Part shown: positions 1-64,000 of the stretch, piece by piece
Layout: the number at the start of each line of letters is the position of its first letter
Position numbering within the stretch: the stretch's first letter is position 1
Assembly (NCBI GenBank): GCA_963668715.1
Contig: OY764960.1
Coordinates: 719,602-783,601 of the forward strand
Direction of reading: 5' to 3'
Source: Bacteroidales bacterium
GTDB lineage: Bacteria; Bacteroidota; Bacteroidia; Bacteroidales; VadinHA17
DNA length: 64,000 nucleotides
Made by a program: the position numbers and the translations under genes
Notes under the pieces: model-generated
What the model saw: the letters and a program-made list of their open reading frames with translations, nothing else
What the model was told of the DNA's origin: nothing
Database searches by the model: none

Positions 1-49
1 TGATTCATTTTTAAGCACTTCGGTTGCTTCTTACCGGTCATAATGCAGT

Positions 50-384
50 GCTAAACGAAGTTTACTCACTTTTGTGAGATCGCTTCGCTAAGTTCGTACT
101 GAGGAGGATCCAGACAAAAGCAAAACCAGATTGCGTTTAGCAACATACTACATGTACTTCATTGTTACTAATTCACGAAATTATTAGATATGGGAGTGAT
201 TATAAAAAATGACTAATGTCGAAAGGAAAAGGTTGAGAAGGAGTTGAGAAAAGTTTAGAATAAGTTTAAATGGTGTTGTAGTTTAACAGTAAAAGCTAAA
301 CAACTTAACACCCTTAACGAATAAACAACTAAACAAATAACCTATTTCACCACGGAGCACACGGAGCACCACGGTGACACACGG
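50..384 (+). repeat. Intergenic repeat element, copy R1 (conserved core plus low-complexity modules)
   Basis: Near-identical to 5655..5988 (about six substitutions and two short indels, counted by eye). Core is shared with 6770..6946. Complementary arms gctaaacg (50..57) and cgtttagc (134..141). 9-bp quasi-tandem cacggagca at 351..384. Confidence 0.8.
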
Positions 385-407
385 GGAAGATAGTGATTTG
401 AATTTTA

Positions 408-1780
408 TCATTCGTATTTCAATGTTTGAACAGGATTTCTATTTGCTGCCATCCAACTTTGCCATGTTACTGTAATAATTGATATAATTAAAACGACAAC
501 ACCCGATAGAATAAATAAATCCCAACTAATGCTGGTTCTGTATGCAAATTCCTGAAACCAATTTCTGACTAAAAAGAACCCAATAGGGCATGATATAACA
601 AATCCAATAATTGAAGCTGAAAGTAATTTAACATTTAACAATTTTAATATTTCGTTTACTTTAGCACCGTTTACCCTTCTAATCCCTATTTCTTTTATTT
701 TATGGGCTATTGAAAACAAAGACCAGCTAAAAAGTCCTAAGCATGCAATTACTATCGCTATAATTGAGAATATTATAATCAGATTTTTTAATTGTTTTTC
801 TTTCTTATACATGTGAGAAAACTTATCAGAGTATCCCTGATATTCAAAAGGAACATTTGGGGCAAAAGTTTTCCATTCCGATCTTAAAAAATTTATGGTT
901 TCCGCTCTATCCGCCATCGGGTTGAAACGGATTATAGCAAACCCGCCATTGCATTGATCGGGGATATATTTAAATGCAAAAGGTTCAATACTATTGTGTA
1001 GTGAAGTATAGTGAAAGTCTTTTACTACTCCAATAACAGGAATGCCCATTATTTTTGACTCGAAAGGGTCATCAGACAGGCCATATCTTTTTACGGCAGA
1101 TTCATTAATAATCCAACCATTTGTAATGGTTGATAAATCTAAACATTCTTTAACTTTAACGCCAGTAGCATTAAAAAAGTGCTTGTCAATATTCCTCCAT
1201 CTAAACGGGACATCTGACATTGTGTTTCCTTTATGCTCAATGGAAACAAAAGCTTTATTGCCGTCATTATTATATCCAAGAAATGAATTTATATAAGTAC
1301 AATCTTCAATATTGGGGTTTTTAAGTATATCTTCCCTGAAAGCTTGCATATTTCCTAATTTATATGATCCTCTTACTTCAATACAGTTAGCTTTATCAAA
1401 ACCTAAATCAGTTGAATTAAGGTATTTTGTCTGTTTAATAACAAATAAAGTAAAAATGATTAGTGAAGAAGAAACAACAAATTGGAAAACAACCAGGCTT
1501 TGCCTATAATATCCGGCACTTTTGCCTTTAGAAAACTTGTTCTTCAAATTATTAATGACATTTTCCCTTGTCATAATTAAAGCTGGAAAAAATCCGCAAA
1601 TTACACCAATAAATGAGGCAATTAAGATTGTAGTAAGTATTACACTGAATTTATTTAGAAGCTTATAATTTAAGCTAAAATCATTTGCTTTATTAAAAAT
1701 TTCAAACAAAAATTCGACTAATATCCTTGATAAAATTAAAGCCGCAAAGCACACTATGACTGACTTTATTATTGATTGAC
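408..1780 (-). pseudogene. ABC transporter permease (FtsX/MacB-type), C-terminal fragment separated from the N-terminal fragment by the IS21 insertion
   Basis: The ORF 408..1829 reads out of the IS end. The native part begins at SQSIIKSV. It has a second FtsX-like block (KEIGIRRVNGA) and C-terminal TM helices. It joins 4455..5496 in frame once the IS and one copy of the target duplication are removed. Confidence 0.85.
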
Positions 1781-1795
1781 TGCATATTCTCGCGC

Positions 1796-1944
1796 AAAAC
1801 GGACACTCATTCTTGCGGAAAGCGGACACGGATTCCTGCGGAAAGCGGACAGCAATTCTTGTTGAAAACGGACACGGATTCCTGCGGAAAGCGGACAGCC
1901 GCCCCTTTTGAAAGCGGACGGTGATTCTTGCTGAAAACGGACAC
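1796..1944 (+). repeat. IS21 left-end subterminal repeats (7 copies of AA[A/G]CGGACA[C/G], 23-bp period)
   Basis: Copies start near 1796, 1818, 1841, 1864, 1887, 1910 and 1933. The same motif occurs in inverted orientation at the right end. Confidence 0.85.
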
Positions 1945-2018
1945 TTTCATACACATCATTCATTTTCCACGGGATATCGGTATCTCTGTTGGCTTTATTA
2001 ACCAACAAGAGAATACAG

Positions 2019-3566
2019 ATGCCAAGAAAAAGGACCAACGTGGAAAAGATAAGAGAGATATTACGACTTAGTCAGGAATTACGATTTAGCATCCGGCAGA
2101 TTGCAGAGGCCACCCAGGTCAGCAAAACCAGTGTTGGGGAGTACCTGGCAGAATATAAGCGTTCCGGGTTAACCTACCAGGATGTTTTGGAAATGAACGA
2201 CATAGAACTTACAGAAGTCTTTGAAAAGCGAAATAAGATAGTCAATCCGCTTTATGAAGAATTATCCAATGAATTCCCTTATTATGAAAAAGAGCTTGCC
2301 CGGGTTGGCGTAACGCTCTATTTGCTTTGGGAGGAATACAAGGAAGGTAACCCTGAAGGGTTTAGTTACTCCAGGTTCTGTCATCATTATCGCATGTGGG
2401 AGAGCAAGCTGAAAGCGGGAATGCATATAGAGCACAAAGCCGGAGATCTGACATATGCAGATTTTACAGGCAAAAAGATGCATTATGTTGATCCGGATAC
2501 AGGAGAGGTCAAACCGGCAGAAATATTTATTACGATACTTGGTGCCAGTCAGTTGATTTATGTGGAAGGAGTAAAAAGTCAGAAGCTTGAAGACTGGATC
2601 TGGGCCAATGAGAATGCCTGGCGTTATTATGGAGGTGTCACCCGGGGGATATGCCCGGATAATTTGAAGTCAGCTGTTCACAAGGCATGTAATTATGAAC
2701 CCTTATTAAATGAGACTTATGATGATCTTGCCCGGCATTATGGTACAGTTGTTCTTCCTACCCGTCCTTTAAAACCAAAGGATAAATCTTTGGTTGAAAA
2801 TGCGGTACGCATTGTCTATCAACGCATTTTTGCTAAGCTAAGAAACCAGACGTTCTTTTCCCTGGGAGAGTTAAATGAAGCTATCCGGGAAGAGCTTGAA
2901 GAGATAAATAACGCTCCGTTCCAGCGCCGGGATATTAGTCGAAGAGAGTTATTTAATGAAATAGAAAAGAATGAATTGCGACCACTACCCAAAGAGCGAT
3001 ATGAGATCCGTCGTTACCAGGTGTCTAAAGTTGAATTTCACCACCATGTTTACCTAAGAGAGGACAAGCATTATTACAGCGTGCCCTATCAATATACCGG
3101 ACAGAAGGTCAAAACCATTTACACGAACAGGAATGTTGAGATATACAAGGATAGTGTTCGTATCGCGCTTCATAAAAGAGACCGCAGGCCTTATGGTTAT
3201 ACAACAGAGAAAGGTCATATGCCTGCAGAACATCAGTTTGTTGATGGTTGGAATACAGATCGTTTTGTAAAATGGGCCAAAAAGATGGGCGGTTCCGTAG
3301 AGATTTTTATAGGACTCCTGTTGGACAGCAAAGAACATCCTCAGCAAGCATTTAAATCTTGCATGGGAGTATTGAACCTAAGTAAAGGGTATAAACCGGA
3401 AGATCTGGAAATAGTATGCAGCAGGGCTGTTGAGTACAACTGTATCTCATTCAAGTTTATCAAGAACTGCCTGAAAAATAACACTCACAAAACAGAACAG
3501 GAAAACCAAATAGAAATAAAACTTCCTTTTCATCATAACATACGAGGAAAAGAGAATTACAAATAA
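2019..3566 (+). CDS. istA: IS21-family transposase IstA
   Basis: N-terminal HTH (IREILRLSQE..IRQIAEAT), a DDE-type integrase core region, and ~515 aa, all typical of IstA. Followed after 21 nt by istB. The ORF track starts at a TTG (1989); the ATG at 2019 is preferred. Confidence 0.9.
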   Translation: MPRKRTNVEKIREILRLSQELRFSIRQIAEATQVSKTSVGEYLAEYKRSGLTYQDVLEMNDIELTEVFEKRNKIVNPLYEELSNEFPYYEKELARVGVTLYLLWEEYKEGNPEGFSYSRFCHHYRMWESKLKAGMHIEHKAGDLTYADFTGKKMHYVDPDTGEVKPAEIFITILGASQLIYVEGVKSQKLEDWIWANENAWRYYGGVTRGICPDNLKSAVHKACNYEPLLNETYDDLARHYGTVVLPTRPLKPKDKSLVENAVRIVYQRIFAKLRNQTFFSLGELNEAIREELEEINNAPFQRRDISRRELFNEIEKNELRPLPKERYEIRRYQVSKVEFHHHVYLREDKHYYSVPYQYTGQKVKTIYTNRNVEIYKDSVRIALHKRDRRPYGYTTEKGHMPAEHQFVDGWNTDRFVKWAKKMGGSVEIFIGLLLDSKEHPQQAFKSCMGVLNLSKGYKPEDLEIVCSRAVEYNCISFKFIKNCLKNNTHKTEQENQIEIKLPFHHNIRGKENYK

Positions 3567-3587
3567 TAAATTTAATAGCAGAAAATT

Positions 3588-4322
3588 ATGAATCAAACAG
3601 CAACAATGCAGAAACTTGAGGAGATGCGACTGAGCGGGTTCTCAAGAGTCTATCGGAAAATGCAGGAATCAGGAATGAGTAAAGATTTTACCATAGATGA
3701 AGTTATTGCTCATCTTGTCCAGGCAGAATGGGATGATCGATATAATCGACGACTGGATCGACTAATAAAAAACGCCAGGTTCCGCTACCAGGCGAGCATG
3801 GAACAAATAGATTACATCGCTAAAAGAAAACTGGATAAAGTACAGATGCTGCGTTTATCGTCCTGTGAATGGATCAAAAGAAAACAAAGCATCATCATAT
3901 CCGGATACACAGGACTGGGTAAAAGCTTTTTGGCTTCTGCTTTGGGTCATCAGGCCTGTCAGCAGGGATATAAAGTATATTACCGTAACTGCTCAAAACT
4001 GTTCGATCAACTAAAAATGGCTAAGGCAGATGGCAGTTATATAAGCGAAATAAACAGGATAGAGAAACTGGACCTGTTGATCCTTGATGACTTCGGGCTT
4101 AAACCATTAGATAACAACCAGAGGCTGTTCTTGCTTGAGTTACTCGAAGACCGGCATGGTAAAAGGTCAACGATAATTACATCACAGCTTCCGGTTAAAA
4201 GCTGGTATGATGTTATTGGAGAACCTACGATCGCTGACGCGATCCTTGATAGATTAGTGCATAGTTCTCATAGAATAGAGCTCGATGGAGACTCGTTAAG
4301 AGAGAAATATAAAAATGATTAA
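3588..4322 (+). CDS. istB: IS21-family helper ATPase IstB
   Basis: Walker A GYTGLGKSF, Walker B LLILDDFG, 244 aa, immediately downstream of istA. Confidence 0.92.
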   Translation: MNQTATMQKLEEMRLSGFSRVYRKMQESGMSKDFTIDEVIAHLVQAEWDDRYNRRLDRLIKNARFRYQASMEQIDYIAKRKLDKVQMLRLSSCEWIKRKQSIIISGYTGLGKSFLASALGHQACQQGYKVYYRNCSKLFDQLKMAKADGSYISEINRIEKLDLLILDDFGLKPLDNNQRLFLLELLEDRHGKRSTIITSQLPVKSWYDVIGEPTIADAILDRLVHSSHRIELDGDSLREKYKND

Positions 4323-4360
4323 TTTTAGAAAATAATAAACGAAAATGAACGATGTGAAAA

Positions 4361-4441
4361 GTGTCCGTTTTCGTCGGGATCAGGTGTCCGTTTTGAACGG
4401 GAACAACTGTCCGCTTTCAGCGGGATTTAGTGTCCGAAATC
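4361..4441 (-). repeat. IS21 right-end subterminal repeats (4 copies, 23-bp period)
   Basis: gtgtccgttttc, gtgtccgttttg, ctgtccgctttc and gtgtccgaaatc at 4361, 4384, 4407 and 4430. These are reverse complements of the left-end motif. Confidence 0.85.
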
Positions 4442-4454
4442 GCAGGAATATGCA

Positions 4455-5496
4455 ATTGACTAACTAAAGAAAAGTCACCTGCACCCATTACTTTTTTAAC
4501 TCCTGTATCTTTTGAGCTTTCAAAGTTCCTGGCAATATCTATATTAATAAAGTTGATTATGGCGAGGATAAGTATTCCAAGTCCAACAAAAAAAAGCGTA
4601 AGGACATAGTTCCTGTTTCCATGGACAATATGATCATAATCAATTGGAGTACTAAAATGTAATTTAGAAAGAGGGACCAAATCAACTTTAACCTGGGATA
4701 GCATTCCTTCGGCCTCTTTATTCCCTCCCATTATATTAAATATGGAATGCCTGATTTTTTTAATGACTTCGTTTTTATCAGTATTTTTTCCTAATAAAAA
4801 ATAGCTGTCGCAACTACAGTTTTCATCATTCTCTAAATCCACTTTAGTAAGTTCTTTACATAAACTAAAAGGTAACAGTCCGTCAAATTTTATTGACGAG
4901 TTATCAGGCACATCAGCAAGAACAGCCCGTACAGTTAAGAAAATCGTATCGTTAACAATTAATTGCTTTCCATAAGCAGACGCTTCCCCGAATAATTTCG
5001 TAGAGACACTTTTAGTTATTGCTATAGAATTACGCTCGGTAAGGGTAAGGTTTAAATCGCCATCCAATGTTTTAAACGAAAAAATATCTGCAAAATCTTT
5101 ATTGGCATAAAACAAATTTAAATTGTCAATTTCTTTATCTCCGTATCTAATTTTTAAATTGTCAGAAAAGTACATGCCATGAGTATTGATTAAAGCAATT
5201 TTTAAAATTTCAGGGATGTCCTCTTTAAATTTTTGACTAACGGCGGAATTTATTTCACTTGTTTTTCCGATTGGGGAGTCTATAAATAGCCTGAATATTT
5301 GCGATCTATTATTGTGAAAAGAGTCGTGCGAAATTTCGTTGTATACATAAAGCCAGATTAATAACACAGACGCAAAGGCTACAGAAAGGCCCAGTATATT
5401 AATCAATGTAAATTTTTCCGGTTTAAAAACCCTGTTTAATAAAACTTTAATATGAAATGCTATCACAATTTTATTTTTTGATAACGATTTAATCAA
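4455..5496 (-). pseudogene. ABC transporter permease (FtsX/MacB-type), N-terminal fragment
   Basis: N-terminal TM helix, a large periplasmic MacB-like domain, then the start of an FtsX block (GVKKVMGAGDFSLVSQ) cut by the IS. Restored length is 1042+1373-6 = 2409 nt, which is in frame (802 codons plus stop). Confidence 0.85.
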
Positions 5497-5654
5497 TTAA
5501 TGCACCAAAATCGTATCCCTCTAATTTTTAATCAAATACAAAATCAGGCATTAGTCAATTTGTTATAAATAATTACAGTATCTGTAAAGAATCGTAACAA
5601 TTAATAAGGGTATTCATTTAGAAATGCTATTGCCTGTCTTGCTCACAACGCTGC

Positions 5655-5988
5655 GCTAAACAGAGTTTACTCACTTTCGTTCGTGAGATCGCTTCACTAA
5701 GTTTGTACTGAGGAGGATCCAGACAAAAGCAAAACCAGATTGCGTTTAGCAACATACTACATGTACTTCATTGTTACTAATTCACGAAATTATTAGATAT
5801 GGGAGTGATTATAAAAAATGACTAATGTCGAAAGGAAAAGGTTGAGAAGGAGTTGAGAAAAGAATGAGTTTAAATGGTGTTGTAGTTTAACAGGAAAAGC
5901 TAAACAACTTAACACCCTTAACGAATAAACAACTAAACAAATAACCTATTTCACCACGGAACACACGGAGCACCACGGTGACACACGG
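5655..5988 (+). repeat. Intergenic repeat element, copy R2
   Basis: Direct repeat of 50..384 on the other side of the disrupted permease gene. A long identical stretch runs from aggaggatccagac to gttgagaaaag. Confidence 0.85.
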
Positions 5989-6169
5989 TGAAAATAAAGT
6001 GAACAGTTTAACATAAACGCTGACACGCTGAAATATTTTCGCTATATCCTCTTCGGCTCTGCGCTTTGCAAGACCAGAAACTTAAAACCCGGAACGTGAA
6101 ATCAGGAAGCTCTGTATTGCATGCAGTCGTAATGCTTAGTTATCAGGCATAGTTTATTTACTTTTCAAA

Positions 6170-6628
6170 TTAGTTTTTTAAAAAGATGTAGCCATTTAAT
6201 GAGGTGGCGATTAATAACCAAATCAAGTAAGGGACTATTAAAAAGGATTTATGTTTTAGTTCGGGCCAGTAAAAGAATAACATAAATCCTATAAGTACAG
6301 TCAGCATGCTAATCAGCAGGAGGCCTCCTGAAATATTTTTATAATAAAAAAAGGTTGGACTCCATCCTATATTTAGGATTAATTGAATGATATACAGACC
6401 AATAAGAAGATTCTTATTCTCAATAACAGGCCATGAATAAGCCATATATAAGCTAAAACAGATCATAATTGTAGTCCATGCTGTTCCAAATACCCAACCA
6501 GGAGGAGTCCATGGGGCTTTATTCAATTCAATATACCAATCAGAGGGGACTCCTTTGCCAGTGAATAATCCTCCTATTGCAAGTGCCCCAAAATTGAGTG
6601 CTAAGAATAAAACAAGTCTAAAAACCAT
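6170..6628 (-). CDS. tspO: TspO/MBR family tryptophan-rich sensory protein
   Basis: 152 aa, five hydrophobic helices, Trp-rich motifs (APWTPPGWVFGTAWTTIM, GWSPTFF) typical of TspO. Confidence 0.85.
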   Translation of the reverse strand: MVFRLVLFLALNFGALAIGGLFTGKGVPSDWYIELNKAPWTPPGWVFGTAWTTIMICFSLYMAYSWPVIENKNLLIGLYIIQLILNIGWSPTFFYYKNISGGLLLISMLTVLIGFMLFFYWPELKHKSFLIVPYLIWLLIATSLNGYIFLKN

Positions 6629-6678
6629 AGGGTCTCCTTTCAGTTTAATTTCTTATTTACAATGACTTATAATTTATT

Positions 6679-6686
6679 CAAATTTA
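6679..6686 (-). promoter_or_regulatory. Candidate Bacteroidota -7 promoter element (TAAATTTG = TAnnTTTG) upstream of tspO
   Basis: Exact match to TAnnTTTG on the minus strand, 50 nt upstream of the tspO ATG. No clear -33 TTTG was seen. Confidence 0.3.
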
Positions 6687-6739
6687 TCCATTTTCAACAC
6701 TTTTTCCCAATCAGTTTTTATGTTTACAAAAAATTAATC

Positions 6740-7017
6740 GTGTTCGTGAGATGTAGAAATTATGTCTAACGCTTCGCTAAGTTCGCACCGAGGGCGAAAG
6801 CTGCCGGACTTGACCGGGCAGACTGTAAAGCCCGCAAGGGTGGGACCAAGTTGCGTTTAGCAGTATGTTCTATATGTTTCATTGTTACTAATTTAAGAAA
6901 TTATCAGATATGGGAGGGATTATAAAAAATGACTAACGGCGAAAGGCAAAGGGCTAAAGAAGAAGGTTGAGAAAGTTGAGAATGGGTTTAAATGGGTTAT
7001 TTAGGTTATTCATCGTT
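6740..7017 (+). repeat. Intergenic repeat element, divergent copy R3 (core with inserted GNRA-capped hairpins)
   Basis: It shares cgcttcgctaagttcg, ttgcgtttagca, and cattgttactaat..agatatggga..gattataaaaaatgactaa..cgaaagg with R1/R2. The segment between these differs and contains gcgaaagc, ctgccgg..ccgggcag and cccgcaaggg hairpins. Confidence 0.7.
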
Positions 7018-7265
7018 CCATTAATCCATTATTCCATTAATCCATTATTCCATTATTCCATTATTCCATTATTCCATTATTCCATTATTCCATTATTCCA
7101 TTATTCCATTATTCCATTATTCCATTATTCCATTATTCCATTATTCCATTATTCCATTATTCCATTATTCCATTATTCCATTATTCCATTATTCCATTAT
7201 TCCATTATTCCATTATTCCATTATTCCATTATTCCATTATTCCATTATTCCATTATTCCATTATT
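7018..7265 (+). repeat. Tandem 8-bp repeat (ccattatt) x31
   Basis: 28 perfect units at 7042..7265, preceded by ccattaat/ccattatt/ccattaat variants. It sits where R1/R2 carry other low-complexity modules. Confidence 0.97.
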
Positions 7266-7266
7266 C

Positions 7267-7300
7267 AAAAAAAGGCGTGAACCTCACGATCCACGCCTTT
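7267..7300 (-). terminator. Rho-independent terminator of the cytochrome operon
   Basis: On the minus strand: stem ggcgtg/cacgcc (7274..7279 pairs with 7292..7297) followed by a run of 7 T. It begins 20 nt after the stop of the 7320..7736 gene. Confidence 0.7.
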
Positions 7301-7319
7301 CATTCAATAATCAGTCACC

Positions 7320-7736
7320 TTATTTTTTGAATGTTCGCATATAGTTTACCATGTGCCATATGTCGGGGTCAGGTATCTTACCTTCGTAAGCTGGCATTTC
7401 GTCGCGACCAAACTTGGTTTTATAGAAATGTTCTCCGTCTGTCTGATCCTGATAGCCCGGTCCGGAAAAATCTCCGGCAAATGTCTTGAGCGCCCTGGCT
7501 TTTACACCGTCACCCAGCCCTGCTTTTCCATGGCATGATGCACAATTACGTTTGTAAAGCCCTTCTCCTTTCTGAATGCTTTCAGCATTAGCTTCAACAG
7601 GGTTTTCCATACTTTTATACTCAGCAGGCACTTCCCATGGTTCGGGCATCTTCTGCCTCTGAGGAGTCATAGAAACAAGTCCGAAGCCAAGTCCTGTCAG
7701 TAACAGAAAAAATGTAAAAAATTTCAGTGTTTTCAT
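7320..7736 (-). CDS. Class I c-type cytochrome (monoheme), periplasmic
   Basis: Signal peptide, a single CASCH heme motif, a downstream Met-containing segment (DEMPAY), 138 aa. Confidence 0.8.
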   Translation of the reverse strand: MKTLKFFTFFLLLTGLGFGLVSMTPQRQKMPEPWEVPAEYKSMENPVEANAESIQKGEGLYKRNCASCHGKAGLGDGVKARALKTFAGDFSGPGYQDQTDGEHFYKTKFGRDEMPAYEGKIPDPDIWHMVNYMRTFKK

Positions 7737-7829
7737 AACAGTTTATTTTTTATCCATTATTAATAATACAATTATCATGCAAAATATTTATTCATACTCT
7801 TCTCATAATCAATATGAACTAAGCTTAGT

Positions 7830-8456
7830 CTAATCATGTTCTTCATGATACCCGTTAATCATACTCCTGAACAATGTGCCCGGTTTGTCACCGAGTGTAC
7901 ATGTGTAAATATGTATAACGAGGAAAACCGAAAGAACAAACCCGACAATAATATGCAATAAATCGGTTATAAGCAGGCCGCTGACCCCGAAGAACTGCTT
8001 TATAGTTATCTCAGGCAGTAATAATCCTATGCCCGTAATAATGATCACCGGCATACCCAGGTACATTACCATTACATAGGATATTTTCTGAAGCGGATTG
8101 AACTTCTGGTTCTCCGTTACCGGAAAAGGGTGTTTTTCTTTTCTGAACATCCCGAAAGCATAGAACTTAAACTGAGTAAACAGATCGGCCCAGAAACTTT
8201 CCTTTTTAATCTTATAGTGCCTGTTGTTTTTGCTAACAATATTCCCTGTCAGAAATACAAGATAGTTAAAAACAAGTATTACGGCACAAACATTATGCAG
8301 CGTCACTGCATTCTGAAAAGTGATAAGCGAGAAAGACCTGTCGCCGCCTGCAAACTGCATGCTTATACCAGTAAAGATCAGAACAAGAAACAGCACGGCA
8401 TTCAGCAGGTGCCATAACCTTATCCAGACCGGATATAGATATAGTTTTTTTCCCAT
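7830..8456 (-). CDS. Membrane b-type cytochrome (Ni/Fe-hydrogenase/PhsC-like cytochrome b family)
   Basis: 208 aa with four TM helices carrying conserved His (RLWHLLN, TLHNV, LLHIIVG..VIHIY). Its start codon is 4 nt downstream of the stop of the multiheme cytochrome gene. Confidence 0.7.
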   Translation of the reverse strand: MGKKLYLYPVWIRLWHLLNAVLFLVLIFTGISMQFAGGDRSFSLITFQNAVTLHNVCAVILVFNYLVFLTGNIVSKNNRHYKIKKESFWADLFTQFKFYAFGMFRKEKHPFPVTENQKFNPLQKISYVMVMYLGMPVIIITGIGLLLPEITIKQFFGVSGLLITDLLHIIVGFVLSVFLVIHIYTCTLGDKPGTLFRSMINGYHEEHD

Positions 8457-8459
8457 TTT

Positions 8460-9443
8460 TTAACTCCTCCTTATTATTCTGAAAAATATATGTACCAGTA
8501 CTACCAGTACTACTCCGGCGAAAATGATATAGCTTAGTATGTTCAGTATAACATTCCTGTTGGCCCCGATAACATACGACTGGTTAAATATCACACCATT
8601 CAGGAAGCCCACATCAGTCCTTATTTCCTTACTCTGGTATTTATAAAGTGTTGCCAGCAGGCGTGAATCGGATGAATGACATTCCGTACATTTTTTCACA
8701 GCCTTGTCTTTCGGCAACAGCTTGTGTGCTACAAGTATGCTGTCGCTGATCTCAGTATGACATTCTATACAGCGGACATTCATAAAATGAGACGTCTGGT
8801 TTGGCAGCCATTCATGGGTTTGTACTATCTCCTTTTTCTCATTATCGCTCAAAAGCTTGAAATTATCATAATTAGAGTGGCATTCGAGACATATATTATT
8901 ATCATATAAGATTGTTTCCTCCAGGCTGGTAGTATTTCTTATATTTATCTCATAGCTATGTGGATCGTGGCATTTCCAGCATGTGAATCCTTCGATATCA
9001 TGATGAACGCTCTCCTCGTACTCGGCCCTTATCTCTTCAAAATTAAACATCGTGTACTGCTCGTCATACGCATGACAGTCATTACAATGATAGGGTTCCT
9101 CCAGTCTTGCCGAAGTGGGATGCGGAAATATTTCCATATCATATGAATGGCAATCGGTGCAGGCAAAGCTCCAGTGGTTTGAATGATAATAACTGTCTCT
9201 GTCGATATAGTAATCATCACACATCATACGTTTCTGAGTGACACCCAGTGTCGTATCGGTAAGTTCATAATAAGTTTCGCCATGACAAACAAGACATCTC
9301 TCATTATCCTCCGCAAACATACTGTTTTCTATGCCTTTCAGCACCTGGCTTTGTTCTTCGGGCTCCTGCAAAACAGGTCCTTTGTTATCTGTTAAAAAAA
9401 TAACAGATAACAATGCTGACAGTAATGTTAAAACTAACTTCAT
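8460..9443 (-). CDS. Heptaheme c-type cytochrome with C-terminal membrane anchor
   Basis: Signal peptide. Seven CxxCH motifs (CLVCH, CTDCH, CNDCH, CWKCH, CLECH, CIECH, CTECH). C-terminal TM helix (ILSYIIFAGVVLVVLVHIFF). Confidence 0.85.
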   Translation of the reverse strand: MKLVLTLLSALLSVIFLTDNKGPVLQEPEEQSQVLKGIENSMFAEDNERCLVCHGETYYELTDTTLGVTQKRMMCDDYYIDRDSYYHSNHWSFACTDCHSYDMEIFPHPTSARLEEPYHCNDCHAYDEQYTMFNFEEIRAEYEESVHHDIEGFTCWKCHDPHSYEINIRNTTSLEETILYDNNICLECHSNYDNFKLLSDNEKKEIVQTHEWLPNQTSHFMNVRCIECHTEISDSILVAHKLLPKDKAVKKCTECHSSDSRLLATLYKYQSKEIRTDVGFLNGVIFNQSYVIGANRNVILNILSYIIFAGVVLVVLVHIFFRIIRRS

Positions 9444-9456
9444 AAAGCTCCTTTAT

Positions 9457-10326
9457 TTAGAATCTTACAGTGATATTCATCCCGACCAGGAATTCTCCGT
9501 CCCAGAAATCGTTTTTATTATAGACGAAGTTTCTTTGTCCCAGTATACCTTTATAATTGGCAAGGAACAACTGAAATGCATGGGTTGCCGTTCCTTTCTC
9601 CCATCCTATAACTATCTGGGGTAGCGTTCTTTCAAAATTATCAGTTCCGTCACCGTCGGGATCCGTATCAGGCGGTGTAAAAAGGTAATCGTATTCGAAA
9701 ATAATTGAGTGTGACGGAACAAAAGTGAATTTACCACCTGCATGCAGACCGAAATTAGCATTATCGTATCCTGTCTCAACGGCATTAAGGTAAATAAATG
9801 TCGGTGCCAGCTGTAACGAGATCGCCTCGGAAAATTTCCTTGCTACAATTATCTGATGAAAATATGATAATTTATGTATGAATTTAAAATTTTCCGCAGG
9901 TCCGAAATTATCATCCGACCTGGCTTCAACAGCCACATTTCCATAGTAGGTAACCGATACGGGTATGCGTCCCGACTCCGTCTGTTGCAGAATGGCATAT
10001 TTACCCTGTACATCCCAAAGGCTCAGGTCCTTTGTCGCCCCTCCCCCTACCATGATCCTGTCGGTAATTCCATAGTTCAGGCCCAGTCTGATATTTGAAG
10101 GAGAATAAATACCAAAGAGAGACTTTGAACCGTTGGTCACAAGCCCGAAGCGGTGATGTATCTCAAACTCCATCAAACCTTTAAAAGGAGTCATTACTGT
10201 TTGGTTATCACCCAGGATACTCGTCTCAAAAGTAAACATAACGGGATAATCCTCTTCCTCCTCCTGGGAGAACACAGGTAATGCAAGCAAAGCAAGTAAT
10301 AATAGTGAGAGTATTTTTTTCATCAT
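9457..10326 (-). CDS. Predicted outer-membrane beta-barrel protein (DUF5777-like, from memory)
   Basis: Signal peptide ending VFSQ, alternating amphipathic strands, C-terminal ..NITVRF aromatic terminus typical of OMPs, 289 aa. Confidence 0.55.
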   Translation of the reverse strand: MMKKILSLLLLALLALPVFSQEEEEDYPVMFTFETSILGDNQTVMTPFKGLMEFEIHHRFGLVTNGSKSLFGIYSPSNIRLGLNYGITDRIMVGGGATKDLSLWDVQGKYAILQQTESGRIPVSVTYYGNVAVEARSDDNFGPAENFKFIHKLSYFHQIIVARKFSEAISLQLAPTFIYLNAVETGYDNANFGLHAGGKFTFVPSHSIIFEYDYLFTPPDTDPDGDGTDNFERTLPQIVIGWEKGTATHAFQLFLANYKGILGQRNFVYNKNDFWDGEFLVGMNITVRF

Positions 10327-10348
10327 TGTCGGTTTTTGTTGTTAATTA

Positions 10349-10750
10349 TTAATTATCCGGTGCACCCTGATATATCCAGTCAAGTAAAGTTGTTCTGTCT
10401 TCCGTGCTCCAGGTCCCTCCATGACCAGGATCGTCAATTTTAACTATCACTGTACTTTCCACAGGACTTTCCATATTCAGATATCCTCCCTCAGTAAGTG
10501 ATTCATATGATTCCGATTCCTTCAGATTGGGCGAGATTGCTCCTCCGTGACAATCCGTGCAGTTATACGCAGGAAACAGCGGGGCAATATCCTGACCATA
10601 ATAAACCGTATCATATGGCTGGGTTATATCGGGTGGCACATAAACAGGCGGGTCATAATTATACTTCTCGCATGCAGTAAACCCGATTATGGCCGTAATC
10701 AGCATTGTAAAAAGAAAACCGGTCACGACCTTAATTTCTTTTATTCTCAT
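10349..10750 (-). CDS. Small monoheme c-type cytochrome lipoprotein
   Basis: Lipobox-like GFTAC after a hydrophobic signal, a single CTDCH motif, 133 aa, first gene of the operon. Confidence 0.65.
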   Translation of the reverse strand: MRIKEIKVVTGFLFTMLITAIIGFTACEKYNYDPPVYVPPDITQPYDTVYYGQDIAPLFPAYNCTDCHGGAISPNLKESESYESLTEGGYLNMESPVESTVIVKIDDPGHGGTWSTEDRTTLLDWIYQGAPDN

Positions 10751-10822
10751 CTTGCTTTTCAGATTAAAGAGTAAATTCAGTTTAGTAATATACTTCGTAA
10801 ATATATCTTATCTAAAGATGAG

Positions 10823-10838
10823 TGCATATGTGGAGCCG
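10823..10838 (-). promoter_or_regulatory. Candidate sigma-54 (-24/-12) promoter for the cytochrome operon
   Basis: The minus strand reads cGGCTCcacatATGCA against the consensus TGGCACG-N4-TTGCW. GG-N10-GC spacing is preserved, with mismatches at the other consensus positions. About 74 nt upstream of the ATG and directly downstream of an NtrC-type activator gene. Confidence 0.4.
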
Positions 10839-10883
10839 CAAATACATTTACATATATATAACTGATCTTTATGGCGTTTATAA

Positions 10884-10897
10884 TTGACATAAGTCAA
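10884..10897. promoter_or_regulatory. Perfect palindrome TTGAC-ATAA-GTCAA (candidate enhancer-binding-protein site)
   Basis: 14-bp dyad about 46-59 nt upstream of the candidate -24 element. A further attgacg half-site lies near 10930. Confidence 0.3.
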
Positions 10898-11030
10898 TGT
10901 TTTTGATATTATTTAACGTATTTATTGCACATTGACGTATTATAGAAGTACAGCCCCCGGCCATGTGTCCCGGTTGCCTGAGGTCGACAGGATCAACAAT
11001 GACAGTACAGGTTATTAACAGTAAGGACAA

Positions 11031-12416
11031 TTAGTCTATCTGCTTGTTATCATGTAACTTGGAATACAAAAGTCTCCTGTTTATTTTAAGGTATTCAGCT
11101 GTTTTTGTCTGATTGTTATCATTCAATGCAAGGGCTTCTTCAATGAGACGTCGCTCCAGTATCCTGATAGTCTCCCTGAATGAGTATCCTTTTTCAATAA
11201 AAGATAAGAGGGATATACAATCATCACCGGCAGAAATGTTCTGCAGAGGGAGCTTATTAATGCTCAACACCCCATTATTAGACGAGACTATTGCACTGTG
11301 TATGGTATTTTCGAGTTCCCTGATATTACCGGGCCATATATATTGATGGAGAATATTATATGTTTCTTCGGCAATGACAAGTTTTCTATCAGGGCTGTAT
11401 TTGGTTATGAAATGATCAAGCAACAGATTTATATCGTCTTTTCTCTCCCTTAGCGGAGGAATATTTATTTTAACCACACTTAACCTGTAATACAGGTCCT
11501 CCCGGAAATTACTATTTGTTGCACCCGGCTCCAGATCCCTGTTAGTAGAGGCTATTACTCTTACATTAACCCTTACAGGCTCAACGCCACCAACCCGGAA
11601 AAACGACTGGCCCTGGAGTATACGCAACAATCTTACCTGCAGGGATTGTGGCATATTATTTATCTCGTCGAGATATATTGTCCCTCCGTTGGCAATTTCG
11701 AAAAGTCCTTTTTTCCTGGCATCGGCTCCGGTAAAAGAGCCTTTTTCGTATCCGAAGATCTCACTCTCAAGGAGGGATTCCGATAAGGCGCCGCAATTAA
11801 TTTTCACATATGGCTTGTCTGCTAACAGGGAATGTCTCTGTATGGCGTCAGCAATAAGCTCCTTACCTGTTCCGCTTTCTCCATATATAAGCACTGTTGC
11901 ATCTGTCGGTGCCACCCGCCCGATAAGCTTAAATATCTCCTTCATTTTTACATCCTTACCAATAATGTAATCCGGAGGGTTCGGGCTGTTTGAATCATTT
12001 ACCAGGGAACGAAGGCTTTCTACCTCTTCAAGGAGGTTCTTATACTCACATGCCCTTTCAACAATCAAAATAAACTCATCAAGCTCAAAAGGCTTCTCCA
12101 GGTAATCGAACGCACCCAGCCTTATAGCCTTCATTGCATATTCACTTGTCCCGTAGGCGGTGAATATTATAACCTGAATAGTTGAAGAAATGGATTTCAT
12201 TTTTCCCAGCACCTGAAGTCCGTTCTCTCCCGGAAGATTAATATCCAGAATAACAAGCTGGGGCAAATACTTTTTGAACTCTCTGACAGCATCCGGACCA
12301 TTATCAGCCTCAATTGTCTTATACCCCAGGGATGTAAGAAGCTCAGATAGATTCTTCCTCATCGACTTTTCATCGTCTACTATAAGTACCCGGCAGGGAA
12401 AATGATCGTTTGTCAT
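11031..12416 (-). CDS. Sigma-54-dependent response regulator (NtrC family: REC + AAA+ + Fis-type HTH)
   Basis: Receiver (LILDINLPGENG), Walker A GESGTGKE, GAFTGA-variant GSFTGA, ELENTI arginine-finger region, C-terminal HTH (TKTAEYLKINRRLLYSKL). Confidence 0.92.
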   Translation of the reverse strand: MTNDHFPCRVLIVDDEKSMRKNLSELLTSLGYKTIEADNGPDAVREFKKYLPQLVILDINLPGENGLQVLGKMKSISSTIQVIIFTAYGTSEYAMKAIRLGAFDYLEKPFELDEFILIVERACEYKNLLEEVESLRSLVNDSNSPNPPDYIIGKDVKMKEIFKLIGRVAPTDATVLIYGESGTGKELIADAIQRHSLLADKPYVKINCGALSESLLESEIFGYEKGSFTGADARKKGLFEIANGGTIYLDEINNMPQSLQVRLLRILQGQSFFRVGGVEPVRVNVRVIASTNRDLEPGATNSNFREDLYYRLSVVKINIPPLRERKDDINLLLDHFITKYSPDRKLVIAEETYNILHQYIWPGNIRELENTIHSAIVSSNNGVLSINKLPLQNISAGDDCISLLSFIEKGYSFRETIRILERRLIEEALALNDNNQTKTAEYLKINRRLLYSKLHDNKQID

Positions 12417-12417
12417 A

Positions 12418-13941
12418 TTACTGAGTTAAAGGTAACCGAATTATACATCTCACACCACCCTCTTCATAATTGAAAATGGTTAGTTCGCCATTATGCGCTT
12501 TTATAATTTGTTCGGAGATACTAAGCCCCAAACCCACTCCTGATTTTTTAAGAGTAAAGAAAGGTACAAAAATTTCATCCAATGCTTCTTCAGGTATTCC
12601 TGATCCGGTATCTGTTATTTCGATAACTACAGATTCATTCACCGGATCATATTCTGATCTCACATTAATCATTCCTTTTTCATGTAATGACTCATATGCA
12701 TTATTAAGGATATTTATCAATACCTGTTTTAATGAATTCTCGTCAGCTTCAATAACAGGTATATCAGAAGACAGGTCACATTCAATAATAACATCTTTCC
12801 CTTTGTTTCCCAGGTCCATGAATCTGATTATCTCATCAAGCAAGGAACTGATATCTGTTTTCTTGATATTTTTTTCAATAGGGCGTGAAAAGATGAGCAG
12901 CCTGTTAACAAGTAAGGAAAGCCTGTTTATCTCATCATTAACCAGTTGCATCGAGTCCTCTGATATAAGTGATGCGGTATCAGGATGTTCTTCAAGTTTC
13001 TTCTGCCACATCTGTATCCTGGTCTTTATTATAGCAAGAGGAGTTCTTACTTCGTGAGCCACACCGGCAATTACCCTGCCCAAAGAGGCCATTTTTTCTT
13101 TCTGTACCAGTCTGCTCTCCAGTAGTTTCTTCTGCCTGTCTTCTTCTTCGATGGTGTCAAGCATCATATTGACATTAGAAGCAATATATTTAAATATACC
13201 CCACCTGTTCGTCAGTCTGAGCGAAGTATTCTGACCGGCTCTTTTAAGTTCGTTCCTTATGCCTCTGATCTCTCCGGCCCATACAGTCGAGATAGTCATT
13301 AATATGAGGAAGCCTCCGACAGCAAAAATGGCAATTATAGATACTATCTTCTTCATCTTTATTGCAGGGAGATCCCGCTCTATATGTATCCTGACCCATA
13401 CCGCACCAATAATCCTGGAATCATAGTATACAGGACGTGAAGCGAGGGGAAAAGTAGCCGGATCAAAAGAGTGCAGGCCAATTATAAGGGTGTCTTTTTC
13501 TATTGATCTGACGACCTGATCCCTGATAATATTATAAGACCTTGGAGGCGGACCGTATGCAGGTACCGGCGGAGGGGAAGTTGGAAAGGAATAACCGAAA
13601 AATTCATCCTGGGCAATCAGGTAATATGAAGCTTCCAGCCCCTGCCGCACCTTCATCTGTTCGGAAGTAACCATCCCGAGTCTGTTTTCAAGTAAGGTTC
13701 TTTCGCGGGATGTCAGGTCATCCTTGTCCAGGAGACCCGATTGCCCGAGCCGTTCTATTTCATCAGTTCCCGCATCATATAAACTGTTAAGGTAACTTTT
13801 GCAAACCTGCTGACTTTCTTCAACCAGCTTTACTTCCCATTTTGATAACGATATGTAGATAACAACAGTGACCAGTACAACAATAACGGTAAAGGTTATT
13901 GAGTAAAAGAATAATGAATCATATAGACGGTGTAACTTCAT
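12418..13941 (-). CDS. Sensor histidine kinase (two TM helices, periplasmic sensor domain, HisKA + HATPase)
   Basis: H-box AHEVRTPLA, N/G boxes (NILNNAYES, DTGSGI, GVGLGLSI), TM helices near residues 10-32 and 200-222. Its stop lies 1 nt from the regulator start. Confidence 0.9.
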   Translation of the reverse strand: MKLHRLYDSLFFYSITFTVIVVLVTVVIYISLSKWEVKLVEESQQVCKSYLNSLYDAGTDEIERLGQSGLLDKDDLTSRERTLLENRLGMVTSEQMKVRQGLEASYYLIAQDEFFGYSFPTSPPPVPAYGPPPRSYNIIRDQVVRSIEKDTLIIGLHSFDPATFPLASRPVYYDSRIIGAVWVRIHIERDLPAIKMKKIVSIIAIFAVGGFLILMTISTVWAGEIRGIRNELKRAGQNTSLRLTNRWGIFKYIASNVNMMLDTIEEEDRQKKLLESRLVQKEKMASLGRVIAGVAHEVRTPLAIIKTRIQMWQKKLEEHPDTASLISEDSMQLVNDEINRLSLLVNRLLIFSRPIEKNIKKTDISSLLDEIIRFMDLGNKGKDVIIECDLSSDIPVIEADENSLKQVLINILNNAYESLHEKGMINVRSEYDPVNESVVIEITDTGSGIPEEALDEIFVPFFTLKKSGVGLGLSISEQIIKAHNGELTIFNYEEGGVRCIIRLPLTQ

Positions 13942-13993
13942 GGCCCCGGGTACCGGAAAATGTAATTATAAAAACACGAATAATTAGTTTTAT

Positions 13994-14001
13994 CAAAGAT
14001 A
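13994..14001 (-). promoter_or_regulatory. Candidate -7 promoter element TATCTTTG (TAnnTTTG) upstream of the kinase gene
   Basis: Exact TAnnTTTG match on the minus strand, about 50 nt upstream of the kinase ATG, in the 74-nt gap after the racemase-like gene. Confidence 0.3.
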
Positions 14002-14015
14002 CATAACATACCTTA

Positions 14016-15008
14016 TTAAAAAATGTCAGGTATTATTCTGTAATTGAGAAGCGCCTTTGCCAGTGACGGTGACTCATTTTTAAAGATCTCAATCATTGAA
14101 TTTACATTGACAAGCTCAACCTTTGAAACAACAAGAAACGAGATATCCGTATGGGAATACCTGTTTTTGTTTTTATCATTAATTAATACATCTGCCATTA
14201 ACATATTGGGATTAAGCATATCTCTCAAATTATACCCTAAGTCTGCCATTGCCTTTCTCCACAGATCCTCCGAATATCCGAAATGACTGCAGTTAAGGCT
14301 TAAATACACCGGAAGAGAAGTATCATCAATATATGAAAGTGCTTCAGACAGGTAAAATGAAATAAGCATTTCTGTTTCCTCTCCTCCCGGATCCTGTTCA
14401 ATATATGACTGCAACTGGGGGCAGGCCTGTGTAATAATCCTTTCTTCCTCATAGTGCATATCCAGCAAAGCCTTCTTATGGTTATTTTCAGTAATTGTCG
14501 TTTCCGTACCAAGTATAATTACTTTTGAATTACTGTCCTTATCAAGGCTTTCCGCTATCATCTTTACCCCGGCATCCACAATTCCTATAACAGGAGGATT
14601 ATTTTTCTGTCTGACAAAACGGGTATCATTGATAAAAACGGATAAAGTATTACAGGCAACAAAAATGAGATCGGGATGATATTTTTGATTAATCCCGTTA
14701 AGGACATTATTAAAAACTTCTATTTTCTTATCTCTTGTTTGCAAAGCATTATATCCTGATTTTGCATCAAAAAGAGCATTCACAAATATCAGTTCGGCTT
14801 CTTTATAAGCTCTCAGATCCTCCAGCTTATCTGCAATACTGTTCAGGACGGATAACCCTCCGGTACCGGAATCTGTTACGACGATCCTGATCTTTTCCTT
14901 TTCATATAAGCTGTCCTGTTCTGTGTTTTGTTTATATATTATATCTCCTTTCACAACTGAGCAGGCAAACATTGACAATAACAGAAAACAAATAGGTCCT
15001 TTTTTCAT
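14016..15008 (-). CDS. Glutamate racemase-like protein (Asp/Glu racemase superfamily) with N-terminal lipoprotein-type signal
   Basis: DSGTGGLSV near the N-terminus. Both catalytic Cys contexts are retained (VACNTLS, LNCSHFG). The N-terminus MKKGPICFLLLSMFACS resembles a signal plus lipobox. An alternative start at M13 would remove it. Confidence 0.7.
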   Translation of the reverse strand: MKKGPICFLLLSMFACSVVKGDIIYKQNTEQDSLYEKEKIRIVVTDSGTGGLSVLNSIADKLEDLRAYKEAELIFVNALFDAKSGYNALQTRDKKIEVFNNVLNGINQKYHPDLIFVACNTLSVFINDTRFVRQKNNPPVIGIVDAGVKMIAESLDKDSNSKVIILGTETTITENNHKKALLDMHYEEERIITQACPQLQSYIEQDPGGEETEMLISFYLSEALSYIDDTSLPVYLSLNCSHFGYSEDLWRKAMADLGYNLRDMLNPNMLMADVLINDKNKNRYSHTDISFLVVSKVELVNVNSMIEIFKNESPSLAKALLNYRIIPDIF

Positions 15009-15115
15009 ATTATAAGCGCTGTTTTAAGGAACCAGGGGCCCCATTGCTGAAAACTCCAGCAATAACAGCCCCCGGTTTATTATTAATCAAATCCCATAAC
15101 GGATCTTTTGCTTTA

Positions 15116-16492
15116 TTATTCAAAGATCCATAAACGCTGAGTAAGATTGGTAACAGTAGGTACGTTAGCCCCGTTATACGATATTTCAGACTGAGGATAA
15201 GGAAAGCGTTGCGGTATTTCACCTGCCCCCGGCACGGGAGTCAGGTCTGGAAACCCTGTTCTCCTGTAATCTTCATAAGGCACCACGGTTGAATACATGG
15301 CAATATATTTCTGTCCCATTATCTTTTCAATTGAAATTGAGGTCCCGTCTTCTGTTCTGATATTAGCATCAAGCCATGCCTCATTATCGGAGCCATCAGT
15401 CACATAATCAACAGAAGATTCAACAGCAGCGATATAAGCATCAGTTGCATCATCAGCTGATCCGGAAGTTCTCAGGATACATTCCGCTTCAATAAATTTC
15501 ATCTCGGCATAAGAGCTGAATAATACCGGCGCTTCCGGCGTATCATTATAGTCACCAAGATCAGAAACATTTGCATCTTCTGAACCAGGTGTACTGCCTG
15601 TATATCCTCCTCCCGGCGCTTCATCGGCATAAAACGGTAATCTTGGGTCACTTACATCATTTAGCATGTCAATAAATGTTGAACACATAACTATATCGGC
15701 GCCCCATGCTGAAGTAGTATTATACTGATAGATCGGGTTAGCTTCGTTATTCTCTGTTCCGAAATCCACCTTGAATAAATCACCTTCTCCTAATCCGGAA
15801 GCAAGGTAACCCAGCGCTCCGGTATAATTATCCATATAAAGTGCATATCTGGCTCTTAAAGAATAAGCGGCTTTGATCCATTCGTCAACATCACCGTCAT
15901 AAATAAGGTCCCCTTCAACATCAAGTGAGCTTTCATCCGACTGCAGCTCTGTTATAGCTTCCTCCAGGAGGTCATCTATTGCAGTGTATATATTCTGCTG
16001 CGAATCGTATGCAGGAGTTAATTCGCCCTTACTGCCCATGAGAGCTTCAGTGTATGGCATATCTCCAAACAAGTTGGTCATGGTTCCCAGGCTCATGGCC
16101 AGGCATACTTTGGCAATCCCGCTATAATGAGGTTGTCCCTGTTCTTCTGCGTATTCAATAATACTTGCAGCATCCATCATGCCCTGGTAATACATTCTCC
16201 TCCAAAAATCATCCACATCAGTTGTTGCCAGGCCATAATTTGCTTCGCTGTTTGAGTTCCTGCTGACACCATTTATTTGTTGCATAAAGATAGCTGTTGT
16301 TTTAACAGCCCTGTTGCCTCCTATATGATATGCCAGCGATAGTTCCATTGATGTCACCATCAGTTCCATAGGCACTTCCGATGGTTTATCCGGGTCAATA
16401 TTAAGATCCGGATCAATCCACTTCTCACATCCTGTAAAAAACAGGCTGAACATTAGCACCACCGGTACAGTATATTTAATATATTTTTTCAT
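15116..16492 (-). CDS. SusD/RagB-family outer-membrane lipoprotein
   Basis: Lipoprotein signal (FSLFFTGCEKW), ~458 aa, immediately downstream of a SusC-type gene, helical-repeat-like composition. Start chosen at MKKYIKY. Confidence 0.8.
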   Translation of the reverse strand: MKKYIKYTVPVVLMFSLFFTGCEKWIDPDLNIDPDKPSEVPMELMVTSMELSLAYHIGGNRAVKTTAIFMQQINGVSRNSNSEANYGLATTDVDDFWRRMYYQGMMDAASIIEYAEEQGQPHYSGIAKVCLAMSLGTMTNLFGDMPYTEALMGSKGELTPAYDSQQNIYTAIDDLLEEAITELQSDESSLDVEGDLIYDGDVDEWIKAAYSLRARYALYMDNYTGALGYLASGLGEGDLFKVDFGTENNEANPIYQYNTTSAWGADIVMCSTFIDMLNDVSDPRLPFYADEAPGGGYTGSTPGSEDANVSDLGDYNDTPEAPVLFSSYAEMKFIEAECILRTSGSADDATDAYIAAVESSVDYVTDGSDNEAWLDANIRTEDGTSISIEKIMGQKYIAMYSTVVPYEDYRRTGFPDLTPVPGAGEIPQRFPYPQSEISYNGANVPTVTNLTQRLWIFE

Positions 16493-16522
16493 TTTTCTGA
16501 ATATTAAGTTCAACACAATCGT

Positions 16523-19500
16523 TTAGAATGACAGTTTGATGCCAAATAAATAGGTCTTGCATCCGGGACTGGCAAAATAATCGAAACCCTGTCCGTTTGA
16601 TGCGCCGTAAACATTAACTTCAGGATCACCGCCCATATAAGGAGTAATAATGAAAAGATTATTACCCGTAGCATACACTTCTAAGCCTGAAAGATGCAAT
16701 TTGGAAAGGATTGAACTACCAAATTTATATGATAGTGTTATCTCCCTCACCTTTATCCAACTGGCATCTTCGACTCCCTGGCTGGCTGCTCCTCCGCTAC
16801 TGAAGCTGTTTTCACCCCTGTACCAGTCCTGATCTTTTATCACTTCCATCGTGTTTTCAACACCTGATGATACCACATTACCATCAGCGTCGAGATGCCC
16901 AAGCACTCCCTCAAATACGGTAGGTGTTGTCCTGTCCAGTGTTTCCTCTGTCAAACCATGATAATTAAGTCTGAACCGTGTACCATTATATACTGAGCCC
17001 CCTTGTTTGATATTAACAAGAGTAGTAAGGCTTAATCCCTTAAATGATAGTATATTGTAATAGTTCATTGTCCAGTCGGGATTAACCTTTCCAAGGACAA
17101 CTGTTTTTGTTTTATCAGTCCAGGGGAAGCCATCGGGATGACTATCGGTAGGATCATCATTTATCAGAACATTACCATTTTCATCCCTGTACCAGTCGAA
17201 TCCGAATATACTGGGATAATCATAACCTACAGCAGCATTTATCTGTGCTTTGGTATCGCCGTTAAGAGTAACAAATTCAACATCTTCAGCCAGTGAAGTA
17301 ACAGGGTTTTCCATCTTCGTATAACTTAAAGTAAAGTCCCAGGTAAAATTACCTGTCTTTACCGGGGTTGCATTAAGGCTCAGTTCAATACCTTTACTTT
17401 CCATTGTGGCGGCATTAAGGTAAGCCGATGAATAACCTGTTGAGCCGGAAATCGGGACTTGCAGCAATAACTCGCTGTTCTCATTATAGAAATACGATAC
17501 ATCCAGTCCTATCCTGTTCATAAAAAAGCGCAGTTCGGTACCTATTTCAAAAGATGTTTGTTTTTCATGCTGAAGATCGGCATTCCCTATAACATTATCC
17601 ACGGTAAATCCGGAGTAACCTAAAAACGGGAACGTTATACCGGAAGTGTAATAATCATCAGGAGACGACACACTGTAATATGAAGTTGTCATGTAAGATC
17701 TGGCTATATTAGCCGTTTTGGCCCATGAAGCTCTTAACTTACCGAAGGTAAGGAAACTAAGATCTTTCAGAGCATCCAGTTCAGTAAATACAAAAGATCC
17801 GCTGAACGAAGGGAACATGGCATTCATACTGTTCTCAGGCATTGTTGTAGACCATTCATTACGCAGTGTAGCCCCTAAGTAAACCATGTTTTTATAGTCA
17901 ATACCCAAATCCCCGTATATAGCTGCCGTACGGTATTCGCTTGTACCCTGGCTGGCTGTCTGTGAACCTGTATTATCTATATTATACAATGTAGGCAATG
18001 ACAGGCCGACAGTAGATGCTGTAAGGTAATTATAGCTTTTCTGGAACATGTTCTGACCTATTATAAGGTTAAGCCCTAAGTCATCCCAAATATTTTTGTT
18101 AATGACAAGCATAACGTCTGAATTGAATATCGAGTGGAATTCTCTTCTTTCGGTAAGGTCTCCGTCTCTGTGCCCAACGCTGTTCCAGTTGTATATGGTA
18201 GCATAGCCTCTGTGGTACCAGTCAATACCAACATTATACTTGAATGTTAACCAGTCGGTCAGTTGCCAGTCGAGAAAAGTACTACCAACAAATCTGTTGT
18301 TTTTATCCAGTTTGCTTTGTTCATATGCTGTCCAGTAAGGATTATTATATGAACCATTGGCGCCCCTGTGGGTCCTTTGCCTTCCGTCTTCCAGTTTGTA
18401 GCCGGCAGCATTATCAAAAGTTGCAGGAGTACGGTACAATCCAAGAAGCCCTGAAGATGTTCCTCCTTCTCTTACCAGGTTGTTTCTTGTGTTGGCATAC
18501 ATAACATTAACGCCTGTCTTAATCTTATCTGTCAGTTTCGTATCAGCATTAAGTCTTACCGTTGTTCTGCCGAAAGTATTTGTCGGAATTATCCCTTCCT
18601 CTTCAAGATTACCTATCGAGAAAAAATATGATGAGTATTCATTTCCTGCTTCAATACTTACGTTATTGTTATAGCTGAGTCCTGTATGAAAAAAATCATA
18701 CTGATCATACCTGTTAACAGGTTCACCTGTAGCATTTGGATCATTCTCACTTACAATAGCACCGTCAACATCGAACTCAGGTTTGGTCCAGACAGATGGG
18801 TCGAGCGAGTAGCTACATGTATCAAGCCATGGTCCCCATGCAGCATCGTAACCTGACTGCCAGTTCCCATTCCTCCCCTGTCCGTATTCATTCTGCAGAG
18901 GTATCCGCCTACCCAACTGCTTAATCCCCAGTGATGAATGTATATTGACTTTCATCTTCTGGTTATTTGATCCTTTTTTTGTGGTTATCACAATAACACC
19001 ATTTGAAGCCTGCAAGCCATAAAGGGCAGTTGCAGCACCGCCTTTAAGCACTGTCATAGAGGCAATATCCTCGGGGTTAAGGTCAATACTCCTTGAAGAG
19101 GTATAAGTACCGGATTGTCCGGTGCTACCACGATAAGACTCATCAGTATCAATAGGCATACCGTCAATAACAAACAATGGCTGATTATTACCGGTAAGCG
19201 AAGCTGCTCCCCTGATGGTCATGTAAGTAGATGCGCCGGCAGCACTGGATGTACTGTTGACTTGCATTCCTGCAACTTTACCGGCCAGGGAATTGACAAT
19301 ATCGGCATTCCCCCTCCCTGATATTTCATCAGACTGTACCTCCTGAACATTATATCCAAGAGCTTTCCTGTCCCGGGTAATACCCAATGCTGTTACAACA
19401 ACATCCCCCAGTTCAACCGTTCCTGCATCCATAACAACATTAAGCACATTGCCGGTAATTATAACTTCTTTTGATTTCATCCCTACGAATGAAAATACAA

Positions 19501-19705
19501 GCGTTTCATAGCCCTGTGGTACTGTAATTGAGTACTCACCAAGGTCGTCCGTGTTGGTCCCTACGGAGGTCCCTTTCACGGATACAGTCAGGTAGGGCAA
19601 AGGATTACCGTCGGTATCGGTAACTTTGCCCGTAACTACCCTTTGACCATGCACATTTATCAATATGCAGGTCAAAATAGCAATTAAAAGCAATGACTTT
19701 TTCAT
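16523..19705 (-). CDS. SusC/RagA-family TonB-dependent outer-membrane transporter
   Basis: 1060 aa. N-terminal carboxypeptidase-regulatory-like domain (VTGKVTDTDGNPLPYLTVSVKG), TonB box region (DVVVTALG), plug and barrel, C-terminal ..FGIKLSF. Confidence 0.92.
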   Translation of the reverse strand: MKKSLLLIAILTCILINVHGQRVVTGKVTDTDGNPLPYLTVSVKGTSVGTNTDDLGEYSITVPQGYETLVFSFVGMKSKEVIITGNVLNVVMDAGTVELGDVVVTALGITRDRKALGYNVQEVQSDEISGRGNADIVNSLAGKVAGMQVNSTSSAAGASTYMTIRGAASLTGNNQPLFVIDGMPIDTDESYRGSTGQSGTYTSSRSIDLNPEDIASMTVLKGGAATALYGLQASNGVIVITTKKGSNNQKMKVNIHSSLGIKQLGRRIPLQNEYGQGRNGNWQSGYDAAWGPWLDTCSYSLDPSVWTKPEFDVDGAIVSENDPNATGEPVNRYDQYDFFHTGLSYNNNVSIEAGNEYSSYFFSIGNLEEEGIIPTNTFGRTTVRLNADTKLTDKIKTGVNVMYANTRNNLVREGGTSSGLLGLYRTPATFDNAAGYKLEDGRQRTHRGANGSYNNPYWTAYEQSKLDKNNRFVGSTFLDWQLTDWLTFKYNVGIDWYHRGYATIYNWNSVGHRDGDLTERREFHSIFNSDVMLVINKNIWDDLGLNLIIGQNMFQKSYNYLTASTVGLSLPTLYNIDNTGSQTASQGTSEYRTAAIYGDLGIDYKNMVYLGATLRNEWSTTMPENSMNAMFPSFSGSFVFTELDALKDLSFLTFGKLRASWAKTANIARSYMTTSYYSVSSPDDYYTSGITFPFLGYSGFTVDNVIGNADLQHEKQTSFEIGTELRFFMNRIGLDVSYFYNENSELLLQVPISGSTGYSSAYLNAATMESKGIELSLNATPVKTGNFTWDFTLSYTKMENPVTSLAEDVEFVTLNGDTKAQINAAVGYDYPSIFGFDWYRDENGNVLINDDPTDSHPDGFPWTDKTKTVVLGKVNPDWTMNYYNILSFKGLSLTTLVNIKQGGSVYNGTRFRLNYHGLTEETLDRTTPTVFEGVLGHLDADGNVVSSGVENTMEVIKDQDWYRGENSFSSGGAASQGVEDASWIKVREITLSYKFGSSILSKLHLSGLEVYATGNNLFIITPYMGGDPEVNVYGASNGQGFDYFASPGCKTYLFGIKLSF

Positions 19706-19804
19706 AAATTAATTTTTAGGTGAATGATTAAGGTTTAGTATTGATATTTAAAATTTGTCACTAATTGTTATTCATCTTTAGTATTGTTTTTATTACAAGT
19801 ATCG

Positions 19805-20860
19805 TCAGTTCAAATTATTTCTTTTCAGAAATACAAGAGGGAACAATTCGACAAGGAGTATAATAGCCAGAAGGCCCTTCCTTGTATGGTTATGCGTATA
19901 CAGGTTCGTCGACTCAGAGTATCTTATACCCGGCGAGACATCTATGCCATACCGGCCTGCAAGACTCTTAATGTCCAGCAGGTTGATAAAAGGTATATTG
20001 TTTTCGCTCATTCTGGTTATCAGCCCCCTGTTGATATCAGAGCAACCTTTATAATCCATGACCAGGCCGTTGGGTATTGTTGTAGAGTGGGGACAGGCCC
20101 CAAGGGCCGTCTGATTTCCGCCTATATTAATAAGAAGTGAAATATGAGCCTCTGAAAATATTTCCTCTTTCTTCTTAATTGATTCCGGCAGGTCCTCCGG
20201 AACATAAAGTTCAATATGGTTCCTTTCTGCTGCTTCATAAATATGAGCTATACCTTCCCCGGAAAGCCCATCGCCTGAATCTCCATTCGCTCCAATGGTT
20301 ACCAGTGATGAATGATATTTCATCCCGCCATCACTGATAAGCCCTGATTCGATATCTATCCATGTAACATCCGGCTGATTGGCTCCATAGGTTGAAGATC
20401 CAAGAGAGCTCATTAATATAACTTCTGCTCCGGTTGTCTGAAGAGCGGCAAGCGTTGATATTGCAAGAGAAGGGAAAGACCCTGAGATAATCATTCCCAC
20501 ATAATCACCTTTTTTTATTCCTGCCTCTTTAAGCAACCTGACTATCAGGGCTGAAAAATCAGGATTTGATGATATTTCCTTTGCTTCAAGAGAACCGAGT
20601 GTAGTAGTGATATCCGACCATTCATCTCCAATCATATAATAATACGGAACATTTGAATGAACATACTCTGTGATACCTTTTTCTGTCTTAAGGTCTTTAA
20701 CAACTGAAAACCACGATTCGGTAAGGGCAATGGCCTTTCTCATAGTACCTGTATTGTCTACAGAATTTTTTACTATCAGAAATTTCTGAACGGCAATGGT
20801 GCCACAGAGTATCAATACAAATACTATAAGCAACCTTATGTTCAGACTTAGCTTCTTCAT
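19805..20860 (-). CDS. Third PGA-system component: bitopic membrane protein replacing PgsA/CapA (likely the family annotated as poly-gamma-glutamate system protein)
   Basis: 4-nt start/stop overlap with pgsC. TM helices at both termini with a large domain between them. No resemblance by eye to Bacillus PgsA. The family name is recalled from memory and not verified. Confidence 0.5.
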   Translation of the reverse strand: MKKLSLNIRLLIVFVLILCGTIAVQKFLIVKNSVDNTGTMRKAIALTESWFSVVKDLKTEKGITEYVHSNVPYYYMIGDEWSDITTTLGSLEAKEISSNPDFSALIVRLLKEAGIKKGDYVGMIISGSFPSLAISTLAALQTTGAEVILMSSLGSSTYGANQPDVTWIDIESGLISDGGMKYHSSLVTIGANGDSGDGLSGEGIAHIYEAAERNHIELYVPEDLPESIKKKEEIFSEAHISLLINIGGNQTALGACPHSTTIPNGLVMDYKGCSDINRGLITRMSENNIPFINLLDIKSLAGRYGIDVSPGIRYSESTNLYTHNHTRKGLLAIILLVELFPLVFLKRNNLN

Positions 20861-21285
20861 GTAAAAAATATTGAGAGCTGGAATACTATCAGTGTTACTA
20901 TTCCCAGCCCGAGAGTTGTTGATGCGATATTCTGTTTTGACATCTCATTGGCAATAAGGCCCGGTATTATATAGCCGACTGACTGAAGGTCTATCTTCAT
21001 TATATCCATAGGTTGAATCTGAGTCTCAACAACCAGTTTCAGGACAAACCCAAGCAATACTGCCAGTAAGAATTTTCTTCTTCCGTAAAGGATCAGCCTT
21101 GAAGAGAGGTATCTGATAATAAGATACACTATCAGGGCAATCACTATTGTCATTAATATTTTCCAGGGGTCATAAACAAAGAGGGCACAATAGGCCGGAG
21201 CTATAACTCCGCCCGGAGATATTCCCGTCAGTTCATAAAAAATGAATCCGACGACTATTCCGATCAAAAACAGATGCAGAATCAT
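20857..21285 (-). CDS. pgsC: Poly-gamma-glutamate biosynthesis membrane protein PgsC/CapC
   Basis: 142 aa and polytopic. Shares ILYGRRKF and IIPGLIAN blocks with Bacillus PgsC. Overlaps both pgsB and the next gene by 4 nt. Confidence 0.88.
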   Translation of the reverse strand: MILHLFLIGIVVGFIFYELTGISPGGVIAPAYCALFVYDPWKILMTIVIALIVYLIIRYLSSRLILYGRRKFLLAVLLGFVLKLVVETQIQPMDIMKIDLQSVGYIIPGLIANEMSKQNIASTTLGLGIVTLIVFQLSIFFT

Positions 21286-22421
21286 TTTAACATTTCAATA
21301 ATTGTACTCCCTCCCCCTCCTATATTACCGATGCCTATCACAAGGGACTTATCCGGAACCCTGTCGGCAATAATCTTCTTTATCCGTGGGATATCTGTCT
21401 TTTTACATCTATGAATCCTGTTTTTACAGGTAAAACTGTTTTTCAGACGGCTCGCTGCCCTTCTGAAATGCGTACCGGAAATAAAAACATGGTCGATTGA
21501 AACCGACATCTCATTGATCAGCCCGACAAGCTGATCAGTACGGAACGGGCGGTCAGCCCTTGTATTAAGCAAAACCGAATAATTCCTTTCATAAGATATT
21601 TCCGAACGCCAGTGATCTATAAATGATCTTGTCGAATCAATATCGTTCACCGGAAATCCATTAAGGAAGCTTATCTCTTTTTCCCCGTATCTTACGGTAA
21701 ACAAGGGCGATTCGGTTTTTTCAATAAAACTGATAATTCTCTCTGTTGCCTTCTTCATATCAAGCCCTGCTTCACGGCATACGGTCAGAGCGAGAGCCAC
21801 ATTATCAGAGAATACGCCCCCGGGCAGGTCTCTTAAACATGTTTTATCAGGAATATCCGTTAATACTACCAGGCTATTCTTTTTTTCCGCTGTTTCCCTT
21901 ATAAGGCTGATATAATTTGATTCACTGGTGACAACCCGGCAGTTGTTTGGGATAGCCCTGCATATTGACCTGGCCTGATCATCAATTGTGTTTCCCATCA
22001 CCTCGCGGTGATCGTCTTTTATATTTGTAATAACATAAATATGAGGTTTGAATATCCTGCTTTCAAGTTGCTGAAGTTCAGGAGAAACTGACATACATTC
22101 AAGAACCATGCTATCGGCTTTTTTCCGGGCAGCATATCTCATTATGTCAAATTGCTCCTGAACCCTCGCTACTCCTAATCTAAATAAAACATCTTTTTTT
22201 TCTCCCGAGCCGACAGCAGGTATTACTCCTGTTATTTTAGATATAATATTTGCATCAGGGCTAAGCAAACCTGCGGCAATATATTCCGTAACAGACGATT
22301 TGCCTCTGGTTCCATTGACATGTACCCTTAAGTTTATTGCTGTCACACTCTTATTCACAATCATTCTCTCAACAATGAGAAAACCAATGCTAATACACAG
22401 TATGACAATCGGGAGGATCAT
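21282..22421 (-). CDS. pgsB: Poly-gamma-glutamate synthase PgsB/CapB (Mur-ligase-like amide ligase)
   Basis: N-terminal TM helix. Collinear by eye with B. subtilis PgsB in four blocks: VHVNGTRGKSSVTEY P-loop, ECMSVSPE, NGFPVNDIDST/NTRADRPFRT, and the GIGNIGGGG tail. Confidence 0.9.
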   Translation of the reverse strand: MILPIVILCISIGFLIVERMIVNKSVTAINLRVHVNGTRGKSSVTEYIAAGLLSPDANIISKITGVIPAVGSGEKKDVLFRLGVARVQEQFDIMRYAARKKADSMVLECMSVSPELQQLESRIFKPHIYVITNIKDDHREVMGNTIDDQARSICRAIPNNCRVVTSESNYISLIRETAEKKNSLVVLTDIPDKTCLRDLPGGVFSDNVALALTVCREAGLDMKKATERIISFIEKTESPLFTVRYGEKEISFLNGFPVNDIDSTRSFIDHWRSEISYERNYSVLLNTRADRPFRTDQLVGLINEMSVSIDHVFISGTHFRRAASRLKNSFTCKNRIHRCKKTDIPRIKKIIADRVPDKSLVIGIGNIGGGGSTIIEMLK

Positions 22422-22469
22422 ATTTACATATTATTTAAGTCATTTCTGTCAGGGTCAATCCATAAATAC

Positions 22470-24170
22470 TCAATATCCTTTTGCTATTCCTCCTCTTCGC
22501 TTATCAGCAGATCCGTAGTATAGTCCTGTTTCAGGGTCGACATATATCATCTGTGCCCCTCCGAAGAACAGGTCTATGCCTTCATACACTTTCAGGTTAT
22601 GGCCCATTTTTTCCATTTCGGCAATTACTTCGGGTTTTATTCCGGATTCCAGATGAAGGAAATCATCATGCTTTCTGCAATAGAAACGCGGAGCAAGGTT
22701 TGCTTCACCGACATCCATCCCAAAATCTACGACATTTATAATAAGCTCGAACAATGTTCCTATTATCCTGCCTGCACCGGGGCTACCGACCACCAGGAAC
22801 GGATCTTTCTTATTTAACAGTATTGTAGGAGCTATTGAGCTACGGCATTGCTTACCGTTCTCAAGCGTATTTGGTGTTTTTGAACTATATGAATAATTCG
22901 TCATTGCACAATTGAACAATACTCCTGATATTGTCTGTGCCGAACCAAAAAATAATCCCAGCGTCTGAGTAAGAGCCACTGCATTACCATACTTATCAAC
23001 GACTGAAAGGTGTGTGGTATGACCTCCTTCCATTTCAGGTTCCGGGACATAAGCGTCAGAGGTTTTTATTTGGAAATTAAAAGGATCGCCTGATTTAGCC
23101 TTCCTGTAGGTCGGAGGATCAAGCTTTTCAGGATTTATAGAGTTGAACCTTGCCCTTGCATATTCCTTCGATATCAAAACATCGACCGGTACATTGACAT
23201 AATCAGGATCGCCAAGGTAATCGAAACGGTCGGCATACATTAATTTGGAGGTCTCTGCCATCATATGAAATGTATGTGCCGACTCACTGTAATGGCCCGA
23301 GCTTTTCAGGTCAATATTTTCTATCATATTAAGGCCTTCCAGAAGAGTTAAACCTGACTCAGGCAGGTTTGCAGTGAGTATATCATGGCCGCGATATGTA
23401 CCCTTAAGAGGCTTGTCGAGCTTTGGCTGATAAGTTGAAAAATCATTGATTGTCATAACTCCTCCCCTTTTCTGTATCTCGTCGACAAATATCTTCCCAT
23501 ACTTACCTTTATAGAAACCATCACGGCCTTCACGGGCAATTGTTTTAAGTACCAGGGCAAGTTCCTTTTGTACGATCAGATCACCTTCCATTTTTGGAAA
23601 GCCGTCATCGGTAAATGTCCCGGCAGTATTCCCGTCAGCTGTAATAATCTCTACATTGTCAAGGATCAGTCCTGCCAGAGTAGCATCAATATGGAAACCG
23701 TTTTCGGCATAACGAATAGCAGGTTCAAGAACTTCTGAGAGAGACAGGGTGCCGAATTTTTCAAGCGCCATGGTCAGACCTCCTACAGTACCAGGCACTC
23801 CTATCGCCTTTACAGTGCGGGCATCCCTGTCACTGTCGAATCCCAGATCCAAAGCATTCTCAGAGCTTCTGCCATAATAGTTTATGAAATACGACTCTCC
23901 GGTTTCTTTAAGGTAGATCACCATCCCTCCACCACCTCCGATACCGGATCCGTCGGGTTCAACCACACCGATCGTAAATGCGGCCGATACTGCAGCATCA
24001 ATAGCATTACCTCCTTTCATGAGCATCTCAAGAGCTGCCTCTGTTGCCAAAGGATGAGCTGTAGCGACCATCCCGTTTTTTCCGGACGGTGTCGACACAG
24101 ACTGTGAAGCCAGGGGAAGGTACAGTACAAATGAAAGAAGCAGTATAAGATTAACAGGTTTTGTTCTCAT
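22470..24170 (-). CDS. ggt: Gamma-glutamyltransferase family protein (GGT / CapD-like), exported
   Basis: Signal peptide. GGT blocks: GGNAIDAAV, PDGSGIGGGGGMVIY, the autoprocessing/nucleophile region GGHTTHLSVVD, and GSPGAGRII. Confidence 0.9.
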   Translation of the reverse strand: MRTKPVNLILLLSFVLYLPLASQSVSTPSGKNGMVATAHPLATEAALEMLMKGGNAIDAAVSAAFTIGVVEPDGSGIGGGGGMVIYLKETGESYFINYYGRSSENALDLGFDSDRDARTVKAIGVPGTVGGLTMALEKFGTLSLSEVLEPAIRYAENGFHIDATLAGLILDNVEIITADGNTAGTFTDDGFPKMEGDLIVQKELALVLKTIAREGRDGFYKGKYGKIFVDEIQKRGGVMTINDFSTYQPKLDKPLKGTYRGHDILTANLPESGLTLLEGLNMIENIDLKSSGHYSESAHTFHMMAETSKLMYADRFDYLGDPDYVNVPVDVLISKEYARARFNSINPEKLDPPTYRKAKSGDPFNFQIKTSDAYVPEPEMEGGHTTHLSVVDKYGNAVALTQTLGLFFGSAQTISGVLFNCAMTNYSYSSKTPNTLENGKQCRSSIAPTILLNKKDPFLVVGSPGAGRIIGTLFELIINVVDFGMDVGEANLAPRFYCRKHDDFLHLESGIKPEVIAEMEKMGHNLKVYEGIDLFFGGAQMIYVDPETGLYYGSADKRRGGIAKGY

Positions 24171-24204
24171 TATTATTCTGTATTGAGGTTAGTTATTGAG
24201 GTCT

Positions 24205-24750
24205 TCATTTGAATAGTTTTCCCATAGGTGTAGCTGCATCAACTATCTTTTCAACGAGAGTAAGAGGTATGCCATTCTTTTTTGACAGTTCGGTGAAAAA
24301 TCCGTCCTCATCGGCCTGCTTGACAACTATCATCTCCTTAGCATTATCTGCAACAAGAGTATTGAATGCATCTGACTGGCCCTTTCTGCGGGCATTACCT
24401 CCGATATGCATCAATACAATAGGTATCTCTTTTTTGTTAGCGGCCTCAATAAGAGCAACCACACGGTCATATTCTTCCTGCTGGCTTACTCCTGCAGCGC
24501 CAAGGCCCTTTGAGCTGAACCCGGGAACAATAATAAGGGTCTTAATGCCTTCCATATCCTGTTCAGTGGCCATCAATACCGTATTGGCATTCAACTGTTG
24601 CCGCTGTGCCAGCATCTTCACAAGTTTTACATCAGCGCTCTGACCTGCTGAAGAGATCAGGATTGGTTGCTCAAATTTCTGAGCACTGATCATTGACGTT
24701 GAAACAACCGCAACAATCAGTAATACAATCTTTAATACTATATTCTTCAT
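24205..24750 (-). CDS. Exported protein of unknown function (181 aa)
   Basis: Clear signal peptide and an alpha/beta-like pattern (ILISSAGQSAD.., LIIVPGFSSKG.., IVLMHIGG). No family assigned with confidence. Confidence 0.6.
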   Translation of the reverse strand: MKNIVLKIVLLIVAVVSTSMISAQKFEQPILISSAGQSADVKLVKMLAQRQQLNANTVLMATEQDMEGIKTLIIVPGFSSKGLGAAGVSQQEEYDRVVALIEAANKKEIPIVLMHIGGNARRKGQSDAFNTLVADNAKEMIVVKQADEDGFFTELSKKNGIPLTLVEKIVDAATPMGKLFK

Positions 24751-24762
24751 ACTGAAAATTAT

Positions 24763-25887
24763 TTAGTTATGTAAATAAGTTCCGACTCCGTTATTCATCA
24801 TCTCATCATATGAAGGAAGGCCCGATACCATTATCTGTTTATCAGGATAAGACATATTATAAGCATTGATCAGCTCAATAAATCCGGTAATATGCCTTCC
24901 GACACGATGTTCAACAGGCTCACCCGTTTCCTCCCTGTATGCAATCCTTAACGCTCCCGACTGCTTTGCTTTACTGTAATTCTCACTATATCCCCTTAAC
25001 ACGAGGTCAACATCAGTTTCTGCCCTCAGCCTGCCCATCGACGGGTTACTGGTCTCCATAAGGAAAGGTATAACATCAGTATAGTCGCCCCACTCCCGAT
25101 GGCTCAGTCCATGAAAGTTTTTTGGTGACAGCTCGGGAGAGAACTGCAGGCCTGCAAACTCCAGACCAAGGACTGCATTCATAGCTATCTCTTCATAATC
25201 CTCATGATAAACGATTACATTTACAATTGGCACTTCAGGAGACGATTCATGTATATCAAAAGCTATATCTACCTTCTCCTTTTTTATCATCTGAACAATA
25301 GCATATGCAACTTTCTGGGTTAAAGTCCCGTCAGCTTTCCCCGGATATGCCCGGTTTAAATTTCTTGTTTCAAAACCTGACAACTGCTGGCCGGAGGGAT
25401 ACTGGGCGCATACAAGCGGGTCAGGCCACTGGTGCAGGGGATTTGTTACTCTTGAGCCCAGTCTGAACACCCTTGACCCTTCAGCAGTTTTAATCTCATA
25501 ATGTGTGGGGAAGCCCTCCATAGGGTCGCTGCATGTGAATGCGCTGTTATTAAGCCTTGGAATAACAATAACCCTTCCGCTGAGCACCTCTATATTTTCC
25601 AGAATAACAACAGGCGCCAGAAAAGCAGCAGCCTCATTGGGATGCGCTCCTCCACCGATAAAAGCAGTACCACCCGGGACGCCGCTGTCATATATATAAA
25701 CCTCCGTATCTCCTTCCGTTCCTTTGATAGCATCAAAATAGTCGCTCAGCATAGTTTTCCTTGTAAGTGATTCGCTTGGGTAAATTGCTTCCGGCTTATG
25801 CATCTTCCTGAACTCAAGCGATGCAACTACGGCAGCATATGCAAATACGACAGATATTATTATGGTTGATATATGATTCTTCAGCAT
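24763..25887 (-). CDS. Succinylglutamate desuccinylase/aspartoacylase (AstE/AspA, M14-like) family zinc hydrolase, membrane-anchored or exported
   Basis: N-terminal TM/signal anchor, HxxE zinc motif (GGGAHPNEAAA), a later DIHES motif, 374 aa. Confidence 0.65.
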   Translation of the reverse strand: MLKNHISTIIISVVFAYAAVVASLEFRKMHKPEAIYPSESLTRKTMLSDYFDAIKGTEGDTEVYIYDSGVPGGTAFIGGGAHPNEAAAFLAPVVILENIEVLSGRVIVIPRLNNSAFTCSDPMEGFPTHYEIKTAEGSRVFRLGSRVTNPLHQWPDPLVCAQYPSGQQLSGFETRNLNRAYPGKADGTLTQKVAYAIVQMIKKEKVDIAFDIHESSPEVPIVNVIVYHEDYEEIAMNAVLGLEFAGLQFSPELSPKNFHGLSHREWGDYTDVIPFLMETSNPSMGRLRAETDVDLVLRGYSENYSKAKQSGALRIAYREETGEPVEHRVGRHITGFIELINAYNMSYPDKQIMVSGLPSYDEMMNNGVGTYLHN

Positions 25888-25893
25888 AATTAT

Positions 25894-26043
25894 TTATTTA
25901 ATTTGAAAAAGACGCAAAAGGAATACCATGAGCACCATGGCCATAGCCACTTTGTTCTTCCATTTTTTCTCCCTGATAAACTCAATTACCACAACATAAG
26001 TTATGTAAGCAAGTATTATTGTATATATAATGTACATTATCAT
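25894..26043 (-). CDS. Small hydrophobic protein (49 aa), below the ORF-track cutoff
   Basis: Translated by hand: MIMYIIYTIILAYITYVVVIEFIREKKWKNKVAMAMVLMVFLLRLFQIK. Two hydrophobic segments. 9 nt after the permease stop and 6 nt before the next start. Confidence 0.4.
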   Translation of the reverse strand: MIMYIIYTIILAYITYVVVIEFIREKKWKNKVAMAMVLMVFLLRLFQIK

Positions 26044-26052
26044 TTTTCAGGT

Positions 26053-27318
26053 TTAAAAAATTAAATTAGATATCTCCTGGGCAAACACAAGTATCAGGAT
26101 GCCCACGGCCATTGATATAGCTATAGGTATCAGGCAAACCTTCAGTATCTTGAAGTGGTTCTTCTCCTCAATTATCTGTGAGGAGTAAGCGCACAGCAGT
26201 GCCGGCGGAGGCATAAGGTCGCCCAGGGCTGCCATCAGTACCAGGGCAGAAGTGACCACCAGTGCACTTTTCCCTATAAAAACATAAACAAGAGGAACGC
26301 CTATTACCGAAGCTGAGCCATAGGCCGAACCCATAAAAGGCATTATGGCGGCTGCAAAATACCTCAGTCCTTCAGGCAGATTAAGCGCCACTACTGCCAG
26401 ATAACCCCTTACTCCCGTAAGAGCCATGCTCTGAAGGAACATGCCTACTCCTATCAGGATGGCCATAACAGGCATAGCGCTTCTTAAAGCTTCTCTTGAA
26501 ACAAGAACAAAATTTAATTTCCTTTTAGTGAATAAGCCCATGATGGCTCCTATCATAAAGATGAGGGGGACTCCCAGATGAGGCAGAATATTATGGAAGC
26601 GTATCTCTCCTATCATATATAATATCACGAAAAACAGAGGCAGGTATACAGTGAAAGGCAGTTTCTCCTCTTTGGAACTCTCAAGCATCTCCTTTACCTT
26701 TTCCGTATTATATCCTGATAAATACCTGTATCTGAAATAAAGAGCCACTATTATGGCAACAGGAAAGGATGCAATAAACAGTGGCCAGCCAAATCCTATA
26801 TAAGGCATGTCAACACCACCGCCGATAATCATCACCGGTATACTAATAGGGGGAGCTACTTCACCGAATACGGCAGCCATGGCTATCAGCCCCCCCACTG
26901 CATGTTTTTTCATTCCGATCTGTAATAATATAGGCGCAGCCAGAACTCCTGTAGTGAGTATACATGTCGATGAAAGCCCTGTCAGCATTCCGGGGAACAT
27001 AACAAAAAAGGTTATTATGATAACCAGTAATGTAGGGCTCCTGTAAAACAACCTCAGTATTCCGTAGCTTATTCCTTTCAGTGCCCCGGTGGCATCCATT
27101 ACACGCATGAAAATCATTGCACTGGAGATGATCATTATTGCTTCCAGAAATCCGAACCCCCCTTCAACAAAATGCCTTAACGGTATTCCATGCCCTCCTG
27201 CTATTGTTCCGATAATTGCAGATAACATCAAAGATACACCGGCAGGCATTTTTAAAACAAAAACACTGACAGCAAATGTTGCAAGCATGCATATAAGGAT
27301 AATCAACTCTATGCTCAT
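26053..27318 (-). CDS. Polytopic permease, DctM-like (TRAP large-subunit / ion-transporter superfamily)
   Basis: 421 aa with ~12 TM helices and a DctM-like pattern (AMIFMRVMDATGA.., FPGMLTGLSSTC..). No DctP or standard DctQ gene is adjacent. Confidence 0.5.
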   Translation of the reverse strand: MSIELIILICMLATFAVSVFVLKMPAGVSLMLSAIIGTIAGGHGIPLRHFVEGGFGFLEAIMIISSAMIFMRVMDATGALKGISYGILRLFYRSPTLLVIIITFFVMFPGMLTGLSSTCILTTGVLAAPILLQIGMKKHAVGGLIAMAAVFGEVAPPISIPVMIIGGGVDMPYIGFGWPLFIASFPVAIIVALYFRYRYLSGYNTEKVKEMLESSKEEKLPFTVYLPLFFVILYMIGEIRFHNILPHLGVPLIFMIGAIMGLFTKRKLNFVLVSREALRSAMPVMAILIGVGMFLQSMALTGVRGYLAVVALNLPEGLRYFAAAIMPFMGSAYGSASVIGVPLVYVFIGKSALVVTSALVLMAALGDLMPPPALLCAYSSQIIEEKNHFKILKVCLIPIAISMAVGILILVFAQEISNLIF

Positions 27319-27342
27319 AAGTACTAAGGTTTATCCTAACTA

Positions 27343-27358
27343 ACCAAATGACGTGCCA
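27343..27358 (-). promoter_or_regulatory. Near-consensus sigma-54 (-24/-12) promoter upstream of the PGA/GGT/Sus gene run
   Basis: The minus strand reads TGGCACGtcatTTGGt against TGGCACG-N4-TTGCW. The -24 element and spacing are perfect; the -12 element has GG instead of GC. It ends 25 nt upstream of the permease ATG. Confidence 0.55.
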
Positions 27359-27410
27359 TAATTCGTATACTACTGCTCATCAGCATGATACAATATGCCA
27401 GTCATTAAAA

Positions 27411-27428
27411 AACACTTGTAATAGTGTT
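27411..27428. promoter_or_regulatory. Inverted repeat aacact-N6-agtgtt (candidate activator site)
   Basis: 6-bp arms, 53-70 nt upstream of the -24 element on the minus strand. Confidence 0.25.
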
Positions 27429-27540
27429 GATTGTTCCCAGCATACCGGGCTGTATCAGCCCATAGTGAAAGCCGTCCGGTAAGGCTTCATACACTGTCTT
27501 CAGTTAATATGCTGTTACTTCGGGTATGATGTAATAGACT

Positions 27541-27555
27541 ATCTGTCAAACAGAT
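27541..27555. promoter_or_regulatory. Inverted repeat atctgt-caa-acagat (candidate activator site, contains TTGACA on the minus strand)
   Basis: Dyad about 185-200 nt upstream of the candidate sigma-54 promoter, in the 364-nt divergent intergenic region. Confidence 0.25.
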
Positions 27556-27682
27556 GTGTCCATATTAATATCTTACCGGATAATACAGCTGCCAGGCATA
27601 TTGAAATAAAGTTTTACTTTGGCCTCTTTTTTGATATCAGGCCAATGACAAATTAGTCTGTTAATTAAATTATTATCACCAC

Positions 27683-28600
27683 ATGAGAATACGGGCATTA
27701 ATATTTATAACTTCATTTTTATGTTTGTCTGCCTCCTTATACGCACAGGAGAATGTTCCCGGTGTCGCCTCAATAATGGGTACCGGTAATTATATTGAAT
27801 ATATACCGGGGAACATGCCGCTGGTTATCTCCATTCCTCATGATGGTGACCTCAAACCTGAAAGTATACCTGAACGGCCCTGCATTAACTGTGCAAAAAA
27901 CAGAGACATCTTTACCATTGAGATAGGTACCATAATAAGGGACTGTATATACCGGGAAACCGGGCATTATCCGTACATTATAATAAATCATCTGCACAGA
28001 ACCAGATTAGATCCCAATCGTAATATCGGGGAGGCTGCCGGTGGTAACAGCCACTCTGAAACAGCCTGGACAGAGTTCCATAATTATATTGACACTGCCA
28101 TTAAAGACATACAGGATAAATATAGTAAAGGATTATATATTGATTTGCACGGGCACAGGCATAAAACAGAAAGGATAGAGCTGGGTTATCTGGTTACTGC
28201 TGAAGAATTACGATTAGATGACAGCTTTTTAAATGATGAATCCTTTTATGAATACAGCAGTATCAGGCATCTGATATCTGATAACTTAAACTCCTATTCA
28301 TATACTGAGCTTCTGAGAGGGCCGGAAAGTTTCGGGACCCTGCTTGAAGAAAACGGTTACATAACTGTCCCCAGTATGGAGCATCCATATCCCAAAGAAG
28401 GCGAGCCTCATTTCAGCGGAGGGTTCAATACAAGCACACACAGCTCAACATCAGGAGGTACTGTTGACGGCATACAAATAGAGATAGACCTTGCTCTAAG
28501 GCAGGATCCTGAAAGGAGACGCGAGTTTGCCAAAGCCTTATCCGGAGTTATCCTGGAATACCTGAGCATCCACTATTTTGGAGACTTAAATACTTTCTGA
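27683..28600 (+). CDS. Exported N-formylglutamate amidohydrolase (FGase)-like hydrolase
   Basis: Signal peptide. Spaced motifs PHDG, LDPNRN and DLHGHRH resemble the FGase-family metal/catalytic pattern (PHxG..DxNR..DxH). Confidence 0.5.
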   Translation: MRIRALIFITSFLCLSASLYAQENVPGVASIMGTGNYIEYIPGNMPLVISIPHDGDLKPESIPERPCINCAKNRDIFTIEIGTIIRDCIYRETGHYPYIIINHLHRTRLDPNRNIGEAAGGNSHSETAWTEFHNYIDTAIKDIQDKYSKGLYIDLHGHRHKTERIELGYLVTAEELRLDDSFLNDESFYEYSSIRHLISDNLNSYSYTELLRGPESFGTLLEENGYITVPSMEHPYPKEGEPHFSGGFNTSTHSSTSGGTVDGIQIEIDLALRQDPERRREFAKALSGVILEYLSIHYFGDLNTF

Positions 28601-28615
28601 CCTCAAAGTGCAATT

Positions 28616-30394
28616 TCAGAATTTATAGGCATTATCTTCTATCAGCTTACCGGCAATTCTTCTGCGGGCTTCCTTGACATTCACCCCGCCGGTTTCAGAA
28701 AGGTCTTTAACCGCTTTCAGAATATCCCCTGCATCACCGTCATAAATCGAATATACCGTATCCAAAGCCCACTTACGTATCTTCTGTGTGGCATCATAAA
28801 CATACACATCAGTAATATCCCGGTAAATACCGGCATCTCCCTTTATGCTTTCTATCTTTTTCACCCTTAGTGCAAGAGATTCGGAGATATATATCTCCAT
28901 TATGATATCAGAGATATTATTCAATATCTCCTGTTCATGCATAAGTTTACGTTCGTATGTTTTAGATGCTGCATTCAGCAATAATAAGGCTGTCTTTTTC
29001 ATATTAGCCACATAGCCTGATTTTTCTGTAAAGAAGCCGTCGTCAGTCCCTGGCTTATAAACATCGATATCTGCAATATTGCCGGCCAGTTTTTCCGCCT
29101 CCTCGAACAATCCGTATTGCCCCTTCATTGCTCTTTTCATTGCCGTATCGACAACGAGCATCCTGTTTATCTCGTTTGTTCCCTCAAAGATTCTGTTAAT
29201 TCTGGAATCACGGTATCCTCTCTCAATATCCATTTCTGCCGAATAACCCATTCCTCCGTGTATCTGGACAGCCTCGTCAGCAACAAAGTCGAGCATTTCC
29301 GATCCATATACTTTCAGGATAGCTGCTTCAACCGCATAATGAGCAATAGCATCGATTGATGCACGGCCTTTATCACATCCTTCGGATCTGTATTTTTCTA
29401 TAAGGGTATCAATATCCTTACTCACCCTGTATATTGCCGACTCGGCAGCAAAAGTCCTTATCACCATTTCAGCCAGTTTGTGTATGATAGCCCCGAAACT
29501 TGCTATCGTTGTACCGAACTGTTTTCTCTCATTGGCATATTGTACCGAGTCAGTGATAGCCTTCTTCGCAGCTCCAAGTACATTAGCGCCAAGCTTTATA
29601 CGCCCCATGTGCAATATACTTAACGCTATTCTGAATCCTTCTCCCCTCTTTCCCAGCAGATTTGCCGCAGGTACTTTCACATCGTTATAATATATCTGTG
29701 CCGTCGATGATCCTTTTATCCCCATTTTATGTTCATCGGGGCCTACAACAACACCTTCGCTTGCCGTATCCACAATAAATGCACTCAGTACCCTGTCATT
29801 TTCTATTTTAGCAAATACAGTCTGTGTATCGGCAAATCCGGCATTTGTGATCCACATCTTCTGTCCATTCATAATATAGTAATTCCCGTCTTCTGAGGGA
29901 ACCGCATTGGTTTTACCCGAGTTGGCATCGCTCCCTGCTCCGGGTTCTGTCAGACAATATGCACCCAGCAGTTCACCTGTTGCCAGCCTGGTAACATATC
30001 TCTGTCTCTGATCTTCATTACCAAAGTAGAGGATAGGCAAAGTACCTATACCACAATGAGCCATAAAAGCCACCGAGAATGAATAGGCAGCGCCAATAGT
30101 TTCTGCCACGAGCATTTGCGTAACAAAAGATTGACCAAAGCCACCATATTCTTCATTTACAGAAATACCCATAAGCCCCAGTTCTCCCGCCTTCTTAAGC
30201 AGGCTTTTCATCAACTCACGGTCTCCTTTATCCAGGTCATCAAGATGGGGGTATACCTCCGCTTCAAGAAAATCCCTGCATGTCTGAGCAATCATTATCT
30301 GCTCTTCGTCATACTCCTCAGGTATAAAAACATCCCCGGGTTTTACATCTTTTACAAGAAATTCACCGCTTTTCAGGAGTTCTGTATTTTCCAT
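28616..30394 (-). CDS. Acyl-CoA dehydrogenase (long form with C-terminal extension)
   Basis: ACAD blocks (YCLTEPGAGSDA, GQKMWITNA, QIHGGMGY, RINRIFEGTNEI), 592 aa. Confidence 0.9.
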   Translation of the reverse strand: MENTELLKSGEFLVKDVKPGDVFIPEEYDEEQIMIAQTCRDFLEAEVYPHLDDLDKGDRELMKSLLKKAGELGLMGISVNEEYGGFGQSFVTQMLVAETIGAAYSFSVAFMAHCGIGTLPILYFGNEDQRQRYVTRLATGELLGAYCLTEPGAGSDANSGKTNAVPSEDGNYYIMNGQKMWITNAGFADTQTVFAKIENDRVLSAFIVDTASEGVVVGPDEHKMGIKGSSTAQIYYNDVKVPAANLLGKRGEGFRIALSILHMGRIKLGANVLGAAKKAITDSVQYANERKQFGTTIASFGAIIHKLAEMVIRTFAAESAIYRVSKDIDTLIEKYRSEGCDKGRASIDAIAHYAVEAAILKVYGSEMLDFVADEAVQIHGGMGYSAEMDIERGYRDSRINRIFEGTNEINRMLVVDTAMKRAMKGQYGLFEEAEKLAGNIADIDVYKPGTDDGFFTEKSGYVANMKKTALLLLNAASKTYERKLMHEQEILNNISDIIMEIYISESLALRVKKIESIKGDAGIYRDITDVYVYDATQKIRKWALDTVYSIYDGDAGDILKAVKDLSETGGVNVKEARRRIAGKLIEDNAYKF

Positions 30395-30419
30395 TTTAAA
30401 TTTTATTTAATTAATACTT

Positions 30420-31214
30420 TCAGATTTTCAATGCTTTGACTATCAGTTCTGCGATATCCAGGTTAAGAACCTCTTCCTCTTTGTTCTTATACTTCAGCCC
30501 ATCGGTGATCATAGTCATACAAAAAGGACATGCCGTAGCAATTATTTCAGCATTTGTATCAAGTGCATCTTCGGTCCTTTCTATGAAAATTTCCTTTTCA
30601 CCCTTTTCCGCCTCCTTAAACATCTGTGCGCCACCGGCTCCGCAACAAAGGGCACGACTTTTGCTCCTTTTCATCTCTCTGAAATCACCTGTTATCTTTC
30701 CAAGCACATTTCTCGGTTCATCGTAAATTTTGTTTGCCCTTCCCAGGTAACACGGATCATGATAAGTAACCGCTGTAGTCCTTAACTCATTATTATCCAG
30801 GTTAAGCTTACCTGTACTTATCATATCATCAAGGAAAGTAACATAGCTTATTACCTCGAAGTCGGCTCCGAGGTCAGGGTATTCATTCCTGAATATATTA
30901 TAACAATGCGGACAAATGGTTATTACCTTTTTTATATCATAGGCTTTAAAGGTCTCTATGTTTTGCATTGCCTGCATCTGGTAAACCATTTCATTACCGG
31001 CCCTGCGGGCAGGATCACCGGTACAGGTCTCTTCCCTGCCGAGCACTGCATAGCTTACTTCAAGATAAGACAGTATCTTGGCAAAGGCAGCGGCCACCTT
31101 CCTGTATCTGTCATCGAAAGCCCCTGCGCAGCCAACCCAGAAAAGATACTCAGCCCGCTCTCCCCTGCTATGCAGGTCGGCCATTACAGGCACTTCAATC
31201 TTTTTTGTTTCCAT
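30420..31214 (-). CDS. Cysteine-rich (CCG-domain) Fe-S protein, HdrD/GlpC-like
   Basis: Two CCG-type motif regions (..CPHC.., ..LCCGAGG.., ..ACPFC..), 264 aa, 8 nt after the upstream membrane Fe-S gene. Confidence 0.75.
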   Translation of the reverse strand: METKKIEVPVMADLHSRGERAEYLFWVGCAGAFDDRYRKVAAAFAKILSYLEVSYAVLGREETCTGDPARRAGNEMVYQMQAMQNIETFKAYDIKKVITICPHCYNIFRNEYPDLGADFEVISYVTFLDDMISTGKLNLDNNELRTTAVTYHDPCYLGRANKIYDEPRNVLGKITGDFREMKRSKSRALCCGAGGAQMFKEAEKGEKEIFIERTEDALDTNAEIIATACPFCMTMITDGLKYKNKEEEVLNLDIAELIVKALKI

Positions 31215-31222
31215 AAAGGGAA

Positions 31223-32545
31223 TTATTCTTTTATTGCAAGTTCAATATTTTCAGCCCATAGCATCCTGTCTTCAGCAGCATACTGCCATGGAGCGCCGTT
31301 ATTCTCAATATTATTAAAAACGGCTTTAATCTCACCCGGGGCCTGCCCTTCTTCCATCACCAGGTATCTTCTCATATCAATTATCACTTCAGGATGATTG
31401 ATATTCACCGGGCACTCCTCAACGCATGCATTACATGTTGTGCATGCCCATAATTCTTCTTCAGTGATATAATCCCTGAGCAGGCTTTTTGCATCGTCAT
31501 ACTCCCTGTTGTTTTTAACCATACCGGGGCCCTTTTCATTCATTCTTGCCCTGATGTCCATGATTATTTTTCTGGGAGAAAGCTTCTTACCTGTCAGATT
31601 AGCAGGACATACCGATGTGCAGCGACCGCATTGTGTACACGACAGCGAGTCAAGATAGTTTTTCCATGTTACATCCTCAATATCCCTTATCCCGAACCTT
31701 TCTGCCGGAGCATCCTCTGGCGCCGCGCTAAAAGCCGTCTCGGGGTTCATCATCAGCCGGACCTCCCTTGTTACATTATCCATGTTCACCAGCTTTCCGG
31801 CAGGCCTGAGCCTTGACAGGTATACATTGGGTATTGACATGAACACATGGAAGTGCTTGCTATAGGGTAATATATTTGCAAACAGAAATATAAGTACTAT
31901 ATGTGACCACCAGAATATTTCGTGGTATACCAATATTGTATCTGTAGGCGCACCCTTATAAACACCTGCCATCAACGAGCTTACAGGAAACACGCCTGCA
32001 AGGTCATGTCCTGATTTTACAGCATGGGAATAATAAGAAATATTCATCCCCGTCAGGCTCAGCATTAAAAGAAGGATCAGTGTAAGGGCAATATTAGCAT
32101 CAATATGAGATGCTTTCTTCATTTCTATACCTTCAAATCTCTTTATATGTAAGAAGAGACGGCGGAAAAGAAATATTATAATGGAAACAGCCACTATGAC
32201 TGCAAAAATATCGCCTGATGCTATAATAACATCATATACAATACCAAGAAATTTTAAAACTCTTTCAGTACCTGCAAGCCCGTCAATTATCATTTCCACG
32301 CTACCGATAAGGATCACACAGAATCCCCAAAAAACAAGCGCATGAAACAATCCTATGACAGGCATTCTGAATATCTTGGACTGGCCGAATGCCACTTTCA
32401 TCGTAAGGGCAATCCTCCTGCCGGTATCCCTAACCGGGAATGCAGTCCTGGTAAGCTTAAAAAAACGTATCAGCCTTACTGTTGTGAATGAAAAAACACC
32501 AAGTGTTATTAAAAGTATAATAGCGAAAACAATCTGCTTTTGCAT
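31223..32545 (-). CDS. Membrane-integral Fe-S oxidoreductase subunit (polytopic N-terminus + 2x[4Fe-4S] ferredoxin domain)
   Basis: About 5-6 TM helices followed by CTQCGRCTSVCP and CTTCNACVEECP cluster motifs. Confidence 0.75.
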   Translation of the reverse strand: MQKQIVFAIILLITLGVFSFTTVRLIRFFKLTRTAFPVRDTGRRIALTMKVAFGQSKIFRMPVIGLFHALVFWGFCVILIGSVEMIIDGLAGTERVLKFLGIVYDVIIASGDIFAVIVAVSIIIFLFRRLFLHIKRFEGIEMKKASHIDANIALTLILLLMLSLTGMNISYYSHAVKSGHDLAGVFPVSSLMAGVYKGAPTDTILVYHEIFWWSHIVLIFLFANILPYSKHFHVFMSIPNVYLSRLRPAGKLVNMDNVTREVRLMMNPETAFSAAPEDAPAERFGIRDIEDVTWKNYLDSLSCTQCGRCTSVCPANLTGKKLSPRKIIMDIRARMNEKGPGMVKNNREYDDAKSLLRDYITEEELWACTTCNACVEECPVNINHPEVIIDMRRYLVMEEGQAPGEIKAVFNNIENNGAPWQYAAEDRMLWAENIELAIKE

Positions 32546-32567
32546 ATCCTTATTTTTAAAGGCGGGT

Positions 32568-33539
32568 CTAGCTTGATTTAGCTTCTTTAGCTGCCTCCAC
32601 CAGTTTGGGAAGGACTTTCATGGCATCGCCCACAATTCCGTATTTTGCATTTTCAAATACCGGGGCATCCTTATCTGTATTTATCGCCACAATACACCTG
32701 GAAGAGCTAACGCCCGCAATATGCTGTGTCGCTCCTGAAATACCTACGGCTATATACAGGTTAGGAGCTATAATTTTTCCTGTCTGTCCCGTATGTTCTT
32801 CGTGGGGTCTCCAGCCTTCATCAGAAACAGGTCTTGAACAGGCAGTTGTACCACCCAGTACCTCAGCCAGTTCAATAAGTCCACCCCAGTTATCAGGCGA
32901 TTTCATTCCTCTTCCTCCGGAAACTACTATCTCAGCGTCAGTAAGCAACAGTTTGCCTGTTTGTCTGTCGACCTCAAGAATTTCTGTTTTGATCATATCT
33001 GCCTCTGTGTTAAGGCTGATATTTTCAATCTCAGCGGTGTTACCCGACTCAATAATATCATAGGAATTTTGCGCAAGGGTAATGATCTTAAGATCAGACT
33101 TAATAACCACGCTGGCAAATGCGTTACCTGAAAAGACTCTTTTATATACAGTGAAGGGCTCTGTTGATGAAGGCAGTCTGCTCACACCTGCACCCACACC
33201 GGCCTTTAACCTTACCGATAAACGCGGAGCCAGCGCTTTACCTGTATTGTTATTGGATAGAATGATCACTTCTGCACCATGCTTTTTTACCATATCTGAA
33301 ATTACAGCCGTATATGCCTGGCTGTCGAGTCCTTTAAGCCTGTCATCCGACACATTCAATACCCTGGAGGCGCCATAACGCCCCAGGCTTTCCAGTTCAG
33401 CAGTATCGACATTACCAATAGAAAGGGCTGTTACCGAAGTATTCAGCATATCAGCCACACCTTTACCATATGATACAAGCTCGTATGATAATTTTTTGAA
33501 TTTACCGTCCCAGTTTTCCGTATATACCAGTACTGACAT
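32568..33539 (-). CDS. etfA: Electron transfer flavoprotein alpha subunit
   Basis: FAD-binding C-terminal block (VVSGGRGM.., PNLYIAVGISGATQH.AG), 323 aa, adjacent to etfB. Confidence 0.92.
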   Translation of the reverse strand: MSVLVYTENWDGKFKKLSYELVSYGKGVADMLNTSVTALSIGNVDTAELESLGRYGASRVLNVSDDRLKGLDSQAYTAVISDMVKKHGAEVIILSNNNTGKALAPRLSVRLKAGVGAGVSRLPSSTEPFTVYKRVFSGNAFASVVIKSDLKIITLAQNSYDIIESGNTAEIENISLNTEADMIKTEILEVDRQTGKLLLTDAEIVVSGGRGMKSPDNWGGLIELAEVLGGTTACSRPVSDEGWRPHEEHTGQTGKIIAPNLYIAVGISGATQHIAGVSSSRCIVAINTDKDAPVFENAKYGIVGDAMKVLPKLVEAAKEAKSS

Positions 33540-33570
33540 TATCTTATATTTTTATTATTATCAATTAATA

Positions 33571-34317
33571 TCAAATAAGTTTCTCTTTATTCCTGAGAAC
33601 ATTTATTAACTCCCCGGGATTATCGGCATCAAAGAATATGCATGCCTCTTTTGCAGGCGGCATCTCATAGGATACCACTTCAGTAAGCGGTTCCGTATCT
33701 ACAGGTTCAACCAGTTTGATCGGCTTCGACCTCGCCATCATGATACCCCTCATTGCCGCGATCCTCGGTTCTTTTGCAATCCCCTTCTGTACAACAGCAA
33801 CAAAAGGAACAGGCACCTTAACCTTTTCACGCCCCCCGTCAATCTCCCTTGTAATCTTCAATTCACCATTGTCAATTGTAATGGCTGAGACAGCCGATAC
33901 GGAAGGACATTCAAGAAACTCTGCAATCATACTCCCCACAGTGGAACCGTTATAATCACTCGACTCAATACCACACAGTACAATGTCAAAATTATCCTGT
34001 CTGACTACTTCGGCAATCTGCGATGCCACGTAATAAGCATCATAAGGCCCGGAATTAATCCTTATAGCGCTGTCGGCACCTATTGCAAGAGCCTTCCTTA
34101 TTGTCGGCTCCGAAGAAGCAGGCCCCACATGGGCAACCGCTACCGTTTCAATCAGCCCGGGGTTTCCATCTTTAAGCTCCAGAGCACGGGTCAGAGACAG
34201 CTCATCCCATGGATTTATAACCCACTGAATTCCCGTCGTGTCAAGTTTTGAATTATCAGTAAACCTGATCCTGGTTGTTGTATCAGGAACATTACTGATG
34301 CATACAAGGATTTTCAT
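33571..34317 (-). CDS. etfB: Electron transfer flavoprotein beta subunit
   Basis: MKILVCISNVPDTTTRI.. N-terminus, NPWDELSLTRALELK, 248 aa. Confidence 0.92.
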   Translation of the reverse strand: MKILVCISNVPDTTTRIRFTDNSKLDTTGIQWVINPWDELSLTRALELKDGNPGLIETVAVAHVGPASSEPTIRKALAIGADSAIRINSGPYDAYYVASQIAEVVRQDNFDIVLCGIESSDYNGSTVGSMIAEFLECPSVSAVSAITIDNGELKITREIDGGREKVKVPVPFVAVVQKGIAKEPRIAAMRGIMMARSKPIKLVEPVDTEPLTEVVSYEMPPAKEACIFFDADNPGELINVLRNKEKLI

Positions 34318-34637
34318 TGATAAATATTTTTAAGTTTTAATATCGTGTTTTTAAGCTAATTAGCAAATTATTTCAATATTAATTAAGGCCCTCATACCTA
34401 ATTCATTGAGCGAACAAATATATAAAAAAATGAGTGACTGGCAAATCAGTCTTTTCAGGCATTATATACATAGTTCGAAAGAAACAAACATCATATATCA
34501 CTGTTTATATGATAGTTGTATGCACACACTCGATTTCTCAAAACGTATTGTTCGAAAAGAATGACTGAATTTTACACTTGCACAAAAATACCTCGAAACA
34601 ATTGGAATAAAATTCCTAATTTCGGCAGCCGGTAAAA

Positions 34638-35585
34638 TTGTATTTAAACTCAGAACAATTAACAAAAGTGAGAGAAAGAAGCAGGGCATATATATCCATC
34701 ATGTTCTCAATGACTTTTTTTGCTTTCTCATATGTATGGTTCAAGATAGCCAATCAGGCATTCCGTCCGCTTACTATTGTCTTTTTCAGACTTGCCATAG
34801 CAGTTATTGTTTTGAGCCTCTTTTTATACATTAACGGCAGGTTTGAAAAAATAAGGAAAGAAGACAGGAAATATTTTTTCCTGATTGCATTTCTCGAACC
34901 TTTCCTGTATTTCATTTTTGAAAGTAACGGACTAACATATGTATCGTCGACCGTTGCTTCTGTATTAATAGCTATAATACCTGTATTCACAGCTATAGGA
35001 GCCCTGATACTTTTCAGGGAAAAACTAAGCATGTTTAACTATCTGGGTGTAATAGTATCACTTGCCGGGGTACTGATATTTATCTTAACCGGTGAAAGTA
35101 ATCTGTCATTCGACATAAGAGGGATAGTATTAATGCTCGCGGCTGTATTTTGTGCTACAGGCTACAACCTTATTCTGAGAAACCTGGCAAACAAATACAG
35201 ACCGGTATTCATAGTAAATACACAGAATATCATAGGACTTGTTCTTTTTCTTCCTGTATTCCTCATCTCAGAAGGAAAGCATCTGGGTGAAATAGAATTC
35301 AGCAATACCGAAGCGGTTATCGCCGTTATTCAGCTTGCTATATTTGCATCATGCGGTGCATTTATTCTTTTCGGATACACTGTAAGAAAAATAGGAGTTA
35401 CAAGAGCAAACCTTTTTTCCAATATAATACCGGTGCTAACTGCTGTACTGGCATATTATTTAATTGGTGAGATTATTACAGCAGAAAAGTTTGCAGGTAT
35501 AATAATTGTGATTGCAGGTCTTTTTATGACCCAGGTAAGATTTTCTATAAGCAGAAAAAAAATAAAAAATATATACAAAAATTAA
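34638..35585 (+). CDS. DMT-superfamily (EamA-type) transporter
   Basis: Ten hydrophobic helices in two EamA-like halves. The ORF-track start is a TTG; the ATG at 34701 is an alternative start. Confidence 0.75.
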   Translation: MYLNSEQLTKVRERSRAYISIMFSMTFFAFSYVWFKIANQAFRPLTIVFFRLAIAVIVLSLFLYINGRFEKIRKEDRKYFFLIAFLEPFLYFIFESNGLTYVSSTVASVLIAIIPVFTAIGALILFREKLSMFNYLGVIVSLAGVLIFILTGESNLSFDIRGIVLMLAAVFCATGYNLILRNLANKYRPVFIVNTQNIIGLVLFLPVFLISEGKHLGEIEFSNTEAVIAVIQLAIFASCGAFILFGYTVRKIGVTRANLFSNIIPVLTAVLAYYLIGEIITAEKFAGIIIVIAGLFMTQVRFSISRKKIKNIYKN

Positions 35586-35630
35586 AATTATTTGTACAGG
35601 AACAATTTATTTCTGTATTTTTATTTTGCT

Positions 35631-36104
35631 ATGGATACTACGGAAATTCTTATCAAGCTACGAAGGATTGTCAGGTCGTTAAACCTGGAATCAAAAAAAA
35701 TTCAGAAGCTGTATGGTGTCAGCATCCCACAGGTATTATGCCTTAGCTTTCTGCAAAACTCAGATAGCTACCAGGCAAGCCAGGGTGAAATAGCAGGATT
35801 TCTCAATCTTAACCAGTCAACGGTAAACGGGATTATCAAAAGACTGGAAGCGAAGGGCCTGGTCGCACGTCTCCCAAAAACAGGAGACAAAAGAGTAGTA
35901 AGGATATCCCTTACTTCGGCAGGCGACACCCTGTTACAACAAATACCAAAACTACTGCATGACCGGCTGTCCTTTCAACTCGGGAAAATGAACAGTGAAG
36001 AACTGAATAAGATCGAGGATAGTCTTGTCCGGCTTATTGATATCCTGGAGATACAGGATGTAGAAGCCTCTCCCATGATCACCACCGATGTGGATATTGA
36101 ATAG
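35631..36104 (+). CDS. MarR-family transcriptional regulator
   Basis: Winged-helix block (QGEIAGFLNLNQSTVNGIIKRLEAKGLVAR..DKRVVRISLT). Start taken at the first ATG (MDTTEIL). Confidence 0.85.
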   Translation: MDTTEILIKLRRIVRSLNLESKKIQKLYGVSIPQVLCLSFLQNSDSYQASQGEIAGFLNLNQSTVNGIIKRLEAKGLVARLPKTGDKRVVRISLTSAGDTLLQQIPKLLHDRLSFQLGKMNSEELNKIEDSLVRLIDILEIQDVEASPMITTDVDIE

Positions 36105-36221
36105 TGCCTTTCCCGGATCATAAAGGCTGTTTTCTAACTATTCTCATGCGATCTGACTAGAGCCTGCATTTAAGCTACAGGGCAATAAACTTGTTGTTCT
36201 GTCTTTATATCCTTATTTTTG

Positions 36222-36245
36222 TTTCTATAGAAACTATTGTACAAT
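36222..36245. promoter_or_regulatory. Two adjacent perfect palindromes (tttctatagaaa and attgtacaat), candidate operator
   Basis: 12-bp dyad at 36222..36233 and 10-bp dyad at 36236..36245, between the MarR gene and the symporter gene. Confidence 0.25.
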
Positions 36246-36370
36246 ATAGTCTCAGCACCCGGGAAACAGCAACAGCCCGGCGCAGTTAAGACAGGCTAAA
36301 AGGGGATATTATATTTCTGTTTTAAAACCGGAGCCGGTACAAATAATACATAAACAACAAAAAACGTCAT

Positions 36371-37780
36371 ATGCACTGGATCGATCTTACCATAATAACA
36401 GTTTATTTACTTACTGTACTTGGAGTGGGCTTTTATTTTCTCAAAAGAAACAAAACAACCGATGATTATTTTGTCGGGGGAAGGAAAATGTCAAGTATAC
36501 ATATAGGTTTGTCTGTTGTTGCAACTGACGTGGGAGGAGGGTTTTCGATAGGTTTGGGAGGATTAGGATTTGCGATAGGCATTTCAGGCAGTTGGCTGCT
36601 TTTTACAGGGCTCGTAGGGGCCTGGCTGAGCGCTGTACTACTGATCCCAAAGGTATCGGACATGGCAAAGGCCAAAGGGTTATTATCATTTCCACAGTTC
36701 CTTGAGTCAGTTTATGACAAAAGAGTAGCTGTTATTGCCGGAATAATATCAGCCATAGGCTACCTGGGATTTACCAGTTCACAAATACTTGCCGGCGCCA
36801 AGCTTGCTTCTGCCACTTTTATAGACCTGAGCCTGAACAGGGCTTTACTTATAATGGGGATAATAGCTATAACATACACAGTTGTCGGGGGATTAAAAGC
36901 AGTGATATATACCGATACCATCCAATGGATAGTGCTTCTTGCAGGACTAATATTCATAGCTATGCCGGTAAGTTATATAAAGCTGGGTGGATTTAATGCC
37001 ATAAAAGAAACTGTCAGTCCCGAGTTTCTTACCCTGACCAATGTAAGCTGGCAGCAAATACTGAACTGGATTTTCACGATATTGCCCATATGGTTTATCG
37101 GAATGACCCTGTACCAAAGGATATACGCTTCAAAAGACAAAAAAACAGCACAAAGGGCATGGTTTATAGCGGGTATCTTCGAATACCCTGTTATGGCATT
37201 TACCGGGGTCATTATGGGAATGTTTGCAAGAGTGGCTTTTGAAAACGGTATGCTTAACGAGTATACAAACGGTAATACACTTGATCCTGAAATGGGTCTC
37301 CCGGCACTGCTCAGAACGATATTACCTGTCGGACTGATGGGAATAGTCCTTTCTGCATATTTCTCGGCCATAATGTCCACAGCCGACAGTTGTCTGATGG
37401 CATCGTCCGGCAATATTATTCCCGACATCTTTCGCAAGCATGAATCAAAAAACAGCCTCAGGCTTTCACAGTTGTTTACCCTGATAACAGGTACCATTGC
37501 TCTTTACTTTGCAATGAAAATGCCTAATGTCCTGGAACTTATGTTACATTCATATTCATTTATGGTCTCAGGCATGATAATACCTGTTATAGCAGCGCTA
37601 TTCACCAGGCGACCCGACAGGCATGCTTCATTATGGTCAATGATCTCAGGGGGAACAGTAACACTGGGGCTTATAATATCAGGAGCAGAATTACCCCTGG
37701 AACTGGATCCAATTATTTTCGGTATTACCTCTTCTGCAATGGTTTATATAATTGTTAATACTGTAAGGAAAAAGAGATAG
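36371..37780 (+). CDS. Sodium:solute symporter family (SSF) transporter
   Basis: 469 aa, ~13 TM helices. The N-terminal DYFVGGRKMS and STADS motifs are typical of SSF. Confidence 0.85.
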   Translation: MHWIDLTIITVYLLTVLGVGFYFLKRNKTTDDYFVGGRKMSSIHIGLSVVATDVGGGFSIGLGGLGFAIGISGSWLLFTGLVGAWLSAVLLIPKVSDMAKAKGLLSFPQFLESVYDKRVAVIAGIISAIGYLGFTSSQILAGAKLASATFIDLSLNRALLIMGIIAITYTVVGGLKAVIYTDTIQWIVLLAGLIFIAMPVSYIKLGGFNAIKETVSPEFLTLTNVSWQQILNWIFTILPIWFIGMTLYQRIYASKDKKTAQRAWFIAGIFEYPVMAFTGVIMGMFARVAFENGMLNEYTNGNTLDPEMGLPALLRTILPVGLMGIVLSAYFSAIMSTADSCLMASSGNIIPDIFRKHESKNSLRLSQLFTLITGTIALYFAMKMPNVLELMLHSYSFMVSGMIIPVIAALFTRRPDRHASLWSMISGGTVTLGLIISGAELPLELDPIIFGITSSAMVYIIVNTVRKKR

Positions 37781-37790
37781 ACATATTTGT

Positions 37791-37960
37791 TAAGGCAAAA
37801 GGCGAAAGGCACAGGATGAAAGGTGAAGGGCACAGAGCATAGAGCACAGAGCGTAGAGCGCAGAGCATGGTGTAAAGCAGTGAACGAGAAGGAGGATTAA
37901 AGAGAACCCGGTTGCTGAACGGGTAAATAGAGTCCTGAAAAAGTTCTTACCTGCATTACG
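37791..37960 (+). repeat. Repeat-family member R4a (purine-rich CGAAAGG module + 7-bp tandem + gtgaac tail)
   Basis: aaggcaaaaggcgaaaggcacagg. Five 7-bp units [c/t]agagc[a/g] at 37833..37867. ggtgtaaagcagtgaac parallels ggtgaaaataaagtgaac of R2. ttcttacc motif as at 29..36. Confidence 0.6.
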
Positions 37961-38044
37961 ACAGAAGGACTGACTGAGTCTGTTTTAAATTATAAATATA
38001 TCAGTTTAATTTTTGCAGGGTCTACTCCTCAAATCGGATATGAG

Positions 38045-38329
38045 ATGGTAAAATCTCGATACCGGGGAATTAATGAACTTGAATCAAGAGTTGACAGAGG
38101 AGAGAAATGTCTTGCAAAATATCAAAGTATTAATCCTACAGGTCTTATATTTACTGCAGCAGTAATGTGCAGAATTATGCTGATTTCAGAATTTGATCCG
38201 TTCATTATGCTCTATGACTCTAATGGTTTTATTTATGACCTTACCGAAGAATTTGCACCTGTAGACAGTTTATTACTGGAACAGGTTTATAATCTTTCCC
38301 GGGAGTTTTTATTGAATTACAATTCATGA
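38045..38329 (+). CDS. Hypothetical protein (94 aa) between inverted repeat-family copies
   Basis: ORF only. No recognisable motif. It could be a gene remnant. Confidence 0.25.
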   Translation: MVKSRYRGINELESRVDRGEKCLAKYQSINPTGLIFTAAVMCRIMLISEFDPFIMLYDSNGFIYDLTEEFAPVDSLLLEQVYNLSREFLLNYNS

Positions 38330-38339
38330 AGTAAAAAAT

Positions 38340-38520
38340 ATAAATGATGCTTACAAAAATTACTCTTTGCTGTTTAATCCTATCCTTTGCCCTTTGTCTT
38401 TCGTCGTTCGTCTTTAGTCTCTTTAAACTCACTCTTTTATAAACTTTTCTCAACCTTTCCTTTCGCCGTTTGTCTTTTGCCTTTCGTCTTTGCTATATTT
38501 GCATAGTCATGTTATGACAC
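38340..38520 (-). repeat. Repeat-family member R4b (inverted relative to R4a)
   Basis: The reverse complement reads ttgcgtg..gacgaaaggcaaaagacaaacggcgaaaggaaaggttgagaaaagtttataaaagagtgagtttaaagag. This matches the cgaaaggaaaaggttgagaa..gagaaaagttt..gtttaaatgg order of R1. Confidence 0.6.
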
Positions 38521-38590
38521 GCAACCATACATGATAATATAAATTATAGTGAACCGTTTATTATTATTGGTTTCTCTCTTTTTTCCGGTT

Positions 38591-39610
38591 ATGAGGAAAA
38601 TGTCGGTTATAATATTGTTTTCATTGAGTCTGGCAAATATTTACCCGCAGACAGGGGGAGATAATGTCTATGAATTTCTGAATCTCAGTCCTAACGCTTA
38701 TATTTCGTCGCTCGGAGGTTTTCATGTTTCTGCCATTGGGAATGATCCTTCCCTTTCCTTCCTCAACCCTGCTTTAACCGGCCCGCAAAGCCATAAAAAC
38801 ATGGCCCTTAACTATATAAATTATTTTGCCGGAATAAACTACGGGTCAATGATGTATTCTATGCATTATGACAGTCTCGGTTCATTTTCAGCCGGTATTA
38901 ATTACCTTAATTATGGCAATTTCGATCTGGCAGATGAATCGGGAAATATCAACGGGAAATTTACAGCAGCCGAATATGCTTTCAATCTTATCTATTCAAG
39001 GAATATTAACGAGGCATTCAGCATTGGCATTAATTTAAAGCCTGTCCTTTCACAGCTTGAGAGCTATATCTCTTTTGGAGTGCTTATGGATATAGGCGTC
39101 ACCTGGCAGGGAAGGGACGAGTTGGTAAGTGCAGGGCTTGTTATAAGAAACCTCGGGGCTCAGATAACAAGCTATACCGGGATACATGAAAAGATACCGT
39201 TTGAAATAGCGGCAGGATTAAGCGCAAGGCTGCAGCATGCCCCGTTCCGGTTCAGCCTTACTGCAAGACACCTGGGAAAATATGACCTCAGCTATGAGTA
39301 TACAACTGATCCGCTGCTTTCGGAAAGATCAGGCATGGAAGAAATTGCCGATAACATAATGAGGCATTTCATATTCGGAGCAGAACTGATACCGGGTAAT
39401 AATTTTTTCATCTCCACAGGACTGAACTACCAGCGCAGAAAAGAGCTTCAATATGAAGCCAGGGCCTCAACAGTAGGTTTTAGCCTGGGGGCAGGCATAA
39501 AAACATCCGTGGCAGATATCGTTTTAAGCAGATCAAGGTACCACCTTGCAGGCGCTTCAACGACTTTCTCGGTCGTACTTAAACCGGCACTGTTTGAAAA
39601 ACTGAAGTGA
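38591..39610 (+). CDS. porQ: PorQ-like type IX secretion outer-membrane protein
   Basis: Signal peptide, beta-barrel-like composition, ~340 aa, N-terminal GGDNVYEFLNL..ARISSLGG-type block. Its position just upstream of cmk is as I recall for porQ. Not verified. Confidence 0.5.
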   Translation: MRKMSVIILFSLSLANIYPQTGGDNVYEFLNLSPNAYISSLGGFHVSAIGNDPSLSFLNPALTGPQSHKNMALNYINYFAGINYGSMMYSMHYDSLGSFSAGINYLNYGNFDLADESGNINGKFTAAEYAFNLIYSRNINEAFSIGINLKPVLSQLESYISFGVLMDIGVTWQGRDELVSAGLVIRNLGAQITSYTGIHEKIPFEIAAGLSARLQHAPFRFSLTARHLGKYDLSYEYTTDPLLSERSGMEEIADNIMRHFIFGAELIPGNNFFISTGLNYQRRKELQYEARASTVGFSLGAGIKTSVADIVLSRSRYHLAGASTTFSVVLKPALFEKLK

Positions 39611-39648
39611 CAGGAATTTCTTAACTTTGCAGATCTAATACCATGTAA

Positions 39649-40341
39649 ATGGATAAAAAACTTATAATTGCCGTTGACGGCCATTCGTCTTGTGGGAAGA
39701 GTACTTTTGCCAGGGCCATAGCCGGAGAAATGAATTACCTGTATATTGACAGCGGAGCTATGTACAGGGCAGTAACTCTTTACTGCATGCGTAAAGGATA
39801 TATTTCAGGATCTGTACTGAAAGAAACAGAGATTTCCGGAAGCATGCAGGATATTAATATCCGGTTCATGTACAACCCCCGTACCGGGACAAATGATACA
39901 ATTCTCAACGGTGAAAATGTTGAGGACGCAATAAGGCAAATAGATGTATCATCACTGGTAAGCATTATAAGCAAAATAGGCCCTGTAAGAAAAAGACTGG
40001 TTGAGATACAAAGGGGAATGGGTCTGGCCGGCGGTATTGTAATGGACGGCAGGGATATAGGAACCGTGGTATTCCCTGATGCCGATATTAAGATATTTAT
40101 GACAGCGTCAGAAAAGATAAGGGCAGAAAGAAGGTATAAGGAGCTGAAAGACAAAGGTATTAAAGTAGATTTTGACGATGTCCTTAAAAATATTTCCGAA
40201 AGAGACATGATTGATTCCTCAAGGGCAATAAGCCCTCTTAAAAAAGCCGAAGATGCTCTCCTGCTGGATAATTCAGATATGACGGTAAGCCGGCAGATGG
40301 ACTGGTTCAGGGATCTTCTTAGTAATAAATACGGAAAATGA
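39649..40341 (+). CDS. cmk: Cytidylate kinase
   Basis: P-loop IAVDGHSSCGKST, DSGAMYRA, GRDIGTVVFPDA, 230 aa. Confidence 0.93.
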   Translation: MDKKLIIAVDGHSSCGKSTFARAIAGEMNYLYIDSGAMYRAVTLYCMRKGYISGSVLKETEISGSMQDINIRFMYNPRTGTNDTILNGENVEDAIRQIDVSSLVSIISKIGPVRKRLVEIQRGMGLAGGIVMDGRDIGTVVFPDADIKIFMTASEKIRAERRYKELKDKGIKVDFDDVLKNISERDMIDSSRAISPLKKAEDALLLDNSDMTVSRQMDWFRDLLSNKYGK

Positions 40342-41222
40342 CAATTGATATAGAGCCTCAATCAGGTTTTTGTTTCGGCGTTGAAAATGCTATCAGGCTA
40401 ACCGAGAAAGCCCTGAAATCGGGCGAGAAGATCTATTGTCTGGGACATATAGTGCATAATGAAGCTGAAGTAAAACGACTTGAAGGACTGGGGCTGACAA
40501 CCATTAACCATGATCAGTTCAGAAACCTCAGAAACAGAAAGGTAGTTATAAGGGCTCACGGGGAGCCACCTGAAACATACAGGATTGCAGAACAAAACAA
40601 TATTGAGGTTATTGAAGCTACCTGTCCGATTGTCAAGAGTATTCAGAAAAGAATAGCCGACAACTACAGGAAGACAGGAAATAAGGTACAAAACCTCATT
40701 TTCGGGAAAAAAGAACATGCTGAAGTAGTGGGGCTGCTGGGGCAAACGGAAGGTAATTCAATACTGATATCAAACCTTGGAGATATTAATAAGATAGATT
40801 TTAACCTGCCATCGGAAATATTTTCACAGACCACAAAAAGCAGGGACAAATATGCAGAGGTTGTGGAAAATATAAGACTGGGTTATGATAAAGCGGGGCA
40901 GGATGGGGAAAAGATGCTCAAGGTTCATGATACCATATGCGGGCAGGTGGCAAACAGGGAGCCAAGGCTCAGGGATTTTTGTGGGAAACATGATATAATT
41001 ATTTTCGTCAGCGGCAAAAGCAGCTCCAACGGTAAAATGTTATATAATGTATGCAAAAGCAGAAACAGCAACTCCTATTTTGTATCAAATGCCTCGGAGC
41101 TCAGTCCGGAATGGTTTGGTAAAACCGATGCTGTAGGAGTGTGCGGCGCCACTTCAACCCCCAGATGGTTAATAAGGGAAGTGGCAGAAATGATAGAAGA
41201 GTTCTCTAAAAAGAATATTTAA
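40338..41222 (+). CDS. ispH: 4-hydroxy-3-methylbut-2-enyl diphosphate reductase
   Basis: GFCFGVENAI, IVHN, ATCPIV, SSNG blocks. 4-nt overlap with cmk. Confidence 0.93.
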   Translation: MTIDIEPQSGFCFGVENAIRLTEKALKSGEKIYCLGHIVHNEAEVKRLEGLGLTTINHDQFRNLRNRKVVIRAHGEPPETYRIAEQNNIEVIEATCPIVKSIQKRIADNYRKTGNKVQNLIFGKKEHAEVVGLLGQTEGNSILISNLGDINKIDFNLPSEIFSQTTKSRDKYAEVVENIRLGYDKAGQDGEKMLKVHDTICGQVANREPRLRDFCGKHDIIIFVSGKSSSNGKMLYNVCKSRNSNSYFVSNASELSPEWFGKTDAVGVCGATSTPRWLIREVAEMIEEFSKKNI

Positions 41223-41280
41223 CTTTTACGTAATAAAAATAAATTACTTTTGTAGCTCTTAAAAAAATCATTTTGGCAAC

Positions 41281-42258
41281 ATGGCAAAGATAAAAAGGAT
41301 TGGAGTTCTTACATCCGGGGGCGATGCCCCGGGGATGAATGCTGCTATCAGGGCTGTAACCCGTACGGCGATATACAATAATCTTGAAGTAATAGGTATA
41401 AGAGAAGGATACAGAGGTATGATAGAAAAGTCGTTTATCCCCTTGTGGAGTAACGACGTAAGCGATATAATACAACGCGGAGGAACAATATTAAAGACAG
41501 CCAGGTGCGTGGAATTCAAAACAGCCGAAGGAAGGCAGATCGCTTATAACAACCTTAAGGAAATAGGTATTGACGGTGTTGTGGCCATAGGCGGTGACGG
41601 CACTTTTACCGGCGCAAGGATATTCAATGAGGAATTTGATATTCCAATTGTTGGCATTCCCGGCACAATCGATAATGATCTTTACGGAACGGATTATACC
41701 ATTGGTTATGATACAGCGCTTAATACGGTTGTAGAGGCTGTAGACAAAATCAGGGATACTGCCAACGCGCATAACAGGATGTTTTTTATCGAGGTAATGG
41801 GTGCAGAAGCAGGCTTTATAGCATTGAGGAGTGGCATCGCGGCAGGTGCCGAAGCTATTGTCATACCGGAAGTAACCGATGAAATAGAAAAGTTGAACAG
41901 ACTGCTGGAAAGCGGCCGGAGGCAGAGAGCAAGCAATATAGTTATTGTGGCTGAAGGTGATACTGAAGGTGGCGCTTATAAGCTGGCCGATAGAATTAAA
42001 AAAAACTACCCCAATTATGACATCAGGATAACTGTTCTGGGACATCTTCAGAGAGGGGGATCACCCTCTGCTTTTGACAGGGTAACAGCCAGCAGGCTTG
42101 GTTACGCTGCTGTTGAGGCACTGATGGATGATCAGAAAAGCGTTATGGTGGGCTTGCAGAATAATGAGGTTGGCCTTGTACCGTTCAGAAAGGCTGTAAA
42201 GCTTCATAAAAATGTAAGCCGTAGCCTGCTTGAAATAGCGGAAGTACTATCCAGCTAA
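41281..42258 (+). CDS. pfkA: ATP-dependent 6-phosphofructokinase
   Basis: IGVLTSGGDAPGMNAAIR, GGDGT, GIPGTIDND, MGAEAG, LGHLQRGG. Confidence 0.95.
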   Translation: MAKIKRIGVLTSGGDAPGMNAAIRAVTRTAIYNNLEVIGIREGYRGMIEKSFIPLWSNDVSDIIQRGGTILKTARCVEFKTAEGRQIAYNNLKEIGIDGVVAIGGDGTFTGARIFNEEFDIPIVGIPGTIDNDLYGTDYTIGYDTALNTVVEAVDKIRDTANAHNRMFFIEVMGAEAGFIALRSGIAAGAEAIVIPEVTDEIEKLNRLLESGRRQRASNIVIVAEGDTEGGAYKLADRIKKNYPNYDIRITVLGHLQRGGSPSAFDRVTASRLGYAAVEALMDDQKSVMVGLQNNEVGLVPFRKAVKLHKNVSRSLLEIAEVLSS

Positions 42259-42276
42259 TAAGAAAATCTACGAATA

Positions 42277-44343
42277 TTATTTGGGCCCAAGGAAATACAT
42301 GACTGTTTCCATGAGTTTATCTTTTGTTATCGGTTTCTTCAGATAATCGTTACAGCCTGCGTCAAGCGCCGACTCCCGGTCACCTGAAAGAGCCAGCGCA
42401 GTAAGGGCTACCACAGGCAGTTCCGGGTTTATTCTTTTAATTTCCCTTGTAGCTTCATATCCATTTATATCGGGCAGGCGTATATCCATAAGCACCAGCC
42501 TTATTTCAGGATTTGACCTGACATGGTCAATCGCTTTTGTGCCTGTCTCCGAATGAATAACCCTGAAGCCACTGCTCGTAAGGACATGCTCTGCGAAAAG
42601 AAAATTGTATAATTCATCCTCAACAATGAGGATGATCCCTCTGTTCTGACTTGTTTTACCTTTCTCCTCAGGTTCCGTATTTTCTTTTTTCTCATAAACA
42701 ACCACAACCGGTTTATAAGGAATGGTAAAGTAGAACGTGCTTCCCTGCCCTCTCCCTGATTCAAGCCATATCCTTCCTCCAAGTTTCTCTACATATGCCT
42801 TGCATATCGATAATCCGAGCCCTGTACCTCCTTTCCGGTGCGATGGGTGAGGTTCGACCTGGCGAAACCTTTCAAATATCAGTTCATGATTATCGGGGTC
42901 AATACCTTCTCCGGTATCACTAATATAAAACTGAAGCATACCGTCAAGCAAGAGATAACCCAGGCTGATCTCTCCATGCACTGTATATTTAACAGCATTG
43001 CTTAAAAGATTGGTTAAAATCTGTCTGAGCTTTGACTGATCTGTCATAATACTCTCTTCTACTCCCTCAGGTGCCGGCTGTATTGCTATCTTAACACCAT
43101 CATTAAGGCTGCTTTTAAATTGTGCAGCCAGTTCACCGAACATATTTCTTATATCAAGAGCCGATTCGAATATGTCTATCTGCCCCGCTTCAATTTTAGA
43201 CATATCCACTATATCGTTCACAATATCCAGCAACTGTCTGGCGCTTGATTTTATTATACTGTTATATTCCTTTCTCTGTAATTCTGTTGTTCCGCCAAAT
43301 TCCATTAAATCCAAAAAACCTATGATAGCGTTCATTGGAGTTCTTATCTCATGAGACATGTTTGCAAGAAAAGCAGATTTCAGCTTGTCACTCTCCCTGG
43401 CTTTGTTCATTGCCTCTTTCAGTTGCTCCTCCATTTTAATCCTGTAGTCAATATCCGTATGGACGCCTACCATACGCTTTGGCTTTTTCCCGTTCCATTC
43501 ACACAGCTTGCCTGATGCCAGGATCCATTTCCATTCGCCGGCAGCAGTCTTCATCCTTATCTCCACCCTGTAATATTCAATCTCACCGGAATAATGCTTC
43601 TTAAGCTCCCTCTGCACCTTCTCCATATCATCAGGATGAACATTATCAGTAAAAATACGGTATCCGAAACTGTCATACCTGTCTTCAAAATCCTCCCTCT
43701 GATAACCCAGCATATGGAACCAACTGTCATTAATTACCAGGGTATCCTCCTCTATATCCCAATCCCACAAACCGATACCTGTGCCATTAACAGCTACATC
43801 CAGGCTAAACATCCTGTCTCTTAATTCGGCTTCTGTCTTTGACTCTTCGGTTATGTCTTTCAGATTGACCAGGATCATGGGTTGACCTTTGATATCTATT
43901 CGTGACAGGAAAATGCCGGAAAGAAAATGATCACCGTTACTCTTTCTGCACAGCCAGCGGCCTTCAAGATATTTTTTTTTCAGAACATGCTTTATCAGTT
44001 TTTCATTCAGTATGGATGAAAGCCTTCCGTCCGGCTGCCTTACAGCAGAAAGTTCATCAATCGATCTCTTCCTGATCTCTTCTTTACTGACAAAGCCGAA
44101 AAGATCTAAAAAAGCTCTGTTACATAGTAAAATCTTTTTCTCTGACGGTACATAAACCACCAGAGCATCCTGTGTTGATTCAAACAGGCATTTGTATTCT
44201 TCTAACCCAAAATGCATTTCCCGGGGCTCCCTTTTTCTGCCGGATAAAATTGTCATAAAATACGGTTGACTAAATACCTCAAAATTATAATAATATAACG
44301 TTATAAGCAGATATTTAATGATATATTTGTTTAACCATGACAT
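42277..44343 (-). CDS. Hybrid sensor histidine kinase/response regulator with PAS domains
   Basis: Two PAS-like regions, H-box SHEIRTPMNAI, HATPase (GTGLGLSICK), C-terminal receiver (LMDIRLPDINGYE). The true start may be an internal Met. Confidence 0.88.
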   Translation of the reverse strand: MSWLNKYIIKYLLITLYYYNFEVFSQPYFMTILSGRKREPREMHFGLEEYKCLFESTQDALVVYVPSEKKILLCNRAFLDLFGFVSKEEIRKRSIDELSAVRQPDGRLSSILNEKLIKHVLKKKYLEGRWLCRKSNGDHFLSGIFLSRIDIKGQPMILVNLKDITEESKTEAELRDRMFSLDVAVNGTGIGLWDWDIEEDTLVINDSWFHMLGYQREDFEDRYDSFGYRIFTDNVHPDDMEKVQRELKKHYSGEIEYYRVEIRMKTAAGEWKWILASGKLCEWNGKKPKRMVGVHTDIDYRIKMEEQLKEAMNKARESDKLKSAFLANMSHEIRTPMNAIIGFLDLMEFGGTTELQRKEYNSIIKSSARQLLDIVNDIVDMSKIEAGQIDIFESALDIRNMFGELAAQFKSSLNDGVKIAIQPAPEGVEESIMTDQSKLRQILTNLLSNAVKYTVHGEISLGYLLLDGMLQFYISDTGEGIDPDNHELIFERFRQVEPHPSHRKGGTGLGLSICKAYVEKLGGRIWLESGRGQGSTFYFTIPYKPVVVVYEKKENTEPEEKGKTSQNRGIILIVEDELYNFLFAEHVLTSSGFRVIHSETGTKAIDHVRSNPEIRLVLMDIRLPDINGYEATREIKRINPELPVVALTALALSGDRESALDAGCNDYLKKPITKDKLMETVMYFLGPK

Positions 44344-44467
44344 AAGTCAATAAATGGCCGGCAGATCAAATTTCAATACCCCCTGGATCAATCCCGGATA
44401 ATGTCATGATAACAAACTTCACTATCTTTATTCCGGTTTCAACAGAATTTAACAAACATAAGATAAG

Positions 44468-44487
44468 GGACGTTGCATGCAACGTCC
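44468..44487. promoter_or_regulatory. Perfect 20-bp palindrome ggacgttgcatgcaacgtcc
   Basis: Self-complementary over all 20 nt. It lies in the divergent region between the hybrid kinase and the GT4 gene and overlaps the ORF-track ATG at 44477. Confidence 0.4.
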
Positions 44488-44506
44488 TACTTCAGACATT
44501 AACCAT

Positions 44507-45649
44507 ATGAAGAATATATTAATTATAGGAACAAGCTATCCGTACCGGGGAGGTCTGGCGGCATTCAATGAGCGACTGGCTTGTGAAATACAGTCGGCAG
44601 GTGACAGGGTAAGAATAGAGACGTTCACTCTTCAGTACCCGGGGATACTCTTCCCTGGCAAAACACAATTTGCCACATGGGGCGCTCCCGAAAATCTTGA
44701 CATACGCAGGTCTGTTAATTCGGTATGGCCTGTAAACTGGCTGCGAACAGGAATAAGGCTGAAGAGACAAAAACCCGATCTGGTAATATTTAAATACTGG
44801 ATGCCCTTTATGGCGCCATCTTTCGGGACAATAGCGCATACTATAAGAAAGAACGGGCATAGCAGGATCATTACCATATTAGATAATATAATACCTCACG
44901 AGCAAAGACCGGGCGACAGATGGATGACAAAATACTTCGTAAAGCAGGTTGACGGTTTCATTGCAATGTCAAAGGCGGTACTTAGCGATCTGGATAAATT
45001 CGATACCGGCAAACCCCGTATCTACTCTCCTCATCCTGTGTTTGATAATTTCGGTACTGCAATAAGCAGGGAAAAAGCTATAAGCAATCTGGGGCTTGAT
45101 CCGTCATACAGGTATGTCCTTTTTTTCGGCCTTGTGAGAGATTACAAAGGTCTTGATATAATCATCAATGCTTTTGCAAATAACAGTCTCAGGGAGATGG
45201 GCATTAAGCTGTTGGTTGCAGGTGAATTTTACACGGGCCGTGAACCATACGACATGCTTATTGAAAAGCACGGTTTAAAAAATGATATTATAATACATCC
45301 TGAATTTGTGGCTGACAGTGATGTAGCTAACTGGTTTTGTGCGTCCGATATTATAGCACAGCCTTATAAAACAGCAACGCAGAGCGGTGTCACACAGATA
45401 GGTTATCACTTTAATAAGCCGATGCTTGTAAGTGATGTAGGAGGCCTCCCGGAGATAATCCCGCACGGAAGGGGCGGTTATGTTGTAAAGCCGGAACCGG
45501 AGACTGTTGCACAGGCTCTCATTGACTTTTTCAGCAATGACAGATATGATGAATTCAGCCATGGAATAAAGAAAGAAAAAGGCAAATACAGCTGGGAAAC
45601 AATGGTAAAGAACTTATATTTGCTCTCGGAACAAATCAAAGAACGATGA
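44507..45649 (+). CDS. Glycosyltransferase family 4-like
   Basis: MKNILIIGTSYPYRGG N-terminus, C-terminal GT-B block (..QPYKTATQSGV..). Start moved to 44507, after the palindrome. Confidence 0.75.
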   Translation: MKNILIIGTSYPYRGGLAAFNERLACEIQSAGDRVRIETFTLQYPGILFPGKTQFATWGAPENLDIRRSVNSVWPVNWLRTGIRLKRQKPDLVIFKYWMPFMAPSFGTIAHTIRKNGHSRIITILDNIIPHEQRPGDRWMTKYFVKQVDGFIAMSKAVLSDLDKFDTGKPRIYSPHPVFDNFGTAISREKAISNLGLDPSYRYVLFFGLVRDYKGLDIIINAFANNSLREMGIKLLVAGEFYTGREPYDMLIEKHGLKNDIIIHPEFVADSDVANWFCASDIIAQPYKTATQSGVTQIGYHFNKPMLVSDVGGLPEIIPHGRGGYVVKPEPETVAQALIDFFSNDRYDEFSHGIKKEKGKYSWETMVKNLYLLSEQIKER

Positions 45650-46671
45650 TTATAAGAAGCAAAGCGCCACTTCGCCTCGGGCTGGCAGGAGGAGGTACCG
45701 ATGTCGCTCCTTATTCCGACCTGTACGGAGGCGCCGTTCTTAACGCAACAATAAACCTGTATGCATATGCAACGCTTATACCGAGGAAAGACGGTAAAAT
45801 AAAGATCAGCCTGATCAACAGTTCCATGATCTTTGAATACGATTCGATTCCCGAACTTCCAATTGAAAATAATAACATTATAGCTGCCGGTGTATATAAC
45901 CGTATAGTAAAAGACTTTACGAAAAACCCTCTTTCGTTCGAGCTGGTATTATATGTGGATGCTCCTGCCGGCTCAGGTTTAGGTACATCAAGTACACTGC
46001 TGGTAACTGTTCTGGGAGCTTTTGCCGAATGGCTTAAGCTTCCTCTCGGGGAATACGACCTGGCACGCCTGGCATGGGAAATAGAAAGGCTGGATCTTGG
46101 CATGGCAGGAGGGAAACAGGATCAGTATGCTGCAACATTCGGGGGATTCAATTATATGGAATTCAATAATTCAAATGTAATTGTAAACCCTTTAAGAATA
46201 AAACCCATGCTTGAAGATGAGCTTGCGCATAATCTTCTTCTGTTCTATACAGGCATAAGCAGGCTGTCTTCCCGCATTATATCGGAACAGTCGGGAAATG
46301 TAGAGAAACAATCAAAAAAGCCCCTGGAAGCTATGCACAAACTGAAAGAACAGGCAAGGCTGATGAAGGAAATAATTCTTAAAGGAGAATTTAATGAGAT
46401 TGGAAATATTCTTGATTTCGGATGGCGGTATAAAAAGGAAATGGCCGGCGGCATATCAAACAAGCATATCGATATGATTTATGAAAAAGCCATAAGCAGC
46501 GGTGCAACAGGAGGAAAAATATCAGGTGCGGGAGGAGGAGGTTATATGATGTTCTACTGCCCTGATGCCAGCAGGTATGATGTTGCCCGGGCCCTTTCGG
46601 AATATAAAGGAAAAATAGAACCGTTTGAATTCACTGATAAAGGCCTAACAACATGGACAATAGCGGACTAA
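45646..46671 (+). CDS. hddA: GHMP-family sugar kinase, D-glycero-alpha-D-manno-heptose 7-phosphate kinase-like
   Basis: SKAPLRLGLAGGGTDV N-terminus, GHMP motif PAGSGLGTSS, 341 aa. In the context of gmhA, hddC and gmhB. Confidence 0.75.
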   Translation: MIIRSKAPLRLGLAGGGTDVAPYSDLYGGAVLNATINLYAYATLIPRKDGKIKISLINSSMIFEYDSIPELPIENNNIIAAGVYNRIVKDFTKNPLSFELVLYVDAPAGSGLGTSSTLLVTVLGAFAEWLKLPLGEYDLARLAWEIERLDLGMAGGKQDQYAATFGGFNYMEFNNSNVIVNPLRIKPMLEDELAHNLLLFYTGISRLSSRIISEQSGNVEKQSKKPLEAMHKLKEQARLMKEIILKGEFNEIGNILDFGWRYKKEMAGGISNKHIDMIYEKAISSGATGGKISGAGGGGYMMFYCPDASRYDVARALSEYKGKIEPFEFTDKGLTTWTIAD

Positions 46672-47243
46672 TAAAAGGGATACTGCATGAAAAATCAGAA
46701 CTGTGCAGGAAGATAGCTTCATCAGATGAAATGATAAACAACTCGGTTCTGGCCGCTGAGATGATAATATCCTCCTACAGGCGAGGAGGGAAAGTTCTCT
46801 TCTGCGGAAACGGAGGAAGCGCAGCCGATGCACAGCACCTGGCCGCTGAGCTGTCAGGCAGGTTCTATTATGAAAGAAAGGCCCTGCATGCCGAAGCATT
46901 GCATGTTAACACCTCTTACCTAACAGCAGTGGCAAATGATATGTCTTTTGATAAAGTGTACTCAAGGCAACTGGAAGCCAAAGGCAGTAAGGGAGATATC
47001 CTGGTAGCGCTTTCCACAAGCGGTAATTCGGTTAATATATTAAAAGCTGCCGGTTTTGCTAATGAGGCAGAGATCAGCGTAATATCATTCACAGGAAAAA
47101 ATGGAGGCAGGCTGAAAGACATGTCAGACATTAATATCAATATTCCTTCGGATGATACTGCCAGGATACAGGAAATGCACATAACAATAGGGCATGCAAT
47201 ATGCCAGATAGTGGAACAAACATTATTCCCCGATGGTAAATGA
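46653..47243 (+). CDS. gmhA: Phosphoheptose (sedoheptulose-7-phosphate) isomerase, SIS domain
   Basis: GNGGSAADAQHLAAEL, LSTSGNS, 196 aa. Confidence 0.88.
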   Translation: MDNSGLIKGILHEKSELCRKIASSDEMINNSVLAAEMIISSYRRGGKVLFCGNGGSAADAQHLAAELSGRFYYERKALHAEALHVNTSYLTAVANDMSFDKVYSRQLEAKGSKGDILVALSTSGNSVNILKAAGFANEAEISVISFTGKNGGRLKDMSDININIPSDDTARIQEMHITIGHAICQIVEQTLFPDGK

Positions 47244-47925
47244 AGCAATAGTACTGGCCGGAGGGCTGGGCTTAAGACTTCGCAGCAGCATCCCGGATAT
47301 GCCTAAAGCAATGGCCCCTGTACGAAACAGACCATTTCTGGAATACCTGCTGGATAATCTTATAGGTTTTGGTATTGAACATGTGATACTCAGTACCGGC
47401 TACCTGTCGGAAAAGATAATGAATCATTTCGGGCCAAAATATAAAGGTGTCGACCTGAGCTACTCTGTTGAAGATAAACCGATGGGAACAGGAGGTGCTG
47501 CTATGCTTGCAAAAAAAATGGCAGGGAGCGATCTCTTTCTTATCCTGAACGGCGATACTCTTTTCAGAACCGATCTGAAAATGATGTTTATTAAACATAT
47601 TGAAAAAGAAGCTGACATTACTATCGCCCTAAGGTATGTTGATAATACTGCCAGATATGGTAGTATTGTAACAGACAATAATGAAAGGATATTGTCATTC
47701 TCCGAGAAAAAGAACAGCGGCAAAGCAGGATGGGTTAACGGAGGCGTTTATTTGTTCAGGCGCGATATCCTGAACAACAAGCATATGCCGGAAATATTCT
47801 CTCTTGAAAAGGATCTGCTCCCGTCAATCCTGCACAATCGTGCCGTCTACGGGTTCAGGGACAATGCATATTTTATTGATATCGGAACGCCGGAAGACTA
47901 TAAAAGGGCACAGGATGAATTATGA
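47233..47925 (+). CDS. hddC: Sugar-1-phosphate nucleotidyltransferase, D-glycero-alpha-D-manno-heptose 1-phosphate guanylyltransferase-like
   Basis: N-terminal AIVLAGGLGLRL and KAM(A)PV motifs, 230 aa. In the heptose operon context. Confidence 0.7.
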   Translation: MVNEAIVLAGGLGLRLRSSIPDMPKAMAPVRNRPFLEYLLDNLIGFGIEHVILSTGYLSEKIMNHFGPKYKGVDLSYSVEDKPMGTGGAAMLAKKMAGSDLFLILNGDTLFRTDLKMMFIKHIEKEADITIALRYVDNTARYGSIVTDNNERILSFSEKKNSGKAGWVNGGVYLFRRDILNNKHMPEIFSLEKDLLPSILHNRAVYGFRDNAYFIDIGTPEDYKRAQDEL

Positions 47926-48472
47926 TATTAAATCGGTTAACAAAAGCTGGAGTCTTTTCCTTGACCGCGACGGTGTAATCAACAGGAAGATACCGGAAGG
48001 ATATGTGTTGTCTGTTAACGAATTTGAATTTATGCCGGGAGTAACGGATGCTTTAAAAATACTCAGAGGTAAGTTCGGAAATATTTTTATTGTCACTAAC
48101 CAGCAGTGTGTGGGAAAAGGTTTGATTAATATGAAGCAACTGGAATATATTCATTCATATATGCTGAAAAAGATCAGGGATCATGGAGGAGATATTACTG
48201 ATATATTTGTTTCGCCATGGCTCGAAAAAGACAGAAACCCGGACCGCAAACCAGGAACAGGAATGGCAGAAAAAGCTTTAACAAAATACCCCGGCACGGA
48301 TCTTTCAAAATCAATAATGGCAGGCGATTCGGTTACTGATATGATTTTCGGACGCAGGTCGGGTATGCTGAATATCCTTATAGGCAGTCATCAAAATGCA
48401 GACAAAAGCCTTTTTGATTATCGTTTTGGTTCTCTTTCGGAATTCGCTTTATCGTTGCAGTCCCTTCCCTGA
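47915..48472 (+). CDS. gmhB: D-glycero-D-manno-heptose 1,7-bisphosphate phosphatase (HAD family)
   Basis: FLDRDGVIN HAD motif I, TNQ, RKPGTGM, GDS..D. Start set at the ATG at 47915 (MNYDIKS), which overlaps the hddC stop by 11 nt. Confidence 0.85.
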   Translation: MNYDIKSVNKSWSLFLDRDGVINRKIPEGYVLSVNEFEFMPGVTDALKILRGKFGNIFIVTNQQCVGKGLINMKQLEYIHSYMLKKIRDHGGDITDIFVSPWLEKDRNPDRKPGTGMAEKALTKYPGTDLSKSIMAGDSVTDMIFGRRSGMLNILIGSHQNADKSLFDYRFGSLSEFALSLQSLP

Positions 48473-48604
48473 CAATCCGCAATACTCCATGTAGCTGAGA
48501 TTAATCATAGTCCAAAGTGTTAACAGACCTGAAACATTTTACAATTTCTTGTCTTGTTATTATCTTTATTAACGGATAAACAAGCAGTTAAAAAAAGTAA
48601 GGTC

Positions 48605-49645
48605 ATGAAAAGCAAATCCGTATTTATACTTTTATCCCTCATCCCGTGTATGCATACCGGTTTATACAGCCAGTCAGGTTTTAATCCGGATAACCGGGAA
48701 GTGAATCTGCCATTCACCAGTAATATGATTAACCCGTATGGTTATTATGAGGCTATAGAAAACATTAAGTGGAAGCCGGTCTATACCGGGAAAAACGAAA
48801 TATGCCTCCTACCGGGTGAGCGATCAGGCGGCTGGAGATATATGATGCTTGACGGGAAAGTCTTACAGCTTTCCCCGGAAATAAAAAAAATATGGGAGAT
48901 CAGAAACAGGTTGGATTACCCTGAATCTGCTGTTTATGATCCTTCATCAGGAAATATTTACGTTTCAAACTACCACGCAGAAACAGAAGGGTATATTTCA
49001 GTCATTTCGGCTGACGGTAATATCATAGATAAGAAGTTTGTCAGCGGACTTATGCGGCCTACCGGAATTATTATTTCCAAAAACAGAATTTTTGTAGTTG
49101 AACGAAAAAATATTGTTGAGATTGATAAGGAAAGAGGAGAAATAATAAGGAGATACCCAATACCAGGATGCCGGTTCCCTAATGATATTGCATGCGATGA
49201 TGACGGAACGTTATATATCAGTGATAGCGGGGCGAGCAGAATATACAGTCTCTTTAACGGTGATGTCACTATTCTTACTGAGGGTGATAAAATAAGTTAT
49301 CCTAACGGTCTTGAATGCTCTGACGGCTATTTATATGCCGGATGCTCAGGAGATGCAAGTATCAGGAGGATCAACCCCGGAACCGGAGAAGTAACCGTTC
49401 TTGCCAGAGTAGAGCAAGGATCCGTTATGGATGGCTTACAGGCCCTTGGTAACGGGGAGTTATTATTCAGTGATTATAACGGAAGGCTGTTCTACCTGAA
49501 CAAAGAAGGTATAGTAAATGAATTAATTAACACTGTGTCCTCAAAAATAAATCTGGCCGATTTTGAATATATAAAAGACAGAAAAATGCTGATTATCCCC
49601 GGATTATACAGCAACGTTCTGAGCGCTTATAAAACAGACCTTTAA
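48605..49645 (+). CDS. Exported beta-propeller protein (SMP-30/gluconolactonase/NHL-like)
   Basis: Signal peptide. Repeated blade-like segments (GNIYVSNY, PTGIIIS, PNDIACDDDGTLYISD, YPNGLE.SDGYLY). Confidence 0.45.
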   Translation: MKSKSVFILLSLIPCMHTGLYSQSGFNPDNREVNLPFTSNMINPYGYYEAIENIKWKPVYTGKNEICLLPGERSGGWRYMMLDGKVLQLSPEIKKIWEIRNRLDYPESAVYDPSSGNIYVSNYHAETEGYISVISADGNIIDKKFVSGLMRPTGIIISKNRIFVVERKNIVEIDKERGEIIRRYPIPGCRFPNDIACDDDGTLYISDSGASRIYSLFNGDVTILTEGDKISYPNGLECSDGYLYAGCSGDASIRRINPGTGEVTVLARVEQGSVMDGLQALGNGELLFSDYNGRLFYLNKEGIVNELINTVSSKINLADFEYIKDRKMLIIPGLYSNVLSAYKTDL

Positions 49646-49706
49646 TATATTAACAGGGATTAAAGCCCGGTTTCATCCCGGAACAGCAAAGATAGTACAC
49701 ATGCAC

Positions 49707-50753
49707 TCAATCTAACAGATATCTCATCCTTTCAAATACGGTCTCAGGTGTTATACTGCGAAGGCATTTGTATTTAATATCCTTTCTTATACATTCACCT
49801 TTCCCATATATGGTACAAGGTCTGCAGTCCAGTTCATGGTCAGGTGTCTGAATGATAATATGCTGTTGCCCTCCCACCGGAGAAAAACCTGTTGCAGGAT
49901 GGGTCCCTCCCCATATGCTTACCGTGCTGATCCCCGAAAGAGCCGCCAGGTGCATATTGGCCGAATCCATGCTTATCATAACCCGGAGCCGGGATATTAT
50001 GGACAGCTCTGTCTGCAACCCGTACTTCCCGGCAATAATATGGAAATTATTAAAACCTGAGGCTAATGAATTCAATTCATTTATTTCATTCATCCCTCCG
50101 AAAAGAAAGAAAAAAACATTATAGCCGGAATTGATCATCTGCATAAGTTTCTTAATACCCTGGCTGCCCCATGACTTTGTCTCATGCATTGCAAAGGGAG
50201 CAATGCCGATAAGTAATGAACCTGCCGGAGCATATCTTTCTATTATCCCGAGAGCCTCCTTCATGGGCTCACCTGCGATATCAAAAGATGGTATGACCGG
50301 TCTGTCTACCTTATACCCGGCCCTGACGAATACATCAGCATATCTCGAGGTTGTATGCGGAAGGACAGGCCCGCGTTTATCTCTGATAAATTTTTTCTTA
50401 TCATTCCTTCCCTTATCTATACGGTTTGCCTTCACTCCCATCAGTCTGTATATAAGACAAATAATCCACGTACGAATAACACTGTGAAGGTCAATAACAT
50501 GTCTTATCCTGTATTCACGATTAATATCCCTGACCAGTCTGACTATACCACATAATCCTTTGTGCCTGTCTGAAAAATCCGCTTTAAAAACCTCAGCGTT
50601 CTTCAATCCGGAAAAAAAAGCGGCATAAGGAGCACGGGTAAGGATCAGCATTCTGCAATCAGGTGTGTCAACTGCCCTGATGACCGGTGCCGCAAGGGCA
50701 ACATCACCCATAGCGGACAATCTGATAATAAGTATATATTGTTGTTGAGCCAT
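49707..50753 (-). CDS. Glycosyltransferase family 9 (heptosyltransferase-like)
   Basis: ILIIRLSAMGDVALAAPV N-terminus and C-terminal DSANMHLAAA block, both typical of GT9. Confidence 0.85.
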   Translation of the reverse strand: MAQQQYILIIRLSAMGDVALAAPVIRAVDTPDCRMLILTRAPYAAFFSGLKNAEVFKADFSDRHKGLCGIVRLVRDINREYRIRHVIDLHSVIRTWIICLIYRLMGVKANRIDKGRNDKKKFIRDKRGPVLPHTTSRYADVFVRAGYKVDRPVIPSFDIAGEPMKEALGIIERYAPAGSLLIGIAPFAMHETKSWGSQGIKKLMQMINSGYNVFFFLFGGMNEINELNSLASGFNNFHIIAGKYGLQTELSIISRLRVMISMDSANMHLAALSGISTVSIWGGTHPATGFSPVGGQQHIIIQTPDHELDCRPCTIYGKGECIRKDIKYKCLRSITPETVFERMRYLLD

Positions 50754-50756
50754 TAA

Positions 50757-51170
50757 TCAGCCGTAATCTTCGTAAGATTTCTCTTCTGTAAGTTCCGATC
50801 CGGTTTGTTCGTTTATGAGGCGCTTGATCTCTGCCCTGCGGTCGTTAATGTAATAAACCGAGCGGGCTGTTTCTATAAACTCCTTTCCAAAATCCTTTTT
50901 TTTCTCCAGTAACCTGATCCTGTCTTCTATATCCCAGAGCTTCAGGTTTACATCATACAGATCCCTGTATAAGTGGTGTTCTTTGCCGATAATCCTGCTG
51001 ACAGCATTATCAAGCACTTCGTATTCTCTCCTGAGATTGTCGATCTTTGTCTTGTCCTTTATCCTCGCCAGCTTTATTTCAATAATAGTAAGCTTATCTG
51101 CTATCTCACCATTGGATACTTCTATTTTCATCCTTTCACTGAATTTGGGTTTCCCCGGTAAATTTACCAT
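50757..51170 (-). CDS. Hypothetical coiled-coil protein (DUF6165-like, from memory)
   Basis: 137 aa and helical. Its stop is 3 nt from the GT9 start. An internal Met at 51131 is an alternative start. Confidence 0.5.
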   Translation of the reverse strand: MVNLPGKPKFSERMKIEVSNGEIADKLTIIEIKLARIKDKTKIDNLRREYEVLDNAVSRIIGKEHHLYRDLYDVNLKLWDIEDRIRLLEKKKDFGKEFIETARSVYYINDRRAEIKRLINEQTGSELTEEKSYEDYG

Positions 51171-51184
51171 TATTTTATGATATC

Positions 51185-53461
51185 CTACTGAGGATCGACG
51201 TCACTGTAAATCCTTACTGAGCTGTATTTCCTGTTTTCACGTAATGAATTTACATGTTTGCCTATGAGTTCTTTCATATACCTGTATGAAATAGTTTTTT
51301 CAGTCTTGAGCAGGATTGATTTTATATATAGGTTCTGTATTCTCGTATGCGGGGGATATTCAGGGCCAAGCACCCTGTTTTTCAGCTTCCTGCGCAAACC
51401 GTCAGCCAGCAATGAGGCAGCCTCATCGACAATAGCCCTGTCCTTATGCTTAATGTATATCCTTATAAGTCTTGAGAAAGGAGGGTAATTGAATTCTTCC
51501 CTTTCCTCAATTTGTTTATTATACATTCCCTCATAATCATTATACAGAATATATTTCATTACAGGGTGATAAGGATCCGACGTCTGTATTATAACTTTCC
51601 CTCTTGTATTTCTTCTCCCGGCTCTTCCGCTCACCTGCGCAGCCATCTGATAGCAACGCTCATGAGCCCTGAAATCAGGATAAAACAGCATACCGTCAAG
51701 ATTGAGTATTCCAACCACCGTAAGGTTTTCAATATCCAGTCCTTTTGATATCATCTGTGTCCCTATTAGAATATCGGTTTCCTTTTTTTCCAGTTCACTT
51801 ATTATCCTTTCCATTGATCCCTTTTTGCGGGTGCTGTCGTAGTCCATTCTCCTGACCCTGGCGTCGGGAAAAAGAATTGAGATCTCATCCTCCACCTTCT
51901 CTGTACCGAAACCTTTAAATTTAAGGTTTGTAGATTTACAGTTGTCACACCTGGATGGCACAGGAGCTGTCGACCCGCAATAATGACAGTACAGGCTGTT
52001 CATATTCTTATGATATGTATAGTTAACCGAACAATTGGGACATACAGGAGTCCATCCGCAATCGGCACATATGATAAAATGTGCAAATCCTCTCCTGTTT
52101 CTGAAAAGCACTACCTGTTCATTATCCTCCAGCGCCTGGTCTATTGACTCAATCAGCAAAGGGGTAAAATGTGATATCATAGTTTTTTTTCTATATGCTT
52201 CCTTTGAGTCGGCCAGGATTATTTCCGGCATTTTTATATCACCATACCTTTGCCCGAGAAAGGCATATCCGTATTTACCTGTCCTGGCGTTATACATTGA
52301 TTCGACTGAGGGGGTTGCCGAGCCCATCAGGACTTTAGCTCCTGTCATTTTTGCTTTCATTACCGCAGTATCCCTGGCATTATATCTTGGTGCAGGATCG
52401 TACTGCTTATATGAACTGTCATGTTCTTCGTCAACTATAACAAGGCCGGCATTTTCGACCGGCAGGAATACCGATGACCTTACCCCCAGGAGCACTCTGT
52501 ATTCAGGAAGAGCCGAGCGCCCCCTGATCCGTTCATACACTTCAGCTTTTTCATTATCATTCAGGCCTGAATGGTATACTCCTACAAGATCTCCGAAACA
52601 TTTTCTCAGGCGGTTTATGATCTGTGTGGTCAGTGCTATTTCAGGTAACAGGTACAACACCTTTTTACCCTGCGATAACACCTTCTCAATAAGATGAATA
52701 TATATCTCTGTTTTCCCACTCGAAGTAACTCCGTGCAGCAGTACTGTATCCCTGTCGGCAAACTGACGGGTTATTTCTTTATAAGCTTTCTGCTGTAACG
52801 GGCTCAGCTCTTTAAGCGGTGACAAAGCTTCAGCATACCCGTCGAATCTTGATTCCTCTTTTTCAAACCTCCGGAATATCCCTGCTTCAGTCAACTTTTT
52901 AATTACTGATACAGATATGCCTGCCTTTTCACGAAGCATTTTCAACGAAACATCAGGAACATTTTTCCCTCCCTCATATGATGTTATATCAAGATAGTTG
53001 ATCAGCAGCCTGTATCTGGCAGGTGTCTTTTGCATACTGTCAAGCAGTACGGCAAGCTCATCTTCCGTATACGAACGGGATAATACGAGCCTGGACCCGG
53101 TCCTTATCCTGTACTTCAAGGAATCATCCGCAGAAATAATACAGGAAGGCAGGGTTGCATTCATTACATCACCCAGGGCACACTGGTAATACTCACTAAC
53201 CCATTGCCATAAGTCAAGCTGCACTTCAGAGACCAAAGGGCCGGTACCAATAACGTCTATTATCTCCTTTACTACAGACAGGTCAGGTTTTTCAGCATAT
53301 ATCCTGTATACAATTCCTTTATAGCTGCTTTTTTTTCCAAAAGGGACAATAACTCCCGACCCCCTTTCAATTCTGCCTGAAAGGGGTGATGAAACCCTGT
53401 AGGTAAACAGATTCCCTACCGACAGGGGAAGTATTATATCGGCATAAAAAACGTTGCCCAT
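51185..53461 (-). CDS. priA: Primosomal protein N' (replication restart helicase PriA)
   Basis: Walker A GVTSSGKTE, DEEH box, Cys-rich zinc region (CADCG..CPNC..CHYCG..CDNC), 758 aa. Confidence 0.93.
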   Translation of the reverse strand: MGNVFYADIILPLSVGNLFTYRVSSPLSGRIERGSGVIVPFGKKSSYKGIVYRIYAEKPDLSVVKEIIDVIGTGPLVSEVQLDLWQWVSEYYQCALGDVMNATLPSCIISADDSLKYRIRTGSRLVLSRSYTEDELAVLLDSMQKTPARYRLLINYLDITSYEGGKNVPDVSLKMLREKAGISVSVIKKLTEAGIFRRFEKEESRFDGYAEALSPLKELSPLQQKAYKEITRQFADRDTVLLHGVTSSGKTEIYIHLIEKVLSQGKKVLYLLPEIALTTQIINRLRKCFGDLVGVYHSGLNDNEKAEVYERIRGRSALPEYRVLLGVRSSVFLPVENAGLVIVDEEHDSSYKQYDPAPRYNARDTAVMKAKMTGAKVLMGSATPSVESMYNARTGKYGYAFLGQRYGDIKMPEIILADSKEAYRKKTMISHFTPLLIESIDQALEDNEQVVLFRNRRGFAHFIICADCGWTPVCPNCSVNYTYHKNMNSLYCHYCGSTAPVPSRCDNCKSTNLKFKGFGTEKVEDEISILFPDARVRRMDYDSTRKKGSMERIISELEKKETDILIGTQMISKGLDIENLTVVGILNLDGMLFYPDFRAHERCYQMAAQVSGRAGRRNTRGKVIIQTSDPYHPVMKYILYNDYEGMYNKQIEEREEFNYPPFSRLIRIYIKHKDRAIVDEAASLLADGLRRKLKNRVLGPEYPPHTRIQNLYIKSILLKTEKTISYRYMKELIGKHVNSLRENRKYSSVRIYSDVDPQ

Positions 53462-53526
53462 ATTTTTACAGGCTTACTTAATGTTTAAAAATAATCAAAA
53501 ACAGGGAAAGAATAATTAATGGATAT

Positions 53527-55356
53527 TCAGCTATTCCTATTAAGGAATTCTGATATCACTGAAAGCAGTTTCTCCTGACTTATCGGTTTCAGGAGGCAGG
53601 CATCACATCCGGCAACGATAATATCCTCCTTCTCTTCCTCAAAGACAAAAGCCGTTTGAGCGATAATAGGAATATTACCTTTCAGTTGCCTTATCTCTTT
53701 CATTGCTTCAAGGCCGTTCATTTCAGGCATCTGCATATCCAGAAGCACGAGGTCGATCCTGTCTTCAGTTTTGGCAATATCAATGGCTTCCATCCCTGAA
53801 TGAGCCTGGATAACATTAATACCCGTATCAGACAGCACTCTGTTCAGGTACCTTAATATGTCGATATTATCATCAGCGACCAGTATAGTCTTTCCTGTCC
53901 ACAAATCTTTAGCCGGAATATTCTCTTCCTTTTTCCTTGGTTCACTATAGGCCTTCACATCCACAGGTCTGTACGGTATAGTAAAGAAAAACTCCGATCC
54001 CTTACCTTTTTCAGATTCAACCCACAGGTAACCATCCATATTCTCAATTACTTTCCTGGCCATGGTAAGTCCGACACCCAGTCCCTCGAATGTCCGGTGA
54101 TGTCCTATCTCTTCCTGTCTGAATTGTTCGAAAATATTTTTCAGATTCTCCTTGCTTATTCCAATACCAGTATCTTTCACGGTAAACATGACCGAAGTAC
54201 CTGCCAGTACCGACTTAAGTTCGATACTACCTGCCCTGGTAAACTTGACGGCATTATCTATCAGGTGGCGGAATACACGTTTAAGCCAGACATCATCCGA
54301 ATAGATAATATCCTTACCATCGTTCAGTCCCTTATCTATTGTAAACTTAAGATCTTTTCCGCTTCTGCTGATAAGCTTCGCCGCATAGTCGTCTACATAA
54401 TCCAGTATTGAATTAACACGTACCGGGTTGTATTTTATTTCTATCTCGTTATTCTCCAGTCTGCTCAGGTCTATTATATCAGTGATTACCTGAAGGAGCT
54501 TTTCTGTGTTTTGATTGAGATAACCCACATACTCTTCCCTTATTTTCTGGTCGGTGTTGGGATCATTCAGCAGGTTTGCAAAACCTACTATACTGTTAAG
54601 CGGAGTCCTTATCTCATGTGAGATATTAGCAAGGAACGTTGATTTCAGCCTGTTGCTTTCCTCTGCCTTTTCCTTTGCTATGATAAGCTGTGTCTGGGTT
54701 TCCTTTATTGAAGTGATATCATGAGATATATAAAGTATACCTAGCGGTGAGCCTGCATCATCCTTTACCTCTACCATTTTAGTGGCAAGAACTATATACC
54801 TGCCATTTTTATGTTTCATCCTTATCTCAGCCTCATAATACCCGTTTTTCTCAATTGATCTTTTTCGTTCTTCAAGAAAGTCTGAATTATCAGGATGAAG
54901 CATATCCTTATTACCTGCTATATCATGGAAGCCGTTTTCCCCGGGGTCCAGCCCCAATACTGAATAAACTGCGGGATTAGCATATTTTACAGACCAGTCT
55001 GTATTATACAGAATTATTCCGTCTTCAGCTGATGCCAGCATTATTCCATACAGTCTTTCGGAATTTGCACGTTCTCTTTCTATTCTCTCTTTCTGTTCAA
55101 GCAGTTCCCTGTTCAGTTTTTCCAGGTTATGATTAGCCTGTTCTATCTCCTCAGTCTTGGACTTTAATTCGAGAGTCATTTTACGGCTTTTCCTGATAAA
55201 TACAATTGTAAGTGTTACCATTATTGCAAATGCGCTGATTATGGTCAGCAAAAGCTGCATGATCTCCAGTGGTAACGAATCAAGTATTTCTGCAGGTCTA
55301 AGCTCTGCCAAAACATCAGTAACTACCGAAATTACATGTATGAACAAATTGATCAT
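53527..55356 (-). CDS. Hybrid sensor histidine kinase/response regulator (TM + coiled coil + PAS)
   Basis: H-box SHEIRTPLNSI, GLGVGLTMARK, receiver LLDMQMPEMNGLE. Confidence 0.88.
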   Translation of the reverse strand: MINLFIHVISVVTDVLAELRPAEILDSLPLEIMQLLLTIISAFAIMVTLTIVFIRKSRKMTLELKSKTEEIEQANHNLEKLNRELLEQKERIERERANSERLYGIMLASAEDGIILYNTDWSVKYANPAVYSVLGLDPGENGFHDIAGNKDMLHPDNSDFLEERKRSIEKNGYYEAEIRMKHKNGRYIVLATKMVEVKDDAGSPLGILYISHDITSIKETQTQLIIAKEKAEESNRLKSTFLANISHEIRTPLNSIVGFANLLNDPNTDQKIREEYVGYLNQNTEKLLQVITDIIDLSRLENNEIEIKYNPVRVNSILDYVDDYAAKLISRSGKDLKFTIDKGLNDGKDIIYSDDVWLKRVFRHLIDNAVKFTRAGSIELKSVLAGTSVMFTVKDTGIGISKENLKNIFEQFRQEEIGHHRTFEGLGVGLTMARKVIENMDGYLWVESEKGKGSEFFFTIPYRPVDVKAYSEPRKKEENIPAKDLWTGKTILVADDNIDILRYLNRVLSDTGINVIQAHSGMEAIDIAKTEDRIDLVLLDMQMPEMNGLEAMKEIRQLKGNIPIIAQTAFVFEEEKEDIIVAGCDACLLKPISQEKLLSVISEFLNRNS

Positions 55357-55616
55357 GCTATCAATATACTAAAATCCCTTTTATATCCCAATCCTTTAAT
55401 TCCTGCCCGGAACAATTGCTGCACCTGCACGAAGATATTGTGGCAAAGATAATTAAATCAGACAGGTTAAATTTCCTTAAAAAAAATTAATTTTACAAAC
55501 TTTGTAAATATATCAATATTCCAGTCATTCAAATAAACAGACAAACAAATTTATTAAAAAAAGTATTTAGGAACAACCAATTAACTCAAATATTGTTAAA
55601 CAGTAAACTATTGAAT

Positions 55617-56108
55617 ATGGAGCCGGGAGAAAGAAAATACAAAAACAAGGATATTACCGTTTACTGGAAACCGTCATCATGCATACATGCCTCAGCCTGT
55701 ACGAACGAACTCCCTGAAGTATTCAACCCGGATGAAAGACCATGGGTAAAGATGGAAGGATCGGTAACTGAAAAAATTATTGAAGTAGTTGATAAATGCC
55801 CTGTAGACGCTCTGACATGGAAATGGAACGATGAAAAAAAGAACAAAAATATTGGAATCGCACACCCTAACCATATAAATAACCGGCGCAAATCTTTGAT
55901 CAGTAAAGATGATCTTGAGACCCTGCAACAGGTTACAATAAATTTAATGGACAACGGGCCGCTTGTTATCGACGGGAACTTTTTTCTTGAGAAAGAAAAC
56001 GGAACTCGTTCAAAATTCAGCGGTACCGTTTCGTTATGCCGTTGCGGGGGAAGCAAACTAAAACCATTCTGTGACGGCTCTCACAGAACAAATGGATTCA
56101 AAGCCTAA
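55617..56108 (+). CDS. Fusion of a divergent 4Fe-4S mono-cluster domain with a CDGSH iron-sulfur domain
   Basis: N-terminal ITVYW.PS.CIH...C..P motif. C-terminal CRCGGSKLKPFCDGSH. Start taken at MEPGERKY. Confidence 0.7.
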   Translation: MEPGERKYKNKDITVYWKPSSCIHASACTNELPEVFNPDERPWVKMEGSVTEKIIEVVDKCPVDALTWKWNDEKKNKNIGIAHPNHINNRRKSLISKDDLETLQQVTINLMDNGPLVIDGNFFLEKENGTRSKFSGTVSLCRCGGSKLKPFCDGSHRTNGFKA

Positions 56109-56120
56109 TATTTTTCACTT

Positions 56121-56303
56121 ATGGAAGAAAAAAACAAACCACCTGTTATAACGATAATTAAAAACGGCCCGCTCAAAGTATCCGGCGATTTTACACTTTT
56201 AAAGGAAAATAACTTCCCTGTTGAATCGGGGAAAGTAGTATTTCTGTGCAGGTGTGGCAAGTCATCCAGGAAACCGTTTTGTGACGGTTCTCACAGAAAA
56301 TGA
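56121..56303 (+). CDS. CDGSH iron-sulfur domain protein (60 aa)
   Basis: CRCGKSSRKPFCDGSH signature, 12 nt after the preceding gene. Confidence 0.75.
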   Translation: MEEKNKPPVITIIKNGPLKVSGDFTLLKENNFPVESGKVVFLCRCGKSSRKPFCDGSHRK

Positions 56304-56323
56304 TCAATTAACCAATCCAACGA

Positions 56324-57514
56324 TCAGGATATAACCTCTTTGACTCTTTTAGCGGCATCTTCAAATGAGATGGCAGAAAACACTTTCAGTCCCGAATTAT
56401 CAATAATCTCCTTTGCTTCTTTGGCATTGGTCCCCTGTAATCTTACAATAACAGGTACAGGTAATGAACCGTAAGATTTGCAGGCTTCGACAACTCCGTT
56501 AGCGACCCTGTCGCAACGCACTATACCTCCGAATATATTTATCAATATTGCTTTAACATTCGGATCGCGTAAAATAATCCTGAACCCGGCTTCAACAGTT
56601 TCAGCGCTGGCTGTGCCTCCGACATCAAGAAAATTAGCCGGGCTACCTCCCGACAACTTAATAAGGTCCATTGTAGCCATAGCCAGGCCTGCGCCATTAA
56701 CCATACAACCGACATTACCGTCGAGCTTAATAAAATTCAGATTATATTTACCTGCTTCGACTTCAGTAGGGTCTTCTTCCGTAAGGTCTCTCATTGCAGT
56801 AATATCCTTATGCCTGAACATGGCGCTATCGTCTACTACAAACTTACAGTCTACTGCAAGTATCTTATTATCACTTGTTTTCAGTACCGGGTTTATTTCC
56901 AGCAACTGAGCGTCGCTTCCTGTGAATGCATCATAAAGACCTTTAAGGAATCGCTGCATATCCTTAAATGCTTCACCGCCAAGCTTCAGGTTAAAGGCCA
57001 CTCTCCTCGTCTGGAAGGACTGGAGCCCCAAAGCGGGATCAATATACTCCCTGAAAATAAGGTGAGGTGTTTTCTCCGCCACTTCTTCTATGTCCATTCC
57101 TCCCTCAGGGGAGTACATCAGCACATGACGGCTTGTGTTTCGGTCAAGGAGAAGACTGATGTAATACTCCTCGGGTTCAGAATCGCCGGGGTAATAGACA
57201 TCCTGAGCAACCAAAATCTTGTTTACCTCCTTGCCTTCGGGGCCTGTTTGGGGTGTTACAAGCTGCATCCCAATAATAGCACCCGTTATATCAGATACTT
57301 CCTCTATTGATTTTGCAAGCTTAACTCCTCCCCCTTTGCCTCTGCCTCCGGCATGTATCTGTGCTTTAATCACATAAAAGCCGGAATTAAATTTAGCTTT
57401 AAGCTGTTCGGCAATCATAACGGCCTGATCCGGCGTTTCCGCCACAAATCCTTCCTGAATACGAACATCATAGTTTTTAAGGATCGATTTACCCTGGTAC
57501 TCATGTAGATTCAT
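56324..57514 (-). CDS. sucC: Succinate--CoA ligase (ADP-forming) beta subunit
   Basis: MNLHEYQGK N-terminus, ATP-grasp blocks, GGIVRCD, 396 aa. No sucD is adjacent. Confidence 0.93.
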   Translation of the reverse strand: MNLHEYQGKSILKNYDVRIQEGFVAETPDQAVMIAEQLKAKFNSGFYVIKAQIHAGGRGKGGGVKLAKSIEEVSDITGAIIGMQLVTPQTGPEGKEVNKILVAQDVYYPGDSEPEEYYISLLLDRNTSRHVLMYSPEGGMDIEEVAEKTPHLIFREYIDPALGLQSFQTRRVAFNLKLGGEAFKDMQRFLKGLYDAFTGSDAQLLEINPVLKTSDNKILAVDCKFVVDDSAMFRHKDITAMRDLTEEDPTEVEAGKYNLNFIKLDGNVGCMVNGAGLAMATMDLIKLSGGSPANFLDVGGTASAETVEAGFRIILRDPNVKAILINIFGGIVRCDRVANGVVEACKSYGSLPVPVIVRLQGTNAKEAKEIIDNSGLKVFSAISFEDAAKRVKEVIS

Positions 57515-57617
57515 AAGATATAATTTATCGTTTTAATATTATCATATTATCCAAAGGAAAAAAACGAAAGCCAAATTACGTTTTTTTTCTCTATTTTAGT
57601 AATTAAAAGCAGATGTT

Positions 57618-58154
57618 ATGCGCAAGCTTAGGATGTCGGAGTTGAAGAGAAAAACAATTGAAGAATTCAAGCAATCAGATAAAAGTCCTGTTATAATAAT
57701 ACTCGACAATGTAAGGAGTCTCAACAATATCGGATCTGTATTCAGAACAGCCGATTGTCTGAAAGCCGAGGCGGTTTATCTGTGCGGCATTACTGGCTGT
57801 CCTCCCCACAGGGAAATACACAAAACGGCTCTTGGTGCTACTGAATCTGTTGACTGGCAATATTTTAAAAGCACTATTGAAGCGATTGACAAGTTAAAAA
57901 AAGAGGGATATACAATAATCTCAATTGAACAGGCTGAAGGATCAACATCCTTACAATCGTTCCAGCCCGAAAAAGACGTAAAGCTTGCCCTTGTTTTCGG
58001 ACATGAGGTACATGGTGTTCATCAGGATATTATTGATATTTCTGACCTTTGTATTGAAATCCCTCAGTTCGGTACAAAGCACTCCTTTAATATATCGGTA
58101 TCTGTTGGGATAGTACTGTGGGATATATTTTCAAAATTGTACTACAGGGGGTAA
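57618..58154 (+). CDS. TrmH/SpoU-family RNA 2'-O-methyltransferase
   Basis: SLNNIGSVFRTAD, ALVFGHEVHGV and IPQFGTKHSFNISVS SPOUT motifs. Confidence 0.85.
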   Translation: MRKLRMSELKRKTIEEFKQSDKSPVIIILDNVRSLNNIGSVFRTADCLKAEAVYLCGITGCPPHREIHKTALGATESVDWQYFKSTIEAIDKLKKEGYTIISIEQAEGSTSLQSFQPEKDVKLALVFGHEVHGVHQDIIDISDLCIEIPQFGTKHSFNISVSVGIVLWDIFSKLYYRG

Positions 58155-58173
58155 AACTATGCCGGCCCGGTAC

Positions 58174-58202
58174 AAAAAAATACCCCATCCTTCCGGACGG
58201 GG
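58174..58202 (-). terminator. Rho-independent terminator after the TPR lipoprotein gene (possibly bidirectional)
   Basis: The minus strand reads ccccgtcc-ggaa-ggatgggg followed by tattttttt. It lies between convergent genes. Confidence 0.65.
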
Positions 58203-58231
58203 CATTCCTTTAAACTATAGTATCTCGTATT

Positions 58232-59947
58232 TTACTGTACCAGTGAAGTAAATTCGCTGTCGGTAAAGAACATGGCAAATTCCATATCATCTACTGCATA
58301 TGCTTTCCATTCATCATTGAATTCAACAGCTTCACGCAAAGCATCAAGCATATAATCCCTGTTATCCATTCTGGCACCTATGACTGCTTTAAGATATGAT
58401 GTAATACCGCATTCATACATTTCCATATTGTCAAGCATGTTCTTTGCTTTACTCAGGTCACCTTTAAGAACATATGCCAGTGCATCGTTAAAGCTGGGCT
58501 CATTGGCAAAATAGTTAACAGCCTTATCGTATTCGCCTCTGATCAGAGCTATTGTTCCGAGTCCAAATTTGGATTCATCGGTAGAGCTTGTCATAGATGT
58601 AAAATATTCCTCAGCCTGATCTGTATTTCCTTCAGCAAGGGCAACGAATCCGAGGTTATTCTTTACAACATCGTTATTTTGGAGAGCCTTAGCCTTTTCA
58701 AATGCTGTTTTAGCTTCCGCTACTTTCCCAAGCTCAAGCTGCAGGCAACCTACATTATTATGTGCCCTTAGGCATTTAGGTACCTGATTGGCGGCAATCT
58801 GGTAATATTTCAGTTGTTCTTCGGGTTTATCCGTAAGTGTGGCAGCATAAAGAAGCTCTTCAATATCCATAACTGTAGGATCTGAATTGATCTGCTGAAG
58901 TATCTCCTCATCGGAGCGACCTACTTTATTAACATTAACAATGAGCTTTGATCTCCTGAGTCTCGGCAGGATATCTTCTTTCAGCACCTCAAAGGCAGCC
59001 GACATATTCCTTATTTCCTGTTCACGAACAACCGGATCTGAATACATCGACAGGACACGGAGTATAAGGTCTTTATCCTGAATACTTGAACTGCCTACTT
59101 CTTCCTTGAAGCCTTCCCAGTCTTCTGCTGTCGATTTGCTCTTAACAAAACCCTCTTTTTCAATATCTCCTATTTCAGATTTCTCGAATTCGCGTGTAAT
59201 ATATTTGCTTGCTGATTCCAGCCTCTTACCGGCAAGCTTTTCATTAAAGTCCAGTTCGCCGTCGGGAGATGCATAAGCGCTTACAAGCATATCAACGAAC
59301 TCAAGGTTTTCCGCACCATTAACCTGCTCCAGGTATTCCTTAAGAGCGGCAATATCATCATCTTTAAGCTCGGAATTTCTGATATTGGCCATGTTGATCA
59401 AATAGTGTATATCAGCCATTTTATCTTCAGGTATTATCCTCTTGAAGTTATCAGGAATAATTACCGGCATGGGTTCTTTGCTTACCAACGTTGATGTAGC
59501 TATAACGCCATCGGCCAGTTTCACGGGATCAAAGTCCAGCGCTGTACCCTTCCTGGTGGCAGTAACGCGGAGCATAAGCTCTGATTTACGCATAGCCTCA
59601 TCAAAAGAAACCGAATTATTATAAGTAAAATTCCCTCCCGAATTCCTTATAACCTCATTATTAGCCTGAACATTTTCTCCCTGCAGGGTGACTTTCTCAA
59701 ACTGTGTTTCACCTCCTTCATATACAAGTACAGGAGTAGCTTCCAAAACTGTGTTTTTGTCGAAGTATTTGTCAGGGAAAGTGCCTTTAATTGTCAGGTC
59801 CACACTACCTGCATGTGCTTCAAGCACTTCAGGTATTACCTCATACCTAACCTGGTCGGCATTTTGTTTCATCTTATTCAAACCACTACAGCCTGAAAGA
59901 AGAGCAGCAGCAATAATGAGAATAAAATAGCTTCTGATTTTTTTCAT
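58232..59947 (-). CDS. Lipoprotein with C-terminal tetratricopeptide repeats
   Basis: Lipobox LLSGCSG. TPR-like repeats in the last ~220 aa (..AEAKTAFEKAKALQ.., ..DQAEEYF.., ..YDKAVNYF..). Confidence 0.6.
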   Translation of the reverse strand: MKKIRSYFILIIAAALLSGCSGLNKMKQNADQVRYEVIPEVLEAHAGSVDLTIKGTFPDKYFDKNTVLEATPVLVYEGGETQFEKVTLQGENVQANNEVIRNSGGNFTYNNSVSFDEAMRKSELMLRVTATRKGTALDFDPVKLADGVIATSTLVSKEPMPVIIPDNFKRIIPEDKMADIHYLINMANIRNSELKDDDIAALKEYLEQVNGAENLEFVDMLVSAYASPDGELDFNEKLAGKRLESASKYITREFEKSEIGDIEKEGFVKSKSTAEDWEGFKEEVGSSSIQDKDLILRVLSMYSDPVVREQEIRNMSAAFEVLKEDILPRLRRSKLIVNVNKVGRSDEEILQQINSDPTVMDIEELLYAATLTDKPEEQLKYYQIAANQVPKCLRAHNNVGCLQLELGKVAEAKTAFEKAKALQNNDVVKNNLGFVALAEGNTDQAEEYFTSMTSSTDESKFGLGTIALIRGEYDKAVNYFANEPSFNDALAYVLKGDLSKAKNMLDNMEMYECGITSYLKAVIGARMDNRDYMLDALREAVEFNDEWKAYAVDDMEFAMFFTDSEFTSLVQ

Positions 59948-60048
59948 GGTAACAAATATTAATTATTTAATTGTTGTCTAGCATTAACACACACAATAGT
60001 GCAAATCTAATAAAAAAATACAGAATACGCATCTCCTGTGCTTTAAAA

Positions 60049-60696
60049 TTACTGTAAAATAACCCTGTTAAGACCTTTGGAATGTGCCTTGCAGAAAATT
60101 ACATCAAGGATTTTATCATAGTCATTATGGTTATTTATAAAATCGATATCATTAATATCCAGAACGAGGTATGTATGACCAGGATTCTGTCTGAACCAGT
60201 TAAAATAGCTGTTTTGTATTTTCAACAGGTATTCCCCGTCAATCGTAGCCTCATAGTCCCGACCTCTATGTGCAATATTTCTCAGCAGCCGTTGCGGGCT
60301 CATATGCAGATAAACGTACAAATCGGGCTTAGGCAATGACTGGTAAATAATATGGAAAAGTTGCCTGTACAGGTTGTATTCATCCTCCCCGAGAGTGGCT
60401 GATGCAAATACAATTGACTTCATGAAATAAAAGTCAGCTATTGTAAAAGGACTGAAAATGTCAAAATTTCCAATCTCGTTCTTCAACTGGTTATATCTGT
60501 CGGCAAGGAACGACAGTTCAAGCGGGAACGAATATCTTTCAGGATCGCGATAAAATTTAGGAAGGAAAGGATTGTCGGCAAATCTCTCAAGTATAAGCCT
60601 GGCATTGAAGCTGCCGGCAATCATACCCGCAAGGCTTGTTTTTCCGGCGCCAATATTACCTTCGATTACTATATAACGGTATTTATGCTCCATCAT
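60049..60696 (-). CDS. Deoxynucleoside kinase
   Basis: P-loop IVIEGNIGAGKTS, ERF..NPFL, DR. motifs. Start set at the internal Met pair before EHKYRY. Confidence 0.85.
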   Translation of the reverse strand: MMEHKYRYIVIEGNIGAGKTSLAGMIAGSFNARLILERFADNPFLPKFYRDPERYSFPLELSFLADRYNQLKNEIGNFDIFSPFTIADFYFMKSIVFASATLGEDEYNLYRQLFHIIYQSLPKPDLYVYLHMSPQRLLRNIAHRGRDYEATIDGEYLLKIQNSYFNWFRQNPGHTYLVLDINDIDFINNHNDYDKILDVIFCKAHSKGLNRVILQ

Positions 60697-60943
60697 ACAT
60701 TTGCAATAATACAAAAATAATCATCTGAAGCGTTAAATAAAATGGAGTATTGGAAGGATGGAACCGAACAGTGCGAGTATGCCGGAAGCATACGAGTACT
60801 GTGAGCTCGCGAGGGGATAGTGATTGTGGTCAGTGGGGACGAGCAATACCGGATTACTGGGAGAAACCGGATGATGGAACCGGATTTTGAATTCCCGTGA
60901 ACAACCAAAATGATAGAATATATATTAAAGGAATTGAGGGAGA

Positions 60944-60981
60944 TTGACAGGATGATCCCATAAGGTCTTCATCCCTGTCAA
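60944..60981 (-). other. Imperfect long hairpin downstream of pnp
   Basis: ttgacaggatga (60944..60955) pairs with tcatccctgtcaa (60969..60981) with a one-base bulge. No T-run follows, so terminator status is uncertain. Confidence 0.3.
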
Positions 60982-61008
60982 CTTGCTCTCAACTTTTTAT
61001 ACCTTTTT

Positions 61009-63264
61009 CTATCTTTTGTAGCCTCTTCTATCGGATCCCGGTTTACGGTTCTGGCGCCTGTCGCCACCATCATGTCTTCGTCTGTCGCCGCCGTCATATC
61101 TCCGTCTGTCACCACCGTCGTCATGCCTGTCGTCTCCTTCTTCTTTAGGCGGACGGGGCAATAGTGCCTTGCGTGATAATTTCAGTTTACCGGTTTTGGG
61201 ATCAACATCAAGCAGTTTAACTTCAACTTCATCACCTTCCTTAAGCACATCCTCAACAGCGTTTACCTTATGCCACTCTATTTCGGAGATATGCAGGAGA
61301 CCTTCCTTGCCAGGCAGTATTTCAACAAAAGCACCGAAGCTTACCACTGAAACAATCTTTCCCTTGTATACCTTACCTATCTCCGGAACCTCTATTATCC
61401 TGTTTATACGTTTAAGAGCCTCTGTAATTCCTTCAAGGTTTTCGCCGAAAACATGTACTACCCCCATACCGTCAACTTCTTCAACAACAATGGTAGTGCC
61501 CGTTTCACTCTGCATCTCCTGTATAACTTTCCCGCCCGGTCCTATTATTGCACCTATCATATCTTTCGGAATAATAATCTTTTCGATTCTCGGTGCATGC
61601 GGCTTAAGCTCAGGTCTGGGTTCGGATATAACTTCCGTTATTTTATCCAGTATGAACAACCTGCCTTTTCTGGCCTGTTCAAGTGCTTCAGCAAGGATAT
61701 CATATGAAAGGCCATCAACCTTAATATCCATTTGTGTGGCTGTTATGCCATCCTTTGTTCCTGTAACTTTAAAATCCATATCGCCCAGGTGGTCTTCATC
61801 TCCGAGTATATCGGACAGAATAGCATATTTGTCGGCATCTTTATCCGTTATCAGCCCCATTGCAATTCCGGATACCGGTTTGGATATCTGAATACCTGCA
61901 TCCATAAGAGCCAGTGTTCCTGCACATACTGTCGCCATTGATGATGATCCGTTAGATTCGAGGATATCTGATACCACTCTTATAGCGTAAGGATTCTCAT
62001 CTTCATCAGGCATAACATTTTTCAGCGCCCTGTGCGCAAGGTTGCCATGCCCTACCTCTCTTCTGCTGGTCCCTCTTGCCGGTCTTGCTTCGCCGGTTGA
62101 GAACGGAGGAAAATTATAATGAAGAACGAATTTCTCGGTTCCCTGGAACAGGACTTCATCAATCATTTTCTCGTCAAGTTTTGTCCCGAGGGTAACGGTT
62201 GTAAGCGATTGTGTTTCACCTCTTGTAAAAATAGATGAACCATGAGCTGCAGGCAAGGGATCAACCTCACACCATATAGGTCTGATCTCATCTGTTTTTC
62301 TTCCGTCGAGTCTTACCTTTTTATCCAGCACCAGTCTTCTGGCTGCTTCTTTATGTACATCATGGAAGTATTTCTTCACAAGCATCTCGTTTACCTCGTC
62401 ATCTTCAGTAAACTGCTCCATAAATTCATCAAGTACTTTTTCTATCTCTTCTGTTCTCTGATGCTTATCGGCGATCTTTTTTGAAACTACCTTTAACAGC
62501 TTATCATATGTTTCATCCCACACTTTCTTTTTAAGATCTTCATCATTCTCCTCATGGGAATATTCTCTCTTTACCGTTGTTCCGGCCATTTCAGCCAGTT
62601 CCATCTGCGCCTTACAATGTTTCTTTATTTCTTCATGAGCAAATTTTATTGCTTCTAACATAACATCTTCGGGCACTTCCTTCATCTCTCCCTCTACCAT
62701 AAGGATATTATCATATGTTGCTCCCACTATAATATCCAGGTCGGCATCTTTGAGCTGGCTGACAGAGGGATTTATAACAAAAGCCCCATCAATACGCCCG
62801 ACTCTTACCTCTGAGATTGGTCCCGCAAAAGGTATATCCGATACGGCAAGGGCTGCTGATGCTGCCAAACCTGCCAGGGCGTCCGGCATCACATCGGCGT
62901 CGGCAGAAATAAGATTGATCGTTACAAAAGTCTCGGCATGATAATCATCCGGGAATAACGGGCGTAATGCCCTGTCAACGAGTCTGGCAATAAGTATTTC
63001 GTAATCCGAAGGTCTTGCTTCACGCTTAAGGAATCCCCCCGGGATCCTGCCTAGCGAAGCATACTTTTCTTTATAATCAACTGAAAGAGGCATAAAATCA
63101 ACATCTTCCTTTGCCTCTTTGGCTGAAACTACAGTAGCAAGCAGCATTGTCTTGCCTGCTTTCAGCATGACAGCGCCGTCGGCCTGTCTGGCCAACCTGC
63201 CTGTCTCAAGTGTTATCGACCGTCCGTCTTCAAGGTCGATAGTCTTTTCAATAAGTTTATACAT
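61009..63264 (-). CDS. pnp: Polyribonucleotide nucleotidyltransferase (PNPase) with Arg/Asp/Gly-rich C-terminal tail
   Basis: Two RNase PH domains, KH (IIGPGGKVI) and S1 ([15 protein letters not shown]). A ~50-aa tail carries DGGDRRR repeats. Confidence 0.95.
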
Positions 63265-63308
63265 CTTCTGTTTCCTTAATTAAGGTGACGAAATTACGCA
63301 AATAAAAT

Positions 63309-63338
63309 AAAAAAAGGCAATCTGAAATTGCCTTTTTG
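63309..63338 (-). terminator. Rho-independent terminator/attenuator between rpsO and pnp
   Basis: Stem ggcaat/attgcc (63316..63321 pairs with 63327..63332) followed on the minus strand by a T-run. It starts 10 nt after the rpsO stop. Confidence 0.7.
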
Positions 63339-63347
63339 ATTTATTGC

Positions 63348-63617
63348 TTATTTACGCAGCTTCAATGCTTTAATGATTTCACGATATCGTTCGATATCCT
63401 TTCCTTTCAGGTAGTCTAATAACCTGCGGCGCTTACCTACAAGTTTCACAAGAGCTCTTTGGGTACTGAAATCTTTTTTATTTTTTTTCAGATGCTCAGT
63501 AAGGTGGGCTATACGATAAGAAAACAAGGCTATCTGCCCTTCAGCACTACCGGTATCCATTTCGGATTCTCCGTATTGTTTAAAAAATTCCTGCTTCTTT
63601 TCTGTAGTTAAGTACAT
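63348..63617 (-). CDS. rpsO: 30S ribosomal protein S15
   Basis: The 89-aa product MYLTTEKKQEFFKQYG..DTGS.E.QIAL...I..LT.HL..NKKD..S.R.L is typical of S15. The ORF-track 5' extension was rejected. Confidence 0.93.
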   Translation of the reverse strand: MYLTTEKKQEFFKQYGESEMDTGSAEGQIALFSYRIAHLTEHLKKNKKDFSTQRALVKLVGKRRRLLDYLKGKDIERYREIIKALKLRK

Positions 63618-63888
63618 ATCTGTCAAATATATATTATTAGATCTCAGGATCATCTCCCTGAATTTGGAACGCAAAGATATAACTTTTTTATCAAAATACT
63701 CAAACATAACCCAAAAAAATTCTTTAACATCATATTTAAACAGGCAAGTTCCAAACAGTTGTTAGTTAGGGGCTTTTAAAGAAGACGCATAAACCATGCC
63801 GCAGGTTGCGTATAAAAGTCACTTTTTTCGACCGTTGGTCAAAAAATTTCGATATTTTGTCAAAAGGTACCGGGAAAGAGGCTGTATG

Positions 63889-63999
63889 CTATATCCCTTT
63901 ATTGATCAGTTGTTTTAAATTTCCAATATCATAAACAGTCCCAAGAACAAACAACTGATCGTCAGACGACAGTATTGTATCTGCCGGAGGATTAATAAC
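63889..63999 (-). CDS. 3' end of a gene running off the window (C-terminal 36 codons)
   Basis: Hand translation: VINPPADTILSSDDQLFVLGTVYDIGNLKQLINKGI*. It resembles the tail of a TrkA-C/RCK-type domain, which is weak evidence. Confidence 0.3.
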   Translation of the reverse strand, partial: VINPPADTILSSDDQLFVLGTVYDIGNLKQLINKGI

Positions 64000-64000
64000 A

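Follow-up and report, generated by a model that had tools for sequence, protein, structure and literature searches.

Gene content and repeat copies at the locus

The analysed window, a stretch of 64,000 nt from a Bacteroidales genome, opens within a 14-kb island (C1:712,840-726,920, window positions 1-7320 included) that was missing in five congeneric genomes. In this segment (Table 1), a TspO gene, a MacB-type permease gene broken by an IS21 insertion, and a lipoprotein gene are bounded by three copies of a repeat, namely R1 (36-396), R2 (5640-5992), and R3 (6740-7015 plus a 31-unit 8-mer array). TspO was missing from all 15 other genomes of the genus, and at the site of the right island edge the relatives carried a cytochrome c gene followed by a hairpin and a convergent gene. 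An earlier note on this DNA had described three same-orientation copies, two of which bracket an IS-disrupted permease; all three were present, and the permease between R1 and R2 was indeed split by IS21.

Table 1. Features identified in the first part of the window (positions in nt; TRF, tandem-repeat output)
Feature	Position	Strand	Evidence
R1, putative A-type downstream half-site	36..141	-	alignment; 22 genome copies of module A; motif coordinates
R1, module C (taatt hairpin and gatatggga..gattataaaaaatgactaa..cgaaagg)	142..232	-	genome-specific repeat
R1, filler D (purine-rich on +), E (CTAAACAA x5.5), and F (CACGGAGCA x3.6)	226..396	.	TRF
MacB/FtsX-type permease gene, C-terminal part	408..1829	-	Pfam FtsX, E=3.4e-17
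IS21-family insertion (23-nt terminal repeats; istA 1989-3566; istB 3588-4322)	1786..4440	+	Pfam IstB_IS21, 3e-67; Mu-transpos_C_2; terminal arrays by TRF
Permease N-terminal part (MacB periplasmic core domain), same gene as 408..1829	4417..5496	-	Pfam MacB_PCD, E=8.5e-12
R2, putative A-type downstream half-site	5640..5750	-	alignment and motif coordinates
R2, module C, then filler D, E, and F	5751..5992	.	alignment, TRF
Second-class left box ATAAC-T-AAGCATT, just past the TspO stop codon	6131..6143	-	motif coordinates
TspO/MBR accessory gene, bounded by R3 and R2	6170..6628	-	Pfam TspO_MBR, E=8e-32
R3, putative B-type downstream half-site	6764..6861	-	29 genome copies of module B; alignment with 35 other copies
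R3, module C, then purine-rich module D	6862..7015	.	alignment
(TTCCATTA) x31.4 array	7016..7266	.	TRF score 488, 98% matches
Terminator-like hairpin and T-run of the cytochrome c gene; right island edge	7267..7300	-	direct sequence reading

R1 and R2 shared 93.6% identity over ~360 aligned nt, with the differences concentrated at the gene-proximal end and positions 97-330 almost identical. The global alignment (36-396 vs 5640-5992) gave 13 substitutions and 5 gaps, slightly above the count of about six substitutions and two indels reported earlier. The part that R3 has in common comprised ~150 nt (6846-6996) at 82% identity. Motif searching located cgcttcgctaagttcg at 81-96 and 6770-6785 and its counterpart cgcttcactaagtttg at 5690-5705, the taatt..aatta hairpin at 169-183, 5778-5792, and 6889-6903, and gatatggga at 187, 5796, and 6907, while gcgaaagc, cccgcaaggg, and ctgccgg..ccgggcag all fell within R3 (6794-6840). 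Concerning the long-range complementary arms proposed earlier, the right arm cgtttagc was found in all three copies (134, 5743, and 6854), but the left arm gctaaacg was exact in R1 only (50-57), with gctaaaca in R2 and gtctaacg in R3. The 31-fold ccattatt array of R3 was recovered by TRF; it gives a spurious 125-aa ORF (6967-7344), and relatives carried other repeat units at the corresponding spacer.

A genome-wide copy count, as suggested in the earlier note, revealed that pieces of the copies recur separately (22 copies of module A, 29 of module B, and 4 of module C), and every copy combines several distinct repeat families into a mosaic. The blocks that are purine-rich, written in A/C/T, or made of cacggagca repeats, which the earlier note considered as a possible hypervariable 3' region of a non-coding RNA, are ordinary short-tandem-repeat filler found in 24-46 other spacers each (D at 46 loci, E at 32, and F at 24) with no orientation preference relative to genes. 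The fusion of such filler to the probable remains of recombination sites gives the impression of a single element. Full copies of module C were detected at four places (window 142-232, 5751-5841, and 6862-6958, and C1:3160602). Its gatatggga...cgaaagg block, described earlier as highly conserved, was confined to the host genome, as none was detected in the 60 relatives searched. A short plus-strand ORF in module C (ATG ACT AAT GTC...) was set aside, with 12-13 codons and, by inspection, no synonymous bias in its substitutions; inspection of module C and of the right end also showed no consistent Bacteroidetes -33/-7 pattern across copies, and a promoter was discarded for both.

The similarity of R1 and R2, together with the mere four copies of module C, would also be expected from a functionless segmental duplication of a spacer, recent for R1/R2 and older for R3. 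This explanation is considered the least probable one, given that the A and B parts come from a family of about 50 members conserved across genera, and that at the fourth module C locus, 2.4 Mb away, the modules follow the same order, F-D-C-B, within a cassette array that contains many toxin-antitoxin genes.

A family of attC-like sites and its cassette arrays

The structured core belongs to a family with ~50 copies in the host genome. Modules A and B lay between same-strand genes in 51 of 51 cases, always antisense to the strand on which they had first been read. On the gene strand, the core ends in ...GTTTAGCGCTGC-R|TT and appears to represent the L'-R' (downstream) half of a recombination site of the attC type. 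The full family member was a branched imperfect palindrome of 175-200 nt, which starts a few bases past the stop codon of a gene and, 20-80 nt ahead of the next start codon, ends in ...CGTTTAGCGCTGC-(A/G)|TT, with 13-15 bp of terminal complementarity and a fold z of -4.8; about half of the full copies had complementary terminal arms. The element was 85-100% identical across genera and occurred in ~12 MAGs. Arrays of the host genome, of the relative G030, and of Tangfeifania displayed the attC architecture R''(..AAC)-L''...L'-spacer-R'(GTT..), for example GCTAAC-AA-GCGGTATAGG...CCCATACCGC-CGACC-GTTAGC.

The window copies retained the L'-R' half only. On the gene strand, R1 reads gctaaacgcaatctgg...cgaacttagcgaagcg-hairpin-cGTTTAGCACTGC-A|TT, with the crossover point presumed at window 43/44; R2 ends in cGTTTAGCGCAGC-G|TTGTGAGC, with aacgctgcgctaaac at 5647-5661; and R3 reads gctaaacgcaacttgg-[CCCttgcGGG]-[CTGcCCGGtcaagtCCGGCAG]-...cttagcgaagc-G|TTAGAC. 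The left box behind TspO was also identified behind two other genes (C1:717184-718344 and C1:3160.9 kb). A different assignment of the boxes, with R''/R' as CTAAAC/GTTTAG and crossover at G|TTTAGCG, was rejected because cassette-specific sequence begins only after GC(R)TT. A cassette of 718 nt that was recently duplicated (C1:1720 kb and 1727 kb) had its edges inside the repeat and at an IS end and did not reveal the crossover point.

By the split-site rule of integron cassettes, the 5' end of a cassette is complementary to its own R''. In ~17 cassettes of the host genome, the 5' TT plus 7-10 nt recurred as a reverse complement (...AAC) directly past the cassette's own stop codon, with a conserved L'' box after it, as in the end pairs ATTATAAAGC/GCTTTATAAC and ATTGGCAACC/GGTTGCCAAC. 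In G030, where >20 cassettes are headed by a recombinase, cognate pairs matched over at least 8 nt in 9 of 11 cases, whereas non-cognate pairs reached 6 nt in only 5%. All five cassettes of the Tangfeifania diversioriginum isolate obeyed the rule, the first one against an attI-like GTTAGCGCC. The window cassettes did not, as no R'' complement was detected behind TspO, the permease, or the 346-aa gene. A loose regular expression for the R''-L'' boxes was swamped by false matches; a short nhmmer profile gave weak E-values, with its matches clustered in the arrays.

The arrays carried TacT/TacA, HEPN/MNT, ParE, and defence genes. Moreover, an ORF-less unit of 264-350 nt, which starts with G|TTCAGGCACATT, has the complementary AATGTGCCTGAAY before its own B-element site, and ends in R|TT, occurred at least 10 times per genome between the gene cassettes and was 85-100% conserved across genera.

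Recombinase and folding of the site

The arrays were headed by an Xer-like tyrosine recombinase without the insertion (I2) that defines integron integrases. Its best match to TIGR02249 reached 184 bits, below the cut-off of 265, and was split into two stretches that left out model positions 178-239, and in the comparison with VchIntIA (2a3v) 71 chain residues were covered by 29 query residues. The protein was collinear with XerA and XerD, with ~40 aa of the IntI-specific I2 domain missing and an extra N-terminal region of ~100 aa. Neither a canonical IntI nor any other candidate integrase was found in the host genome, and the nearest recombinase of this Xer-like family lies ~1 Mb from the window copies. 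In six genomes, ATACAC-type repeats followed by N4-5 and GTTRRRY occurred 100-230 nt past the recombinase stop codon, and in Tangfeifania the R'' of the first cassette matched the GTTRRRY core of this putative attI-like site. We infer that the recombinase acts on the attC-type sites. The additional domain of IntI is regarded as defining and necessary (PMC4889954; 10.1101/2022.02.06.479319), and the lack here of a domain held essential for attC recombination counts against the cassette reading.

The earlier note had alternatively proposed a non-autonomous mobile or recombinogenic element, an idea that survives in modified form, with the core as the downstream half of an attC-type cassette site. 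A REP/BIME- or MITE-like selfish repeat, which transposes into spacers itself or spreads there by copy-and-slip, independently of cassette recombination, would account for the mosaic architecture with modules swapped among copies, for the terminal inverted repeats of the full element, and for the failure of the window copies to follow the split-site rule; the identity across genera and MAGs also suggests recent spread, and Y1 (RAYT-like) transposases are encoded in the host genome. Nevertheless, such a repeat seems unlikely in view of the strict orientation of modules A and B, of edges lying exactly at G|TT and R|TT beside cassette-specific complementary ends with no target-site duplication seen, and of the position of the element directly behind the Xer-like recombinase, within 250 nt of its gene, in two genomes (G019 and G034). 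In addition, the flanks of the two Y1_Tnp genes in the host genome contained no A or B motif, and one RAYT-like gene was flanked by its own, different palindromes (GTCCCTAACGGGAC).

Regarding structure, the variable hairpin domain suggested earlier was borne out, with one helix (helix 3) showing compensatory changes at five of nine pairs. Covariation was found in the second hairpin of the B-type site (R3 aligned with 35 other copies); in helix 3, 91.7% of cells paired compared with 82.2% in shuffles, and none of 500 shuffles reached the observed value. Such changes are equally compatible with an RNA and with a DNA site that folds. Wobble pairs numbered 37 G.T against 9 A.C, favouring a fold of the gene-sense strand, in a count whose cells are not independent and in which one pair is bulge-affected. 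As the bottom strand is the one that folds in classical attC sites, this pattern fits an RNA role too.

A structured ncRNA family with a hypervariable 3' region, as envisaged before, was not substantiated: Rfam 15 covariance models gave no match at the gathering score in the whole window, the two matches at E<=10 within 1-7400 were at chance level and outside the repeats, and the strand assumed for that family was opposite to the flanking genes in every case. A cis-acting RNA on the other strand, located in the 5' leader or intercistronic region of the downstream genes (e.g., a stabiliser, processing site, or regulator), would agree with the core being always sense and shortly upstream of the next start codon, with the compensatory changes in one hairpin, and with the wobble asymmetry favouring the transcribed strand. 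This is hardly probable, as the absence of an Rfam family also applies to it, the downstream genes are functionally unrelated, module C is restricted to one genome, and the 3' edge coincides with cassette-specific ends that a leader RNA leaves unexplained.

Proposed explanation and known systems

Taken together, the window copies are probably decayed attC-type cassette-boundary sites of an integron-like system, padded with tandem-repeat filler. The Xer-like recombinase, despite lacking the I2 insertion of IntI, probably cuts at R|TT, which would insert or excise cassettes in an integron-like manner, and in this proposal the need of the site to fold explains why compensatory substitutions have preserved the hairpins. 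R1, R2, and R3 would be decayed members marking the borders of the three accessory genes in the island, and a 100-nt module specific to this genome, together with tandem-repeat filler of the kind that the lineage accumulates in its spacers, would have taken the place of their upstream half. We infer that they arose by cassette recombination and are now inactive. The permease, at ~2.5 kb, is large for a cassette, and its size counts against the cassette reading, as do the failure of the window cassettes to follow the split-site rule and the ~1 Mb distance to the nearest recombinase of the family.

Integrons have been reported as very rare in Bacteroidetes (10.1101/2022.02.28.482270). The arrays could tentatively be assigned to a second integron class in environmental Bacteroidales (Rikenellaceae-like MAGs and Marinilabiliales isolates such as Tangfeifania and Saccharicrinis), a suggestion toward which we lean slightly more to doubt than to belief; its integrase would be Xer-like, without the I2 helix and with a new N-terminal domain. 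The ORF-less cassette of 264-350 nt, which has the B element of the window as its site, may be selfish or regulatory and may have multiplied and moved between genera, and the window mosaics would illustrate how sites decay into repeat-filled spacers once away from the platform. The decayed-site explanation offers a concrete mechanism for a puzzling "modular repeat family" and ties part of the genome's mosaic spacers to cassette recombination; the window copies themselves, as relics, are of limited interest. If true, split-site arrays behind a recombinase without the IntI domain would widen the definition of integrons, and such arrays are probably overlooked by standard finders. The question is testable at the bench, since Tangfeifania diversioriginum is a cultured isolate (GCA_900141875.1) with a clean five-cassette example.

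The closest known systems are sedentary chromosomal integrons and CALINs (IntI, attI, and attC arrays; Vibrio superintegron, VCR sites; Cury et al. 2016, PMC4889954). As in those systems, small accessory and toxin-antitoxin genes run in one direction along the arrays, each gene has behind it an imperfect palindrome with ...AAC and GTT... ends, the 5' end of each cassette is complementary to its own R'', the sites are near-identical within one genome, and the arrays are headed by a recombinase with a putative attI-like GTTRRRY site. Unlike in chromosomal integrons, the recombinase has the extra N-terminal region instead of the I2 domain, the sites are branched and, at 175-450 nt, larger, and the window copies are L'-R' halves embedded in tandem-repeat filler; the window has three half-sites and no recombinase gene. 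ORF-less integron cassettes resemble the ORF-free unit with complementary ends, but differ from it in that the present unit is conserved across genera at its high copy number. REP/BIME and REPIN-RAYT elements of Proteobacteria are similarly intergenic, palindromic, modular, and numerous, whereas modules A and B are strictly oriented, have cassette-specific ends, and lack a cognate RAYT gene. In contrast to MITEs, the element edges were G|TT and R|TT, with no target-site duplication found. Finally, D, E, F, and the 8-mer array are 8-10-nt tandem units restricted to spacers, like STRR and long simple sequence repeats, but here these units are fused to the probable remains of recombination sites.

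Module composition of the three repeat copies

Sequence reading and alignment revealed that R1, R2, and R3, the three same-orientation intergenic copies described in the earlier note, all exist at the locations given for them, flanked exclusively by minus-strand genes. R1 and R2 share 93.6% identity, with 13 substitutions and a few indels between them, concentrated at the end closest to the downstream gene. R3 matches the other copies over about 150 nt at 82% and has a hairpin-rich segment of different sequence. The motifs reported previously were all located as described, except that the left arm gctaaacg was exact in R1 only, and TRF bore out the 31-unit 8-mer array together with weaker 8- and 10-nt arrays.

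BLAST and nhmmer searches against the whole 4.27-Mb genome, by which the module families were delimited, showed that each copy is a mosaic and that the unit falls into separate repeat families (see table). Modules D, E, and F were nearly always intergenic, also between convergent and divergent genes, without orientation preference relative to genes, and the same spacer in relatives carried other short-unit arrays instead, indicating that these modules are tandem-repeat filler. In two relatives, the spacer 3' of the cytochrome c gene contained different arrays (cttccagt, gagtttga, and cttgtat units), which makes filler in this spacer a genus-wide trait. Module C was not found in the 60 relatives searched and is thus not a conserved RNA family, contrary to the structured ncRNA family that was one of the two earlier proposals. 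In addition, A-type elements have an extra 28-nt hairpin-bearing insert (agcgaagcgatctcacgaaagtgagta) compared with B-type elements (e.g., window 57-96, reverse complement; C1:1727184), with the 5-nt direct repeat AACTT on either side, resembling a very small insertion into a B element.

Coordinates of repeat modules, neighboring genes, and related loci (window positions unless prefixed; C1, contig of this genome)
Feature	Position	Remarks
R1	36-396	
R2	5640-5992	
Module A	36-110	22 copies in genome
Module B (R3 hairpin domain)	6766-6870	29 copies in genome
Module C (taatt hairpin and gatatggga...cgaaagg)	125-226	4 full copies in genome
Modules D, E, F (low-complexity blocks)	221-396	46, 32, and 24 loci
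MacB/FtsX-type permease, split by IS21 element		minus strand; flanks copies
TspO gene		minus strand; flanks copies
Cytochrome c gene, last of cytochrome operon		minus strand; flanks copies
23-nt repeat arrays at both ends of the IS21 element	1786-1944; 4359-4436	6.9 and 3.4 copies
Spurious 125-aa ORF (PLFHYSII repeats) from 8-mer array	6967-7344 (+)	gene callers may annotate
Cytochrome c spacer arrays in relatives	L065 1325-1655; L068 1140-1636	
Y1 (RAYT/IS200-like) transposase gene between tandem units	C1:2079000-2080600	
IS ends at cassette sites	C1:1721.1 kb; C1:2399387; C1:3976193	transposase C1:1731464-1733026
attI-like remnant	C1:4212400-4212660	
Array headed by 383-aa recombinase	C1:1697-1736 kb	
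Tangfeifania array (L093)	FQZE01000003.1, locus 10001-18900	

Orientation and fold of the core

All 51 copies of modules A and B lie between same-strand genes, antisense to the strand read in the earlier note, and typically stop 20-80 nt before the start codon that follows. Read along the gene strand, a complete B-type element spans 175-200 nt and is arranged as AATGCAGCGCTAAAC-CAAATTGC...CTAAACGCAATTTGG-[CCGCCCttgcGGGC]-[CTGCtCGAGcaagCTCGgCAG]-...GGAACTTC-GTTTAGCGCTGCATT, and the core has the constant right end ...GTTTAGCGCTGC-(A/G)TT. The predicted fold of the full element is branched, with z = -4.8 as DNA or as RNA alike. When 36 copies, taken from this genome and from other MAGs, were aligned, five of nine pairs in the second hairpin showed both-side changes, and 91.7% of cells paired overall, against 82.2% after shuffling (0/500) and 30-40% with partners slid. 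A role as a cis-acting RNA is considered improbable, although the transcribed strand is the one on which the element lies and the one favored by its wobble pairs; cmsearch against Rfam, suggested previously, gave no match for the core. A REP/MITE-type repeat is likewise weakened as an explanation by the strict orientation of the core copies, their edges exactly at G|TT, the absence of a target-site duplication, and the different palindromes belonging to the RAYT-like gene of this genome. The tandem units of about 139 nt beside that Y1 transposase gene, containing the palindrome GTCCCTAACGGGAC, are a separate REP-like family.

Cassette arrays and the window copies

About 17 times in this genome, the stretch of 7-10 nt past the TT of the constant right end reappears, reverse-complemented and ending AAC, directly 3' of the next ORF's stop codon, and the conserved box (..GCGGTCATAAAACATTTGGG..) comes next. 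This complementarity is the split-site rule known from integron cassettes, whereby the 5' end of a cassette is complementary to its own R'' box. The cassettes include TacT/TacA, HEPN/MNT, ParE, and DUF6932/HTH. G030, a relative, has more than 20 small same-strand genes (YoeB/YefM, PIN, MazF, ParE, HEPN/MNT) headed by a tyrosine recombinase, each gene followed by a site GCTAAC-AA-GCGGTATAGG...CCCATACCGC-CGACC-GTTAGC; cognate pairs matched over at least 8 nt in 9/11, and non-cognate pairs reached 6 nt in 5%. Moreover, 5/5 cassettes behind the recombinase of Tangfeifania diversioriginum follow the rule, the first against an attI-like core GTTAGCGCC. This array comprises the recombinase, the attI-like site, and five cassettes (NOV_C, esterase, DUF3223, DnaJ-domain, and others), and being clean and from a cultured isolate it would be usable as a laboratory model. 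Saccharicrinis carchari has a similar array with defence genes.

An ORF-less unit of 264-350 nt, starting G|TTCAGGCACATT, was present in at least 10 copies, each preceded by the L'-spacer from the site of a different gene cassette. It carries AATGTGCCTGAAY ahead of GCAGCGCTAAAC... and ends in ...GTTTAGCGCTGC-R|TT, matching what would be expected of an empty cassette with the B element as its own site. The B element is patchy: of the 61 genomes searched (this one and 60 relatives), 11 contain it, and identity in another genus reaches 85%. About 12 MAGs, from digesters and sediments, have an exact match to its 27-nt core.

In five same-genus genomes, the orthologue of C1:711682-712839 directly follows the cytochrome c gene, and therefore the 14 kb between those genes here is an insertion, comprising nine same-strand accessory genes with R1, R2, and R3 inside; TspO was found in 0/15 congeners. 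The window copies are read as probable decayed cassette boundaries rather than active sites, because they retain only the L'-R' half (GTTTAGCACTGC-ATT, GTTTAGCGCAGC-GTT, CTTAGCGAAGC-GTT), no complementary R'' was found for their downstream cassettes, TspO and two other genes are each followed by a second-class left box, ATAAC-T-AAGCATT, and the fourth module C locus is a toxin-antitoxin-rich cassette array with the same module order.

At three places, cassette-site junctions border directly on ends of a single IS (terminal ...CTGTGCAAAAAC), in one case 5 nt ahead of G|TTCAGG, suggesting that this IS may target cassette sites. IS1111-attC elements target attC sites in classical integrons. Elsewhere, an attI-like remnant (..ACATATACAC-AGAT-ATT) without a recombinase gene precedes a shrunken ORF-less cassette, behind which lies a 269-aa gene.

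Xer-like recombinase

No IntI was found in this genome, and integrons are reported to be very rare in Bacteroidetes (10.1101/2022.02.28.482270). A 383-aa recombinase, in the same orientation, heads one array; it scored under the cut-offs of both the integron-integrase and XerA models. Downstream of it and its homologues lie ATACAC-type repeats, then GTTRRRY, and in two relatives (G019, G034) the B element begins no more than 250 nt past the recombinase stop codon. Its family comprises over 7,400 members, named XerD, site-specific integrase, or occasionally "tyrosine recombinase/integron integrase" in databases, and a literature search found no paper on the recombinase/cassette system. The protein has an additional N-terminal region of about 100 aa and aligns collinearly with XerA/XerD, whereas compared with VchIntIA it is without about 40 residues of the I2 region, the domain missing here being held in published work to define IntI (PMC4889954; 10.1101/2022.02.06.479319).

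Follow-up and report, generated by a model that had tools for sequence, protein, structure and literature searches.

Where would electrons go from a Bacteroidales operon that encodes several cytochromes and an outer-membrane barrel and no catalytic subunit? The window, that is the whole stretch of DNA analysed (64 kb), holds five intact genes on the minus strand, running from 10750 to 7320, and these ORFs and their products agree with the operon that an earlier note on this DNA had described (Table 1). The strong terminator placed behind them by the same note also stands, its hairpin having a predicted energy of -21.3 kcal/mol (z -5.25) that was equalled by 0 of 200 shuffles. The further claim that no catalytic subunit is present holds for the window operon, in which Pfam and NCBIfam domain content revealed no molybdopterin, NrfA, HAO, copper or Fe-S protein, whilst related loci add a DsrO/DsrP-like Fe-S/NrfD pair and a 5-6-haem lipoprotein. 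There are no further CxxCH genes elsewhere in the 64-kb window, and the sole other CxxCH-bearing frame (26864..27163, minus strand) lies out of frame inside a DctM-like gene. Gene content, domain identities, barrel fold, conservation, gene fusion and synteny were read directly, and the operon consists of two modules, a CbcBA-type pair (genes 3-4, separated by a 3-nt gap) and a cassette made up of genes 1, 2 and 5. This three-part cassette, uncharacterised and undescribed, is present across Bacteroidota. We propose, with a probability of roughly 0.5, that by coupling the two modules the operon brings respiratory electrons of the menaquinone pool to the outer membrane.

Table 1. Features of the operon and its upstream region, in window coordinates.
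Feature	Position	Strand	Basis or remark
Gene 1: monohaem lipoprotein, 133 aa	10349..10750	-	ORF, lipobox, one CxxCH
Gene 2: DUF5777 outer-membrane barrel (predicted), 289 aa	9457..10326	-	PF19089, AlphaFold2
Gene 3: CbcA-like heptahaem cytochrome c, 327 aa	8460..9443	-	seven CxxCH, Pfam
Gene 4: CbcB-like four-helix dihaem cytochrome b (PhsC-like), 208 aa	7830..8456	-	PF01292
Gene 5: class I monohaem cytochrome c, 138 aa	7320..7736	-	PF13442, PF00034
Intrinsic terminator closing the operon	7267..7300	-	hairpin + T7
Fnr/Crp-type palindrome TTGACTTATGTCAA	10884..10897	-	about 135 nt upstream of gene 1
Weak sigma-54-like -24/-12 match CGGCTCCACATATGCA (doubtful)	10823..10838	-	GG-N10-GC spacing
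Sigma-54 response regulator (REC-sigma54-HTH)	11031..12416	-	domain content
Histidine kinase	12418..13941	-	domain content
EtfB, EtfA, Fe-S, CCG-domain and acyl-CoA dehydrogenase genes	28616..34317	-	Pfam

The gene 3 product carries exactly seven CxxCH motifs, a signal peptide and a C-terminal hydrophobic membrane helix, and matches the Pfam families Cytochrome_C7 and c3_2. Across 74 homologues the helix is kept and its H318 and R322 are invariant, as are H16, H54, H168 and H182 of the gene 4 product, which matches PF01292 at E 5e-25 and scores 186 bits against NF011582 (the NCBIfam thiosulfate reductase cytochrome b subunit), just below the equivalog cut-off of 204. The pair recalls CbcBA (Cbc5; GSU0594/GSU0593) of Geobacter sulfurreducens, which is required for Fe(III) reduction below -0.21 V and for which homologous clusters in Bacteroidetes have been noted, with Marinilabiliales, Prolixibacter and Labilibaculum named (Joshi, Chan & Bond 2021). 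In both cases a seven-haem cytochrome c has a C-terminal membrane helix bearing His, the adjoining gene encodes a four-helix dihaem cytochrome b annotated as thiosulfate-reductase-like and the gene order is c then b, and in the window a REC-sigma54-HTH regulator, which may not belong to the system, adjoins the operon, as a candidate counterpart of the BccR-like regulator expected near a sigma-54-dependent CbcBA operon. The differences are that the pair is enclosed here by the lipoprotein/DUF5777 pair and the class I cytochrome c, that the relatives rely for control on an Fnr-type box and regulator rather than on sigma-54, and that gene 4 has four invariant His as against the three reported for CbcB. 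Judged by these described features and the published statement on Bacteroidetes, genes 3-4 look like a CbcBA-type quinol dehydrogenase, and the haem count, the helix His and the PhsC-like cytochrome b are in keeping with the earlier suggestion that a cytochrome b and a multihaem module act together in this way. The two proteins would form an inner-membrane menaquinol:cytochrome c oxidoreductase of the CbcBA (Cbc5) type, in which quinol is oxidised at the four-helix dihaem b and the electrons move on to the gene 3 product, which faces the periplasm with its seven c haems and whose C-terminal helix, with its invariant His, would pack against the b subunit.

Gene 2 matches PF19089 (DUF5777) over profile positions 1-247 of 247 (E 2.7e-67; 227 bits against a cut-off of 23.1); we found no paper naming DUF5777. 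The family comprises 1,696 clusters at 50% identity, and the organism labels seen were all Bacteroidota except for one MAG labelled Gammaproteobacteria. The signal peptide ends in ..VFS, the first mature residue is Gln and the last residue of the protein is Phe. The AlphaFold2 model (pLDDT 92.7, pTM 0.86) is a 12-strand barrel with an ordered N-terminal segment (residues about 22-51), and by TM-score it comes closest to the 12-strand barrels FapF, NanC, Tsx and VhGalP. The protein is predicted to be an outer-membrane barrel, as had been supposed from its strands and terminal Phe, and not one located elsewhere. Residues invariant across the family include H58, R59, R80, K109, E211, E243 and H249; the strand hydrophobicity pattern predicts that conserved Arg, Lys, Asp, Glu, Asn and Gln face the lumen, and that the two invariant His (H58 and H249) face the lipid, on neighbouring strands.

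With a barrel, a lipoprotein cytochrome and a multihaem cytochrome the gene set is superficially similar to MtrCAB/Pcc-type porin-cytochrome complexes, whose barrel encloses a threaded multihaem cytochrome. Such an arrangement is barely credible here given 12 strands as against the 26 of the Mtr barrel and a heptahaem cytochrome anchored by its C-terminal helix in the inner membrane, beside cytochrome b, so that the early impression of a barrel too small for the MtrCAB architecture was sound. An Mtr-like threaded conduit was excluded, the strand count contradicting a large enclosing barrel of about 20-26 strands. What the systems share is the linking of quinol oxidation to outer-membrane cytochromes and, in the relatives, a multihaem lipoprotein with weak similarity to MtrC/MtrF domain II/IV, but the barrel here is not half as large and has no periplasmic decahaem inside it, and the window lacks an extracellular multihaem cytochrome, the 5-6-haem lipoprotein occurring in relatives only. 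By definition, Cyc2 of iron oxidisers is a single chain of 365 aa or more in which one N-terminal CXXCH precedes a porin of 16 strands (Keffer et al. 2021). The likeness to Cyc2 is that a small outer-membrane barrel, too narrow for cytochrome passage, would have one haem at its periplasmic end, and that a DUF5777 subfamily is also a cytochrome-barrel fusion. In contrast to Cyc2, DUF5777 has 12 strands rather than 16, its fusions carry an entire class I domain (about 110 aa) instead of a short N-terminal haem segment, a second monohaem protein, the lipoprotein, accompanies the barrel, and the parts are separate genes in the window. No sequence relationship between Cyc2 and DUF5777 was detected.

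The two monohaem cytochromes of the cassette were traced in the same way. Gene 1 has the lipobox GFTAC (Cys27), a single CxxCH (CTDCH) and a C-terminal W..QGA..N, and matched no Pfam or NCBIfam family. Its CxxCH followed by a C-terminal W..GA is reminiscent of the Planctomycete-type cytochrome c domain (PSCyt1), an assignment that we rejected as hmmscan gave no such match even at E up to 10. In 78 of 79 loci the gene next upstream of the barrel is a gene 1 homologue, and the Bacteroidales gene 1 profile matches lipoproteins beside distant DUF5777 genes (E 1e-10 to 1e-18). Gene 5 scores 49.9 bits against PF13442 and 40.9 bits against PF00034, both above the gathering score, and its CASCH and the distal Met of its EMP motif are conserved in 63 homologues. 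Its hydrophobic N-terminal segment lacks a clear cleavage site, which might leave the protein anchored in the inner membrane. It matches the N-terminal domain of a fused cytochrome-barrel protein, P0340 (BLASTP E 3e-27), as well as cytochrome c genes that precede distant DUF5777 genes (E 1e-23 to 7e-28).

The trio of cytochrome c, barrel and lipoprotein recurs without CbcBA in distant Bacteroidota (loci L081-L090), and in one DUF5777 subfamily the cytochrome c is fused to the N-terminus of the barrel, such fusions making up more than half of the best 120 matches to P0340. That the trio is kept together across distant Bacteroidota, and that two of its parts are fused, supports a functional tie between barrel, monohaem lipoprotein and class I cytochrome c, as judged by gene order and fusion. 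We infer from here the direction of electron flow, the docking, the acceptor and the membrane side of the lipoprotein. The class I cytochrome c would take electrons from the heptahaem protein and dock at the periplasmic mouth of the barrel, where the fused forms hold it, and the next acceptor could be the lipoprotein haem or a small redox-active solute (a metal ion or chelate) entering the narrow charge-lined pore. The device would then be a Cyc2-like 'cytochrome at a small pore' and not an Mtr-like haem wire in a large barrel.

The same parts could instead serve a chain confined to the periplasm. In it the CbcBA-like pair and the gene 5 cytochrome would stand in for bc1 and feed periplasmic reductases encoded elsewhere, the barrel would be only a solute channel by which a soluble acceptor or cofactor gets in, the lipoprotein cytochrome would face the periplasm from its tether in the outer membrane's inner leaflet, and no electrons would go outside. 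The 12-strand barrels NanC, Tsx and KdgM-type VhGalP are indeed solute channels, the barrel lumen is predicted to be polar and charged, the residues C-E-K-Y after the lipid Cys of gene 1 are not an obvious surface-export signal and no extracellular multihaem cytochrome is encoded in the window. We nevertheless regard this chain as rather unlikely, as it leaves unexplained both the cytochrome c-barrel fusion of a whole subfamily and the type-9-secreted redox proteins and surface-type multihaem lipoproteins that neighbour the cassette, and general porins normally pass small acceptors.

A survey of synteny gives the coupling of the two modules its wider setting. The barrel adjoins the CbcBA-like pair in 74 of 74 informative Bacteroidales loci, a second lipoprotein-barrel pair is present in L073 and L076, and linkage to a known periplasmic reductase, which the earlier note had named as a reason to abandon the idea of an electron conduit, was seen in none of the relatives. 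Barrel (84-89% identity) and cytochrome c (77-88%) are the best-conserved operon proteins in the closest loci (L001-L008), the bc pair reaching 70-79%. A convergent 5-6-haem lipoprotein with a collagen-like linker, the one with weak MtrC/MtrF similarity, occurs in 52 of 56 relatives, a Crp/Fnr gene, for an Fnr-type regulator, adjoins the operon in 56 of the 56 relatives visible far enough, and CcsBA is also encoded in most relatives' loci. About 40% of the loci that extend far enough (26 long, 36 short) are of a long form, in which two genes stand between those for cytochrome b and cytochrome c, one encoding a DsrO-like Fe-S protein (189 bits; cut-off 200) and the other a DsrP/NrfD-like membrane protein. 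This pair resembles the NrfCD modules of DsrMKJOP, Qrc and alternative complex III, from which the short form of the window differs in having no DsrOP-like genes. Nowhere in the 64 kb of the window is there a multihaem surface lipoprotein, Fnr or CcsBA, and the window operon is a reduced short form of a larger conserved island, flanked by rearrangements; neither this nor the link to the Geobacter CbcBA literature had featured in the earlier note.

The rearrangements extend to the region upstream. The response regulator and kinase pair directly upstream of the operon, which may not belong to the system, was found among relatives only in L008, 4.8 kb upstream; most relatives lack the 18-kb stretch that contains the regulator and carry an acyl-CoA dehydrogenase gene in place of the pair. 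The acyl-CoA dehydrogenase of the window is 74% identical to one abutting the lipoprotein gene in L011, and Etf/acyl-CoA dehydrogenase genes stand upstream of the operon in the same order in L091 and L092; by this comparison the Etf/acyl-CoA dehydrogenase genes are taken to be the ancestral upstream neighbour, displaced here by about 18 kb. The palindrome TTGACTTATGTCAA is probably an ancestral control site, to judge from a TTGAy-N4-rTCAA at the same relative position in L001, L003, L004, L006, L008, L009, L014, L015, L043 and L052, and from boxes with at most one mismatch from TTGAT-N4-ATCAA in 21 of 78 upstream regions, as against 0.026 expected per 260 nt. Through this Fnr-type box the operon would probably be expressed anaerobically. 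The weak sigma-54-like match CGGCTCCACATATGCA occurs in the window only and is absent from all relatives.

In the oxic lineages the cassettes adjoin Por_Secre_tail (type 9 secretion) cargo, which is lysyl-oxidase-like (three loci), a multicopper oxidase or MbnP, with a NapH/CcoG-like Fer4_5 membrane protein nearby. A TonB receptor adjoins the cassette in L082, a peroxiredoxin or Redoxin gene does so in L081, L082 and L089, and CCP_MauG in L089. Such neighbours, copper proteins and genes for handling peroxide, would suit other functions no less well.

One such function is metal handling, whereby the cassette would reduce copper or iron and move it at the outer membrane, for instance to furnish secreted cuproenzymes with Cu(II)/Cu(I) or to take up iron reductively, and the Bacteroidales CbcBA-like pair would merely supply reductant. 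The copper-protein neighbours, including MbnP with a MauG-like peroxidase, the CcoG/NapH-type protein (CcoG is a cupric reductase), the TonB receptor, and the three conserved His and conserved acidic residues of the barrel all suit this idea. It is unlikely, however, as the Bacteroidales loci have no copper proteins and their partners are multihaem cytochromes, the predicted lipid-facing position of the two invariant His takes them away from the lumen and the barrel conserves neither Met nor Cys. The periplasm is where type 9 cargo folds, so that copper export is not obviously needed.

Less probable still is peroxide respiration or detoxification, with quinol-derived electrons passing through the two monohaem cytochromes to a peroxidase, or to H2O2 entering via the barrel. 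Lysyl-oxidase-type enzymes make H2O2 and elsewhere Fnr is known to regulate cytochrome c peroxidases, which together with the peroxiredoxin, Redoxin and CCP_MauG neighbours would accord with such a role, but there is no peroxidase gene in the window operon or the Bacteroidales loci, monohaem class I cytochromes are donors and not peroxidases, and H2O2 does not need a dedicated channel.

For the proposed delivery of menaquinone-pool electrons to the outer membrane, the context that points to the cell surface is provided by the 5-6-haem lipoproteins of the relatives and the type-9-secreted partners of the oxic-type cassettes. On the other side, a 12-strand barrel cannot hold a haem domain, and the window lacks the genes named above (surface multihaem lipoprotein, Fnr and CcsBA). 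Tentatively, and with the odds against it, DUF5777 and the two monohaem cytochromes could make up a third, minimal trans-outer-membrane electron device, after Mtr/Pcc and Cyc2, that is Bacteroidota-wide. The lipoprotein cytochrome and a periplasmic class I cytochrome c, whether free or fused, would lie at opposite ends of the 12-strand barrel, H58 and H249 could mark an intramembrane cofactor site or a gap-bridging subunit interface, and the surface partners with which the two cytochromes would exchange electrons would be multihaem lipoproteins in anaerobic Bacteroidales and type-9-secreted copper oxidases in oxic lineages. If this were true, Bacteroidota would have a general third type of trans-outer-membrane electron device.

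The minus-strand operon is as the earlier note had described it, with five closely packed ORFs encoding a monohaem lipoprotein, a barrel, a heptahaem cytochrome c, a cytochrome b and a class I cytochrome c (genes 1-5), followed by a strong terminator (-21.3 kcal/mol, z = -5.25 by folding). Its proposal that a catalytic subunit is missing was also borne out, with matches to molybdopterin, NrfA, HAO, copper and Fe-S families absent among the five operon proteins, and no further CxxCH gene was found in the 64-kb window, the sole other CxxCH-bearing frame lying out of frame within another gene. For gene 1, Pfam and NCBIfam yielded no match even with the E threshold relaxed to 10, and a suspected resemblance to PSCyt1 was not supported by hmmscan at this threshold. 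Gene 4 scored 186 bits on the NCBIfam thiosulfate reductase cytochrome b model, slightly under the cut-off of 204. Sequence searches of the PDB were uninformative for the barrel, cytochrome b and lipoprotein, and for the heptahaem protein yielded a marginal match only (28pb_A, E 0.003).

Features of the window and of relatives' loci (L numbers)
Feature	Locus	Position	Strand	Description
Operon, genes 1-5	window	10750..7320	minus	
Gene 1	window		minus	133 aa; lipobox GFTAC; one CTDCH
Gene 2	window		minus	289 aa; signal peptide; last residue Phe; full-length DUF5777 (PF19089), E 2.7e-67
Gene 3	window		minus	327 aa; exactly seven CxxCH; hydrophobic helix at C-terminus
Gene 4	window		minus	208 aa; PF01292 match
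Gene 5	window		minus	138 aa; class I cytochrome c (PF13442, PF00034)
Insertion TPPDTDPDGDGTDNFERT	window	9619-9681		barrel residues about 216-236
Terminator	window	about 7300..7267		3' of operon
8-mer array	window	7016-7266		31.4 tandem copies of TTCCATTA
Spurious ORF	window	6967..7344	plus	125 aa; PLFHYSII repeats
TspO/MBR gene	window	6170-6628		downstream of operon
MacB-type periplasmic-domain ORF	window	4417-5496		downstream of operon; TTG start, looks truncated
-24/-12-like site	window	10838..10823		
Fnr-type palindrome TTGACTTATGTCAA	window	10897..10884		
Sigma-54 regulator	window	12416..11031		
Kinase	window	13941..12418		
Operon to acyl-CoA dehydrogenase gene	window	10750-28616		about 18 kb
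Out-of-frame CxxCH frame	window	26864..27163		
Etf/acyl-CoA dehydrogenase block	window	34317..28616		EtfB, EtfA, Fe-S, CCG-domain, 592-aa acyl-CoA dehydrogenase
5-6-haem lipoprotein	L001	14378-15520	minus	
NapC/NirT-type cytochrome	L091	10396-11895		499 aa; after class I cytochrome c gene
Lipoprotein paralogues	L088	7882-8744		CxxCH + CX3CH (CVQACH or CVQGCH)
Lipoprotein paralogues	L090	7912-8802		CxxCH + CX3CH (CVQACH or CVQGCH)
Lipoprotein	L089	9598-10020		CX4CH (CNGMGCH)

AF2 modelled the barrel poorly when given 20 closely related sequences (pLDDT 63.5), whilst adding distant family members, to 85 diverse sequences, gave a good model (pLDDT 92.7, pTM 0.86). It shows 12 strands joined by short turns on the periplasmic side, and its N-terminal segment is ordered. 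The top TM-scores were all to 12-strand barrels (FapF 0.53, NanC 0.51/0.68, Tsx 0.49, VhGalP 0.48/0.64). The suspicion in the earlier note that the barrel is small for threading a cytochrome was well placed, the 12-strand model being too small to enclose one, and this strand count excludes Mtr-like threading. Hydrophobic alternation predicts that R59, R80, K109, D105, E211 and E243 face the lumen, as do several of the conserved Asn and Gln residues, and by this pattern alone the invariant H58 and H249 appear to be lipid-facing on neighbouring strands. Predicted extracellular loop 5 carries the D/G-rich insertion TPPDTDPDGDGTDNFERT, reminiscent of calcium-binding DxDxDG motifs, which is shared by the window's clade and lacking in barrels further away. 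Among 1.84 billion representatives, profile searching recovered 1,696 DUF5777 clusters (50% identity) at E up to 0.001, and the organism labels seen were all Bacteroidota except for one Gammaproteobacteria MAG, whose locus has type-9-secretion cargo.

Scanning one genome per species gave 136 relatives, from which 80 loci were kept. All belong to Bacteroidota MAGs, most of which bear a Bacteroidales label, and the sampled habitats are sediments, groundwater, soda lakes, caves and soils. The survey of five-gene synteny that the earlier note had asked for showed the barrel adjoining the heptahaem and cytochrome b genes in 74/74 loci where this was visible, with the lipoprotein gene upstream of the barrel in 78 of 79; a search based on the heptahaem protein led to the same layout. 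Cytochrome c directly follows b, as in the window, in 36/62 loci (short form), and in the remaining 26 (long form) three extra genes lie between them, encoding a DsrO-like Fe-S protein, a membrane protein resembling DsrP/NrfD and an unknown protein of 291 aa. A convergent gene for a 5-6-haem lipoprotein was present in 52 of the 56 loci where visible. In this protein the lipid Cys is followed by a collagen-like G-X-Y linker; there is weak similarity to MtrC/MtrF domain II/IV and a match of 31 bits to the C-terminal half of the Cytochrom_C552 (NrfA) Pfam model (gathering cut-off 24). It may act as an outlet for electrons at the surface, or be a catalytic multihaem protein of a kind not yet described. 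In one locus (L068) a 933-aa cytochrome with 19 CxxCH motifs comes after the cytochrome b gene. Two others (L073, L076) have a second pair of lipoprotein and DUF5777 genes that lacks bc genes and lies a short way upstream of the main operon, with a divergent Crp/Fnr gene in between.

Among ten loci of more distant DUF5777 proteins (L081-L090), cytochrome c precedes or is fused to the barrel in nine, no cytochrome c gene being seen at the L085 locus, and one or two small lipoproteins follow the barrel; these match the profile of Bacteroidales gene-1 homologues (E 1e-10 to 1e-18), and their haem motif is CxxCH or one of its variants, CX3CH and CX4CH. In the 407-aa fusion protein P0340, a long member of the DUF5777 family, a class I cytochrome c homologous to gene 5 (BLASTP E 3e-27) is joined to the barrel N-terminus, an architecture found in more than half of its best 120 relatives, including a Lutibacter protein. 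Cytochrome c, barrel and lipoprotein thus form one unit (the cassette), and in Bacteroidales the CbcBA-like pair formed by genes 3 and 4 is nested inside it. The two monohaem cytochromes are evolutionarily locked to the barrel, and some lineages have one of them fused at its periplasmic N-terminus. In the closest loci (L001-L008) the barrel (84-89% identity) and cytochrome c (77-88%) are the best-conserved operon proteins, followed by the bc pair (70-79%) and the lipoprotein (64-75%); such strong conservation is unusual for an outer-membrane protein. Some cassettes encode two lipoprotein paralogues, and the L088, L089 and L090 lipoproteins have a conserved x-K/S-D-x-G-P after the lipid Cys.

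Geobacter CbcBA (GSU0594/GSU0593) comprises a seven-haem cytochrome c, with a C-terminal helix anchor apparently supplying a His, and a four-helix dihaem b subunit usually annotated as 'thiosulfate reductase-like', transcribed c-then-b from a sigma-54 operon adjoined by a REC-sigma54-HTH regulator; homologous clusters are known in Bacteroidetes, Marinilabiliales included (Joshi, Chan and Bond). The window pair shows every structural feature given for CbcBA, and across 74 homologues H16, H54, H168 and H182 of cytochrome b are kept, as are all seven motifs of the heptahaem protein and H318 and R322 of its C-terminal helix. By architecture, and by the published statement on Bacteroidetes, genes 3 and 4 would be a CbcBA-type pair, a known kind previously flagged in that phylum. 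The make-up of Geobacter CbcC, CbcD and CbcE was not found in the literature consulted, so the long form is not equated with the full Cbc5 cluster.

The window holds a reduced form of a larger island. Genes for the 5-6-haem lipoprotein, Fnr and CcsBA are absent across the whole window, and the position that the first two occupy in close relatives is taken, directly 3' of the operon terminator, by the 8-mer array, which also gives rise to the spurious ORF. The spacer at 6.7-6.9 kb gave negative results in Rfam, tRNA and folding checks. Upstream in relatives lie genes for EtfBA, for an Fe-S/CCG oxidoreductase and for an acyl-CoA dehydrogenase, the last abutting the lipoprotein gene in most, and in the window some 18 kb intervene. 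This stretch looks like an insertion; it encodes a sigma-54 regulator, kinase, Asp/Glu racemase-like protein, SusD, SusC, gamma-glutamyltranspeptidase, and Mur-ligase-like, AstE-like and DctM-like proteins, and might be a locus for using peptides or poly-glutamate that brings along a two-component system of its own. The Etf/acyl-CoA dehydrogenase block forms a quinone-reducing input module and, as it lies directly upstream in relatives, the ancestral island may hold a complete short respiratory chain.

The sigma-54 regulator and kinase adjoin the operon and fall inside the stretch missing from most relatives. Control of the operon by sigma-54 is doubtful, the lone -24/-12-like site being weak and found in no relative. 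The Fnr-type palindrome TTGACTTATGTCAA has the same relative position as the TTGAT-N4-ATCAA boxes of relatives, where 21 of the 78 upstream regions contain a box with at most one mismatch (about 2 would be expected). A Crp/Fnr regulator gene encoding an N-terminal Cys cluster was present in all 56 loci where visible, and in most cases the next gene encodes a fused CcsBA haem lyase.

Genes 3 and 4 provide a quinol-oxidase-type bc pair, the b haems of which would be reduced by menaquinol, with electrons then running through the seven c-type haems of its partner. The class I cytochrome c would ferry them as far as the barrel's periplasmic mouth, and their end point would be the lipoprotein haem or a small solute within the charged pore. 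We put the probability of this outer-membrane-directed reading at roughly 0.5, and consider a chain confined to the periplasm rather unlikely. In anaerobic Bacteroidales multihaem lipoproteins adjoin the cluster, and in oxic-type lineages the neighbours are type-9-secreted: lysyl-oxidase-like proteins (L085-L087), a multicopper oxidase (L088), and MbnP with a MauG-like peroxidase (CCP_MauG) and Redoxin (L089). These neighbours favour a surface-directed role, and the same genes would also fit copper handling or peroxide chemistry. A NapH/CcoG-like membrane protein with Fer4_5 and TPR domains, encoded near the cassettes of L085-L087, is a possible inner-membrane electron input.

For delivery to the outer membrane the nearest working model is Cyc2, a narrow porin that is plugged at its periplasmic end by one haem and whose pore Fe2+ enters. 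The DUF5777 system falls outside the Cyc2 family: Cyc2 has 16 strands against 12 here, the DUF5777 system brings a full class I domain and an additional lipoprotein, and no homology was detected. Unlike MtrCAB and Pcc, the window system has 12 strands and no inserted multihaem protein. We regard it as a variant of the porin-cytochrome idea, with a putative function. Literature searches for DUF5777/PF19089 and for Bacteroidales multihaem, barrel and EET systems found nothing relevant, and the literature searched describes neither the DUF5777-cytochrome cassette nor the fused version, nor a fixed linkage to CbcBA in Bacteroidales.

What is understood of outer-membrane and extracellular electron transfer comes chiefly from Proteobacteria and Desulfuromonadota. 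Sediments, soils and guts harbour abundant Bacteroidota, and we know of no outer-membrane redox machinery defined for this phylum. In the loci sampled the DUF5777 family invariably has c-type cytochrome partners, sometimes fused, and its Bacteroidales copies are hard-wired to a CbcBA-type quinol oxidase. Geobacter CbcBA has been put forward as a marker of metal respiration; these findings are a caution that cbcBA homologues should not by themselves be taken as evidence of that metabolism. The cassette is a concrete, genetically testable candidate for how Bacteroidota may deliver electrons to their surface.

Follow-up and report, generated by a model that had tools for sequence, protein, structure and literature searches.

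A Bacteroidales locus uniting poly-gamma-glutamate synthase genes with exported hydrolases, a permease and SusC/SusD, and its probable role in making and reclaiming the polymer

ORF calling and translation of the window, a stretch of 64,000 nucleotides from Bacteroidales bacterium (GCA_963668715.1 OY764960.1:719602-783601), place eleven ORFs on the minus strand between positions 14016 and 27318 (Table 1). Successive gaps from the permease to PgsB measure 9, 6, 12, 34 and 48 nt; after PgsB come two 4-nt overlaps, exactly at 21282-21285 (PgsB/PgsC) and 20857-20860 (PgsC/PgsW), and then gaps of 99, 6 and 107 nt. An earlier note on this DNA had described this run and both overlaps, which are confirmed here with no gap above 107 nt, and the overlaps of PgsC with its two neighbours are retained in relatives. 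The boundaries given in that note (14016-27358) were too narrow, as the histidine kinase, the sigma-54-dependent regulator and the N-formylglutamate amidohydrolase-like (FGase-like) gene belong to the conserved unit; these three genes and the -24/-12 promoter had been overlooked.

Table 1. Features of the locus and the evidence for each
Feature	Coordinates	Strand	Evidence or remark
FGase-like putative metal hydrolase, 305 aa	27683..28600	+	divergent, exported
Candidate enhancer (UAS), conserved upstream block	27424..27461	-	alignment with five related loci
Sigma-54-type -24/-12 element TGGCACGTCATTTGGT	27343..27358	-	ends 24 nt 5' of permease ATG
Inner-membrane permease, 421 aa, distantly DctM-like	26053..27318	-	Pfam DctM, hydropathy
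49-aa membrane peptide	25894..26043	-	sequence, hydropathy: two hydrophobic segments
AstE/AspA-type zinc amidohydrolase, 374 aa, membrane-anchored	24763..25887	-	Pfam AstE_AspA_cat
DUF6305 protein, 181 aa, exported	24205..24750	-	PF19823
Gamma-glutamyltransferase (GGT), 566 aa, exported	22470..24170	-	TIGR00066, Pfam
PgsB, 379 aa	21282..22421	-	TIGR04012
PgsC, 142 aa	20857..21285	-	TIGR04011, Pfam CapC
PgsW, bitopic	19805..20860	-	TIGR04332
SusC/RagA-type TonB-dependent outer-membrane transporter, 1060 aa	16523..19705	-	TIGR04056
SusD-like outer-membrane lipoprotein	15116..16516	-	Pfam SusD-like_2
Glutamate-racemase-like protein, 330 aa, lipoprotein signal	14016..15008	-	Pfam Asp_Glu_race
Sensor histidine kinase	12418..13941	-	HisKA, HATPase_c, AtoS-like
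NtrC/AtoC-type sigma-54-dependent response regulator	11031..12416	-	Response_reg, Sigma54_activat, HTH_8

The 379-aa and 142-aa products had been proposed to be PgsB and PgsC, and both exceed the curated profile HMM cut-offs: PgsB scores 257.4 bits against TIGR04012 (cut-off 222.7), and PgsC 120.3 bits against TIGR04011 (cut-off 96.45) and 126 bits against Pfam CapC. They are respectively 30.5% and 38% identical to CapB and CapC of Bacillus anthracis, and all the motifs quoted for them earlier (VNGTRGKSS, ECMSVSPE, NTRADR, GIGNIGGGG, ILYGRRKF and IIPGLIAN) are found in the translations. The P-loop of PgsB (G37-S42) and residues N133/D137/H138 and N286/R288/D290/R291 are kept across 76 homologues. 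Judged by sequence, PgsB is the ATP-dependent amide ligase of a poly-gamma-glutamate (PGA) synthase and PgsC is its membrane subunit. The third gene was correctly described as bitopic and not PgsA-like: similarity to CapA was not detected, hydrophobic helices lie at both ends (about residues 6-24 and 328-346 by hydropathy), and the product scores 276.8 bits (cut-off 100) against TIGR04332, the "poly-gamma-glutamate system protein" named pgsW among PGAP gene symbols. This family comprises about 970 clusters at 50% identity (E<=1e-10). The AF2 model of PgsW (pLDDT 85) has transmembrane helices at residues 6-28 and 328-348 and an alpha/beta domain predicted to be periplasmic; the model has no fold match in the PDB and the sequence no Pfam domain. 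PgsW occupies the place of PgsA, and in B. subtilis PgsBC suffice for PGA, PgsA being dispensable (PMC6029982).

Upstream of the synthase lie GGT and the AstE-like hydrolase. GGT scores 448 bits against TIGR00066 (cut-off 358) and 450 bits with Pfam; aligned to B. anthracis CapD it shows 32% identity (E 7e-66), and it conserves the catalytic Thr385-Thr386 pair. The AstE-like protein reaches 30.1 bits against Pfam AstE_AspA_cat (cut-off 25) and matches succinylglutamate desuccinylase/aspartoacylase and DoeB in the PDB; H82, E85, H213, the RNLNR motif (residues 175-179) and E278 are kept in 60 homologues. Its N-terminal hydrophobic anchor is conserved too, and the catalytic domain is predicted to lie outside the cytoplasm. 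The FGase-like protein has a signal peptide and five residues (H53, D154, H156, E166 and E267) invariant in 20 homologues. It scores 27.3 bits against Pfam FGase, just under the cut-off of 28.9, and its homologues 22-34 bits, two of eight exceeding the cut-off. In loci L023 and L029 this gene is the first of the operon, behind the sigma-54 element. A second FGase-like paralogue, bearing a T9SS sorting domain, is found in most relatives and is absent from the window.

The permease, with about 12 hydrophobic segments by hydropathy, matches Pfam DctM at 28.9 bits (cut-off 23.8) within residues 5-165, and had no match among NCBIfam or PDB sequences; PGAP names its Cetobacterium orthologue "TRAP transporter large permease subunit". 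The HMM matches behind the permease, AstE-like and FGase-like assignments are weak or partial. The 49-aa peptide, which shows no similarity to CapE, always separates the permease gene from the AstE-like one, is kept in 29 of 43 loci at 31-83% identity, and has a 47-aa ORF at its position in Cetobacterium. The DUF6305 protein (165 bits against PF19823, over the curated cut-off) has a signal peptide in diderm homologues and a lipobox in those of Bacillota, and residues G36, Q37, S79, K81, G82, E93, R96 and G118 are invariant. Its AF2 model (pLDDT 88) is a single domain of about 158 residues with a flavodoxin-like alpha/beta fold, weakly matching SGNH-esterase and flavodoxin-like structures (TM about 0.3-0.47). 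It may be an enzyme, or else have a binding or accessory role. Neither this fold nor that of PgsW gave a functional clue.

SusC scores 613 bits against TIGR04056 (cut-off 368) and also contains Plug and CarboxypepD_reg domains; the SusD-like protein reaches 227 bits against Pfam SusD-like_2, likewise over the curated cut-off. The SusD ORF extending to 16516 begins with GTG, and its likely start is an ATG at 16492 (MKKYIKY...FFTGC). An outer-membrane exporter is not encoded in the locus. The racemase-like protein passes Pfam Asp_Glu_race (37.5 bits, cut-off 31), remains under the cut-off of TIGR00067 (73.6 against 146.65) and aligns with MurI structures; D46-S47, C119-N120-T121 and C240/H242 are kept in 32 sequences. 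A signal or lipoprotein peptide is present both in this protein and in nearly all of the 31 homologues with a readable N-terminus. Being exported, it cannot feed D-Glu to the cytoplasmic PgsB as RacE would.

The -24/-12 element has one mismatch to TGGCAC-N5-TTGCW and is one of two such sites in the window. At least 17 related Bacteroidota loci carry it as well, 5' of the gene that opens the operon, and its core positions are invariant in the alignment. Among loci without the Bacteroidales-type arrangement, 15 were checked and the element was found in none; these comprise 14 from other or unassigned lineages and a rearranged Bacteroides locus (L034). When the intergenic region is aligned with five related loci, few blocks prove conserved; one of these, about 65-115 nt upstream of the element, is a candidate enhancer for the sigma-54 activator. 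The response regulator matches Sigma54_activat at 222 bits and is AtoC-like (447 bits), and in the kinase the transmembrane helices at residues 10-28 and 199-217 (hydropathy) enclose a periplasmic loop of some 170 aa; each is conserved in 20 of the 23 Bacteroidales loci. The whole operon would be co-transcribed, including across the 99-nt and 107-nt gaps.

Conservation of this arrangement was followed in 43 pgsW loci from many phyla, 23 of them Bacteroidales, all flanked by 7 kb or more in both directions. DUF6305 is present in 40, the AstE-like gene in 39, GGT in 39, the permease in 37 and pgsBC in 41, while SusCD occurs in 18 (all Bacteroidales), the racemase-like gene in 26, the kinase/regulator pair in 21 and the FGase-like gene in 24. 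The association of pgsBC with GGT, the HxxE hydrolase, the DctM-like permease, SusC/SusD and the racemase-like gene is thus conserved and not accidental, which supports the note. When the comparison was turned round and started from DUF6305 in metagenome contigs, this gene always had the permease and the AstE-like gene beside it, and in about 10 of 14 well-flanked loci pgsBCW was no more than 10 kb away. The permease is not the orphan it was taken for: the 49-aa peptide, DUF6305 and the AstE-like gene accompany it. The Cetobacterium (Fusobacteriota) megaplasmid has an eight-gene core of ggt, DUF6305, permease, small ORF, AstE-like gene, pgsB, pgsC and pgsW, identity with the window being 49% for the AstE-like protein, 41% for the permease, 35% for PgsB and 31% for PgsC. 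PGA production by a Gram-negative has been shown in Fusobacteriota (Candela 2009, as cited in PMC4928254). In Bacillota too (e.g. Oscillospiraceae), where DUF6305 has a lipoprotein signal, single loci unite the permease, the AstE-like gene, DUF6305, GGT and pgsBCW, so the core is not diderm-specific and the "diderm-adapted" label does not hold. The SusCD layer is the only part specific to Bacteroidales: SusC keeps its position, with 64-82% identity, in 18 of 23 well-flanked loci of this order, jointly with SusD.

Taken together, we think it fairly probable that a single sigma-54-controlled operon both makes and reclaims gamma-PGA, and for the accessory proteins we infer the following substrates and direction of transport. 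PgsB, PgsC and PgsW would polymerise glutamate at the inner membrane and deliver the chain to the periplasmic side. GGT would remove or transfer gamma-glutamyl units, and the AstE-like and FGase-like hydrolases may cut amide bonds of the N-acyl-glutamate type; gamma-Glu-Glu is chemically close to succinyl-glutamate. The exported MurI-like racemase could interconvert the D- and L-Glu set free, and the DctM-like permease with its 49-aa partner would import the product into the cell, DUF6305 probably being an extracytoplasmic accessory of the permease. In Bacteroidales SusC/SusD would bring oligomers across the outer membrane as a polysaccharide utilisation locus (PUL) does, and most relatives also possess the T9SS-secreted FGase-like enzyme. 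The periplasm-sensing kinase and the sigma-54 activator would drive the promoter 5' of the permease. The earlier note had left two options, synthesis coupled with outer-membrane handling or recapture with periplasmic breakdown. The second fits better, because every accessory enzyme is exported (the GGT, AstE-like, FGase-like and racemase-like proteins all have an export signal or membrane anchor, as does DUF6305) and relatives add a T9SS-secreted hydrolase; the first is less favoured. Expression of a synthase and hydrolases from one promoter looks futile unless the system serves turnover or storage.

It is possible, but in our judgement unlikely, that the locus serves only biosynthesis and remodelling of a capsule or matrix, with PGA made for export, GGT anchoring or trimming it like CapD, and the AstE-like and FGase-like enzymes tuning chain length. 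CapD of B. anthracis, to which the GGT is related, is indeed co-transcribed with the synthase, and Cloacimonadota cells are reported to be embedded in material stained as PGA (preprint 10.1101/2025.11.11.687785). The permease, DUF6305 and SusCD would then import glutamate or Glu-rich peptides as precursor rather than polymer, a role which we likewise doubt, even if many Bacillus PGA producers need exogenous glutamate (PMC4928254). However, the GGT-DUF6305-permease-AstE-like module occurs without pgsBCW within 10 kb (loci L150, L152, L154 and L160) and therefore works as a unit of its own. Moreover, trimming would not call for three or four different exported amidohydrolases, a racemase that is likewise exported and a paralogue secreted by T9SS, and the enzyme set is laid out like a utilisation locus.

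Loci with the accessory module only would also suit a main role in scavenging exogenous gamma-glutamyl polymers or peptides made by other microbes, with PgsBCW re-polymerising the imported glutamate into a protease-resistant private reserve. The PUL-like architecture with a periplasm-sensing kinase agrees with this, as does the better conservation of accessory genes than of the synthase relative to Cetobacterium. We nevertheless regard it as improbable, since the module is present in about 90% of pgsW loci and the synthase in about 70% of module loci, which points to one integrated function and not to an add-on.

An uptake resembling the gamma-glutamyl cycle would explain why synthase, transpeptidase and permease should be obligatorily co-expressed from a single promoter: GGT would pass gamma-glutamyl units of extruded PGA on to amino acids or peptides outside the cell, the resulting gamma-glutamyl compounds would enter by the permease, and PgsBCW would re-polymerise the glutamate. 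However, the AstE-like hydrolase, with its conserved N-terminal anchor, is predicted to face outward, so the locus would have no cytoplasmic hydrolase, and one ATP would be spent per molecule transported. No bacterial precedent for such an uptake is known, and we consider it very improbable. Accidental juxtaposition around pgsBC is refuted, although the 99-nt and 107-nt gaps could hold internal promoters, by a gene order repeated in dozens of independent genomes, a core found in many phyla and a full gene set in 18 of 23 Bacteroidales loci.

The make-and-reclaim operon resembles capBCADE of B. anthracis and pgsBCAE with pgdS/ggt of B. subtilis in its PgsB/CapB and PgsC/CapC homologues, and resembles the former also in the GGT-family gene beside the synthase, like capD, synthase and depolymerase being encoded together. 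CapA/PgsA and CapE/PgsE were not detected in the locus, which has PgsW in their stead. Unlike the Bacillus systems, it adds the permease, the 49-aa peptide, DUF6305, the AstE-like and FGase-like hydrolases, an exported racemase, SusCD and a sigma-54 two-component system. With the Gram-negative pgsB-pgsC-pgsW cassette, named "CapB, CapC, PgsF" in the Cloacimonadota preprint (10.1101/2025.11.11.687785), it shares all three synthase genes and their translational overlaps; what sets the Bacteroidales form apart is SusCD, the genes for the racemase-like and FGase-like proteins, and control by sigma-54. The literature found on pgsBCW deals with the three-gene cassette, five accessory genes being annotated without interpretation. 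No description of the whole unit was found, the families being already named piecemeal in PGAP; thus the integrated reading of the locus appears to be new, its parts already annotated.

Adjoining SusC/SusD, exo-acting hydrolases in the periplasm, a permease in the inner membrane, a sensor and regulator encoded alongside and, in relatives, a T9SS-secreted enzyme recall the Sus-like PULs and the RagAB peptide importer of Bacteroidota. In contrast to these, the substrate would be a polyamide and not a glycan, CAZymes are absent, the regulator is a classical kinase with a sigma-54 activator, and the locus uniquely encodes the synthase of its presumed substrate. Features shared with TRAP transporters (DctPQM) are the weak DctM match, the PGAP name and the presence, beside the permease, of a small membrane peptide and of a partner that is exported or a lipoprotein; however, the locus gave no match to the DctP or DctQ families, and DUF6305 is one flavodoxin-like domain and not a two-lobed binding protein. 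Reserve-polymer operons such as glgBXCAP and cphA/cphB encode the synthase with degradative enzymes, as this locus encodes its synthase together with hydrolases. Here, however, the polymer and all the hydrolases would lie outside the cytoplasm, and a dedicated re-import would therefore be needed.

The eleven genes that the earlier note had placed consecutively on the minus strand between 14016 and 27318 were borne out by ORF listing and translation, with gaps of 6-107 nt, and all the motifs it had quoted were found in the translations. The 4-nt start/stop overlaps are exact (pgsB/pgsC at 21282-21285, pgsC and the third gene at 20857-20860), and those joining pgsB, pgsC and pgsW are retained in relatives. 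Base composition is even over the locus region and thus gives no sign of recent insertion. No RNA family was found by an Rfam scan of positions 10000-29000 of the window. The features discussed below are collected in the table.

Features in and around the poly-gamma-glutamate (PGA) locus, in window coordinates
Feature	Position	Strand or situation	Remark
Tandem array of the 8-nt unit TTCCATTA	7016-7266	between two minus-strand genes	31 copies, 98% matches
Cytochrome-c-type/multihaem cluster and DUF5777 membrane beta-barrel	7320-10750	(-), directly 3' of sigma-54 regulator	
NtrC/AtoC-type sigma-54 activator	11031-12416	same strand as operon, downstream	overlooked in the earlier note
Sensor kinase	12418-13941	same strand as operon, downstream	overlooked in the earlier note
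GC-rich imperfect hairpin GGGGCTGTTATTGCTG...CAGCAATGGGGCCCC	15020-15075	in 107-nt SusD/racemase-like gap	no T-run behind (by eye)
pgsW	19805-20860	(-)	
DUF6305 gene	24205-24750	(-)	
-24/-12 element TGGCACGTCATTTGGT	27343-27358	ends 24 nt 5' of permease ATG	TGGCAC-N5-TTGG; overlooked in the earlier note
Candidate enhancer	27424-27461	upstream of -24/-12 element	second conserved block in intergenic alignment
FGase-like gene, exported product	27683-28600	divergent	near-threshold FGase match; overlooked in the earlier note
Acyl-CoA dehydrogenase, CCG-domain/FeS oxidoreductase and EtfA/EtfB cluster	28616-34317	(-), flanking locus	

The synthase genes are those named in the earlier note. PgsB matched TIGR04012 over residues 5-377 (257.4 bits, cut-off 222.7) in the profile search that the note had asked for, and it also matches Mur_ligase_M; its Mur-ligase motifs (the P-loop G37-T-R-G-K-S42, N133/D137/H138 and N286/R288/D290/R291) are kept across 76 homologues. 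By family it is predicted to be the glutamate-dependent ligase of gamma-PGA synthesis. PgsC, a small polytopic membrane protein with four hydrophobic segments, matched TIGR04011 (120.3 bits, cut-off 96.45) and PF14102 (126 bits). Identities to the products of the characterised Bacillus anthracis genes on pXO2 are 30.5% between PgsB and CapB and 38% between PgsC and CapC.

The third gene had been described as not PgsA-like, and indeed its product aligns with CapA only at E 0.17, while PGA_cap was matched by no product of the locus. It belongs instead to TIGR04332, "poly-gamma-glutamate system protein" (276.8 bits, cut-off 100), for which PGAP uses the gene symbol pgsW. The transmembrane helices reported at both ends of PgsW were seen, flanking a confidently modelled alpha/beta domain that, according to the positive-inside rule, is predicted to face the periplasm. 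A Foldseek search of the PDB with this model gave no match with TM above 0.3. A relationship between PgsW and DUF6305, both periplasmic alpha/beta proteins, was considered and discarded (hhalign probability 1%). The PgsW family comprises about 970 clusters at 50% identity (E<=1e-10); four of its representatives are longer, one (of P0288, P0345, P0376 and P0380) being a tandem duplication of 618 aa and three having an extension of about 320 aa past the C-terminal helix, and the extra parts gave no Pfam domain or functional hint. A synthase lacking PgsA is plausible, since PgsBC suffice for PGA synthesis without PgsA in B. subtilis (PMC6029982).

The conservation of this arrangement was assessed by a scan with the PgsW alignment, with one genome per species, in which the ORFs of the best 80 loci were called and searched with the window proteins. 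These 80 loci span Bacteroidales, Ignavibacteriota, Zixibacteria, Krumholzibacteriota, Marinimicrobia, Lentisphaeria, Calditrichota, Atribacterota and Bacillota. Components were counted in the 43 loci that are flanked by 7 kb or more on each side, drawn from the best 80 loci per scan, and the figures are not a census. The pgsBC pair was present in 41 of the 43, adjoining pgsW, and DUF6305 in 40; AstE-like genes and GGT were each found in 39, GGT adjoining pgsB. Then come the permease (37), the 49-aa peptide (29), the racemase-like gene (26), the FGase-like gene (24), the kinase/regulator pair (21) and SusC/SusD (18). A reverse test on metagenome contigs used a narrow DUF6305 alignment as anchor. 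Among its best 80 loci DUF6305 always adjoins the permease and the AstE-like gene, and usually GGT too; pgsBCW lie within 10 kb of DUF6305 in about 10 of 14 well-flanked metagenome loci. A megaplasmid of Cetobacterium somerae (Fusobacteriota) presents the order ggt, DUF6305, "TRAP large permease", 47-aa ORF, "succinylglutamate desuccinylase", pgsB, pgsC, pgsW. Accidental juxtaposition had been set beforehand as a refutation test; the pgsW loci, the reverse test and the Cetobacterium order settle it, showing that the neighbours are conserved with pgsBC.

The module also occurs in other configurations. Four metagenome loci (L150, L152, L154 and L160) have GGT, DUF6305, permease and AstE-like genes without pgsBCW within 10 kb, and two others (L124 and L134) have a module copy on each strand, of which the second, divergent one comes with pgsBCW. 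In the window itself, the perfect-looking tandem array of 8-nt units gives rise on the plus strand to a repeat ORF of 125 aa that is spurious. Among the genes flanking the locus, those for the dehydrogenase and the CCG protein are adjacent in L001 and L090 as well; the cluster to which they belong may be linked to amino-acid or glutamate fermentation, but is not kept beyond close relatives.

Among the exported enzymes, GGT matches TIGR00066 (448 bits, cut-off 357.85) and the PF01019 family, its catalytic Thr pair T385-T386 is kept in 69 homologues, and it shares 32% identity with CapD (E 7e-66). This identity and the adjacency to pgsB make it a candidate CapD-type PGA transpeptidase/depolymerase. 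The AstE-like protein matches AstE_AspA_cat (PF24827) only partially, over residues 174-240 (30.1 bits, cut-off 25), the same residues that are covered by its PDB matches (E 5.6e-7 to 8e-3). Its predicted zinc ligands H82 and E85 (His-x-x-Glu) and H213, and the segment R175-N-L-N-R179 with the substrate-binding Arg, are kept in 60 homologues and align with 3na6; a hydrophobic anchor at its basic N-terminus is also conserved. A divergent, short AstE-like paralogue (about 285 aa, 24-31% identity), adjoining pgsW or sitting between two GGT genes, was observed in nine loci from Melioribacteraceae, Calditrichota, Marinimicrobia and Lentisphaeria (L063, L065, L069, L146, L147, L048, L050, L052 and L055), and many of the loci bearing it have two GGT genes.

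The FGase-like protein scored 27.3 bits with PF05013, under the gathering cut-off of 28.9, and two of eight homologues scored above it; its profile found no match in the PDB. Cleavable signal peptides, often ending in A-Q, are present on DUF6305, GGT and FGase-like proteins of diderms. Most Bacteroidales relatives have a second FGase-like paralogue, with a T9SS sorting domain, after the regulator. The window has no T9SS-tailed paralogue: the slot filled by this hydrolase in most related loci (e.g. L001:19847-21019) is here taken by the cytochrome cluster. Enzymes of the AstE/AspA and FGase families are known to act on N-acyl-Glu or N-acyl-Asp amides, and gamma-Glu-Glu differs from succinyl-glutamate by one amino group. 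From this substrate chemistry we infer that the AstE-like and FGase-like proteins could act on gamma-glutamyl bonds.

The racemase-like protein had been called Glu-racemase-like, and this stands at the level of the superfamily: it matches Asp_Glu_race (37.5 bits, cut-off 31), but its 73.6 bits with the MurI equivalog TIGR00067 fall under the cut-off of 146.65. Both catalytic cysteines, C119 and C240, are present with the DSG and C-x-H motifs; D46-S47-G48, C119-N120-T121 and C240/H242 are kept in 32 sequences and can be aligned with MurI structures. The window protein carries a signal or lipoprotein peptide, as do nearly all of the 31 homologues with a readable N-terminus. The earlier note had cited RacE as the supplier of D-Glu; PgsB is cytoplasmic, and the export signal contradicts the idea that the racemase-like protein feeds D-Glu to it. 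It is more likely that the racemase-like protein handles released D-Glu or, more speculatively, that it epimerises the polymer. The hairpin that precedes its gene may act in mRNA processing or stability, or may serve as a regulatory site inside the operon.

The permease had been called DctM-like, which holds for its N-terminal 165 residues only (DctM, 28.9 bits, a partial match); it matched no PDB sequence, and no product of the locus matched DctQ or DctP. The 49-aa peptide is always beside the permease; it was tried as an analogue of CapE, with which it shows no similarity. The exported 181-aa protein is DUF6305 (PF19823, 165 bits, cut-off 25), and in Bacillota proteins of this family carry a lipobox. 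Its invariant residues G36, Q37, S79, K81, G82, E93, R96 and G118, with R121/R122 nearly so, are compatible with the binding of a carboxylate ligand without being diagnostic of it. Foldseek gave only generic flavodoxin-like and SGNH-like matches for DUF6305, and the variation of S38 and H115 in distant homologues makes a Ser-His-Asp triad unlikely. Residues 62-135 locally resemble the loop-2/helix region of dihydropteroate synthase (PDB and NCBIfam, E about 3e-5); the match is one strand-loop-helix, and whole-fold homology is improbable.

With regard to regulation, the -24/-12 element recurs in at least 17 Bacteroidota loci, always 5' of the gene that comes first in the operon, be it pgsB as in L024 or the FGase-like gene as in L023 and L029. 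When the intergenic regions are aligned, the core positions of the element are invariant although the rest has diverged. As a Sigma54_activat regulator is encoded at the locus, the operon head fits a sigma-54-dependent promoter with its cognate activator, and RpoN control is predicted. The periplasmic loop of the kinase is about 170 residues long. In 15 loci outside the Bacteroidales-type arrangement the -24/-12 element was not found in the permease orientation. Scans for sigma-70 promoters and terminators gave nothing above the shuffled expectation, with consensus patterns that are ill-suited to Bacteroidota. On plasmid p1 of C. somerae (L161, NZ_CP143320.1 403968-416202) the core is preceded by a second ggt and another two-component system, an ATP-binding protein with a short response regulator not of the sigma-54 type, which indicates that the regulatory layer is swapped between phyla.

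To our knowledge, gamma-PGA biology comes almost wholly from Bacillus. In most cases the synthase described here forms part of a conserved unit of eight genes, present in Bacteroidota, Ignavibacteriota, Zixibacteria, Marinimicrobia, Calditrichota, Atribacterota, Fusobacteriota and Bacillota. Reserve polymers, glycogen and cyanophycin among them, typically have their synthase encoded together with the hydrolases. A make-and-reclaim system is the simplest model to account for all the parts: PgsBCW would make gamma-PGA, the exported enzymes would cut it, and the permease, probably with DUF6305, would bring it back, helped in Bacteroidales by SusC/SusD. No outer-membrane exporter is encoded at the locus. 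At the family level, the permease and the AstE-like and FGase-like proteins are weakly assigned. It is possible, if doubtful, that the operon keeps a private extracytoplasmic glutamate reserve. Gamma-PGA would then be stored in the periplasm or around the cell and recovered by largely uncharacterised machinery: PgsW, DUF6305, a new DctM-like permease of which the 49-aa peptide would be a subunit, gamma-glutamyl hydrolases of the AstE-like and FGase-like kinds, and a racemase or epimerase that would be the first exported one of the MurI family. In Bacteroidales, SusC/SusD would make it the first "polyamide utilisation locus". The module is common to many phyla, diderm and monoderm alike.

If make-and-reclaim is true, testable roles fall to PgsW, to DUF6305 and to the permease plus peptide, three families so far uncharacterised, and new gamma-glutamyl hydrolases, of use in PGA processing, and an extracytoplasmic glutamate racemase are predicted. 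Moreover, the SusC/SusD paradigm of polysaccharide utilisation loci (PUL) would reach beyond glycans to a polyamide. The ecology of anaerobic digesters and sediments would also be concerned, as PGA might serve there as a matrix and nitrogen store, either shared or privatised.

Taken singly, the families already have names in PGAP and Pfam. What appears to be new is the conserved and undescribed association of a known synthase with a module for uptake and hydrolysis, to which Bacteroidales add a PUL-like layer. In the literature found, nothing beyond a three-gene cassette is on record so far for Gram-negative and uncultured anaerobic lineages, namely the "CapB, CapC, PgsF" operon of the sole paper retrieved on the Gram-negative arrangement (10.1101/2025.11.11.687785). 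Searches for DUF6305/PF19823, TIGR04332, PgsF, pgsW and PGA with SusC or PUL returned no relevant paper.

The locus resembles several known systems in part. The classical PgsBCA(E)/CapBCA(E) systems have PgsA/CapA and PgsE/CapE, whereas neither was detected here, the 49-aa peptide giving no alignment with CapE. A TRAP transporter (DctPQM) needs DctM, DctQ and DctP, of which the window locus has only the partial DctM match. With PUL it shares adjacent SusC and SusD, as had been claimed (TIGR04056, 613 bits against 368; SusD-like_2, 227 against 27). The pair lies 6-30 nt apart and occurs in the same position in 18 loci, all of them Bacteroidales (18 of 23 Bacteroidales loci). The carbohydrate-active enzymes co-located in PUL are absent from the window locus: none of its products matched a family of glycoside hydrolases, lyases or esterases, and the hydrolases are all of amidohydrolase types.
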